A stretch of 58,781 nucleotides of DNA, taken from the NCBI RefSeq assembly GCF_001194135.2, contig NC_068991.1, positions 80,538,877 through 80,597,657 of the forward strand, written 5' to 3'. The translations under genes were made by a program, and so were the position numbers. This document shows positions 1 to 58,781 of this stretch, in pieces; the stretch's first letter is position 1; each line of letters starts with the position of its first letter. This DNA comes from Octopus bimaculoides (taxonomy: Eukaryota). The notes beneath the pieces are model-generated. The model was not told where the DNA came from. It was given only the letters and a program-made list of their open reading frames with translations, and searched no databases.

Positions 1-1746
1 GTAATGCTCGCATGATGAGTAATGCTCCCAGGTGGAGTAATGCTCGCATGATGAGTAATGCTCGTATGATGAGTAATGCTCACAGGATGAGTAATGCTCG
101 CATGATGAGTAATGCTCACATGATGAGTAATGCTCGCATGACGAGTAATGCTCGTATGATGAGTAATGCTCGCATGATGAGTAATGCTCCCAGGTGGAGT
201 AATGCTCGCATGATGAGTAATGCTCCCAGGTGGAGTAATGCTCGCATGACGAGTAATGCTCGTATGATGAGTAATGCTCCCAGGTGGAGTAAAGCTCGCA
301 TGTTGAGTAATGCTCGTATGATGAGTAATTCTCCCAGGTGGAGTAATGCTCGCATGATGAGTAATGCTTGCATGATGAGTAATGCTTGCATGATGAGTAA
401 TGCTCCCAGGTGGAGTAATGCTCGCATGATGAGTAATGCTTGTATGATGAGTAATGCTCACAGGATGAGTAATGCTCGCATGATGAGTAATGCTCCCAGG
501 TGGAGTAATGCTCGCATGATTAGTAATGCTCCCAGGTAGAGTAATGCTCGCATGATGAGTAATGCTCCCAGATGGAGTAATGCTCGCATGATGAGTAATG
601 CTTGCATGATGAGTAATGCTCCCAGGTGGAGTAATGCTCGCATGATGAGTAATGCTCGTATGATGAGTAATGCTCGCATGATGAGTAATGCTCGCATGAT
701 GAGTAATGCTCACATGATGAGTAATGCTCGCATGACGAGTAATGCTCGTATGATGAGTAATGCTCCCAGATGGAGTAATGCTCACATGATGAGTAATGCT
801 CGCATGACGAGTAATGCTCGCATGATGAGTAATGCTCCCAGGTGGAGTAATGCTCGCATGATGAGTAATGCTCCCAGGTGGAGTAATGCTCACATGATGA
901 GTAATGCTCANNNNNNNNNNNNNNNNNNNNNNNNNNNNNNNNNNNNNNNNNNNNNNNNNNNNNNNNNNNNNNNNNNNNNNNNNNNNNNNNNNNNNNNNNN
1001 NNNNNNNNNNNNNNNNNNNNNNNNNNNNNNNNNNNNNNNNNNNNNNNNNNNNNNNNNNNNNNNNNNNNNNNNNNNNNNNNNNNNNNNNNNNNNNNNNNNN
1101 NNNNNNNNNNNNNNNNNNNNNNNNNNNNNNNNNNNNNNNNNNNNNNNNNNNNNNNNNNNNNNNNNNNNNNNNNNNNNNNNNNNNNNNNNNNNNNNNNNNN
1201 NNNNNNNNNNNNNNNNNNNNNNNNNNNNNNNNNNNNNNNNNNNNNNNNNNNNNNNNNNNNNNNNNNNNNNNNNNNNNNNNNNNNNNNNNNNNNNNNNNNN
1301 NNNNNNNNNNNNNNNNNNNNNNNNNNNNNNNNNNNNNNNNNNNNNNNNNNNNNNNNNNNNNNNNNNNNNNNNNNNNNNNNNNNNNNNNNNNNNNNNNNNN
1401 NNNNNNNNNNNNNNNNNNNNNNNNNNNNNNNNNNNNNNNNNNNNNNNNNNNNNNNNNNNNNNNNNNNNNNNNNNNNNNNNNNNNNNNNNNNNNNNNNNNN
1501 NNNNNNNNNNNNNNNNNNNNNNNNNNNNNNNNNNNNNNNNNNNNNNNNNNNNNNNNNNNNNNNNNNNNNNNNNNNNNNATACTCCCAGGTGGTGTAATGC
1601 TCGCATGATGAGTAATGCTCGCATAATGAGTAATGCTCGCATGATGAGTAATGCTCGCATGATGAGTAATGCTCCCAGGTGGAGTAATGCTCGCATGATG
1701 AGTAATGCTCCCAGGTGGAGTAATGCTCACATGATGAGTAATGCTC
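1..1746. repeat. 18-bp variant minisatellite (GAGTAATGCTC + 7-nt variable part), interrupted by an N-gap at 911-1578
   Basis: Constant GAGTAATGCTC followed by GCATGAT, CCAGGTG, ACATGAT, GTATGAT, GCATGAC, ACAGGAT or CCAGATG. The 18-nt period explains the MMSNAR / EHYSSC / ALLIMR ORFs. Confidence 0.97.
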
Positions 1747-2660
1747 AAATAATTTAATAACAACATGGGAACCTTTATCACTTTCTGACTGAGCCACCTT
1801 TGAAATGTAAAGTTTTTAATTCATTAATTCCTTTAGGCAATAGACATGAAATTTCATTACTTTTTATTGCTTATTATTTATTTGATTAATTAATTTTTTA
1901 TTGTTTATTATTTATTTAGTTATCTACTTTTTTTTCACTTATTTTGTTTTTTATGTTATCATCAGGGAAACTTTCTGTACTCGTTTTATTTAACCAACTA
2001 CTCAATGTTTCGAATTCATGTGATGCAATGGATATAGCTGGCATCTAGAAAACCAAATCAAGTTATGATGTCATACACTCCCCTCAGATAAATAATTATA
2101 TGTTAATTACAAACAGATAATTACTTTATGGACAAATTCATGATGCAACTCTATCATCATTTAGTAGCATGGCCAATGGCCATTTTATATATCTATAAAG
2201 GCAAGTTTAAATTGATTTCTCATTTTATGAGGAGAATGTTGCATCATGTTTATTGTTAGGAAGATCATATTTTGTGGCATGAAAGTCAATGTGGTATAAA
2301 ATGTAAACATTCAAACATTGTCACTGTCTGTTCATATTCTGCTACATTTCACATAGAATTTTTAGTCCTCCAAAGTCGTCTTGGTGTTTATACCAAGCTA
2401 CCTTTTATGTAAGTAATGTTCGGTCTGAAAAATTCAGCTTGCATGCTGGAAGATACTGCACCTTGAAAAGCTCTCAGAGACTTTAGTTTCTCATAAGGAA
2501 TATTATCAGGAAAAATGATAAAAAGAAGAAAGAATCTCTGTAAAAGAGACAGAAGAAAAAATTGCAAATTTAGAAAAAGAATTGTCAAAATATGAGAGAT
2601 TGGATTGGATTGGATAACTGCTTTTTATTCAGGACCACATAGAGTCCATAGCACCAGAGA

Positions 2661-2832
2661 CACTAGCATAGCTAGAGTGTGTGCCACCCAGAATGGCCCT
2701 TCCGTTTGGCATCTCTGGACCCCACAAAAAAATCATATTACTTACTGCAGACCCAAAAGTGGTGCCCCTTTAAAAGTTCCACCCAGGGTGGACCACCTCT
2801 ACAGTACCCCACCCACCCCAGCTACACTAGTG
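2661..2832. mobile_element. hAT-type MITE
   Basis: TIRs CACTAGCATAGCTAG ... CCAGCTACACTAGTG; perfect 8-bp TSD ACCAGAGA at 2653-2660 and 2833-2840. Confidence 0.92.
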
Positions 2833-3702
2833 ACCAGAGAATGAACATTCTGGAGACTTGCTATATACGTTCAGCTTCATTGTAGATGTGATTCCCTACT
2901 TGGAAAATTGGCATTCAGCTGTCATATTGTATCATGGTATAAGGCTCCCCTAAACACAAAGCAAGGAAAATCTATTAGAATTTGGTTGTTTGTCTAAAAT
3001 TCTATTTTCTAACTGAATGATACAAATGTCACTGCCCTTAACCCTGACTTAAGGATCTGATGACAGGTTCTTATCTGGTCAGGTTTTATCAAAGATGAAA
3101 GTTGAACTTAAGGTGTCAAAGTACTTTGCTGTAATTAATGATCTTATCAACTGATATCTTTACACTATGCCATGGTAAATGATGTTGTAATAGAACAACT
3201 ATTACAATCCTGTGCATCATCTGGAACAAGAGTTGAAGTTCCTCCACCACCACCACCACCACCACCACCACCTCCACCACCAAAATTTCAAGAATACTTA
3301 ACATGTTCCATAACTTTGTGCAATGCTCAATCTTACAATCAAGTAAGCACCATATTCGGTGAAATATTTGACCTCCAAAGATTACGGAACTTTCTCCCAC
3401 TATATTCTTTATACACTTTAGTGCACATTTAATTGATGCAATCAACTCCAATATTCAAACCTCATCTGGAATTTTTGGTTATTGTTTATTTTTTTCTTTT
3501 ATTTTTGTATTGAACTCCTGGAAGGATCTTTTTGCTGACAGTTTACCTCATCTTTCATTACTAAAAGACGATGGATGTGATCACATCAGATCTTTCACAC
3601 AGATTCTGAGGAACTTTGGGATACAAGATGAGCAACCAGAAAATCAAAGTAGAGGAAATCTTGTGGAATTTACTGGCACCAGTAGCTGTTGCTCTGTAAA
3701 GA

Positions 3703-3769
3703 ATTCTGAAAGGTGAGCTAAAAGACTGCACCCCTGATTCTGAAAGGTGAGCTAAAAGACTGCACCCCT
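3703..3769. repeat. 34-bp tandem duplication
   Basis: ATTCTGAAAGGTGAGCTAAAAGACTGCACCCCT occurs twice with a 34-nt period, which frameshifts the decayed ORF. Confidence 0.95.
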
Positions 3770-5086
3770 AAATAGTTTGCTGAGGTAGAGGATTTATTAC
3801 TGATGAATTCTTAGTCGTTCTCATATTCTGGAGTATGATGTGAGACAAGGCTTTCAATTTATCTGTAAATCTACAAAAAGAATTCAAGATCTACTAACAT
3901 CTTGTCATTTGATTCAGCTTTCTGAAAAAGATATGAAAAACATGCAAAATGAGTATGAAGCTTCATTTAAGGAGGTTAAGATTGAAAATAGGATATTAAT
4001 ATGGAATACAAAACAACATAGAGAATGTAAAAGAAAAAAGATTCCACAATAAATTTGCAGAGGGTGAAGGAATAAATGATATCCAAAAGAAGTTTGTAGT
4101 TGAATTGTACTCAATTTTCTTTGGTTCTATTATAAATAGTTCAGGTATGTTTGGCTTTTTAAAAAAAAAACCTAGCTTTTAAATGTAGTGTTTTAATTCC
4201 AAAGTATTTTGATAATGCTGATAACATACATTAGAATTTTTCATAAACACACAGTCAGACGTCATCCACAGTCAAGCTGAAATCATACAAGAGTTGCTTT
4301 CATTCAATGACACACACAAAGAGATAAAGAACACTAACAATATAATGAAGTGTCAAGGTAATTAACCCTCTAAGCACATTTGTTTTTTTTTTCTAATCTG
4401 ACCAATAACAAACACAGTTACAAAACAATCTATTCACTAGTTCAAGCATGTAGTTTCATACCTTCGCTCTACAATGGACAACGACAGATTAATTAAGCTT
4501 GTTTTTCTCTTTATTAAAAGACATTTGGCTTTAGAAATAGGTTATAAGAAAGTGATCGATAACATTTCAAGAAGGAATTTCAAATGATAGAGGTTGTCAT
4601 AGTAACTGCAAACATGTTCATTTCTTTCATCAGTGTGTGTGTGTGTCATATCAAATGAACTCCCATCATTAAGAGGCATGAAGCAGTGAAACTGTCTGAG
4701 ATAAAAATCTCTTCATAGACTTGTTGTGTTAAAAAAAAAAAAAAACAGTATATATATTTTGCAGAAGCTTGCAAGGCTTTAGAAAACCTTAGAATACACA
4801 ATTGAAACAACATGGAATTAAAATTGGATTTTGTTTTAAGCAGATGACAACTGAAAGCATTGAATTGACAAACCTCAACCGAAGTGAGTCACAGCAGCAG
4901 TGATGTTCCTCTTGCTCCAATATATATTAGACTTTTAAAACAAGTCTGTGAAGAATCTCAGACAATTCAGCAATATCATTAGCCTGCTAATGGTTTGTAT
5001 ACATTTAGTATGATACACAGATGACAATTTTAATGTAATACTGTTTCAATCGTGTATACCAAGATTATTATTCTTATATCTTTTTA

Positions 5087-5252
5087 TCTTTTACTTGCTT
5101 TAGTCATCGGACTGCAGCCATGCTGGAGCACCACTTCGACAAGTTTAGTCAAACAAATTGACCTCCAGTACTTATTCTATTGGTCACTTTTGCCAAACCA
5201 CTAAGTTACAGGGATGTAAACAAGCCAACACTAGCTGTCAAGTGATGGTGAG
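5087..5252 (-). mobile_element. 3' half of CORE-type tRNA SINE
   Basis: Reverse complement matches the 3' half of the copy at 7905-8284 (GGTGCTCCAGCATGGCTGCAGTC...TGACT...AAGTAAAAGA). Confidence 0.85.
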
Positions 5253-5262
5253 AATAAACACG

Positions 5263-5263
5263 T

Positions 5264-5315
<52 letters not shown>

Positions 5316-5586
5316 NNNNNNNNNNNNNNNNNNNNNNNNNNNNNNNNNNNNNNNNNNNNNNNNNNNNNNNNNNNNNNNNNNNNNNNNNNNNNNNNNNNNN
5401 NNNNNNNNNNNNNNNNNNNNNNNNNNNNNNNNNNNNNNNNNNNNNNNNNNNNNNNNNNNNNNNNNNNNNNNNNNNNNNNNNNNNNNNNNNNNNNNNNNNN
5501 NNNNNNNNNNNNNNNNNNNNNNNNNNNNNNNNNNNNNNNNNNNNNNNNNNNNNNNNNNNNNNNNNNNNNNNNNNNNNNNNNNNNNN

Positions 5587-5622
<36 letters not shown>
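5263..5622. repeat. (CA)n / gap / (TG)n microsatellite
   Basis: Directly visible; flanks the N-run 5316-5586. Confidence 0.95.
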
Positions 5623-5627
<5 letters not shown>

Positions 5628-6368
5628 TATGTATGAGTATCAGTTTTTTTTTTTTTTTTGGTTTTGACCTTTAATCAGGAGGGAAAGTAGTGTCTATGAC
5701 TGTTTACAAGGCCTCCAAGATGGTGGAGTTGTTGGAGGAAGATATCCTTGAACTGGAAAGCTGGTTTGAAATGCTTTTATCAGAATAGATTCTGATAAAA
5801 GCACCCAAGACATACTCGGTGGTGTTTTACTGGACAATGGATTAAATCAACCAACCAAGAGTCAGAATAGACACCACAAGGCATTGTACCCTATAAATTC
5901 TTACAGTTCCACTAATCCACTACCCTGAATTGGTTTTGTTTTAATACTGACCCCCAGCAAAAGAAAGAAAGGTATAGCTGACCTCGGCAGAATTTGAACT
6001 CAAAACTAAAGAGTCAGAACAGATAACACAGGACATTTTGTCATCAAATTCTTAAAGTCAATCCATTATCCTGGATTGATTCTGTTTTTATAGACTCTGA
6101 AAAAAAGAAAAGTTGACTTTGAATTCAGCAACTCAGAACAGATACCACAAAGCATTCTGTCTGACTTGGCCTAAATGTATCTAAGAGTATCATCTAAATG
6201 TATGCACCAAGTTGAGTGTTACCGTTTCACATTTAGATTGAAATAAGGGAAAGAGTGGCACCTGAGTCTTTTTGGCTCTGTAACTTTTTCTGTTTCTTTC
6301 TAAAAAATTTAATGATGATATATTCACTTTTAATACATTTTTGGCAGATTCAAACAGGAAAGGATGTT

Positions 6369-6599
6369 TTAACTTCTGGTGAGTTTTGTCTTCAGAGAAC
6401 AGTTTCTCCCTTTTATTGATGTACGTTCAGAACAAACTTCATTCATTGATATTAGTGGACCTTGAAACACCTCAATGTTTTGATCTGGTTGTGTATCCTT
6501 AGTCAAAGCTACTTCCAGATCAATGAATCTAAGCAAGAATGATGGTTCTTCTTTATAGGATTCAGTGGACAAACAACCTGTGTTATGAACAGACAGCAT
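6369..6599 (-). CDS. candidate terminal coding exon, product unknown
   Basis: Good acceptor ttttacccttcag|ATG at 6600/6599, then 76 non-repetitive open codons to TAA. No recognised homology. Confidence 0.3.
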   Translation of the reverse strand: MLSVHNTGCLSTESYKEEPSFLLRFIDLEVALTKDTQPDQNIEVFQGPLISMNEVCSERTSIKGRNCSLKTKLTRS

Positions 6600-7182
6600 C
6601 TGAAGGGTAAAACTATTTTCTCAAGACAAAACAGTAATTAACATATTCATTTGTAATTAAAATCGGTTGGAACTTGTCAAAAATGACTATGTACATCATT
6701 GGTTTGGATTACACTGTCCTGTGTACATGGTAATTTTAGAAAAAAAAACCTGTTTCTCTTTTGGTCAATAGTAAGTTGCTTTTTCTAGTGTTAAAGCTAC
6801 TTACAGAAAACCTAAGAATATTGCATACCCTGAGGCATTGGTAAAATTTACTGTTTAGAAAAATAATCTATTTAAATTGATTATATAAATTAGTGTAGCA
6901 CTTTAAAAAACAAGCATGTTTTCCCAGAAAAACAAAAATGAATGAAAGAGTAACATTTTTCTTCAGATTCTATACTTGTCTTTTTTTGGGGGGTTTTCTT
7001 TGTTTATTATTTTGTGCATTTGTATGAAACTCAGCTTTATAGAATTTTTCTGAATTTTTCTATAAAACAATTTGGAGTAAATAAACTGTTTCGGAACAGC
7101 TAAAGATTGTTAGCATCTTTTTATGACAATCTATCCAAAATGTGAGGAGTTTATGTGATTGTAGATACTTATACTGTTTCTA

Positions 7183-7213
<31 letters not shown>

Positions 7214-7238
7214 TGTATGTATATATGTATGTATGTAA

Positions 7239-7344
<106 letters not shown>

Positions 7345-7359
7345 AATCCCAAACAGAAG

Positions 7360-7520
7360 AAAAAACACAAAAAAAAGCACAACAATGCGAGGACATGGTG
7401 GTACATGTAAAATATTAGCAGACGCTCAGGGAAGGAAAGAAAGGTGCTTTAATGTTTCGAGCAAAGCTCTTCTTCAGGAACAGAGAAAAGTCCAAAAGAA
7501 AGGAAGACGGAGGCAGAAAA
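7360..7520 (-). mobile_element. Penelope-like terminal repeat remnant with degenerate hammerhead core
   Basis: Minus strand CTGAAGA-A-GAGC-TTT-GCTC-GAAAC-ATT at 7477-7451. Penelope-like elements are known to carry such minimal hammerheads. Confidence 0.55.
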
Positions 7521-7904
7521 TCACCAATGATTCACATGTCGGTACCTCCATAAAATATAAACCCCTGAACAAGTATAACCTTTATCAAAATTATGATAGA
7601 ATCCTAATGAAGGACAATCACATGGTGTCAATGTATAATATGTACAGTAAAACCAACATAAAGGGAAAAGTGCAAGAACTCCCACAAAATAGGTTTAGCC
7701 CTGCATGAAAATATGAGATACAATAGATTCAAAGCCCAACAACACACACAAAAGAAAATCAAACGCATCAAATATATACATCCTATCTTCAGCTGCCAAA
7801 TGGATATCATTATGCTTTTAACACCTGGACAGTATTATTCATTTTGGTCAGCAGCATTAAAAACATAAACACTGCTTGGGAATTAATAGAAAAGAAGCAG
7901 AAGC

Positions 7905-8052
7905 CAGACTGGTAAGAAGCTTGCTTCCAAGCTACGTGGTTCTGGGTTCAGTCCCACTGCATGGTACTTTGGGCAAATGTCTTCTACTATAGCCTCAAGC
8001 TGATGAAAGCTTTGCAAGTGGATTTGGTAGATTGAAAGTGAAAGAAGCCCGT

Positions 8053-8091
<39 letters not shown>

Positions 8092-8284
8092 TTGTGTTTA
8101 TCCCCCACCATCACTTGACAGCCGATGTTGGTGTGTTTATATCCCTTTAGCTTAGCAGTTCGACAAAAGATACCAATAGAATAAGTACTAGGCTTACAAA
8201 GAATAAGTTCTGAGGTCAATTTGTTCGACTAAAGGTGGTGCTCCAGCATGGCTGCAGTCAAATGACTGAAACAAGGAAAAGAAT
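7905..8284 (+). mobile_element. near full-length CORE-type tRNA SINE with internal (TG)n
   Basis: tRNA-like head (TGGTAAGAAGCTTGCTT...GGTTCAGTCCC), CORE-like TTGGGCAAATGTCTTCTACTATAGCC, internal (TG)n, tail GACTGAAACAAGGAAAAGAAT. Many copies in the window. Confidence 0.9.
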
Positions 8285-8450
8285 CTTCTTATTGCTGCAC
8301 AACACAAATACAAACATTAAAATTCAAACCCAGAATCACCACGGTCATGAAGGGCAGAAATTTAGAGGATCATCATCGAAATGGAGATTGCCACATTGAG
8401 AAGCATAGAACCCGAAAACCATAAAACACTAATATAATACACTTTTTCAA

Positions 8451-8490
<40 letters not shown>

Positions 8491-8672
8491 CNNNNNNNNN
8501 NNNNNNNNNNNNNNNNNNNNNNNNNNNNNNNNNNNNNNNNNNNNNNNNNNNNNNNNNNNNNNNNNNNNNNNNNNNNNNNNNNNNNNNNNNNNNNAGAGAC
8601 CGAAACAAGTAGAAGAATAAAAGAATAAAACAATACACTTAGATAAATCATACAGATAAATTAAATAGATAA

Positions 8673-8711
<39 letters not shown>

Positions 8712-9931
8712 TGTGTATCCATATCTATATATATTAATAAAGACATATATATATATGTGTGTATATATATATGTGTGTGTGTGTCCAAATATATATATAT
8801 ATGTATATATATATGGACAGGGACACACACACACATATATATGTGTATGCTATAAATAAATGATCTTTCATGGCTGGAAGATGTTTATCAATGTGTTATT
8901 ATCAGTTTTATCTCCTTTAGACACTTGTTTAGAAGTGTGTGTGTGTATGCATGTGTGTGTGTGTGTCTGTGTGTGTGTGTCTGTGTGTGTGTGTGTGTGC
9001 ATGACATAAAAGCAAGGACTTATGCTTATCAGCTCCTTCTCAAGAAAACCATTAATTAGCCCCATTAATTAGCCCCATTAACACCAAGAATTGAAACAGA
9101 AAGTCAGACACCAACACACTTCTTCCAAGTTTCTTAGTTTAGCCTCTGATTAAGAAAACCTATTCTTCACAGATGTTCCAGCCATGACGGTCCTTTCAGT
9201 TTTTAAGTTTTGTGTTGTTTTTGTTTCTTCAGCACAAGTACATCTAACACTATATTACTGAATATGTTTCTTTTTTAAGATGTTAGGTTGCTTGACTTGA
9301 GAAAGATTTAATTGCTATTTCTTGCAATCATCATTGCCACCATCAGTACAACACCGCCACCATCATAAACACTACCATTGCTACAACCATCATCCCAACC
9401 ACCACCACCACCGCCACTGCCACCTTATTCATTAACTAGTAAACATAAAAATGTATATATTTTGTAAACAAGAAGAAGTTTCTATTTTTGAAGAATAACA
9501 TTTGAAACTGGGAAATATATAAATGTATGTAGACATTAATTAGTAACTCAGTAGTTCCTGCTTCATGAAAGAAAAAAAAACAAGAACAATAACAAGAAGA
9601 ACGGAAACTGCATTCTTTATTGCTTAGCAACAAAAGGGGAAAAGTTGTTTTTTTTATCTTTTTAACTTTTTTCTTTTTTCTATTTGGTTTTTGGTTTTAC
9701 ATTACAGACTGATAATCTTTCGGCTTTGGTTCACTGTTCTGATGAATTTACATCATACTTTTTTATTTCTGTTGCTGTTGGATTGTTTATTTTGTTTTGC
9801 TTTCCTTTTTTTCTTAATATAAGTAAAAAAAATTGTTAAACAAGAACACAGTTGCTGCTGTATTTTGATGTATACACAGGTTATGAGTTTGTTATCATAA
9901 GTCATATACACATGTGCTATGCGCGTGAGTA

Positions 9932-10014
<83 letters not shown>

Positions 10015-10089
10015 GTGTGAGCAGATAGGCACATGCTTACACACACACACACACACACACACATTTAGACATATAGCTAATTATACCTC

Positions 10090-10620
10090 CACCCATCCAA
10101 TCTCTACTTGTTGACCCTTCCCAACACATACCCCACACCCCAAACCTCTTTATTTCTACTGAATGTTCCTCTCATATTTACATTGACACTGCTCCCACCA
10201 CCACCACCACCATTTTTCTGTCATTCATCATAACCACCCCTACATGCCTCTGACTTCCATCTCTGTCACTGTGCATTTTCTCTCTGCCCCACACTCCACA
10301 TCTCCCTGTCTCTAAATCTCTTTAGTGGGGGGTTGTAACACTGTTGCTCTCTACCCCCACCCCCATTGTTACCTATCACCTCATCCCCACTGACTCACTC
10401 CTACTTTCCTTACCCTCCACTAAACAGAGATTCCCTAATGACCACGCCTTCACCCATGTTCAACATTCACTGCAACCACTTCCATCCTCCTTTCCTATTC
10501 TCATGAACCTATCCCCAACAACCACCCTCAATTCCCCATTCTCTCTCTCCATCCACCTTATTGTAACTTAACAATGCACTCTGATAATTCTTCTCCACCA
10601 CCATTACTCCAATTCCTGCT
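10090..10620 (+). mobile_element. possible ancient Penelope-like remnant
   Basis: C-rich strand; PIVTYHL resembles the PLVLTYHP motif upstream of Penelope GIY-YIG domains. Heavily decayed. Confidence 0.3.
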
Positions 10621-10662
10621 GGAGTAGCCATTTGTTCTCTCATCAGGCACAGATGATGTATA

Positions 10663-11240
10663 TCATCATCATCATCATCGTTTAACATCCACTTTCCATG
10701 CTGGCATGGGTTGCACAGTTTGATTGAGGACTGGCAAACCAGATGGCTGCACCAGGCTCCAATCTGATCTGGCAAAGTTTCTCCAGGTGGATGCCCTTCC
10801 TAACACCAATCACTCCGAGAGTGTAGTGGGTGCTTTTACATGCCACCTGCATGGGAGCCAGTCCGGCGGCACTGCAATGGCCATGCTTGAATGTTGTTTT
10901 TCACATGCCACCTGCACATGTGCCATTATGGCAACGCTGGCAATGATCACACTCGAATGGTGCTTTTTACATGCACTAGTCATTGCCTCCGTGAGGCCTA
11001 ATGTTCGAAGGTCATGCTTCACCACCTCATCCCAGGTCTTTCTGGGTCTACCTCTTCCACAGGTTCCCTCAACTGCTAGGCTGCGACACTTTTTCACACA
11101 GCTATCCTCATCCATTTGCACCACATGTCTATACCAGTGCAGTCGTCTCTCTTGCACACCACATTTGATGCTTCTTATGTCCAACTTTTCTCTCAAGGCA
11201 CTTACACTCTGTCATCTATGCACACTGACATTACACACAA
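10663..11240 (-). mobile_element. RTE-clade LINE 3' end with (GAT)n tail
   Basis: Translation REKLDIRSIKCGVQERRLHWYRHVVQMDEDSCVKKCRSLAVEGTCGRGRPRKTWDEVVKHDLRTLGL; same family as 54975-55915. Confidence 0.92.
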
Positions 11241-11244
11241 CTTG

Positions 11245-11672
11245 TGACTGGAGATGAAAAAAGGATTGTGTTTGAAAACGTAGTGCGAAAAAGATCCTGG
11301 AGTTTGTGTAAGGATCCCCCAAAACAGCAACCAAAGTTATGCTTTGTGTTTGGTGGGAAGGTAAAGGTGTTATTTATTATGAGCTTCTACCACAAAACCA
11401 GACCATTAATACTGATGTATGCTGTCATCAGCTGGCTAATTTGAAACAAAAAAATCAAAGAATTGAGGCTAGAGATTGCCAAAACGAAAGGGGTAGTGTT
11501 CCAACAAGACAATGCCCAACCACAAGTGTCTTTGATTAACCAAACAAACTTACATGAACTTGGTTGGGATTTCCTATGCCATCCACCACATTCTCCTGAT
11601 ATTACACCATCCGACTACCATTTGTTTTTGTCTTGATAGAACTCATTGCAAGGAAAAACATTTAATGATTTA
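11245..11672 (+). mobile_element. mariner (DD34D) transposase remnant
   Basis: VTGDEK, KVMLCVWWEGKGVIYYELLPQNQTIN and ELGWDFLCHPPHSPDITPSDYHLFLS (the YSPDLAPSDY motif), with stops and frameshifts. Confidence 0.93.
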
Positions 11673-12639
11673 AGCGCTGTAAAATAATTCAGAAGGTTGG
11701 GCCTCCAGCCAGGCCTTTTGCAATACTCTGGGAACTTTTCAGCACCCCCTTGTACATACATATATCCATACATACGTGTGTGCATTTGTATATATGCACA
11801 TACACACAAGCATTTGTGACATTGTAAATATGACCTGATTGCATTAATCTATAATCCCTCTACAAACAAGTTCATCTCAAACTTAACAGATTTGCTCCAC
11901 CCTTTGATATTTGTAAGCGAAATCAAAGTTGCTTCTGCTAATACAGATTTATTAATGCACGCAGTGAGTGAAGGTGGTAATTTTTCGTGAATAGATTTGA
12001 TTTAAATATCTTCTTCAAAATGGAGGTAAGTTAATTAATTTTAATTAATGTTATTTGTTACTTGTTGTTGTTGTTGTTGTTTAGCCTTGGTTCTATCTAT
12101 TTGAACAGAATAAAAACTGAAATATTCCATTCCGGTAAAGAGAGTCCCATCTTTCTCATGCTATGTAGAATATACATTATCCAAAACTCTCAAACACTCC
12201 ATCCTCTTTTCCCCAAAATAACAGTGTGTAATTTAAGGAGTATTTGGTTGGTATTTCTAGCAGATCAAGTATCCTGATAGAAGCAATCTTATTTGCTTAA
12301 ACAGTTTTGTTGTTGTTTCTCTTCAGGTCAACCTCCATCAAATCAGTCTAAGTTTTCAGCATAGTATATCTAAGACTACATTATCCAATGTATACTTACT
12401 TTTTTTTTAAACCAGGGAGTGAGGTGAGGGAGATTTGGCTGCTATTTCAAGAAGACTGAATAATGAGGTAGATAGTCCCTCATTGGTCCGTATTAATCAT
12501 TTCTTGATTAAGACACTTCTTGTTAGCAGAGGCTGCTTCATATTCTGCAATATTTTCTTGTAATTCTTATTTTCTAAAATTTCTCTTTGAGAAGTGATGG
12601 AATTAATAACAATCAATCTTTCTCTCTCTCTACAGATAT

Positions 12640-12673
<34 letters not shown>

Positions 12674-12675
<2 letters not shown>

Positions 12676-12795
12676 GGGAGAATTTACGAAAAAAACAACA
12701 GACGAAGACAGGTGGTGTAAACAACAAATGGATGTATTAGTTTAACGCTTGGGAATAGAGAAAGTCTTTAATGTTTCGAGCTACACTCTTCATAT
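12674..12795 (-). mobile_element. Penelope-derived short repeat, partial hammerhead-like core
   Basis: Minus strand GAAGAGTGTAGCTCGAAACATTAAAG, similar to 7451-7477; the CTGA part is replaced by (TA)n. Confidence 0.45.
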
Positions 12796-13021
12796 ATATN
12801 NNNNNNNNNNNNNNNNNNNNNNNNNNNNNNNNNNNNNNNNNNNNNNNNNNNNNNNNNNNNNNNNNNNNNNNNNNNNTATATATATATATATATATATATA
12901 TGACACAGTATATAGTTAAGAGTAGCTTCATATGCACACATAAATACATATATACATATGTATGTTTATGTATATATGTGTATGTATGCATGTATCTGTG
13001 TGTGTGTGTGTGTGTATTTGT

Positions 13022-13330
13022 GAGGTAACGTGGCTTAGTGGTTAGAGAGTTGCACTTATGATTGTGGGAGCGTGGTTTCAATTCCTAGACCGGGTGGTGC
13101 ATTGTGTTCTTGAGCAAAACACTTCATCTCACATTGACCTGCAATCACTTTGACACCTGACACGTGGCACACCATGGCACACTGTGGAACCTGTTCACAC
13201 AACATCGATTTGATGATGAGAGTGAGCCAATGTACGGCAAGACGAGCATTTGATCCCAATAAACAAATCATTTGTCGTTCAGCAAAAGCTGAAAGCTCAC
13301 ACATCATCTTTGATGGGTAAGTCCATCATA
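13022..13330 (+). mobile_element. tRNA-derived SINE (second family)
   Basis: A-box TGGCTTAGTGG, B-box GGTTTCAATTCC, then GTGTTCTTGAGCAAAACACTTCAT. Related minus-strand copies at 17420-17630 and about 48560-48680. Confidence 0.8.
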
Positions 13331-13344
13331 TCTTTATATATTTA

Positions 13345-13500
13345 TGACAGGCTTCTTTCTGTTTCCATCCACCAAATCCACTCACAAAGCTTTGCTCACC
13401 CTGGGGCTATAATAGAATATATTTGCTAAAGATGCAATGCAGTGGGACTGAACCCAGAACCATGTGGTTGGGAAGCAAACTTCTTACCAAACAGCCATGG
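13345..13500 (-). mobile_element. 5' half of CORE-type SINE
   Basis: CAAATCCACTCACAAAGC...GCAGTGGGACTGAACCCAGAACCATGTGGTTGGGAAGCAAACTTCTTACC. Confidence 0.85.
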
Positions 13501-13659
13501 CTGTACTTGTACATGTGTGCATGGACACACAAACACATGCACATACGCACACATATATGCTGTATGTATTTCTGTGTACAGATGAAGCTACTCTTAACTA
13601 TTTACTGTGTCAATAAAATATTTTAACTTTCCAACACTTTAAAAATTAGTGAAAATGCA

Positions 13660-13887
13660 AACATCTTTGCTGAACTAATGAGAAATCTACAATTACTTAA
13701 TACAAACTATAACTTTAGATTTATAATTATAATCATTGGAGTACATGGTTTCTTAACTATCTGCTTCAGCAGCAATTTTGAGAAGCTAGGCTTCAGGAAA
13801 CCAGAAAGAAACGAGATAATTAGGAAATTACAGCTACAAACCATAAGTGACATTATGAAAATACATAAATTATTAGCCTGTAATTAG
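13660..13887 (+). mobile_element. C-terminus of an RLE-type (R4/Dong-like) non-LTR element
   Basis: YNFRFIIIIIGVHGFLTICFSSNFEKLGFRKPERNEIIRKLQLQTISDIMKIHK resembles the PIIVGALG...LQ...GTVKI end of restriction-like endonuclease LINEs. Confidence 0.6.
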
Positions 13888-13889
13888 TG

Positions 13890-14262
13890 TCCCTGGCACA
13901 CCACTCCCCAAAAGGTATGAACAAACAGAAGGCAAGCACATGCAAGCACAGAAGACGCACTTCAAGGGTACACCCAAAGCTTTATTGAACAGATTTAAGA
14001 GTAGCCCTGAAGCCTGGCAGACGCAAGCATAAAACCTTCCTACCTGGTGAAGCTACACCAACAGAGACCCTAACCACTTCTTATGAACAGAACTGCAGGA
14101 CTGTAGGAACACAGACAAAATGTGAACTGCATAATTCCAGAATCAACTCCTTATTTTTCAATCCTGGCAGGCCACCACTGCCTGATCTGCAGTAGAGCCT
14201 TCTGAGCACACATTGGTCTGATTGACCACAGCTGGACATTCTATCCCTTGTCATCTTTGTCC
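13890..14262 (+). mobile_element. RTE (BovB-like) LINE 3' remnant
   Basis: Ends HHCLICSRAF*AHIGLIDH, the terminal C2H2-like motif of RTE/BovB ORFs. Confidence 0.7.
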
Positions 14263-14877
14263 ATTGTTGTGAAGATCCTTCACTTTAAATGTTGTTAATG
14301 ATTGTGGCTCAACCAATCAGCACTGGCTATCTTATTATTATGATACATATGCCAAACTTTGATGGAAGTGCATGGATTTTTTTGCCAAATAATTTTAATG
14401 AAGATTCTAGAATTTTTGCTTATAGTCATAAAAGCTGGTAAATTCAACCTCAAGTCTGAAAGCCACTAAGTTGTCACTGAGTCGAATCTATGTCACTTAG
14501 TGAATTGCTCTCTCCTCTTCTTTCACTTTTCTTTTATTACATTCTTATGGTACACTTGACAAAAAGCTCTGACCTTAACTTGTAGAGTGCGTTGTGTAAT
14601 GCACATTATGCAGTGATTGAAATTCCTTGCACTACTTTCCTAACTGTTATGGCCACTGAAGATTGTTTCATTATATTATTAGATGTACACTTGTAAATAT
14701 GCGTTAATAAAATATTTGAAAACCCAATGAAATTTTATTGTAATCATTGTCCTCACATGAAAACCTACTTAATATTGTGAACAACTAAAAATTTGTGACT
14801 AACAACCACACTGAAAATTGTTGTGTATCCATTATTTATTGGATCTGCACAAAGAATTAACAGGTGATTTATAAATG

Positions 14878-15262
14878 TTTAAACCCCTTTGATGCTAACA
14901 TACCTGAAACAACCTTTTGGCCTTCTTGTATTAAATTGATTTAAATTAAAACTTTCCACCTAAATTTTATGTTCATTTATGTTCCAAACCCCAGCTTAAA
15001 AACGATAAAGTCATTTTACTAAATTCTTCCTTATTTTCAAAATGAATTGAAACAAAGTCAGCATTTTTCCACAGAAATTATGGTAACAAAAGTGTTAAAT
15101 TGTCAAAAAATTTTGATGAAAGGTTTTAGTTTTAAATCACTTTATGTCCCAAACAGCAGCTTAATAATAGTAAAATTGTTTTACTAAATTCCTCGTTATT
15201 TTCAAAACTAATTAAAACAAAGGCAGTTTATTTCAATGGAAATATGGTAATGAAACAGCTGA
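14878..15262. mobile_element. piggyBac-like non-autonomous element fragments with a duplicated 3' segment
   Basis: Starts TTAAACCCCTTTGATGCTAAC; about 14990-15110 and 15145-15260 are two diverged copies ending ATGGTAACAAAAGTGTTAA / ATGGTAATGAAACAGCTGAA. Related piece at about 19660-19745. Confidence 0.5.
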
Positions 15263-15744
15263 AAATAAGTTATGAATTCTGCTGACACAACAACTTGACA
15301 TGAAGAAACCTAACAGTGCTTTATCATTTCTAAAAATAATCACGTTACATTCTTTCATAAACAAATATTATTTTCACAAAGAGATAATATCATTTCGCCA
15401 TCTCACTCAAGTTTAATTCAGCCTAAACTCAGCTATATTTTGTTTATATTGTTTATATTGGTTGGGAGATGGGTGAATATCAAAAAGCAAAGAGTTGGAC
15501 TACTTAAGATCTCTGCTTATCCGACATATTTTGTCCAAACCATGAAGACAACATACAAAGGAATGGAATGCATAAGAACATCAATTAATTGCAGAACAAA
15601 TAGATGTCTGGAGGGGAATTGTTTGAGCAGAACCTAAGGTATTTTATTTGAAAAATGTTCAAATTGCCTGGAAAACCAGGAGATTATAGAACAAGTTGAT
15701 TACACTAATTAATGATGTAGCCATGCTAAAATTGTATTACTCTT

Positions 15745-15938
15745 ACTCTCTTTTACTTGTTTCAGTCATTTGACTGTGGCCGTGCTGGAGCACCACCTTT
15801 AGGCGAGCAATTCGACCCTAGGACTTATTCTATTGGTCTCTTTTGCCAAACCGCTAAGTTACGTGGACATAAACACACCAGCACTGGTTGTCAAGCAATG
15901 TTGGGAGGACAAACAGACACACAAACATATACACACAC

Positions 15939-15985
<47 letters not shown>

Positions 15986-16149
15986 CGATGAACTTCTTTC
16001 AGTTTCTGTCTACCAAATCCACTCACAAGGCTTTGGTCGGCCCAAGGCTATAGTAGAAGACACTTGCCGGAGGTGCCATGCAGTGGGACTGGACCCAGAA
16101 CCATGTGGTTCATAAGCAAGCTACTTACCACACAGCCACTCCTACGCCT
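15745..16149 (-). mobile_element. full-length CORE-type SINE
   Basis: Runs from the tail (CTTTTACTTGTTTCAGTCATTTGACT) to the head (CTTACCACACAGCCACTCCTACGCCT) with an internal microsatellite. Confidence 0.92.
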
Positions 16150-16199
16150 ATTGCTGAGAAAATAAAAATGATATTAGTAAAATGTTTGATTACAGCTCT

Positions 16200-16440
16200 G
16201 GTAATGGATGTCAGAATGTCATAGGAAAGAATTCTAAGATGGATTCTTCAAGCCAAGCCATCCAACAAGAGACTTTGCAGTAAACCAAGAATCAGAAAAC
16301 TGGATTCCATCCATCGTCTCAATTGGTTACATTTTGGAATCCAGCAGGAAAGCGAAATGATGATTGCTTCTGATCAGATCCTATGAAGGATGTTTCTGAG
16401 AATTCCACCCACCCTGGATCTTCCCATGAATAACGAGCAG
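16200..16440 (+). mobile_element. LINE (RTE/L2-like) ORF2 3' remnant
   Basis: MS*ERILRWILQAKPSNKRLCSKPRIRKLDSIHRL fits the RIPRxILxxKPxGKRxRGRPRxRWxD motif. Confidence 0.65.
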
Positions 16441-17419
16441 TAAAGATGGTTGGTTGATGGATGGAAATGACAATATTTTATGATACTGTTGATACTTGTA
16501 TATCGTTGCCATATCAAGGAAGAAATTCAAAGAGGAACTTAGAACTGAAGAAATATATCCTGTTCTACCGAAAGATGATAATCTTGGAATAAATAAGGTG
16601 TGTTACAGGTTCACATGGAAATTAGAACTTGTGGAATGGAGCAGTGGCCATCTGTTTGTTCTGGTTTTTGTCAACAATGTATACAGACCAGTTAATATTG
16701 CTAATCTGGAAATAATGAAACATCTCTGTCAGTTAATCCACTTTTATGGCTCAAGGTTAATCAGTAAATACATCCATTCACATGTACACACACCTACACA
16801 CACACGCACATAGACATAAACACAACATACATATACATCTGCATACATGTACATGCATGGAAACACATATATACACACGCAAATGCATGACTGGAGACTG
16901 TGAAAAGACTTACCACAAATATTGCAGACATGTTTCAGTTCTGAATCTGTTATTTCATTGTGTCTTTTTTTTTTTTGTGCATGTTTTGATTCTCTTTGGA
17001 CCTTCAGAGGTTTGTATTTATGTAAATATATATATATCCACACAAACACACACAGAATCATGCACAAACACTTATACACACACAAATGCATGTGCATACA
17101 TATGCACACATCTAGAGATGAATAAACAAGTGACCCTTCACGTGGTTGTCTGACCTGCTAGGAAGAGCAGCCATGCGTCCCCCAAATCAAACACCACCAT
17201 CGCTTTAGAAAGGGAGATTTTGGATAATGTAATTTTGGACAGGGCTTTCTTATTAGCACTTTAGTCCCTCAGACAAACGACTGTAGTGGGTCCCCAACAT
17301 TTAGTTTTTATTAACAGAAAACTACAACGAACATACATTAACATTAGAACCGTAGACCAGTGGGTTCATTGGACAACTGCACCCTGTGCTTATGTCGTAA
17401 GACAGCATTGGTTCTGGAC

Positions 17420-17630
17420 TGTCAATACAGAGGTAAAAGACAGAATGGTCACAACTGGATTCTCTTTCATTGTAGATGTGAGCTTGCAACACTTGTCAGG
17501 TGTCAATGTGATTGCAGAGCCATGGGAGATGATGTGTTTTGCTCAAGAACACAATGCACCACCTCATCCAAGAATTGAAACTACTATCTTTTGGTCATGA
17601 GTGCAACACCCTAACCACTAGGCCATGCAT
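17420..17630 (-). mobile_element. tRNA-derived SINE (family of 13022-13330)
   Basis: TTTTGCTCAAGAACACAATGCACC...ATTGAAAC...CCCTAACCACTAGGCCA is the reverse complement of that head. Confidence 0.8.
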
Positions 17631-18549
17631 ATACAGACATATGTATATATACACTCACACACACACTTATTCTATGTAGTGACCAGGTATGATCTGCTAA
17701 AATTAGCAGACAAATCTGCCTCAAATCATTTGCCCATCTAACAATTCCCTTTCATTAATTAGGGGCACATTAAGTACACTATATCTGATAAATGAAAGAA
17801 GGGATTGGATGGTCGTAGCTTTGATCATGAAATGCTTGGCTGATCATGGGACAAACCTGGGGCTAAACACTAACACAGACCAACATATCATCACCGGACA
17901 AAATATCAAACAGATTTTAACAAGGAAAACAACCAAAAGCTATGCTTTCTTAACTCTTCATCGTCAGACTCAAGTAAGTAAATCCCAGATGTTTCTTGTG
18001 TTTCAATAAATCTCCCACTCCCACCAACTTGCCAGCATCTGTTGCCAAAGCTGTATTCTGGAGCCTGGCATCTGAAATACTTTACTATGAATCAAAGATG
18101 GAGTTTCATTTAGTTATTTAGTCGTTTATTTATGCATTTGTTATTTTTTTTTTGTGCCGTTTTATGTTGAATTTGTTTTTTGCTATGGACTGAGTACGTG
18201 TGTGTGTGTGTTTCTGTGTGTAAATACATATACATCCATGAATACATAAATATTTCATTATTACTATCATCACCACCACCACCAACATTATCATTACCAT
18301 TGCAATCATCATCGTCGTCGTCGTCATCATCATCTTCATCATCATCAAAATCATCTTCATTATCATATTCATAGTTTTTACAATTGCTATTCAAAGTTGA
18401 ATACCATCGAATCGTGATGCCAATCCTTATTTTTCGGTAGGCTTCCTTATTGCACATCTTCTCCAGCACTTTTGGTGTTTTTGCAGGATGTCAACAAATC
18501 TTGCTTTTGCCCAACCAACTTTATTGTGAAAACACACACACACACATCC

Positions 18550-18925
18550 ACACCTGTTTCTCAACCATGTAGTCCTGGGTTCAATCCCATTGCATGGCAA
18601 CCTGGGTAAGTATCTTCTGCCATGGCCCTGGTCTGACCAAAACCTAGTGAGTAGATTTGGCAGACAGAAACACAAAGAAGCTTTCTTTGTAAATACATGT
18701 GTGTGTGTGTGTATGAGCATGTGCATGTGTTCTGTATGCGTGTGCATATTTGTGTACCCTTGTCTTCACATCACATAATAGTTGTAAATGAACATGTCCA
18801 GCCATGGAAACAGGTAAGGGTTGGTGACAGGAAGGATATTTATCCTTAGAAAATCTGCCTCAGTGAGTTCCATCTGACCCATGCAAGCATAGAAAAGTGC
18901 ATGTTAAAATGATAATGATGATGAC
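18550..18925 (+). mobile_element. CORE-type SINE with RTE-like (GAT)n tail
   Basis: GGGTTCAATCCCATTGCATGGCAACCTGGGTAAGTATCTTCT ... GAAAAGTGCATGTTAAAATGATAATGATGATG. Confidence 0.8.
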
Positions 18926-19865
18926 ATACCGTCCTCATCATCGTTATCATTGTCATTTTAACATCCTCTTTTTTGTGCTTGGCTGGATACTCTTCCTGTT
19001 GCCAACCCTCACTTGGTTCTAAGCAAAGTAATAGTCTCCCTTGACTAGACATGTTTCCATAGCAAGATTGGAAACGGAAGATTCCACTTGTATGACAGTA
19101 ATAATCATACAACATGTAGATAAAAGAAGGAAGGAATGCAATCAGTTTTAGACGTCTGGTTTTCTGCTGCCGTCATGTAATCTTACAAAACTTCCTCCTC
19201 AAAAGTGTTTATAAATTCTGAACCAATTTCTTTGGTGAAAGATTGGGTTTTTAGTAAACGAATTCCGGTTATCTTTTTACTCCTGTGATATTTTTTTTAT
19301 AAAAAGATATCTTTTTGCAGATCAAAAAAGGTTAGAAATGGTAAACTTTGGATGGTAAAAGGCAGCTCCTTAATGTAACTAGTTTAGTTGTTTTCAAAGC
19401 AATCAAAATAAGGTGCCCTCTTAGAGAATTGGTTGACACCAGATAAGGATTACGATTGGTTCTTAACCAGCAGCCAATTCTGCTTTTATTTAACACTTTT
19501 TGAGACCAGCCTGCCAGAAGCTGCACCTGCTTCTGTAAAGTAAACTTTTTCTCTGTGTGTGTGTGGGGGGGGGGTATCACCATCATCATCATCATCATCA
19601 CCATCATTTAATGTCCACCTCCTGTACACATGCAAACATTTATAAATTACAGCCTCACATCAAAATTTCATGTTCATCTTTGTTACAAACAACATCTTAA
19701 TAGAGACAACATTAATTTGCTAAATTCTTCATTATTTTCAAAATTAAAGTAAATTTATTCATCCATTTCCTTTTTTTAATTGGAATTTACTTTAAAGAGT
19801 ACTTATTCTATAAATGAAAGTCTATAAATGATAGAGAATGTGTAGAATCTGTCTACACACACACA

Positions 19866-20060
19866 CACAAGGCAAGGTGGCAGAATTGTTAGCCCACCAG
19901 ACAAAGTGCTTGGTGGTATTTCATCCATCTTTCCGTTCTGAGTTCAAATGTGGTCAAGGATGACTTTACCTCTCATCCTTCCTGGGTCCATAAAATAAGT
20001 ACCAGTTAAACACTGGGGGCCGATGCAATCAATTATGCCATCTCATTAGAGTTAACATAA
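19866..20060 (+). mobile_element. Meta/MESC-domain tRNA SINE, CpG-decayed
   Basis: TGGCAGAATTGTTAG ... GTTCTGAGTTCAAAT ... TCATCCTTCCTGGGTCCATAAAATAAGTACCAG. Confidence 0.8.
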
Positions 20061-20487
20061 GTGACAAAACATAAAGTTAGGACAAAATATTAGAGTGAAC
20101 AAACTTGGTGCATAAGAAAATTAGACATTTCATTCTTAATGATCTGACATATATATATATATATATATGTACACAGGTATAAGCATTTACATGCATGTAT
20201 GTTTACATGCATATGCATCATTGTAAGTATCAGTGTGCATACTGTGACAAATGGGAATACATGCATACATACATACATACATAAGTACATGCATACATCA
20301 GTACATCTATATGTACATACTACAAGCTTAACTGTTGGAATGTTCAACAGATTTTTACATATTTTTACAGTTTCATCAACAGTTTGTAATTAGTAATTTT
20401 TTAATTAGCCATGTTGCGTATGTAGGAAAGCATGTATTTATTCATGCATGTGTGTGCATGTTTGTTCCTGTGCAAAGTTCAAATTTT

Positions 20488-21715
20488 ATTGGTTCTTTGC
20501 TGAGGCAGAGCAGAACCAAATTTTTCTTAGGTTCTAGTTTTATGTTTCATGTTGTATAAATGTAGGTTTACATGTAACATGAGAGGATGAACATGTATAA
20601 ATTATATAATAAATTTAAGAGAAGGTCGTGTAGCTTGCAGCAACACTGACTAAAATAGTTATTTTTGTGTTCGATTGATTTCTAGAGACACACAACAAAA
20701 TGCTTCTTCACAGAAACAGTCCTTCACACTTTATTGGAGCTGCTTGTCAGTTTGAGGACTCAGACCACAAAACATACCACAGCACTCAGGTCCTCTCTGC
20801 TCAACCATTTCAGAGCGCAAGAAGAATCTGAAAGTCCTTAGGGTTTCAAAAAGGTACCCTGGGCCAAATTTGTCACCAATGATAGATTGCAGATGGCACC
20901 AACTGAAGAAAGTCATATACCAGCCTTTGGCTAATGAAGTTCTTGTCAAAGTATGGCATGCATTCCTCACTGAAGATAAATGTTGCAGTTCCACAGAAAG
21001 ACCAGTTTGAAATTGCATGTAGAAGACAGGTTTGAACCGAAACAACTGAAGAAAACAATTAAGAAGCTAAGACCAGTTGAGGGTGATTAACAGGAGGATG
21101 TAGAGGGCATCTTTCTGTAGGTGAGGGCTGATTCAGTGTTTAGTGTTCCAGCCATGTAAAGTGTAGAGGCTGAGAGCAGAATGCTTATGACCCTGACATC
21201 CTAGCTGAAGATTCAGAAGGCTTTGAAACAAGGATAGAGTTTTCATCACCATCAGAAGACAAGTTTGCAACATCTTCAGGTAATTTCTCCAGTTTCTGTT
21301 TAGAGTTAAACATCATTGATGTTTATTTGACTCTCAGGAGGGGAAGGATGCAAATTTGTGAATAGAAGGATGCTGTTAAATTGATTTTGGCTGATGCTTG
21401 GCGTTCATCAATTCTAGAGGGATGAAAGGCAAAATCAGCCCCAATGGGATTTGAACTCAAGCTAGTATGGAACACAGACGTTAAATGAGGTTGATGATGG
21501 TGATGATATCAACACAAATATGAACACATCAGTTGACTGAAAGTCTGCAGAAAAAAGATTGTAAATAAAAATATACATTTTTAGATTAATAAGTTTTGGT
21601 TTTGGTCCAAATCTGTGGCACCTTCAGTGCCTTTTACTATAGCCCCAGGCTGACCGATGCCTTGGTAGTAAATCTGGAAAGTAGAAACTGTAGAATACCT
21701 GCCACCATATCAATT

Positions 21716-21746
<31 letters not shown>

Positions 21747-22095
21747 GTGTTTAATGTGATCTGGTCAGAAGGATTTTGTGGAGGCAGATTTTCTATGGCA
21801 AGATGCCCTTCCTGTAGAAAATACTCATCTCTTTCCAAAGATGGTAAACAATTCCAATGGAAGACAGGAAGCAAACAACACTGTCTGTCTTTGGAACACA
21901 GTAAAACATTGAAAATAACTATTTTGGTCAGTGTTGCTGCAAGCTACATGACCTGCTCTCACCTGTATTATATACCTTATACATGTTCCTCCACTCATGT
22001 TACATGTAAAGCTACATGAAAGCATACAAAATAAAACTAGAACCTGTGAAAACCTGGAACCTGCAGCTCTGCTTCAGCAATAAGGAACAGTCAAT
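20488..22095. mobile_element. unit bounded by about 220-bp inverted arms with a decayed coding-like interior
   Basis: 20488-20710 aligns to the reverse complement of 21865-22095 (shared blocks AGGTTCTAGTTTTAT, TTTACATGTAACATGAG, TGTAGCTTGCAGCAACACTGAC-AAAATAGTTATTTT). The inverted repeat is certain; the element class is not. Confidence 0.6.
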
Positions 22096-22668
22096 GAAAA
22101 CAGGTCAGGGTTGGCAACAGGAAGAGCATCCAGTTGTAGAAAAACTGCCTCAACAGATTCCATCTGACAAGCATTGAAAAGTGGACTTGATAATGATGAT
22201 GATCTTGGTGATAGGATTTGAAGAACAAATACAGTAAAGGTTCTGCCAAACCAGCCAGTTGAATCCATCCATGGCCTTCAAACCTGTGCTAACAACATTT
22301 CATTTAATGCCAAATGCTCCAGCAAACCATTGATTCACAAAAACCAATCAAACGACTCTTGCAGACGTTTCTGGTAAAAGAGACTCTGCTGGGGTAGACA
22401 AAATGGCAGAGAAAAAGGAACACGTCTGCCCACCTTCGTTCCTTTCATCTGGTGAAAAGGATCGACTGTTGCTGCTGCTGCTACTACTACTACTACTACT
22501 ACTGCCGCCACCACCACCACCGCTGCTGCTGTTACTGCTATTACTAGCTACTGAGAAAGCTTTTTAGGAGCCACTCAACCTGCAAGAAATAGCAGTCAAG
22601 TATCTTTCAAACTACAACAAATGAAAATGTCATTAGATGTCAGACTGATGTGTGAGTGTGTGTGCGTA

Positions 22669-22750
<82 letters not shown>

Positions 22751-22873
22751 TAGATAGAAAGACATAGATATACACACTAAGTATGGGTGTTTAGTTCACA
22801 GGTGATCTAAATGTTTAGGTACGCTAGGTAAGTGCTGTTATGGATTACTTAACGTTTGTTGTCCTCTAACAAT

Positions 22874-22917
<44 letters not shown>

Positions 22918-23124
22918 GTTGAAATTTACACACACATACAACACACAAAAGTATACATACATACTAGTACATTATGCGCGCGCGCATGTGTGCGTGCGTG
23001 CGTGTATGTGTGTGTATTCAGACGAGATAGTCATGGCTAGAAAGGATTTGATCATGGGTTCGCTTGATTAGAAACTTAGGTGACAGCAGTAACCACGAAA
23101 TTTACTAACGTTGTTATTACTCAC

Positions 23125-23282
23125 TTCTGAAATTGCAATTTTATTACTTAATCAGTGCTACATACTACTACTACTAGTAGTAGTATGTAGCAGCAGTAGT
23201 AGTAGTAGTAGTAGTAGTAGTAGCAGCAGCAGCAGCAGTAGTAGTAGCAGCAGCGATTGTGTATGAAGATGTATTCAACCAG
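23125..23282 (-). other. candidate non-coding (5'UTR) exon
   Basis: Strong acceptor tttattttttcggttctcag|CTGG and strong donor CAGAA|gtgagt. All three frames are closed and it contains a (TAG/CAG)n tract. Confidence 0.35.
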
Positions 23283-23328
23283 CTGAGAACCGAAAAAATA
23301 AACCATACACAATCCAGACATTTTACTA

Positions 23329-23812
23329 GTCACGTGCTAGGTCAGCTAGGTCATGTATGTCAAAGGTTAGGTACTATGTGAGTCACCTAGGTCATCTTGT
23401 TGTTTAACCTTCGGACAATCAATCCCCTTCGAGACCATCCTCCTCGTTTTTTTAAAATTTTATTTTTGTTGTTGATGTTTTCCGGAAGCCGGGTATCCGG
23501 GTATCCGGGATTGTATTTTGTCATGCGTCTTTCTCTTTCGAAGAATATGATCTGACACAGATTTGGCTGCTATTTCTAACAGCTCAAGCAACCACACAAA
23601 GATATTGGCTTCGACAGAAATGGAATAGATTTTGGTACTAAAAAGAAAACCTAGTTTTTTTTTTTTTCATCACAAATCTTATAGCGCCATCTGAGTCACC
23701 TAGTTAAGATAAAGGTCAAAAGTTACACTCAAACCAGAGCTAGTTAGGTCATACTTAGGTCAAAGGTTGTACTCCTTCTTTACAACTTAGGTCAAGTGCA
23801 GGTCAAAGGTTA
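23329..23812 (+). promoter_or_regulatory. cluster of nuclear-receptor response elements with AP-1 and E-box sites
   Basis: Perfect AGGTCA at 23339, 23348, 23389, 23713, 23746, 23757, 23789 and 23800, arranged as DR3, DR1 and two DR5+DR1 composites. TGAGTCA at 23379 and 23692; GTCACGTG at 23329. Confidence 0.65.
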
Positions 23813-24559
23813 TATCTCCATCTTATTTAACATGTGAGTTTAACATTGCATTGGAATTCACACTGACATCCTCTTCCTGAAGTCTGTCGGCTTCATACCT
23901 TCTCTTTAGGTCGAGAGAACCTTTACGTGGTCGTACAAGTCAGCTAAAAACAGCAGTCAAATCATAGCCTGGACCGATGTCATCTTAGATTTGCTTAGTC
24001 GGAAAAATAAAAAGTAAAATATAGAAGCAATAAAAAAAAGGACGGGCTTTGATCATAGGTCAGCTTGTTACAGGATAACCTGGGGTTAAAAAGCAAAAGA
24101 AAAACTACAAAAAAAACATACGAACTCAGGTCATCGTCACCACCACCACCACCACCACCACCACTGCTACTATTACTATCACCACTAATACTACCACTGC
24201 TACTACTATTACTACAAGTAGAGAATACTAGAGACTTCTAGATGTGCCCCCCTCCTCCACATTCTCCCTCGATTTCTACCATCATTATTACATTCAACAC
24301 ATCATTATCAGTGCCACACTCTTATTGCTAACACAACTAGCAAGATTTACCTCATCTTTACCCCCCCCCCCCNNNNNNNNNNNNNNNNNNNNNNNNNNNN
24401 NNNNNNNNNNNNNNNNNNNNNNNCCACCACCATCATTACCACTAGTAGAGTGATCGCCACCATCACCACCACCATCATCACTATCGCCAACACTGACTCC
24501 AAGAACACAGCAGACAAGTGCAATGATGACTAGATGAAACTACTACTGTGATTCTATAC

Positions 24560-24598
<39 letters not shown>

Positions 24599-24823
24599 AG
24601 TACGTAGACGCACGTATACACATAGATACACACTAGCGTACATACACAGATATACAGGCGCGACTACACACACGCACGCGCTCTCACAGTAGTCGCGCAC
24701 TTACACACACATAGTAGCACACACGCACTCACACAGATACATACGCACAGAGCTAGCACGCAGCTTGGATGAAAAGAGAGAGAGAGAGAGAGAGTGATCA
24801 GACTACTGGCCTCCCAACCATTC

Positions 24824-24935
24824 ATGCATACCTGCTCGGCTATCTTCGATGATGTGATTTCCCGGGTTCGATTGAATCACCATCGACAGCTCATGACTGA
24901 TTGGATTCTACAAACATCAGCGATTCTCTTTCTAC
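24824..24935. other. candidate first exon (either strand)
   Basis: Unique CpG-containing island between (GA)n runs. Minus donor GAGCAG|gtatgc at 24832 (ATG 24883, MVIQSNPGNHIIEDSRA). Plus donor CTAC|gtaagc at 24935 (ATG 24824, 37 open codons). CCAAT on minus at 24900-24904. Confidence 0.35.
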
Positions 24936-25886
24936 GTAAGCTTTGAAACCCGTGTTGGAATTACAAGAGAGACGGAAGGGTAGGTAAAAAAGAGAGATAA
25001 ACAGATTAATTAGCAGCTAATTGGATTGACAGACGAATGCATGATTAGATTATATTATGAATATATATCTATAAGATACGTGTAGGCAGATGGAGATAGA
25101 TAATGTTTATGTGTATATACACAGACATACAGTCAACAAGATAAACAGACACATAAATAGATAAATTACGAGAGAGAGAGAGAGAGAGAGAGAGAAATGG
25201 TAGAACCAATATGCGAACACGCAGCTAGACATACCTAAACTGATATAAGGAATATATATATACGTATAGCCGTACATATATATACTCGTACTTAATCCTA
25301 TATATACACGCGGACAGCACGGATTTACAAAACTATTTCACAAGAGAATGTTCCCTTCTAAGAAACGGTAAGTACAATTCGAGAGCCTTTTTTTTTTAAT
25401 TCAAAATTCCGTTGATATTTTCTCTACTTTTTCCACCCCGAATTCCTTCCAACGTGAACATTGCAAGAAAACATTAGTTGTTTATGAGATTTTCTCGCGC
25501 ATGTGACATATGTGAGTGTATATATGTATGTGTGGATGGAACTCAGGTGTGTATATAGAAAATGGTTTGTGTCACTGTGGCAGATATTACGTCTATATAA
25601 ATTCTACGAAATTAACTCGATTACGTAGATGTGTATTGAAGACAAATGTATAGAGATATGGGAACCACCTTTTCGGCATTTTTTTTATTACGTTTCTTTT
25701 TTCTGTATATCTGTGGGATTTTTTATAAACAGAAGCTGTGTGGATAAGATGTTATTTACCCCAGACGACGAAGACCCTCACTACTTAACTCAACCCCCCC
25801 CCCTCGTTTCACTGTGTCCGTTCCCCTTCTGGACAAACGGGTGTGTATTTGGTCGGAAGCTATGTAGATTTATATGCACCACGTAC

Positions 25887-25920
<34 letters not shown>

Positions 25921-26250
25921 ACTCTATAAACATATATATGGGTATATACAACTTTATAAACATATATGTGTATGAATATACCTGTACACGCACGTACGTG
26001 TGCGTAATACAAAAGGCAGACACAGGTGTGTACNNNNNNNNNNNNNNNNNNNNNNNNNNNNNNNNNNNNNNNNNNNNNNNNNNNNNNNNNNNNNNNNNNN
26101 NNNNNNNNNNNNNNNNNNNNNNNNNNNNNNNNNNNNNNNNNNNNNNNNNNNNNNNNNNNNNNNNNNNNNNNNNNNNNNNNNNNNNNNNNNNNNNNNNNNN
26201 NNNNNNNNNNNNNNNNNNNNNNNNNNNNNNNNNNNNNNNNNNNNNNNNNN

Positions 26251-26295
<45 letters not shown>

Positions 26296-26314
26296 CCTTA
26301 CAACTTTACTGTTT

Positions 26315-26347
<33 letters not shown>

Positions 26348-26744
26348 ACAGAATGAAGTGAAGCCAAGTCCTGTACAAGCTCACTAGTCCTAAACCTATC
26401 CACAGATAATATTACAAGTATTTGGAGTGGTTTGGCTGTTTATATATATATGAAAACTTCAGATATCGTCGTTATTGCAAGCTTGCTCGACCAAATATCG
26501 AAAATGATAAACTCCGAGTAAACGAATTGTGAAGTTTTCAGCTTCTAATAAAAGCCGATATATGTAATGAGCCAACATTTTTGAGGGGGCGGGGTATGTT
26601 ACATTATCATTGCATACATTTGTTGGTTTGATGAAGTAAATAGCGACTATGTTTCGTGTTGGTTTGGTTGAAATGTTGACTAATCACGCACCGCCACCCT
26701 CTCCCGGTCACCTTCGCTTCAGTCAAAAAACCTATGCCAGGCAA

Positions 26745-27075
26745 ATCTTTCAAGTTAAACTCGACTGTCTTAGAAAATGGGGACACACCTATTTCTCAAT
26801 GGACTCAACCTGAGAATAGACGGGATGGTCACGGTTAGATTATCTGTTCGACCAAAACTGAGCTGGGGGCCAAAGAACAAGGTGGGAATATCTACATGGT
26901 TAACCGGTTTGCTAGAAACAGCAAACAAATTCTGCCAAGTCACACCTTAGAAAAGAAGGGCGTGTTAATACGGTTGTCAATATAATTGTCAATGGACTGT
27001 GCCTATGAATAGACGCGATGGTCATAGATGGAATATCTGCTCAAATTAAACTGAGCTGGGGCCAAACAACGAAGG
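26745..27075 (+). repeat. head-to-tail copies of a dispersed SINE-like repeat (GCTAGAAA(T/C)AGC ... GGGATGGTCACGG ... CTGAGCTGGGG)
   Basis: Two tandem diverged copies; further copies at about 28555-28900 and 30100-30470, and reverse copies at about 12060-12480. Confidence 0.7.
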
Positions 27076-27223
27076 AACTATCGAGCGGGAGCTAAAGAAT
27101 GAAGCAGGAACCTTTATGAGCAACGCTTCGAAGCATCGGTTTGAGAGGGATCGTGTGTGTGTGTGTGTCGTTTGTAAAAAACATAAATCCGAAAGAAGAG
27201 GCACACTCTAAGATGTAGAGCAG

Positions 27224-27255
<32 letters not shown>

Positions 27256-27329
27256 GATATCAGCCAAATCACAACTCTGCAATCTTAGAAAAGGTAACCG
27301 ATTAAAAAATAATTTATTTTATTGTTTCT

Positions 27330-27966
27330 ACTGGTTGGGACCATCTTTTTAGTGAAATGTATTATCCGAAGATTTAATAATATTTTATGAAGAACATTTT
27401 CCTTAATTTCGAGTTGTTGAGCAGGTCGGGTGCGCTTTGTAGTTCTTGATGGTCACGCTGATTGGACTAAGCGGTTTACATCACTATTGCCTCGATTAGG
27501 GCCGATGGGAGGATGTGCAATATATATATTGCGTGGAGCTCGAAAAATTCGTTGTAACTCATAAAATGTAAAACTGTTCGCATTTATACTGAAGACATAC
27601 TTTGTCGTGCTTTGGGTCATCGTGTCCTGGTAGAGTGATAGGGATACTAGCGTAACTAGGGGGAGCGGTAGGGGCGGTCTGCTGTAGGCAATTTGTGTTT
27701 TTTTGTGGGATTCGGGGGTGGCAAACGGAAGGGCTGCCCCAGGCGGCACACATTCTAGCTACGCTAGTGGATAGGGGTATCGTTGAGACATGCGACTTGT
27801 CTCGGTCATCGAAGAACTGGTGGACTCCAGGCCTGACCACAACTAACTTCTTTCGGAAGGCATCAATCACAGAAGAGAGAGAGAGAGAGAATCGACCCCA
27901 CTCTTGGATTGATACTTTAGTTATCGCCCGCAAAGGATGAAAGTTACTGTTACAAGCTGCTGCCAA
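27330..27966 (-). mobile_element. possible LINE remnant (ORF1 end / APE endonuclease start), CR1/L2-like
   Basis: After MITE removal the frame is open for about 130 codons. KYVFSINANSF..YELQ and VTIKNYKAH resemble the N-terminus of APE domains (NaxSl.nK..EL; IxNYxxxRxDR). Confidence 0.35.
27645..27769. mobile_element. hAT-type MITE, same family as 2661-2832
   Basis: TIRs TACTAGCGTAACTAG ... CTAGCTACGCTAGTG; 8-bp TSD GATAGGGA / GATAGGGG; internal sequence matches 2661-2832 in reverse orientation. Confidence 0.9.
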
Positions 27967-29299
27967 CTGTGATCTGCGGTCTTTGATAATGATTGTCGCT
28001 TTCTAATGGAGAAGGAAGAATGCAAAGAAACGAGTGATTGATTTTTCCCCAATCCATTCCTTACTCTTTTCCATTCCCATAGAGTAAGGACAGCAACTGG
28101 CTAAGGAGGGCGAGGGGCAGTCTGCTTCGGTCGATGCTTTTATGGAGGTGGCACTTTTGGGTCGACTGTATAAGCTTGCATAGGCTTTGGCGTGGGGGAA
28201 TGGTAGAGCGACGCAGAACTCAAAGACTGCTTCGGGTGGTAGCTAGATTGTCTACCCTGACCAGAGTTCGGAGACGAATGTAAAAATTTCCCAAGTTGAC
28301 TTGGGTGGGATTTGAAACCTAAGCGCAGAAAGCAATTTATCCGGCCCTCCACCTTATCGAAAACTAGCATTCATACTTTGTAACACTGAATAGGCTGGAC
28401 AGTTGGCTCCGGTCGTCTGCCGTGTTGTAGTTGTAGCTTCTATAAAATGCACCATGAAGTTCCGGGTATTGGTCATATGTCTGTGAATTCTTATGTCAGA
28501 CATTTTATCGGAATACGACAAATAAGTCACACAAACGAAGGAACTTTTACACAGCCAGGTAGTTTGCTAGAAACAGCAGCCAGATACTGCCAAGTCATAT
28601 CCTACTCTCTTAGACGTCAATGTTGTTGTCAATGGACACTCCCTAGGACAGGTTGGTCATGTTTAAAATATCTGCTCGACTAAAACTGGGCTCAGATCAG
28701 ACAACAAAGCAGGAGCGTTTATGTAGTCGCTCGACTTGCTAGACATAGTAGCCAAATCATACCCAACTATCTTAGAAAAGAACATATGACATAATGTGGT
28801 CGTAGATAGATTGTGCCGATGGGGAAGGAAAAAAAAAAGGACGGGATGGTCACGGTTAGGATATCTGCTTGTTCAGAGCTGAAATCGGAGTTAAACAACA
28901 TAGCGACCTCTATGTGGCCTCTTGAGACGCTAGAAATAGCAATAATTTTTCCCTTATGTCTATCTCACACCTCTGTTGTTTGTTTTTATTTTTTGTTTGT
29001 TTCTTTTTAACGGTAAGGGCGCTTTGCTTAATGTGATCCGAAATATAAAATGGCCAGGATTGGAATCGTCGTGTGCGCTTTTGCAGTGCTTCGATGACAC
29101 CAGAGAAAGTCTTCCCCATTAAATTCGTTCTGATTTTCTCAGTGTTTTCTTGGCAGAGATAAAATCTGGGTGGTTCGTCATTGCCTTCGCGAACAGAAGT
29201 GCCGCTGGCCCACAAGGAGCTCATCCGCCCTTCTGGAATACCTTTGATTATCAGCACTCTGCTGCTTGATCAGGGTTGACCTGGGTTAAACAACACGCC

Positions 29300-29460
29300 C
29301 AGGCGCGGTCCCAGGAATTTTTTGAAGGGAGGGCACAAGGTCAGAAAAAGAATACTATTCCAGGAGAAAAGAGGGTAACAACATTATTTAGAAGGGCGCA
29401 CTTCTTTTCTTGAGGAGGGCACCTGTCCCTCAGCACCCCTCGCCCCTTGGGTCCGCCATG
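29300..29460. mobile_element. GC-ended MITE
   Basis: Imperfect TIRs CAGGCGCGGTCCCAGG ... CCTTGGGTCCGCCATG; no clear TSD. Confidence 0.55.
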
Positions 29461-31009
29461 ACGCTAGACTAGTAGTTTCCACCGGCGTCTTGTAAAATGT
29501 TTCTTCTTGGGGTTATTATAGAAGTACGAACAAAAAAGGCGATAGAATGACGGACTCAGTGGGTGAGACGGAATCCACTACGGACGTAGTAACCCTTGTT
29601 GGATAGGGGTTAGGGTTACAGAAATACCGAAATCTCTCGGTGAATTTTAGAATAGGGAAGGAATGTACTTTTTCCCTTTCCTCCGGGAAAAGAAAAGCGA
29701 ACTAATCTGGAGGTGAGGATGGGGGGGGGGCAAAAATGTTAAAATATGAAATTTTTTGAAATAAATAATAAATTCTTCGGAATATATTTCTCGTTATATA
29801 AAACAGAGGAATACATAACAACAAAATAAAAACTATGCTGTTCGTTGCATTTTCCCTCCGCTATGAAGTAGTAACAGTTGGCTTTTCCAGAAGTTCTCTC
29901 CATTGTTCAACACGTGGCATTTGAGATATATTCAAAAGGTGGGAATTGAGTCGCTGACAAAGGGTTTTTTAAAAATTTTCTTTTGGTGGAAAAGGAAAGG
30001 AAGAAGAAGAAAAAAACACACGAAAATATTGGGTTCTCATGACTGGAATGCTTTTGATCATATCAAGGTTCACAACTATAGCAATCCCTTTATGGTCATT
30101 CAGCTTGCAAGAAATAGTGACCAAATCTCCTTCAAATCATGTCCTACCGTATTATACAGGGAAGACATATTGGATCATGTTCTTTGATACACTCAGTGTG
30201 CGTGTGTGTGTCGGTATGGTCACATGTGGAATGCCCTTTGATAAGAGGTTTGCTCAGTCAACAATTAAAACGACCCCCCCCTCACCCACATGGTCATCGG
30301 TCCGCTTGAATTAGCACTAAGTCGCTTTCAAGACATAATATCCTATCGTTATAAAAGAAGGGCACGTAGTTTCTGGATCCGATATATCTGAAAGAAAGAA
30401 CAACAATCAGGATGGTCACATTTGGAATACTTTCTGATAAAAGCTTTGCTCACTCAGCATTGACAACAACGACAAGACTCTTCACTGAGTAGCGGATTAA
30501 AGGATTAGCAATATCTTCAGGGTAAATCTTTTACTATTACACCCACCTCCAAACTCTGATATCAGTGGACTGTCACCAACTCAAGAAGGAAAAGATCAAA
30601 GAATTAGGTGGTTGCTTCTGTAAAAGAATTTCTTTTACATTTTTTGATCAACCAATTCCGCGCCCTTTTCCGGCAAATTTTGACTTTTATACTTGTCTCA
30701 TGAAACGAATGAAATAGTATAAATTTGCCGTGTTTGGTTACATCGAGCGTTTAAAATTTTTAGGGTCGACTTTTTGCCCTTCGTCATTCCTGTGGTCGAT
30801 AGAATTGGTAACCGACACAACTCATCCATACCTCCTAGATATGTTTTTACAGTCCATGTTAGAATAAATTTATTATCGTGTCCGGAGGGCGCGGTTGACA
30901 TTGGGTGACATCAGAACTTACAGTCAAGTGGCTACTATTTAAAACGATATTATTTGACTAAATCTGCCCTACCGTCGTTGCTATCAAATAATTATTGAAT
31001 TTCTTTGAC

Positions 31010-32060
31010 CCCAAGGCAGTGAGTTGGCATGCCACAAATAAGTACCAGTTGAATATTGAGGGTCGATGTAATCGACTAAACACTCCTGGACCCACAAATT
31101 CTAGGCCTTGTGCTTCTAGGAGAAAGAATTATTATTAACGAAATGGCAGAATCGTTAGGATGCCGAACAAACCGCTTGGCGACATTCACTCCGGCTTTAC
31201 GGAGTCAATAACAACAAAGTATCAATCAAGTACTGAGATCAATGTAATCGATCTACCCCTCCCCTCAAAACTGTTGGCCTTGTGCCAGAATTAGAAAGGA
31301 TCATAATTGTCATCATTATATTATTGCCAACATAACGAGATTCATTACTGTTTCTGTCGTTTATTCATTTTGGTAAAGCATAAAAGCCATAACATCTCAA
31401 GCTTATCATTCATTATTAAAATACTGAATAGACATTTCTTCCTTGGTGGGGGTGGGAGATTGATTGCATTTGTCCACGTACGTGACTGATACTTTATGTA
31501 TCGACCTAAAGAATGACAACAAATGAAGAAACGACTGGCATCGTCGATAGAGCGTCGCAAAAATATACGCCACGGTATTTGATTTGGTTCCTCAGGTTCT
31601 GAGTTCAAAAACCGTTCATAAAAGAAAGTAGCAATCAAGTAGTGGAGTTGATGGCATCGATTCATACCTTTCCAAAGATCGCCCGTACTTCTTCTGGCTT
31701 TTTACGTTCTGAGTTCAAATCCTGCCGTGGTTAACTTTATCTACCCCCACCACCACTATTCCCCGTCTCCGGGTCAATAAATTAGAGTACCAGTGGAGCT
31801 GAGATCGATTAAATTCCTCCCTAACAACACTTTGGATCTAATTAAGAAACCATTATCATCATTATTATTAGCATCATCAAGACGGCGAAGAGCTGGCAGA
31901 ATGGTTAACACAGCGGATAAAACGTTCCGAGTTCAAATTCTGTCCAGATCGACTTTACTTTTCATCCTTCTGGGATCGATGAAATATATACCAGTTGAAC
32001 ACTGGGGTCGATGTTCCCCTAAGTTTCTGGTCTTTTGCTTATAATAGAAAGAATTATTAT
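31010..32060 (+). mobile_element. cluster of about 5 diverged Meta/MESC-domain SINE copies, same orientation
   Basis: Repeated TGGCAGAAT(C/G)GTTA, GTTC(T/C)GAGTTCAAA, AGTACCAGT, GGGGTCGAT and AGAAAGAATTATT blocks. Confidence 0.8.
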
Positions 32061-32839
32061 TAATGTAATCTAAATTAAATAAAAATGACCCTTCCATTCC
32101 ACCGATTATTTTGCTTTCTGTTTTTTTCTCGTTTACTTTAGTTTTCTTTTGTTGTCAAGAAATTGGTTTCTGGTGAAATCGACTGGAATTTTACGAAATG
32201 AAGCTTTCTTCGCTTTCATAGACTGCAACACTCTTGTTTCTGTTATAATAGTATTTCCTTTGCGATGTCGTTCTTTAACCTGCTCCCACTATCCCGGTCT
32301 ATTCATTGCTCTTCCTACAAGAACAACAACAGCAACAACACGTGTGTTTAACTGTAAATATCGATTTCGTCATACTGTAAGCCACAAGGCCTCGAGTTTG
32401 GGAGAGAAAAAGAAGAGAGAGAAAGAACTAACATACTCTTAGTCTTCAATTATAATTGGCATTCGCATTTCGTATGCTTTATGGGGATATTAAACTAACA
32501 TTAGCTCTGTCGTGGATAACCAAGTCAAATCCCTTGGGAATTTTATATATCTTAACATTTTACAGTATCAAGTATCACAAAACTCACAGAATGCAAATAA
32601 CTGTTTCCATTGATATATTCTATTAGACAGCTCTCTGTTACACACACACACACACACGGAGCAACATTTACCATGGTATAACTACAGATTAGGTCCCCGA
32701 TCCTCTCTCCATCAACTTTGTTTCTCTATGGTTTACCTTTTAAAAATGCGTGTTTTTAAGTAAAATCTCGAAGAGATATATTTTTGAGGCTGTGAATTAT
32801 AATTATGTTAATAAAATTCAATAAAAGAAACCTAGAGGA

Positions 32840-33050
32840 GGAGTTCCGGTTCGCTATTCGTCGCGCCCGCCTAGATTTTGTTCCAACTAATATCTGCGAC
32901 TGTTTCAGTATTTTTCACATTTTTGTCTCTGATCTATAAATTTGAAACTTTGACATTACGTAACCGACAGTCACGAGAACGTATTTCCTCAAAATGGCAT
33001 TAAAGAAATATGCATTTTAAAGAGACTTATGAGAAAACAATGTCAGGTGC
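32840..33050 (+). promoter_or_regulatory. possible promoter/TSS region
   Basis: Local CpG peak TTCCGGTTCGCTATTCGTCGCGCCCGCC, TTACGTAA at 32956 and YY1-like AAAATGGC at 32991. Could instead be a non-autonomous DNA transposon. Confidence 0.25.
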
Positions 33051-33399
33051 GAAGGAGAATCGTCCGAAACTCATTTTTTTTCTTTTTTTTTTCAAGCTAA
33101 TCGTAATGTAGAGCCTCGAAAATGTATCTGCGAAATTTCGTTAAAATAACTGTTAGAAAATTCTTAGAAATTTGGAGAAACAAAGTCGGGTGAGGCACCA
33201 AACTATAGTTATACCACTACTACTTTTGTCTGGTTTACGATATACTTTTAAACAGTAACGGATCCCTAATAAATATAATTAATGTGACCCCCTACTTCCA
33301 CAATTAATACTGGACCCAGTACTTGATTGTTGCTTTATCTCCAGTTCAGTATATTCTTTTAAATCGTAACGAAATGAGTTATTATTTATTTTAGTCAAA

Positions 33400-34140
33400 G
33401 AATTGTCACTTAGAGACACGGAATTTCGTTCTGGTTCTTTATGTTCTGAGTTCAAATACCACCGAAGTCAACATTGCTTTTTATGTTTTTGTGGTCGATA
33501 AAATAAAGTACCGGTCAAGTAATGATATCCCAAATTTCTGCTCTTGTACGTAATTTAGAAACAGTTAAAGAGCGGTGGAATGACAGAATCGTTAGAGCAT
33601 CGAAAAATACTTTTTGTGGTATTTCTTCCAGTTCTTTGCGTTCTGAGTTCAAATCCCTTTCGAGATCGATCAAATAAAGTACAAGTCAATTGCTCAGGTG
33701 AAGGGTATCCACTAACATTGACATCCACCCCTCAAAATTGCGAGCGTTGAGTCTAAATTAGAAACAATTATTTGGAGCAGAGAAGTGGTGGCGCACAAAA
33801 ATATTTTGTGGTGTTTACTTAAAGCTTTCTCCGTTCAGAGTTCAAACTCGGTCGAGGTCAACCTTTCCTTTTAAACCACGGGGTTGAGTTTGTGGTCTCG
33901 TTAGAAACGTCAGAGGTGATAATAATCATTGCCAAGGATCAGTAGAGCGTCTGGCAAAATGCCTTGCGCTATTCCTTCCGACTCTTTACGTTCTGAGTTC
34001 AAATCCCGCAGCGGTCAACTTAGCCTTTCATCCTTTTGGGGTCGATAAAATAAAGTACGAGAAAGTTGATGGTATCCTCTAACACCTACCCCGATAAACT
34101 ACTGATTCGCCTTGTATCGTATCAGAAATTATTGCATAGC
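33400..34140 (+). mobile_element. four abutting Meta/MESC-domain SINE copies
   Basis: GTTCTGAGTTCAAA-type B-box recurs at about 33443, 33640, 33832 and 33989, each followed by GTCGAT..AATAAAGTAC-like domains. Confidence 0.8.
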
Positions 34141-34225
34141 TGTTTCCTGTATTCTTCTGATAATAAATGTCAAGGGAAGAAGAAAACAAAAGCAAGAAAA
34201 ACAAACATTGAGGGACAGAGAGAGA

Positions 34226-34274
<49 letters not shown>

Positions 34275-34577
34275 ACTGTGTACGTGTGAGATTGAAAGAG
34301 TGATCGTGTACTACAAAAACGATGTAGAATTCATCTACTTAAATCAATAAGCTTCAAACCAACCATTATTTTGTTGTTGCTACCTGTTTCTATCATTTTC
34401 TATCTGTCTGTCTTTCTTCACTTTTTATATAACCTCCATGAAGAATTTATTGTTTCTTGGCAAAACTTTTGTATCTTGTCTGATCTTGTTTCTTTGCTTA
34501 TGTCAAGGAGACAATTGTCACACAGAAGCACAGGTTAATGACTTCTTTGAACGTGCACAAATTGTGTGAGTGTGTAT

Positions 34578-34629
<52 letters not shown>

Positions 34630-35032
34630 ATAGATAGGTAGATGAATAGATAGACAGACAGACAGATAGATAGATATTAATGATAGTTTTATGTCAAATT
34701 ATATATGGAAACGTTTTTACATTAAACTAAACCTTTTGGTAAAGTACGTATTTATGAATCTATAAGTTTGTATATGAGTGTGTGTATTAATGTTTGTTTT
34801 TATGTCAAATTGTCTATAAAAACAATTCGACGTTCAACTTTTTAGTAGAGAACATGTTCGTTGACCTTTAGAAAGAAATGAAAAGGTTGATAGCGACTTC
34901 GAAGTTTCATCATACTTGTCATCAAGCTGTCACTTTATTTTTTTCCTTGTAAAAGTTAATGTGTATGCAGGTATACAAACACACATGTATGTATGCTCTG
35001 CCTGCTGGAAATAGCAACCAAATCTCCAAATC

Positions 35033-35218
35033 CCCGAAATGCTTAGCAGTATTTCGTCTGTCTTTACGTTCCGAGTTCAAATTCCGCCGAAGTTGACTTT
35101 GCCTTTCATACTTTTGGAGTCGTTAAATTAAGTACCAGTTGCGTACTCGGGTCGATCTAATCGACTAGGCCCCACTCCCCCAAATTTCGAGCCTTGTGCT
35201 AGAGTAGAAAAGAATAAT
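35033..35218 (+). mobile_element. young 5'-truncated Meta/MESC-domain SINE
   Basis: GTTCCGAGTTCAAATTCCGCCGAAGTTGACTTTGCCTTTCAT...TAAGTACCAGTTGCGTACT...AGTAGAAAAGAAT. Confidence 0.9.
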
Positions 35219-36530
35219 AGTCCCAAAACACATTATAATTGAAAATTAAAAAAGGAAAATCTATATGTGTTGGTCATGGCTTGATTGTCAGTGGTAGGAG
35301 TAGTCTACCAGTAAACTGATTACTTAGTGTCGAATAACAGTTTGTTGGTGGTGAGAGTTTTAAGAAGGTGGGTGTATTGGCTGAAGGGGGATGGGTAGAG
35401 AATTCCTTTCAGCTGGTGATTCAAAAGAATGAATCCTAATTTTGCCTCCTGAAAGAATTCCTTGTCAGAGTAGCCATGGGGAAAAACACCATTTTGGAAA
35501 CAGACCCTACTACTGTGTGTGCGTGTGAGCATATTTTTGTTTTTGACAACAAGGATTCAGTTATTTGATCAACTGAATTACCTGCTCCTGAATGTAAGTG
35601 ACTGAGTATTCCACAGACATGTGTACCCAGTTCTGCCAATCTCCTCTATTCACCTTGTATCTTCAGGCTCCACCCAGTCACCTCACCACCACTATTTCCA
35701 GCTCATTCCAGCTTAACCCCAGCTACTCCCTCCCTTTCTTCTATAATGTTATCTACCCATTTAGCCCCTTTACTGCAAGAAACCTAATCCGTGCTGGTCC
35801 CTCTTCTACTTTAATCCCTTATCTCTAGCATAAAACCACCCCCCTCTCAATTGTCGCCCCACTCAATCAAAAATGATCTTAGTCTTGCAGGATGCATGAT
35901 AACCTCACTCATGCTGGTGCTACAAAAAAAGCACACAGTACATACCGTAAAGGGGTTGGCATTGGAAAAGGGCACTCAGTTGGGAATTAAATATTATCTT
36001 GGTACTTTATTCTGTCGGCCCTCAAAGGATGCTGATTTAACCTGTGTACGTATGTATGTATGTGTGTATGTATAGGTGTGTATGTGTGTATGTATAGGTG
36101 TGTATGTGTGTATAACTTTGTCATCTTCAGTAATGTTTCTGTTTTCTGAGCCAGACCCTGTCAAGAGAATGCGAATAGAAAATCTATCAAGACAACGATG
36201 ATGATGATGAATAAATGGCTGCAATATAATTAGACCCGAGTGCCATTATTCTAACCAGCTCCACCAACTTATCTCCATTTTACATTGACTTGTTAGACAC
36301 AGTGAGTTAATTAAATGGTGGCAATTTCCTTTATATCTGATATTGATTGGACTATTAACTGGTTGCCAGGTCTGTTAGCACCATGTTACCAATTCTTGGA
36401 TTCTTGTAGTACAGGCCTCAGTAGCCATATTACACGTGTGTATAGCCACATACATTCACATATGCACAGATACACACAAATGTATACGTACATGTGTGTT
36501 TATATATGTATGTGTGTATGTGTGCATATA

Positions 36531-36776
36531 CAGGGTGGGCCAAAAGCAGGTAAACACTTTTAAAATTAACTTATTCGATTTTTACAGGTACCGTGAATAA
36601 TGTGCTGTGTGTTACAGTGTTCTGGGACGTTTGAGGAATGTTCCTATGTTGAAGGAGGACATTTTGACCATTTACGAGATTAAACTGTGTTTCATAAATG
36701 TAATTAGAATAAATGATTGTAAAAGTAATAAAATGAAAAATATTTCAAAGTGTATAGCTACTTTTGGCTCACCCTG
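36531..36776. mobile_element. Tc1/mariner-type MITE
   Basis: TA|CAGGGTGGGCCAAAAG ... CTTTTGGCTCACCCTG|TA, i.e. TIRs with a TA TSD. Confidence 0.88.
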
Positions 36777-38379
36777 TATATATTTATATATATATGTACA
36801 TATATGATTTGGGGTTTAGCCCTTCTAAGCAGCATCTTGATCTGACCAATAGCAGAGATTTGACTGTTATTTCTAGCAGACTGAACAACTGCAAAGATGC
36901 TGACTTGTGATGATGATGATGATGATATTGTGGGTGATGCTGGTAGTAGTGGTAACAGTTGCCGGGTGTATTGATGATGATGATGACAATTGTAATGAAG
37001 ATGACAGGGTAGTGATGTCACAGGTATTTGCACCCTGCCAAAACGTTCCTTGTGCTTGCTGTGCACCTTACCCCCACCCCACAAAGTATAATGTAACACA
37101 TATATTAAATACCACCCCACCACCACAACAACAACAACAACAATGCCATCTGGTGTGGAGCACACCCCTCCTCCCCACTAATGCAACAGAGACGTTGATG
37201 AAACAGTTTCTAATTAGAATCACACAAACAGATGGAATGGTAAATGATAGCCTTCTCTGATTCTGAAACAGACATCCAACAGGTACTGCATGTTTAACCC
37301 TGAGTCGATCTTGATCACGTAGATCTAGGCTCAAAGACAATCTATTCATGACCACTCTATCTTATATTTAAGATTTTTCTACTTTGTAGATTTTTTTATA
37401 GATGGCAGTATGAAGGTAATGGGAGGTTTGACTGCTATTTCTAGCACGTTGAATAACCATATAGAGGTGTCTTTGTTGGGTAAACTCATTGTGCGTGCGT
37501 GCGTGTGCGATAAATTTAATGCGACAGAATGATGGATTTCTGCCCCAAACTATCCTTTCCTTTGATTCTCACAACTATCTGATCTTATGTGATCTCTCTT
37601 CTCAGTTATCAAACTCATTCATATTATGTCCACCATCTTTCAGGCCGCATATAAACCATTTTAGCCAGTTCTTCTCCTCTCCAATTTTCCTGAAGTCTTC
37701 AACTTAATGAATTCCTTTCTGTTGGAGGTATTTAGGCTAAGCTTTTGATTTCCGGGTGCTTACTGTCACCTCTTTCCTTTCTCCTTCCCATCCTTGTAAT
37801 GGACTGAAGCCACTACCCTTCTCTTCTGAATAAGCAACAGAAAAGCTAAAAGAAATCTTATTACTGCTGAGACAGATTCTCTGCAAGTGTGATAGCCTTC
37901 CTGTTGCCAACCATGTCCAAGCTCCTTCCAATATCCTCACAGCTGGAGCCAATGGAAGGGAGGATTAACCCATCCTATCTGCTGCACAGACAAATTTTTT
38001 AGTTTTTTACAAAACTAACCGTGAAGTATTTCTTCCTCCAGTTGTAGAGAGGCTGTGTGTCTTCAGCTATTTCTGTCTGATGAGTCCCTTATATTTCTAA
38101 ATGTTTCATGGTTATGAAACCAATGGTCACTTGATGATCAGCCATAACATTTAACTTCCTAAAAAAATATGTTACTGTTTTAATGCTTTAGTGTCTGCTT
38201 CTTTTTCAGATATAGAAACTACTCTCTCTCTCTGGCCAGGTAACCATGTACCTCCTCTATAGCAAGACACCTGTTTCTGCTTCTATGCCTCTCTGTCACA
38301 TTCTAACCCTTCCTCATCTGACACAAGATCCCCTCCTTCAATACCTCCTCTTCTCTCAAAAACTCCTTGTCTTGCAAGT

Positions 38380-38700
38380 TGCTTGGTGACCATGCTGGTG
38401 CCACATAGAAAGTATCCTGTCCACATTAGGAAGTGGTTAGCATTTGGAAGAGCATCCAGCTGTAAAAACCATACCAAAATTGACCTTGCCTGTGCTGGTG
38501 CCACATGAACAGCATTCAATCCACTCTGAAGGGTGGTGATTGCTGTTAGGAAGGGCATCCAGCCATAAAAACCCTGCCAAAACAGACACAGTAGCCTGGG
38601 GCAGTCTTCTACCTGGCCAGTTCCTGTTAAACTGTCCAACCCATGCATGCATGGAAGGTGGACTAATGGTCATCATCATCATCATCATCATCATCATATA
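38380..38700 (+). mobile_element. RTE-tail SINE / LINE 3'UTR remnant
   Basis: GTTAGGAAGGGCATCCAGCCATAAAAACCCTGCC...AACCCATGCATGCATGGAA as in the RTE 3'UTR at 55584-55915. Confidence 0.7.
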
Positions 38701-41700
38701 TGTATGTATGTAAGTATATATATTCATGCCTGTATATGTAAATATATATGTGTGTGTGTGTGAGTCACTAATATAGAACATAACTGCAAATATGAATAAA
38801 TCTATCAACAGACACAGTTCCACCAACAAATACATTAAAAATACAACATGATGAACTGTGAAAGAAAACATATTACATAAATACAGACAGCAACATGTAC
38901 ACATGTATCTACACACACACACATAGATACAGGCAAGTACTCACAAATAACAAATTCACACCTACGCAGACAATAGATATTCGCACTTATGCAGAGAACA
39001 TAGAATTTCTTCGATGATGCAAGCAGGCTGTTGCTACTTTTGATAATTGTCTTTGTTGACGATTATTATTATTATTATTATTATTACTACTACTACGACA
39101 AACAGCTGCACACGTCACGTGAGCAGAATAAGAAATAATGAGCAATTATATCAATTGCTATTTGCTGTAGGTGAGAGATATAGTGAAGTCAGAGTGTAAT
39201 CCTTAAAAGCCCACCCTGATTGAGGTGGAAGAACGTCTTTATATGAGAAGATCTACTTCCTTCAAATGGGTTCTGACCCAAAATGGGGTCTGGTAAATTG
39301 AGAAAGGCTCACAAAGATATGATTTTTGCATTTGAAATGTCTGATGAAATGTAAAATTTCCATGGTTACGTTATACAATTAATCATTTGGACTTCATTGC
39401 AAGGTTTCTGGCAAAACAAATACTGAGAAATATTTCATATTTTTGTTTTGCCTTTGTTTTTTTTTAGGTTTCATTTTATTAAAATATTCAAAAAAAGGTT
39501 TATAGTTCACAGACTGTGGTAAGAATTTTAGTTTGCAATGCATGGCTTGGGTCCAGTTAGCACTACTCCACATAGCACTGTCCCCTTCTTGGGCTCACAT
39601 CTCCTGATCCACAGCCATCTCATGACAACCTCTGCTGTCTCTACCACCAGCTTAGTTTCAAGTTTAATTTTAAAATGTAACACCTTAGGGGCCTGTTACT
39701 ATAACCATGAGTTGCTTAATATACTGCAAGTAAAATTTCAATAAGGAAACTGTACTGAAGTCTATTATGTGTGTGTGTGTGTGTGTGTAAGCATGTATTT
39801 TTGAATTTCTGCTTCTTAAAGAGTAGTGACAACACATAGTCATAAATAATAAGTGTGGCAACACCACAGTGAGGCATGCAAAGTAGTGGGAATGTAATAA
39901 AGTACTTTGGTTGGGGGGTGGATGGGCATTTAATGATTGGAATCAGAAAGGCCATTAGGCTATACACAGCATCAATAAGGACTGATTTTGCCCAGAACAA
40001 CATCCTGACCCACCCTTCAGTCAGTCTCTTCACTGACCCCTATAGTCTTTCATGTTTTCTAATCCTCACTTTTATTCAAACAATTTCTAATCAATAACAA
40101 CAAACAGAACGGAAGGGAGCTCCATTGGTCACGGTCGTTCATACATCTACTCATATATACCCACAGGCCTGGTCTAGACTTTTTGAGGAAGACTGACCGT
40201 TGTCCATGCATGCAAGTCACCTCACACCATAATTCTGATGTTTATCCAAGAGAGAAGCTGTTGACTTGGATCCATACAGCTTGGCATCAATGCCATTGCA
40301 AGTGTTGCCATCAGAACAGATACCACAAGGCATTTTGTCTGACCCTTTAACAGTTCCAACCGATTTGCATTGATAATTATATTTTATCAACCTTCATCGG
40401 ATGAAAAGCAAAGTTGGCCTTGGCAGGATTTGAACTCAGAACAAATACCACAAGACATTCTGTCCAATATTGCAATGACTCTGCTAATTTGTTGTTCTCA
40501 AAATGAAAGAAATAGGGCCCAGTTTTAACAGCCACATGATAAGACAGACACCTTATTTCCCTTCACCTGCATCTTATTGAACCAGTGATTTATAAATTCA
40601 ACCCCAGTAAACTAATGTGTTTTATAAAGGGGTAACTCGAAGTGCTGCTTGTTTTAAAGGAGGTGATTGGTGAGATCACCACCTTTTAAATATGAATGTC
40701 ACATGATTACAGGCCTAAGCTTGATCAACCTAAGTCAAGCAACTTGGAAGTGGGTGTATGGTGTAAGACCCAAAACACCCAGTAACACCCGGATGCAGTG
40801 CTGATGATGTTCACATGCATTTGTAGATGTCAAAGTTGAATGAAAGCTTTTGCAAATCTATTTTAATGCTTCAGTATTTTGAAGAAAACAGTTTAACACA
40901 AAACTTATAAATAAAACGTTATCATTGTCGTCGTCATCATCGTCATCATTTAACGTCCATCTTTGGTGAGTTTGACAAGATCTGATGAATCAGACGGTTG
41001 CATCAAGCTTCAGTGTCTACTTTGGCATGGTTTCTGTGGCTGGATGCTTCTCCTAACACTAATTTACAGAGTGCACCGGGTATCTTTTTGCACGTGTGTG
41101 GAACTAGTGAAGTCCTAACGAAGATTGCCTTGCAGCTTGCAAGGCTAAGGACCAGAGGTAAGGACCTGCAAAGTTAAGGACCAGAGTGGTCACTACAATT
41201 GAGGGAGAATGGAAGAAAGAGTGGTGGTTTTAGATGAGAAGATGGAGACTAGAGTTAAGATGAAAACAGCTTTATAGCTGTGATAAGATGATAGTAAAGA
41301 GAGCAGACACTAACTGATGCATGGAATTAGTCAAAGGGAAAAGATGGAGAGGGGATTCTAAATGTTTAATTTTAAACAATATCTTTGGAGCATTCTTTTT
41401 TCTTTACTGTTCATATGATGTACACTAGTAATTTGTAGTCCATCTTTTTATGAGTCGTTTGTGTGAGTCATTCACCATCATCATCATTTTGATGTTCACT
41501 TTTCCATGCTTACATAGGTTGCACAGAATTTATTGAGACAAAGCTTCTACAGTTGGATGCCCTTCCTGTCACCAACCCTCACCTGTTTCTAAACAAGGTG
41601 ATATACCTCCCTGCTAAGACATGTTTCCACAGAAGACTGGAAATGAATGGCACAACTTGTATGACAGTGACACTCATTTACAGCTGTCATGCCATGGCAA

Positions 41701-42699
41701 GACAAGAAAGCACAAAGATACACACACATACACACACTCATATGGTATGTATGCATGTATGGTAACCTCACTTGTGCCAGTACCACATAAAAAAAACAGT
41801 CAGTATACTGTGAAATGGTTGGCATTTCGAAGTGGATCCAGCAGGCATTGGAGTTTGGTGCAGTCCTCCACCTCCATGTTGGTTCCTGTCAAACTGTTCA
41901 ACCCATATCAGCCTGGAAAACATTCTTAACTACACAGCTCTGTTTTCACCTATATCACTAAATTTATAAATTCATATCATGTTTTTATACGTGTGTTTGC
42001 CCATGTGATTCTGTTATAAAGTTTCAGCATCTTCATATACACACATATCTAGATCAGGTTTTTCTTTATTACTCTGTCAACTCTTTCACTTCTCTATTTA
42101 TTTAACTTTCTATTGTTTGCTTCTACATTTTCAAAGTATCCTGTTTTACCAAAGTGAGATACAATAAGGATTCTTACAAAACTGCTGTTTTGCAGCTTCT
42201 GTTTAGATTTATGAGTGAAAGCTGAACCTACCTTGCATTATGCATTTCAAGAGCTTCATTTATGATTGATCGAAGAATCTTTGTACAGCTTGGCTTAATG
42301 GCGTCTGTAAAGTTATCACTGGTTGGACTAATGACGTGTTTATGTATGTGTGTTTGTGTATATATGAGTATGTAACATATGTAATATGTCTATGTTTGTA
42401 TATATCTATATATATATATATATATCATATATATAATTTGATATATACATATATATGTGTATGTGTGCCTGTGACATCATCATTTACTGTCCACTTTTTA
42501 CACTTGCATGGGTCGGAATATGTTGAGGCAAATTTTCTACAACCAGATGCCTTTCCTGTCATCAACCCTCACCTGTTTCCTGGAAAGATAACATTTCCTG
42601 TGTCAATCCAAGATTTTCATGTGTATATAAAGAAAGAGACAGACGACAAACAGACGAACATTTGCTGAGTCACAAGGAAGAGGGAATACCCATGACCTT

Positions 42700-43090
42700 T
42701 GCTGGTCAACCGAGACCAGTCAGCTGGGCATTGTGGGATACGGCAACAAGTAGATTATTGTTCATTAATGTATGGAAGGAAGACAGTTTGACCCAAAACT
42801 GGACCCTAGGGAATGCCAGGGTTGACTGAGAACAGGACAGAAACAGCTATGTCAACACATGCTGTGATGATGGCAATCCGATTGGATGCTACCAATCCAA
42901 GGGATTTCTAGTGATTGCTGGATTATTCTTGTTCAAACCAGAACAAACAGCAAAAAACAGGTTCAGTTTCTTGGTGAGGAATCATTGGCAGGTGAATTAA
43001 TGGACATTGTCTGCTTCCAAAACAATTCCTTTCATGAGAGTCTTGACCAACATGAAGGATATTGATGTTGCTATGGTTAATGACATTTAG
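42700..43090 (-). mobile_element. CR1/L2-like reverse transcriptase remnant
   Basis: VNPGIP*GPVLGQTVFLPYINE corresponds to [22 protein letters not shown]. Confidence 0.75.
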
Positions 43091-43577
43091 ACACGGACGT
43101 GGGGGGTCTCTATGTGTGGGTAAGTGATTGTATCCTGTAACAGAGCTCGTAGTAACAGACAGAAGGAGGAGGAAGAGAAAGAGAAAAAGAAAGGGTGGTG
43201 GTGGTGACGATGATGATGACAATAACAAGGCGGCAGTGTTGGTAGTGGCAGTAATAGTGATGATGATGATGATGAATTGTGTAACCCTTCCCACTGATCT
43301 TAATATGATGACATAAAATGCAAAACGGCAACAACAACAACAACAAAAACATGAAGGAAAATATAATTTTAGTAAAGATTATGAAAAGCTGAGATAAGTG
43401 TAATATCATTTAGTCACTTAATCCTTTTCCCTCAATCATATTAGCTTCATTATCATAAGGTTCTTATTGACCAGTCTTAACTTTGTCCCAGTGATTAGCA
43501 AAAATATCTTTCTATCTACTTATTACATGATTAACTAGTTGTATGCTCCACATAAAATAAACACTCACACACATGTG

Positions 43578-43627
<50 letters not shown>

Positions 43628-44374
43628 TAATTATTTGATGTGTGTGTGTAGATTTATATATAATGGCTGCAACTTGATTTTGAATAATACCCTTATTCGA
43701 TTGTTCTCTTCACACATGAGCAGCAAGAAAGTGGTTTTCCACTTCTGATAAGGACTTACATTCTATTGCACACAGGTGGCAATGATGGACACCCCTTGCA
43801 GCAGGTGTTCAGAAAGCTCACCACACATATCCTCATGTGCCTTTATTCCATCATGGACATCTTCATTGAATGCTTTGTTTTTTGGGTGGGGTTTCTTTTT
43901 CAGCAATGGGCAGCCATAGTATTCATTACATAGTAGAGATGTTAAGAATCAAGTGGTGCCTGAAGCTATTTAAAGAAAAGAAAGCCCTTGCACAGAGGGT
44001 CACTTGCCGTCTGTAAAGAATGTATGCATTTGTCCAAAATGAAGAACTAGTCTACATCATTAACATCTGCAACTTTGTTTGTAGCCAATCAGAGTTTTCC
44101 TTCTCTTAGAGAAATGTCTAAACCAGACAAGGACTCTCTCCCTCCCACCTCTTGGATGGCCATTAACTTTACTAAATTTATTTGTCCTTTCACTGGTTTT
44201 GTTTTTCTTTTTATACTGCATGGTATTCTGTGAAAAGCACAATCTATAACATTCAAGCTTGCTATGGAACTGTTTTAGTCCATTTTAGTCACCAAAGACC
44301 TGACCATGAGACCATGCAACAGATTGTACTGGATGATATGTTGCAGTAGCCCTTTTGCATACACACATATACCC

Positions 44375-44540
44375 ATCATCATCATCGTTTAACGTCCACT
44401 TTCCATGCTAGCATGGGTTGGACGATTTGACTGAGGACTGGTGAAACCAGAGGGCTACACCAGGCTCCAATCTGATTTGGCAGAGTTTCTACAGCTGGAT
44501 GCCCTTCCTAACACCAACCACTCTGAGAGTGTAGTGGGTG
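44375..44540 (-). mobile_element. RTE LINE 3'UTR with (GAT)n tail
   Basis: Near-identical reverse complement of 55740-55915. Confidence 0.9.
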
Positions 44541-44544
44541 CTTT

Positions 44545-44665
44545 TACATGCCACCGGCACAAATGTATATGTATGTATGTACATACATACAAAAATACAT
44601 ATGTATGTATATATACATACATATGTATGTATATGTATGCATATATGCATGTTTTTGTTTGTGTG

Positions 44666-44701
<36 letters not shown>

Positions 44702-45035
44702 TGTATGTATGTATGTACATATATATGTATTATGTATGTGTGTACGTATATATGTATATATATATGTATGTACGTATGTATGTACATATATATGTATGTA
44801 CGTATGTATGTACATATATATGTATTATGTATGTATGTACATATATATGTATATATATGTATGTATGTATGTACATATATATGTATATATATGTATGTAT
44901 GTATGTACATATATATGTATATATATGTATGTATGTATGTACATATATATGTATATATATGTATGTATGTATGTATATATATGTATGTATGTATGTATGT
45001 ATATATGTATTTATAATTGTATATGGATATGTATG
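44545..45035. repeat. compound (TATG)/(TA) satellite with about 30-bp higher-order units
   Basis: Recurrent GTATGTATGTACATATATATGTATATATAT. Confidence 0.9.
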
Positions 45036-45099
45036 TATCTCATAATCTTCCTCATCATCATCGTTTTAATGATCACTTTTCCATGCTTGCGTAGGTCAT

Positions 45100-45960
45100 C
45101 TATGAAGCGCCGGTCGCAATGTCTGCACATCATCAACCACGGCATGCCTAGACCTCCATTTAGTGGGTGTTGACAGCAAATGGATCATTTAACCATCGGA
45201 ACGCTTCCCTTCCACAAGAAGCGGAAGTGTATGCGTTCCAGTCTGGTGACGGTAAAGTCGGGACAAGGCACGATGGTCAGACGGTAATCGATGATGAATG
45301 TGATGTACATGTTTGCCACCTCCACCCAACTTTTAGGGATAGCTTCCTCTCAGACAATTACTGGGCAAGAGTAGCCACCCTAGTTGCTATTTTGCCCCAG
45401 TTCTTCTCCATTTGGCGGTCCAGACAAAACCATACTCTGAACACTTTAACCAGTCCGTCAGTCCAGTGTCCCACGATGGAGATGCTATTGGACAGCATGG
45501 GCTTGCTTCTCCAGGTGCCGAGCCGCAAGCCCACTGACTTTTCCCGGTTAATTTTTGCTCCCGTACCGCTTCGTATTCTTTTAGTGTCTCGCCGACCAGG
45601 TCGATGTGCTTGTAGCATCACTATGACAATGATGTTGTCAGCGTATGCAGACATGCTCCTCCAACATCCCAGCTCTCATGGGATGCCCCTCAGCGTCACC
45701 AGCTTCTGCAGTAGTGGCTCAAGCGTCAATATATACAGAAGCAACGAGAGGGGGCATCCTTGACGAACCGAATGCATGATGTTAAATGGTCTGGATAAAT
45801 GACCATTTACGCGAACTACCGAGCGATGCCGCTGTATAAGGAAGCATTCCAACCGCGGAAGATGGGACCGAAACCAGCCGCTTCAAGGACAGTTTCCAAG
45901 TAGTGATGGTCTACCTCACCGAAAGGTTTTGATTGATCCAAATTGATCAGCACCCCACAA
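45100..45960 (-). mobile_element. Tx1/L1-clade LINE reverse transcriptase fragment
   Basis: LINLDQSKPFGEVDHHYLETVLEAAGFGPIF, VRQGCPLSLLLYILTLEPLL, AYADNIIV and GAKINREKSVGLRLGTW. Confidence 0.92.
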
Positions 45961-46187
45961 TTTCCAGACAGAATTAAAAACCATTTTTTCACAAAATATC
46001 CCATAAAAAACAACAAAAAAAAAATTAAAGAAATAATAAAGGTAGCTCTAACTGACTCTCTGAAGTTTCTAGAATTAAGACTTGTGATAGCATTTATCAA
46101 AAATAACCTGACCTTCATTTAGTGCCAAACTCCTTCAAGTTGGTATTAATTACTTAAGATCTTTTGTCAAATATTCCCTGATAATTA

Positions 46188-46307
<120 letters not shown>

Positions 46308-47329
46308 GGTGACTGAAAAGTCTCTTTAACATTAATATAAACTTAGAACTGAGGTCTGTTGAGCTTTTCAATGTACATCCTCGTCTTCCTCCCTCTCTCT
46401 CCATCCCTACCTCACACCTCCCTCATCACAACCTTCACCCACCCCTGCTGCATTAATTATTCCCCACCGCATTCCAATCCCTCATCCACTATTTATAACT
46501 ACGATTCCAGGACAGGGACTCAATTGGCCTTCCAATCATTCTACCAGAGTCACCAGATGACTCCATGCAATATTTTTCTTTTTTATCTTTTAGTCAGGAT
46601 GGAAGGTAGTGCCACAGAGCCTTGAAGACTGGGGGTGGGGGAAGAATGAAGAAGATATTCTCAAACCAGAGGCCTGGTCTGATTGCCAGCACCAGAGTGG
46701 ACTCTGCAAATCTACCCAGGGTACCATGTGGTGGTGTTAATTTAGTAGGGCATTGCAAGATTTGAACACAGGATGCAAAGAGCTAAGGCAAACACCACAA
46801 AGCATCTGGTCAGACATTGTTCTGCCAATCCACAGCCTTGGATTGTGTTAAAGTTGACTTCAGTCGGACTTGCACTCAAATGCCACAAACCATTCTGTGC
46901 AACACCTTAACGATGCTGTCAATTTAATATGTGAATTAAATGAACCCCATTCACCATTATTGAACAGGATTATCATTATGTTGTGACATTTTTCTGAAAT
47001 ATCATCATCATCATCATCAACATCTTCAGCTGCAGCAACAACATTTAACGTCTCTTTTCCATGCTGGCATGGGTTGGACAGCTTGATAGGAGCTGGAAAG
47101 CCAAGGGAACTGCATGAAGATGTATTGCTTGCTTTGGTATGGTTTCTATGATGGAGTGCCCTTCCTAATGCTAACTCCTTTTACAGGGTGTACAAAGGGT
47201 GCATTCCACATGTCATTGGGTTCTTAGTTTTCTGAAATATATAAACAATAAATACATGAAAAGATATTCAAAAGCAAAAAAAAACAAACAAAAAGAGCAT
47301 TTTATATATGATTGAGACATGAGTATAGT

Positions 47330-47468
47330 GAGATGCTGGCATAGCTATATGGTAAAGAGGCTCACTTGGCAGCCCTGTGGTTTTAGGTTCAGCCCCACTG
47401 TACGGCACCTGTGACAAGTGTCTACTACTATGGCCTTGAACCAGGAACCGAAACTGAAAAGAAGCCTG

Positions 47469-47506
<38 letters not shown>

Positions 47507-47560
47507 ATGGGCGTGTAAGTGCCTTTTGTCTTGACATCATGTGGAATTGTAAATGAGCAT
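47330..47560 (+). mobile_element. CORE-type SINE
   Basis: GGTTCAGCCCCACTGTACGGCACCTGTGACAAGTGTCTACTACTATGGCC...GAAACTGAAAAGAAGCC(TG)n. Confidence 0.85.
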
Positions 47561-49229
47561 CCCTGTCATACCAGCAGAGGAGGAGGACTTCACAAATCCA
47601 CAATGTCCCCAGCACAAAGTCAGGTACCTTCTTTCAGCTGTTGTTTTCCTGTCAACTGTTTCCCCAGACTTGAAGCATTTCTACTCATATCATTTTCATT
47701 ACTTTCACCCACTTTCCAACAATTTTACTGGGAACAAGAACTTCCCTTTTTTTCTCTCAACTTCCTTCTCAAAATCAATTTCATGTGAAACGCCATTTTC
47801 TTTCTTTTAATTCGTTCTCATAAGGTTCTCTTATCTGCTACCCTTGTGACAAAATATAGAAATTATCATCGTCATCACCATCATCATAGCTATCATTATC
47901 ACAGCCATCATCATCATCATCATCCTTATTATTGTCATCATCCTCATCATCCTCCTCATCATCATCATCATCATCAATGCTATTATTATTGCTAAGGCAG
48001 CAAAGTTTGTAGCATCGTCCCAATGTCAGACAAAATGCTTTGTGGCATTTCTTTTCACACTTTATGTTCTGCACTGAAATCTTACTGAGGTCAAATTCAC
48101 TCAGTCATTGTAAAACACCACCACCACCACCACCACTACTACTATTACTATCACCACACTGTATATCTCATAATGCTCTGGAATGTTCTGCTGGGTGGCC
48201 ACCACTACTTTTGAGATACAAGATTACTGCATCTGGATCAGTGTTTATTAACCATCTTTTTCTCTATTTCTTTTCTTATCCACAGCACAGTCCTAACCCT
48301 ACACCACTCTACTATATACATGAGGAAACAAAAATTGCCTTATATAAGACATAGTTTACTGCATGATATTAATAGCTTGGCTCACCAAATCCCATTCACT
48401 CACAAAAGCAAGTACGATCTGGTAGCTTAAACCATGGGTTTTGGTTAATCCTTTTACTTGTCTATGTTATCACAAACTGACATAGATACCTTCTCAGCAC
48501 TCCTACTCTTCATGCGACCGAACATCAAGGATGTGATTGATGGATGGAGGCAGGGCTACACCAGCAGTTGTCTCATCCTCATTTTCAGCTGAGTAGACTA
48601 GAGTTATGGGAAATGAAGAACCTTGCTCAAGGACACAATGTGATGTTCATTTCAAGAATCAAACCTGCAATTTTATGATCCTGAACATTTCTGCCAGCTC
48701 ACCGCCTTGCGTTAAGTTTAATATTAACCATAAAGTGCTTAGCAGCTGAATGAAGGGCAGACAATAACGGTGACCCAACTGAATTGATGTGTGTGTATGT
48801 AAGAATGGTGTGTGTATGTGTGAATGGGAGTGAGCATGCATGAATGTATGTGTGAGTGAGCATAAGACTGTGAACCTGTGTGTGCATATGGAAGCATGTG
48901 TGAGTATGTATATAAGTAAACCAATGCATGCATTGTGTGGAGTGATGTGTGTTCCGTGTATTTGTGTGTGTGTGAGGTTGTGTATAGTATATGCATGTGA
49001 GGCTATCAGGTGTGTGTGTACAAACACTTGTGTGTAGCAGTTAATGTGTGCTTGTTTGAGTAGTGTGTGTACATGCGTGTCTGTGTGTGTATGTGTGCAT
49101 GTGTGTGTTAGTGGATGAAGTATGTATGTGTATGTGCAAAAGTTGGGTGTGTGTGTTTTTGCGTGTTGTGTGTGTTTTTATTGTGTGTTGTGTTGGAAGT
49201 ATCCCACCTGCAAGGGATCCATGCTAGAT

Positions 49230-49556
49230 GGGTTGAAACGATTGTAGTGGTCAAGAAAGATTCTCGTCTCTTCTGTGACGCAGACCTTTGGTGATGTGCT
49301 GTGCTTGAGAAGACTCATCAAACCAAGTGAAACCATAGATGTGGCTGATGGCAGTGTCATATAACTGACACCCATGCGGTGTCACATAAAAAGCACCCAT
49401 CACACTCTTGCAGTGGTTGCCGTTAGGAAGGGCATCCAGCTATAGAAACCATGCCGAATCAGATTGGAACCTGGTGCAACAGCTCACCAGTTTCAATCAA
49501 ACTGTCTGACCCATGTCAGCATAGAAAGCAGGCGCTAAATGATGATGATGATGATG
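49230..49556 (+). mobile_element. RTE-tail SINE
   Basis: GTTAGGAAGGGCATCCAGCTATAGAAACCATGCC...GCATAGAAAGCAGGCGCTAAATGATGATGATG. Confidence 0.75.
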
Positions 49557-50583
49557 CATGTATTTATATGTAAAGCCATCCTTGGCATTAGAAAGAGCAT
49601 CCTTGATGTTAAAAAGGGCATCCAGTCATAAGAAACCATGCCAAAACAGACCTTAGAACTGAACACAGCCCTCCAGCTCTTCAGATCCTGTCAAACTGCC
49701 CAAACCATTCCAGCCTGGAAAACAGACGTTAAATAATGAAGATGACAATGTATTCATGGCGATGTGTGTTTGTGTCTCTTTATGACAACAAAGGAGAGGT
49801 ACCGATTAGAGTGACAGCCATACAAGTCTGACCAAAGAAATATCTGCCTTGATGTATTCTGTCTGACCCATGTAATCGTGGAAAAGTGACCGTTAAAATA
49901 ATGATGATGTTGACAATGATGATGATGATGATGATGATGACGACGACAACAATGAATGTAAAAAGCTTGAACAAATACCTCCAGGTATTCCGTCTGATCC
50001 TGTAATGAGTCAAGACTGAATCAACCACAAAGTAATTTCCATATCAGAATCATCAAATTTCGCCCCACCCCTTCCCACAGGGGAGCGTATTTTCCCCCAT
50101 ATTAAGAATTACTGATCTGAATTGATTGGGAATTCTCAATAACCAAAAAGTTACATCATCATCATCATCATCAACATTAACAACATCTATTTTAGAAATT
50201 ACTTTGAAATGTCAAACAGCTGTTGTTATTAAAAAATTATTTTACTGAAAAGTCACTTCAGTCCAATATTTCCTCCTCTTGGAATACAAATTACTGTTGT
50301 TGTTATTTTTGCTGACTGTTATTCGGTTGATTCTCTTGTTATTGTTGCTGTTGTTGTTGGTGGTGGCGGTGGCGGTGGGGGTGCTTTTCTCCCTGTCATT
50401 TCTTCCTATTTCGATTATCACCACAACACTCTTTAGTTTTGTCTTTACTTTATCAACTCAGTGTTGCATTGTTTGTCGTAGATATTCAGTTTCTGGTTTT
50501 TCTGCAATAATATTCTCCTTCCTCGTATTAAACTTTCAAGCATACACACAAGGACATGTATACACACACACACACACACACGC

Positions 50584-50616
<33 letters not shown>

Positions 50617-50855
50617 CATATATCTCTATACGCATGTGCTGGATGTATGTGTGTTTTATTTCTTTCCTCTCTGCAAATCTTCATTGAATGTTATTACAGT
50701 TCCACCCACCTCTCCCAACTTTTCTTTCCTCTTCCTCTCAAACGTTCTTTGATTGCAAAGATTCTCAGAATGATGTGATACCAAAAAAATATTTGTACAA
50801 CATTACTATCTTTGGTCAGTCTTATATGTAATTACTTTCATGGCACTTTTTTTAA

Positions 50856-50891
<36 letters not shown>

Positions 50892-50926
50892 ATTTTCCAG
50901 AGAATATGAAAATTTAAAAGTTAAAA

Positions 50927-50963
<37 letters not shown>

Positions 50964-51774
50964 GTAGATGTAATTGTGTGTGTGTGTGTGTGTGCGTATA
51001 CATTTATATATATATATGCATGTGTGTCTTGCGTAATCTTTCTGATCCACCTTTTCTTTCTGTCCACCAATTTCTACCAATTTTATAAACCCCCACCACC
51101 ATCACCATTAAATGAGAATGGACTCTTCCAACCTATCACAATTCACTGAAGCTTCTACTACTTACGTTCAGGAGCCACTTTAATCTCACATCTTAATCTC
51201 GGCCATTATTTTTGTTGTATTCGGCAAGCCTCTTTCCTTTCCTTGGCGCCCAACCAGTTTCTGTTGACTCATCTGCTCACCTCCACCATTCCTATAAGAT
51301 ACTCTGAGTTAATGTAAGCACCAAAGCCAGTGACAAATCTTCTTGTGTGGCTACTTGATCTGTTAGAAATAGCTGATAAATCTTCATCAAATTATATTCT
51401 AGCTTCTTAAAAGCAAGGAACATGTTGGGTTTCCCGGCACATAGGAAAGAAAGAAAAACAGAAAGATGGGATGGTTACATTTGGAATGTCTTTAGAAATG
51501 TCTTGTACACTTGTGGCCAGGCAATAGCAATGACAGCAACAACTCTTTGTTGAGTAAACAAGAATGATTCTAAGACCTGTCTTTGTAACAGCCAAAGTCT
51601 TTCGACTGCTTATTCTGCTGTAATGCTTTTATAACCATATTCCTGTTGAAACGAATTGTTTGTTTCTTTTAATTTTGAAAATGATGAAAAGTTTAGAAAA
51701 ATAATTTCAGTGTTATTTGTTTGGAAAAAAAATGAACAAGAAATCTTGATGGAAGGTTTTAACTTAGATCACTT

Positions 51775-51970
51775 CAACCCTTTAACATTTAAACATCTAA
51801 CTCAAATATTCTACCTTGTTTTAGGTTCAAGCTGGTCGGATCTGGCCTCTCAAACCTACCCAGCAATGTCATTCTAAAAGCAAATGATCACACCAAAATG
51901 TCAAAGCTATGAGATAATGCATGATTAAATGTCAAAGCAAAGCAGATAAAACCTTAATGCTAAAGGGTTA
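51775..51970. mobile_element. piggyBac-like MITE
   Basis: TCAA|CCCTTTAACATT ... AATGCTAAAGGG|TTAA (CCC/GGG ends, TTAA-like site). Confidence 0.75.
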
Positions 51971-52094
51971 AATCAGGAAGTTTGTACCAAAGAAGCAGAA
52001 ATGGTTTTAGGCATCGAAACACTTAGAATAGTTTCCTGAGTTATTCCTTGGTTTGGCCCCTTTTATCATAAGAAATAGTACAAGAGCTTACTCT

Positions 52095-52254
52095 GCGTGA
52101 TGAGTGGAGGAAAGAAGTTTGCTTCCCAACGATAGGGTTCTGGGTTCAATTGCACTGTGTAGCACCTTGGGCAAGTGTTTTCTACCATAGACCCAGGCTG
52201 ACCAAAGTTTTGTGAATGGATTCTGTCAGCAGAAACTGAAAGAAGCCTTTCATT

Positions 52255-52286
<32 letters not shown>

Positions 52287-52520
52287 TATTGTTTCGTTGC
52301 CTTGACAACACATGATAGTCATAAACAAGTGTCATCACCATGCAAATGGTGTCTGTTTTTTTGCCAATCTTCCATGAAAAACATGTCACAGCGAAATATT
52401 ATTTCCTTGCTTGGAAACAGATGGAGGTTTGGTGACAGGAAAGGCGTCCAGCCAATGGAAATCCACCTCAACAACCTATGCAAACACAGAAAAGTGGACA
52501 TAGAGATGATGGTGATGCTA
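52095..52520 (+). mobile_element. CORE-type SINE with (GAT) tail
   Basis: GGGTTCAATTGCACTGTGTAGCACCTTGGGCAAGTGTTTTCTACC ... GAAAAGTGGACATAGAGATGATGGTGATG. Confidence 0.85.
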
Positions 52521-53258
52521 TGGCAAATAACAGACCCAAAATACAGGAAAGAAAAAGGTTGGATCAGCTCATGCTCCATTTGACCTTGAAGGGAAGGGAA
52601 AGAGTTGATGGCTGTAATATTTTGGATATTGTCTTTTGGATAATGGAAATGGAGACGGTTAGCTGTGAAGAAACTGGAAACAGCAGAAAGAGTCAAAAAG
52701 TGGGGAAAGAAACTTTCCGAGGAGAGCAGCCATAGTCTACATGTTTGACCACTGTCTGACTAGAACAAGGTGTAAGCTAAATGGGGGTAACATGCATATA
52801 TAGATATAGACATAGATATATATACATACATATATATATACATAGATAAATATTCGTATCTGCTATAGGCATAATCCAAAGTCAACCTTGGTGGAATTTA
52901 AACTCAGAGCATAAAGACAGACAAAATGCCATTAGACATTTTATCTGGTGTTCTCACGGTTCTGCCAGATCACTGCCTTCATAAATTCTAACAAGGAGAA
53001 TGGAGTGAGCCACGTGTTCCATTGCCACAATGATACAATTATTTCATTGACACTTTACCAGAAGATTACGGAATATTATTATACAAGATAATACATTGTG
53101 TCCACCATACTGGCAAATGTCATCCTTTCAGGTACAAGTGGCAACTTAGATGCTGAACTAACCTTTATTTCACAGAATACATCCTTTGTGTCAGTGATGT
53201 CATACTCGTTTCATTAGCAAATCATAATTAAGACAAAAGCAAACTACAAGCATAATTA

Positions 53259-53310
<52 letters not shown>

Positions 53311-54399
53311 GCATATGCACATATGCTGTTGATGTGACCCTGATGTTCTGGTGATTCAATGAGCTCTCTCTCTCCCCCTCCCCCCGCTCTCTGTAACTGT
53401 CTTTGTATGTATGTATGTATGTATGTATGTGTGTATGTGTGTAAATCCAAATTGAGGGAATGCAGCAGGCAAAATCCAGGCTTTTTACCAGTTTATTGGA
53501 TTTCATTATGGGAAAAATCTACAATCTTCTACACCAATAAACTATTATTGTTTCTGAAAGTTGTTTTTTATACCAACCATGGACTGCTTGAAACTTACCA
53601 ACATCCTACACCTAGATCCTTGGACCTTACAATTACATATCATTATATATATATATATATATATAACTTGTAGCCCACTTTAACACCACTGCCTGACCCT
53701 TGGGTGTTTTTAGCAGAATCCACTCTGTCAGAACCATTCATGCTGGTTCTGTAATCAGTAGAAAACTTTTTTTTCCTTGTTCCATTAATCTCAGAGACCC
53801 TGGAACACTCATGTACATTGCTTTTCACCCTCTGATTGAGGGATTGTAAAATGAAGTAAAACAAGTCATAAAATTGCATAAGCGTTCCCTCTTTATGCAG
53901 CATTATGCATGCTGTGCAGTTTAGCATTTTAGATTTTTCTCGGATATTTTTTCCACATCAGAGAGGTGTTATTTGCAAATTCACACTTGTTTCCATTCAG
54001 GCTTTTTTTTTTTTATTGCATATCAAAAAATTATTTTAGGCTTTTTTTTTTACCTTTCAGAAACTATTAATTGTAGTCATGAATTTATTGGTTAACTCTT
54101 TTGATACCAAATCACTTGAGACTAAATTTGGTTCTATGATGCAAAATTGTCCATTTTAAAGTATTTATATTCATGTTGAAAAAAAAAGCAAAACTTTCAT
54201 CATTTTTGCATGAACCAGAATATTTTTAAAGTTAGATTCTATCCCAAACACCACCTTTATATTGACAAAATTTTAGTTATTTTGATAAATTCCTGCAAAT
54301 TCTTTATAGCACAGAGACATTCTAGACTGCATCTAAAAAAGGACCACTTGACTCATAGACATATTCTAGCCCCTAACTCATGGGCATAATGTCTCTTCA

Positions 54400-54650
54400 G
54401 AACTGGCAGTCTATGAACTTGTACCATCTCTACTCAGGCATTTCTAGCCCGCATATCTCTCCTCCTCTCATCACCCCTGTTGTGTCCAACCCCAAACCCT
54501 AACCCTGCAATAATCACAACGTCCAGTATTTCTTTCCCAGAACACCATCTCTCTGGAATTTGTTCTCTGCTCATGTCTTTTTCCCACGGGTTTTCACTTA
54601 CAAAAGTTCAAGAGGAACATTACTAGTATCACCCTCTCTAGACCATGGGC
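54400..54650 (+). mobile_element. CR1/Jockey-like LINE 3' end
   Basis: YFFPRTPSLWNLFSAHVF resembles the SFFPRTxxLWNxLP terminus. Confidence 0.65.
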
Positions 54651-54974
54651 ACTGTCCCCTCCTTTAGACCCAGCAACAATACAAAAAAATATAAATCAAT
54701 CAAAAAACAGGATAATGTATATTTCAATAAGAATATCTTCGTGAAAGGTTTAAGATTTTAGCTTTAGATCCAGAAGTTCTGCCAAAATGTGAGCAGGCAT
54801 CTTTGGTCGCAAGAGTTAAAATCAAAATCAATTATAAGAGAAAGATTTTCTATGATTGAGGGTAATTTCAGAGCCATGTTTTCAGCCAATTTTGTCATAT
54901 TTTCCTGGAGATTTTTGTCTACAAAGGTGTAGAAAAAAGGAAACAGAGAATTTGTGAGATATGAGACAGAATAG

Positions 54975-55915
54975 AATTTAGAAAGATAAGAATAGCCTGG
55001 GCCAAGTTTAGAGAGCTCTTACCTCTGCTGGCGACAAAGGGACTCTCACTCAGAGTAAAAGGCAGACTGTATGACGCATGTGTACGAACAGCCATGCTAC
55101 ATGGCAGTGAAACATGGGCTGTGACTGCTGAGGACATGCGTAAGCTCGCAAGGAATGAAGCCAGTATGCTCCGCTGGATGTGTAATGTAAATGTGCATAC
55201 CCATCAGAGTGTAAGTATCTTGAGAGAAAAGTTGAACATAAGAAGCATCAGTTGTGGTGTGCAAGAGAGACGATTGTGCTGGTTTGAACATATGGTGAGA
55301 ATGAATGAGGNNNNNNNNNNNNNNNNNNNNNNNNNNNNNNNNNNNNNNNNNNNNNNNNNNNNNNNNNNNNNNNNNNNNNNNNNNNNNNNNNNNNNNNNNN
55401 NNNNNNNNNNNNNNNNNNNNNNNNNNNNNNNNNNNNNNNNNNNNNNNNNNNNNNNNNNNNNNNNNNNNNNNNNNNNNNNNNNNNNNNNNNNNNNNNNNNN
55501 NNNNNNNNNNNNNNNNNNNNNNNNNNNNNNNNNNNNNNNNNNNNNNNNNNNNNNNNNNNNNNNNNNNNNNNNNNNNNNNNNNNGTACCATCCTGAGCGTG
55601 ACCATTGCCAGTACCGCCTGACTGGCTTTGTAGGGTTTTCGAGCGAGATCGTTGCCAGTGCCCCTGGACTGGCTCTTGTGCGGGTGGCACATAAAAGACA
55701 CCATTTCGAGCGTGACCGTTTTCGTGCGGGTGACACGTAAAAGCACCCACTACACTCTGAGTGGTTGGCGTTAGGAAGGGCATCCAGCTGTAGAAACTCT
55801 GCCAAATTAGATTGGAGCCTGGTGTTGCCATCCGGTTTCACCAGTCCTCAGTCAAATCATCCAACCCATGCTAGCATGGAAAGCGGACGTTAAACGATGA
55901 TGATGATGATGATGA
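54975..55915 (+). mobile_element. young RTE LINE 3' portion spanning an N-gap, with 3'UTR and (GAT)n tail
   Basis: IRIAWAKFRELLPLLATKGLSLRVKGRLYDACVRTAMLHGSETWAVTAEDMRKLARNEASMLRWMC...ERRLCWFEHMVRM; CpG-retaining 3'UTR ending GGACGTTAAACGATGATGATG. Confidence 0.95.
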
Positions 55916-56679
55916 ATTAACCAGGATTTATATAAGAATACACAAAAAGAAAAAAGAAACAAGGAAAGGGAAATGGCATGCTACACAAATACCAAAGCAA
56001 ACAGAAATCTATCAAGAAAAAGTAAAATATATCAAAATATTTTTTATATATTTACTTTTTTAGAGGCATTTTTTTTTTTTGTAAAACCAGATTATAAAAG
56101 TCTCAATATAACCAAGATGTATTTGAATGAAATGAAAAGTTTTAATCATTGAATCTTAATATCAAACCTAGTTTAAAAGAAATGTTAAAATTCAATAACT
56201 ACAAAATATTCAAAATTTGAAATTTTTACAGGATCTAAATACCATTAAAAAAAAATTAATTATGCAAATAGTCATGAAAATATAAATAATTAAAATGAAA
56301 AAAAATTTCCCCATTAGGCCTTAAAATCGATTGGTCATTGTTTTATTGAGCTATTGTTCAAAGCTTCACACGAACTGGTGGTCTTTAAAAATATTAATGA
56401 AGAAATCTTTCAAAAATGGCAGCATTGGTTCCTGACATTTAGCATTATGAGGCAGCATGTGTGTTAATAATCCTGCTTCTATTTAGACAGATCCATTTCA
56501 CATTCAGAGGATCAGTGATGTTTCATTTCACTGTTGTAGTTTTTCAGGAAGAATTTGTCCTTGTGGTAACATTTGGATGCAATCTTGTTTTAGTTTTGGT
56601 GATTTTTTTTCATTCAGCTTATCAAATTGCTAGGCTACGACCATAATGGAGCATTATTTTTTAGTCTTCCACTTTTTTT

Positions 56680-56850
56680 ACTTGTTCCAGTCACTGGACT
56701 GCAGGAATTTTGGGGCACTTCTTGTATGATTTTGTTTGTAGTTCTAGTTCTTACTTTACTCTATCAGTTCCTTTTCTTGAACTGCTAAGTTATAGGGATG
56801 TAAACAAATCAACACTGGTTGTCAGGTGATGGGTGGTGACAAACACACAC
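56680..56850 (-). mobile_element. 3' half of CORE-type SINE, decayed
   Basis: TTACTTGTTCCAGTCACTGGACTGCAG ... CTAAGTTATAGGGATGTAAACAAATCAACACTGGTTGTCAGGTGATGGG. Confidence 0.75.
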
Positions 56851-57814
56851 ACACACACACATACATATCTGTCTGTCTGTTTCACTTTCTAGCTGTCAAT
56901 TTTTCTATTTGTGAGTCTGTCTGTCAGTCTGTCTATCTATCTATGTCACCAGTGCTGGTGCCACACTAAGCACTTAGTACAGAAGGGTTTGGCAAACTGA
57001 ATTCACCAACAGCACCACAGGGTTTGAAAAGGGATTTTAGTTTTTGCCAATGGCAAGGAAACCTCTTTTTTGTGCTGGTGCCATGAAAATTTGCAGTTTT
57101 ACAGTCCACTCTGTGAAATGGTTGCTGAGGGGAAGAGCATCCGGCCATAGAAATTGTGCCGAAACGAAGGTATTGGAGCAAGTAGTCTCTTTCAATTCAC
57201 TGTCTCCTGTTGAACAGTCCCGCTCATGGCAGCATGGAAATGGATGTAAAACGGTAATGAGGAGGATGATGAGGAGGAGAAGGAGTGTTGGTGGTGCTGT
57301 AAAAGTCCATGGGTCAATCCCCCCCCCCTCATTTGCAACAAGGATAGCTACAGGAAATATATAAGAGGAGAAGAATAAACATCTCAAGTTCTTGTTAAAT
57401 GATGTTTCTTAGAATTTTTTCATCCTTCACTGAACAAAATGAAGTTAATATCCAACAGCTCTTTGTGTGCCAACATTGATATTTTGTTATGAAGTTTAAC
57501 TGATTATATAAAGGACAATGATGATGATGAGGATGATGATGATGATATATATATATATAAATACATATAGGTACAATATATGTATGCTTGTAGGTATGTT
57601 GTGTGTGGATATATATATATATATAAATGTTTAAGCATATAATATGTATTATATTGGTATGAACATATGTGTGTGTGTGTGTGTATATGCACACACGTGT
57701 GTATGCAAGTGTATATAGACACATACATACACACACACATCTGCCGATGGCATACTGCCCTACCTTTCCTCCTTCTCACTCTCTCAGTTCAACAACAACA
57801 ACAACAACAACAAC

Positions 57815-58510
57815 AAGCTGCACTTTCCCAATCCAAACACCGAGACAACATCATTTCCAATGAATGCACATTGGATGAAAGGATTCCAAACCACCTCAGA
57901 CAGGCATCGGCAGCCATTGGAAGGTGAGTACTTCCAAAGAACCAATCACTTCAGCCTTCATACTAAGGTTCCAGTCTCTCAAGTAATCTCTTCTTCCCCT
58001 ATTTTCTATATGTTTGAGACTTGGGCCACGTCCGTCTGGCATATTAAGACAATGGAGTTTTTTAAGCCCCCACCTCACCCCCACTGTCTTCATAGGATCG
58101 TTTCTATCACCTGGTGTGATAGGATCACTCATAAAGAAATCTTCTATCAAACACCGACACCTGTACTATTGAATCTGTTCTATACACAGAGCATGAATTG
58201 TGACAACTCAGGTGTATAGAACACAGGTATGTTATACGTATGGTGTGGCCAGCAGCAACAATGTCAACACGTGATTGTTGGATCAAAAAAAGAGGTTCAA
58301 AGACCAGCAGAAAAACTACTTTGAGTGAAACATTAATGCATCAGGAGTGCAAGACATCATTCCTACATGTTTTCAATTCTGGCAATCTCTCTATAAAATG
58401 GGGATTGAAGATGTCAAAGAAAAAAAGAACATTTACAAGCAGAGGCAAGAAGAATGGCATACTCACGTAGAGGGATCCAAGTTTTACTCTGCATCTATGT
58501 GTCCTTGCTA
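57815..58510 (+). mobile_element. RTE (BovB-like) LINE ORF2 3' remnant
   Basis: IISNECTLDERIPNHLRQASAAIGR, FETWATSVWHIKTME, CLHRIVSITWCDRITHKEI and QKKRFKDQ. Confidence 0.85.
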
Positions 58511-58604
58511 GTTTCTCTTGGAAGTGCCAAATGTGTTTTTATTGTTTATCTTCAATATCCTTCTTGAAGGGTGATTAAATCTGCTAAAATGAAGAGCACG
58601 GAGC

Positions 58605-58755
58605 TTCTTTCAGTTTCCACCTACCAAATCCACTCGCAAGGCTTTGGTCTGCCCAAGGCTATAGCAGAAGACACCTGCCCAAGGTGTCACGCAGTGGGAC
58701 TGAACCCGGAACTATGTGATTGGGAAGCAAGCTTCTTACCACACAGCCACACCTA
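58605..58755 (-). mobile_element. 5' half of CORE-type SINE
   Basis: TTCTTTCAGTTTCCACCTACCAAATCCACTCGCAAGGC...CTTCTTACCACACAGCCAC. Confidence 0.9.
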
Positions 58756-58781
58756 TATTATATATATATATATATATATAT

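What the first reader, a model, noticed from the sequence alone, without database searches (positions are those of the whole stretch)
23329..23812. Dense, patterned nuclear-receptor element cluster with a duplicated DR5+DR1 composite
Seen: eight perfect AGGTCA hexamers, all on one strand, in about 480 bp, where a rough base-composition estimate gives about 0.1 per strand. They are ordered. Module 1 has GTCACGTG (23329), DR3 AGGTCAgctAGGTCA (23339-53), DR1 ATGTCAaAGGTTA (23357-69) and TGAGTCAcctAGGTCA (23379-94). Module 2 has TGAGTCAcctag again (23692), DR1 AGGTCAaAAGTTA (23713-25), then twice AGGTCA-N5-AGGTCA-A-AGGTT(G/A) (23746-69, 23789-812). The two composites keep their hexamers while the 5-nt spacers differ (tactt vs agtgc), which suggests constraint rather than a decaying tandem repeat. 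Six of the eight sites are TAGGTCA. Established: DR5 is the RAR/RXR element, DR1 binds RXR/HNF4/COUP-TF/TR2-4, and T-extended half sites resemble ROR/HR3 and Rev-erb/E75 monomer sites (here 4/5 matches to the WAWNT extension). Inference: a retinoid, lipid-sensing or clock-linked enhancer, probably in intron 1 of a minus-strand gene.
Basis: partly seen in the sequence, partly recalled or inferred. Interest (0 to 1): 0.72.

Follow-up and report, generated by a model that had tools for sequence, protein, structure and literature searches.

The report
Periodic nuclear-receptor half-site array, split by repeat
A short stretch of octopus non-coding DNA carries four evenly spaced copies of a three-part nuclear-receptor binding motif, later split by an inserted repeat. 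It may be a hormone- or lipid-receptor docking site, but it could also be a fragment of a mobile element, and nothing here shows that it functions.

Summary
There are eight perfect AGGTCA on the + strand in 23339-23805, where 0.135 are expected.

The sites are not eight independent events:
- One (23389) is created at the junction with an inserted ~300-bp repeat (23391-23688). This repeat belongs to a ~198-bp family with about 20 copies in the window and is flanked by a 14/15 direct repeat.
- Two come from an exact 9-bp duplication.
- With the insert removed, the rest form four units whose DR1 cores start 43/44/43 bp apart. Each unit reads TAGGTCA-N5(3)-AGGTCA-A-AGGTTA.

Between units the half-site columns are 87% identical. 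All other columns are 28% identical, which is about what unrelated sequence would give. Uniform decay of a tandem repeat is therefore rejected, and something has preserved the hexamers.

Selection on a host regulatory element would explain this. So would selection inside a mobile element before it landed here. I could not separate the two, because no genome-wide copy number or orthologous locus could be obtained.

The array lies on the shoulder of a ~10-kb CpG-undepleted domain in an Octopus genome. No gene was identified.

Best reading, at about 0.4: a homotypic docking array for DR1/DR5-binding nuclear receptors. It is a new member of a known kind and of moderate interest.

The parts
23327..23369 (+). 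Unit 1 of the array ('module 1'). It has five half-site-like hexamers: TAGTCA 23327-32 (degenerate), AGGTCA 23339-44, AGGTCA 23348-53, ATGTCA 23357-62 and AGGTTA 23364-69. It contains an exact 9-bp tandem duplication, GCTAGGTCA x2, at 23336-53, and the E-box-like GTCACGTG at 23329-36.
   Evidence: Sequence read. TRF row 23336-23353, period 9, 100%. DR1 core match with 1 mismatch.
23376..23390 (+). Left copy of a 15-bp direct repeat, ATGTGAGTCACCTAG. It contains the AP-1-like TGAGTCA. I read it as the left target-site duplication of the insertion.
   Evidence: the repeat finder D7, 93%. A 15-mer repeat with at most 1 mismatch arose in 18 of 1000 shuffles of 23255-24137.
23389..23394 (+). AGGTCA number 3. 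It is formed across the junction: 'AG' from the flanking repeat plus 'GTCA' from the start of the inserted element.
   Evidence: Other copies of the repeat family carry GGTC or GTC at the aligned position. The family HMM alignment starts at 23396-23397. The pre-insertion reading is CCTAG|TTAAG.
23391..23688 (.). Inserted repeat element of about 298 bp. Positions 23397-23605 are one full unit of a ~198-bp interspersed, often tandem repeat family. Positions 23606-23688 are unassigned apart from a T run. Read on the minus strand, the unit ends in an A-rich tail next to the left flanking repeat, which suggests a minus-strand retroposon.
   Evidence: Iterated nhmmer found 19 further matches (E from 8e-44 to 0.012) in the window. 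This copy scores E=1.5e-35 over model positions 2-197. The strand and retroposon reading is my inference from the consensus.
23689..23703 (+). Right copy of the 15-bp direct repeat, ATCTGAGTCACCTAG. This is the 'TGAGTCAcctag again' of the finding.
23701..23725 (+). Unit 2 core: TAGTTAA-gataa-AGGTCAAAAGTTA. The first half site is degenerate and the DR1 has 1 mismatch.
23745..23769 (+). Unit 3 core: TAGGTCA-tactt-AGGTCAAAGGTTG (DR5 + DR1).
   Evidence: D2.
23788..23812 (+). Unit 4 core: TAGGTCA-agtgc-AGGTCAAAGGTTA (DR5 + DR1). This is the consensus form.
   Evidence: D2.
23918..24008 (-). Partial copy (tail part) of the same ~198-bp repeat family in inverted orientation, about 105 bp to the right of the array.
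   Evidence: nhmmer E=1.6e-08, model positions 122-197.
24424..34750 (.). Context: a CpG-undepleted domain (o/e 0.89) flanked by strongly depleted DNA (o/e 0.30 and 0.31). The array sits on its left shoulder, where o/e is about 0.65.
   Evidence: The reading as a germline-unmethylated stretch between or at the start of methylated gene bodies is an inference from PMC9476566.

Best explanation
What is shown: the region holds one old, periodic array of four ~43-bp units. Each unit carries three same-strand half sites, TAGGTCA-N5 (N3 in unit 1)-AGGTCA-A-AGGTTA, that is, a DR5 or DR3 overlapping a DR1. The array was later cut between units 1 and 2 by a ~300-bp repeat element that brought a 12-15-bp flanking duplication. 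One extra AGGTCA came from that junction and one from a recent 9-bp duplication.

What is inferred: the half sites have stayed nearly identical while all other positions have become as different as unrelated sequence, and the 43/44/43-bp spacing (about four helical turns) has been kept. So the hexamers themselves have been under constraint. The most likely reason is that the array is a homotypic docking platform for nuclear-receptor dimers that read direct repeats. Candidates are the DR1 binders (RXR homodimer, HNF4, COUP-TF, TR2/4) on the four AGGTCA-A-AGGTTA cores, and possibly RAR/RXR-type dimers on the two perfect DR5s. It would act as a cis-regulatory module at the edge of an unmethylated, probably promoter-bearing domain. 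Which receptor binds, which gene is regulated, and whether it activates or represses are all unknown.
For: - The cluster is far beyond chance.
- The composite core occurs nowhere else in the 58.8 kb, even with 3 mismatches. All four matches to the DR1 core lie in the array, which argues against a high-copy family.
- DR1 starts are 43, 44 and 43 bp apart once 23391-23703 is removed.
- Half-site columns are 102/117 identical pairwise against 38/136 for all other columns. Every pair gives Fisher p of 0.002 or less, and no column shuffle out of 20000 reached the observed block. Uniform neutral decay of a tandem repeat is rejected.
- The array predates a diverged repeat insertion, so it is not a very young slippage product.
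- The array shows no similarity to that repeat family.
- It lies on the shoulder of a sharply bounded CpG-undepleted domain. In Octopus bimaculoides, methylation marks the bodies of constitutively expressed genes and spares promoters (PMC9476566).
- In vertebrates, regions bound by RAR/RXR in vivo typically hold composite elements with more than two half sites (PMC4446430).
Against: - There is no orthologous sequence, no genome-wide copy number and no accessibility or binding data.
- Selection acting inside a mobile element before insertion would give the same pattern of conserved cores and free spacers.
- The 3' half of every DR1 departs from RGKTCA at position 5 (AGGTTA, AAGTTA or AGGTTG).
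- One strand only and a fixed period are what repeats look like.
- The neighbourhood is full of microsatellites and fragments of the 198-bp family.
- A 300-bp insertion inside the array was tolerated.
- No exon or gene was found nearby.
- The core columns were chosen after seeing the data.
Confidence: 0.4

Rival explanations
1. The array is part of a low- or middle-copy mobile element. It could be subterminal transposase-binding repeats of a DNA transposon, or the repeated enhancer of an LTR or other element promoter. The short cores would have been maintained by selection on the element lineage, and this copy is an inert fragment that may still bind receptors by accident.
For: - Short motifs repeated on one strand, with a regular period and unrelated spacers, are the anatomy of subterminal or enhancer repeats (established knowledge).
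- This fully explains the core versus non-core contrast without any host function.
- The region is densely populated by repeats.
- Element-borne nuclear-receptor sites are well known, for example Alu DR2 (PMC1785376) and HNF4 sites in Alu (PMC3252374).
- Unrelated eukaryotic metagenome contigs carry their own one-strand AGGTCA arrays, including AGGTCA-N5-AGGTCAAAGGTTA (L001-L003, L009).
Against: - There is no second copy of the core or flanks in the window, nor in 11 kb of O. bimaculoides DNA.
- No terminal inverted repeat, LTR or flanking duplication bounds the array.
- There is no inverted TGACCT cluster that would mark the other end.
- The metagenome hits share nothing beyond the motif.
- The sample searched would detect only very high copy numbers.
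Confidence: 0.3
2. The array is a neutral minisatellite-like product of nested slippage (7-, 9-, 11- and 43-bp steps) on an AGGTCA-containing seed. It has no function, and the cores look conserved because they were copied recently or repeatedly.
For: - An exact 9-bp tandem duplication at 23336-53 shows that slippage is active here.
- Autocorrelation peaks at lags 11, 25, 36 and 43/44.
- All sites lie on one strand.
- The locus is surrounded by microsatellites.
- AGGTCA's clustering rank falls among the satellite words.
Against: - Slippage copies spacers together with cores, yet non-core columns are at the identity expected of unrelated sequence (28%) while cores are at 87%.
- TRF does not detect a 43-bp array even at score 30.
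- The tails are T/C-rich and do not look like decayed AGGTCA copies.
- The array is older than a diverged repeat insertion.
Confidence: 0.2
3. The hexamers are a chance accumulation.
For: None beyond the fact that the window-wide count of AGGTCA is ordinary.
Against: The expectation is 0.135 per 480 bp per strand. Poisson P(>=8) is about 2e-12, and 300 simulations never exceeded 5.
Confidence: 0.01

Closest known systems
Direct-repeat hormone response elements of nuclear receptors (the DR1-DR5 rule), in particular composite elements with more than two half sites found in regions bound by RAR/RXR in vivo (PMC4446430)
   Same: The half sites are AGGTCA-type, in one orientation, with 1-nt and 5-nt (once 3-nt) spacers. 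Three half sites share a central hexamer, and there are several such elements within about 200 bp.
   Different: No binding or activity is shown. The 3' half of each DR1 is AGGTTA or AGGTTG rather than RGKTCA. The elements are strictly periodic copies of one unit rather than a mixed cluster. The organism is a cephalopod, and I do not know of any defined receptor response element in cephalopods (from my own knowledge, not searched exhaustively).
Nuclear-receptor sites carried by mobile elements: Alu DR2 retinoic acid response elements (PMC1785376) and HNF4alpha sites in Alu (PMC3252374)
   Same: Consensus half-site repeats arise through repeat biology rather than point mutation, and they could be bound by receptors wherever they land.
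   Different: Alu sites are present in many thousands of copies with recognisable element flanks. Here no second copy and no element boundaries were found, although only about 70 kb of Octopus DNA could be searched.
Minisatellites or higher-order short tandem repeats with a conserved core
   Same: The array lies on one strand, has nested periods (7, 9, 11, 43 bp), includes an exact recent 9-bp duplication, and sits in a microsatellite-rich neighbourhood.
   Different: Unit homology outside the 20 core columns is at chance level, and TRF does not call the array. Decay is very uneven across columns.
Subterminal repeats of DNA transposons (for example the hexamer repeats of Ac/Ds or the 12-bp motifs of En/Spm; from my own knowledge)
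   Same: A short motif is reiterated at short intervals with unrelated spacers.
   Different: No terminal inverted repeat, no partner end with inverted motifs and no transposase-related sequence lies nearby.

Membership tests
DR1 nuclear-receptor response element (RXR/HNF4/COUP-TF/TR2-4 class) | Two RGKTCA hexamers in direct orientation separated by 1 nt | tested here: inconclusive
   There are four instances, at 23357, 23713, 23757 and 23800. The 5' half is perfect AGGTCA in three and ATGTCA in one. The 3' half is AGGTTA, AAGTTA, AGGTTG and AGGTTA, so position 5 is T rather than C in all four. The spacing is exact.
DR1 nuclear-receptor response element (RXR/HNF4/COUP-TF/TR2-4 class) | Bound by a receptor dimer and confers receptor-dependent transcription | not testable with these tools
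   Needs EMSA, DAP-seq or ChIP and reporter assays with octopus receptors.
DR5 retinoic acid response element (RAR/RXR) | Two RGKTCA hexamers in direct orientation separated by 5 nt | tested here: met
   AGGTCAtacttAGGTCA at 23746-62 and AGGTCAagtgcAGGTCA at 23789-805 are perfect. A degenerate third, AGTTAAgataaAGGTCA, lies at 23702-18.
DR5 retinoic acid response element (RAR/RXR) | Retinoid-dependent activation through RAR/RXR | not testable with these tools
ROR/HR3 or Rev-erb/E75 monomer site | A/T-rich 5' extension (WAWNT) directly upstream of AGGTCA | tested here: not met
   The five bases upstream, read, are GTGCT, CAGCT, CACCT, GATAA, TAGTT, TACTT, AACTT and AGTGC. None matches 5/5 and three match 4/5. 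T at position -1 is present in 6 of 8.
Tandem repeat / minisatellite | Head-to-tail copies whose whole units are detectably homologous | tested here: inconclusive
   Core starts are 43/44/43 bp apart, and units 3 and 4 are 79% alike over 28 nt. Non-core columns are only 28% identical overall. TRF at score 30 reports only the 9-bp x2 repeat.
Interspersed multi-copy element (the array itself) | Further copies elsewhere in the genome with shared flanks | tested here: inconclusive
   None was found in the 58.8-kb window, in about 11 kb of real sequence from O. bimaculoides CM046630.1, or in the 11 metagenome loci. This sample can detect only very high copy numbers. No whole Octopus genome was searchable.
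Interspersed multi-copy element (the array itself) | Element boundaries: terminal inverted repeats or LTRs, and a target-site duplication around the array | tested here: not met
   The repeat finder on 21500-25500 returns only microsatellite-driven repeats.
~198-bp interspersed/tandem repeat family (the insert 23391-23688) | Significant homology to many other copies | tested here: met
   19 further matches (E from 8e-44 to 0.012) were found in the window, several of them tandem. This copy scores E=1.5e-35 over model positions 2-197.
~198-bp interspersed/tandem repeat family (the insert 23391-23688) | Insertion signature: a flanking direct duplication | tested here: met
   A 14/15 direct repeat lies at 23376-90 and 23689-703. 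Such a repeat arose by chance in 18 of 1000 shuffles. The left copy abuts the start of homology. The right copy lies 83 bp past the end of detectable homology, so the right boundary is less certain.

The most novel reading that the evidence does not exclude
The array is a long-maintained cephalopod nuclear-receptor hub. Four helically phased DR5+DR1 composites, about 43 bp or four turns apart, would be kept by selection at the border of an unmethylated promoter domain and would survive a repeat insertion. To my knowledge it would be the first cis-regulatory receptor element defined in a cephalopod. It would also be a clean natural example of an enhancer born by tandem duplication and then constrained only at its binding cores.
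Probability: 0.3. Interest if true: 0.55.

Novelty: new member of a known kind. Interest (0 to 1): 0.35.

Why it matters
If the array is a host regulatory element, it gives a concrete, testable entry point into nuclear-receptor signalling in cephalopods, where receptor genes are known but target elements are not. It would also show how tandem duplication followed by core-only constraint can build a homotypic enhancer.

If it is a fragment of a mobile element, it adds to the picture, known from Alu, that repeats seed genomes with receptor sites.

The practical lesson is that a dense, orderly cluster of perfect sites on one strand has to be dissected for duplication and insertion history before the sites are counted as independent evidence.

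Tried and rejected
1. Looked for a second copy in the window by blastn and by pattern search with mismatches. None was found for the array; only the central ~210 bp is repeated.
2. Searched for a gene or exon.
   - Pfam on all stop-free segments of 55 aa or more covering about 18.5-35 kb, and on the non-transposon segments of about 1-18.7 kb, gave no family.
   - Rfam and tRNA scans were empty.
3. Tried to reach orthologues or other copies through the protein collection.
   - Exact look-up of 10 nearby ORFs found none on record.
   - A homology search with translated segments of 23250-23940 gave nothing at E<=10.
   - Two long concatenated queries failed: one was too long and one timed out.
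4. Scanned metagenome contigs for TAGGTCA-N5-AGGTCAAAGGTT. This returned 11 loci, none homologous beyond the motif.
5. Tried to sample Octopus DNA through transposon proteins.
   - The LINE query gave only short or unrelated ENA contigs.
   - The mariner query gave one O. bimaculoides locus, half of it Ns.
   - A UniRef-only octopus protein was not on record.
   - This was too little DNA for a copy-number estimate.
6. Tested whether the array derives from the 198-bp family. It does not: the local alignment scores are no better than those of shuffled sequence.
7. Looked for TIR, LTR or target-site-duplication boundaries around the array. Only microsatellite repeats appeared.
8. Searched the literature for the repeat consensus and the DR1 core as text strings. 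There were no hits.

Full report
OBSERVATION

AGGTCA occurs 33 times in the window on both strands, against 31.6 expected from shuffles, so the hexamer is not enriched overall. Eight of the 18 plus-strand copies fall between 23339 and 23805, and two more lie at 24057 and 24128. The expected number per strand per 480 bp is 0.135. In 300 first-order Markov simulations the largest one-strand cluster was usually 2 and never more than 5. The cluster is real.

When every hexamer is ranked by its largest one-strand cluster, AGGTCA is 69th of 3761, and the 60 most clustered hexamers printed are micro- or minisatellite words. That is a warning that local copying is involved.

ANATOMY

Three layers of history can be read.

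(i) A recent duplication. TRF reports an exact 9-bp tandem duplication, GCTAGGTCA x2, at 23336-53. It accounts for one of the eight sites.

(ii) An insertion.
- A 15-bp direct repeat, AT[G/C]TGAGTCACCTAG, stands at 23376-90 and 23689-703 (D7). Only 18 of 1000 shuffles of the region give any such repeat.
- Between the two copies, 23397-23605 is one full unit of a ~198-bp repeat family. Iterated nhmmer finds 19 further matches (E from 8e-44 to 0.012) in the window, several in tandem (28543-29054, 26738-27073, 30080-30451). Partial inverted copies lie at 22558-22611 and 23918-24008. This copy scores E=1.5e-35.
- I read 23391-23688 as an insertion with a 12-15-bp target-site duplication.
- It follows that the second 'TGAGTCAcctag' is simply the duplicate flank. 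AGGTCA at 23389 is made by the junction: 'AG' from the flank plus the 'GTCA' that starts the element. Other family copies have GGTC or GTC at the aligned position.
- The 83 bp between the end of family homology and the right flank could not be assigned, so the right boundary is less secure than the left.

(iii) The underlying array.
- With 23391-23703 removed, the sequence is continuous. It contains four units whose DR1 cores begin 43, 44 and 43 bp apart. Each unit reads TAGGTCA-N5-AGGTCA-A-AGGTTA. Unit 1 has a 3-nt spacer and unit 2 has a degenerate first hexamer.
- The composite core with up to 3 mismatches, and the DR1 core with up to 2, occur nowhere else in the window.

CONSTRAINT TEST

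I aligned the four units and compared columns.
- The 20 half-site columns are 102/117 identical in pairwise comparisons (87%).
- All other columns are 38/136 identical (28%), about what unrelated sequence would give.
- Every pair is individually significant (Fisher p from 7e-7 to 0.002). No column shuffle out of 20000 reached the observed block.

The test has two limits.
- The core columns were picked after seeing the data, although the effect is far too large for that to matter.
- The test cannot say where the constraint acted. Selection on this locus would produce the pattern. So would selection on a mobile element's own binding sites before this copy was deposited.

The array shows no similarity to the 198-bp family. 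No terminal repeats, LTRs or duplications bound it.

CONTEXT

- SINE-derived peptides from the window match Octopus bimaculoides proteins. The best mariner match is an O. bimaculoides SETMAR-like gene on CM046630.1. A 21-kb locus from that chromosome shares the window's SINE families at 71-93% identity, median 81%. The window is from Octopus or a close relative.
- No Pfam domain was found in stop-free segments of 55 aa or more covering about 18.5-35 kb, or (leaving out the transposon-derived segments) about 1-18.7 kb. The rest of the window (about 35-58.8 kb) was only looked through by eye, not scanned. No tRNA or Rfam family was found either. No gene could be named.
- CpG o/e is 0.30 for 1-24400, 0.89 for 24424-34750 and 0.31 for 34751 to the end. 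It rises from 0.11-0.17 at 19.5-22.5 kb to about 0.65 across the finding.
- In O. bimaculoides, methylated CpGs cluster on the bodies of constitutively expressed genes and are scant in promoters, transposons and intergenic DNA (PMC9476566). By inference, both flanks lie in germline-methylated gene bodies, and the 10-kb domain is an unmethylated promoter or intergenic stretch with the array at its edge.
- This fits 'first intron of a minus-strand gene'. It fits equally well the 3' end of a plus-strand gene.

MECHANISM

As DNA, the array offers four DR1-type sites on roughly the same helical face, two perfect DR5s and one DR3. DR1 is read by RXR homodimers, HNF4, COUP-TF, TR2/4 and PPAR/RXR, and DR5 by RAR/RXR (established knowledge; summarised in PMC1785376 and PMC4446430). 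In mouse cells, regions bound by RAR/RXR usually hold composite elements with more than two half sites, and these have been proposed as hubs for several receptors (PMC4446430).

I therefore take a homotypic receptor docking array as the most likely function, at about 0.4.

Several points weigh against it:
- The 3' half of each DR1 has T instead of C at position 5.
- No site carries a full WAWNT extension, so the ROR/Rev-erb reading fails its own criterion.
- The neighbourhood is repeat-rich.
- A 300-bp insertion was tolerated inside the array.

RIVALS

- A fragment of a low-copy mobile element whose cores were kept by element-level selection (0.3). Alu DR2 and Alu HNF4 sites are the known precedent (PMC1785376, PMC3252374). 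Unrelated eukaryotic metagenome contigs carry their own one-strand AGGTCA arrays (L001-L003, L009), though these share no homology with the window.
- A neutral product of nested slippage (0.2). It is supported by the 9-bp duplication and the lag structure. It is contradicted by the chance-level non-core identity and by the array's age relative to the insertion.
- Chance is excluded.

WHAT COULD NOT BE DONE

No Octopus genome could be searched by DNA. The protein-based routes to other loci gave only about 11 kb of usable O. bimaculoides sequence. The two tests that would decide the matter, genome-wide copy number and conservation at the orthologous locus, therefore remain open.

VERDICT

The motif grammar and the uneven conservation are real. 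Two of the eight sites are by-products of an insertion and a recent duplication. The two 'modules' are one interrupted array. Function, receptor identity and gene context are unproven.
- The finding is a new member of a known kind, either a response-element cluster or a repeat-borne set of receptor sites.
- Interest is moderate.

Noticed in passing
window 23397-23605 (+), 28543-29054 (-), 26738-27073 (-), 30080-30451 (-), 51333-51491 (-), 9170-9327 (+) and others: A ~198-bp repeat family has about 20 copies in 58.8 kb, often as tandem dimers or trimers. Its consensus starts TTTGTTGTTTGGCCCGAGCTCAG and ends GGCTGCTATTTCTAGCAGATCGAGTAACCACATAAAGGTATT. Its class was not identified, and text searches of the consensus in the literature gave nothing.
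   Followed up: partly
window 24424-34750: A sharply bounded CpG-undepleted domain (o/e 0.89) lies between strongly depleted flanks (0.30 and 0.31). It probably marks an unmethylated promoter or intergenic stretch between methylated gene bodies. It also holds most of the tandem 198-bp units and several tRNA-like SINE copies, so young repeats may contribute to the signal.
   Followed up: partly
L001 7520-7710 (also L002, L003; JGI contigs Ga0209149_1000396, Ga0209338_1058119, Ga0209339_1025021): An unrelated eukaryotic metagenome contig carries its own one-strand array, with up to eight AGGTCA within about 300 bp. It has five near-contiguous copies and then AGGTCAactcaAGGTCAaaggttaAGGTCA. L009 ends in an AGGTCAAAGGTTAGGTTA minisatellite. 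Such arrays recur in other animals, and their nature is unknown.
   Followed up: partly
window 1-909 and 1594-1746: An 18-bp satellite (GTAATGCTCGCATGATGA)n lies on both sides of an assembly gap. It is likely one array of about 1.7 kb.
   Followed up: no
window 23168-23226 vs 24164-24221, and 22465-22552: Trinucleotide microsatellites (TAG/CAG and their complement CTA/CAC) bracket the roughly 880-bp segment that holds the array, in inverted orientation (81% complementary). A third block lies 700 bp to the left. A perfect palindromic (TC)n(TA)n(AG)n lies at 22667-22760.
   Followed up: no
window 24124-24185 vs 48099-48157: An 89% identical 60-bp stretch, ACTCAG(G)TCAT.GT...(CAC)n(CTA)n, is present at both places. 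It is a microsatellite with a shared flank, possibly the tail of another repeat. It carries the tenth AGGTCA (24128).
   Followed up: no
window 11229-11633 (+) and 45361-45882 (-): There are remnants of a degenerate mariner-type transposase (best match O. bimaculoides SETMAR-like, 55%) and of a LINE reverse transcriptase. The LINE piece is 77% identical in DNA to a 717-bp ENA metagenome contig, L012.
   Followed up: partly
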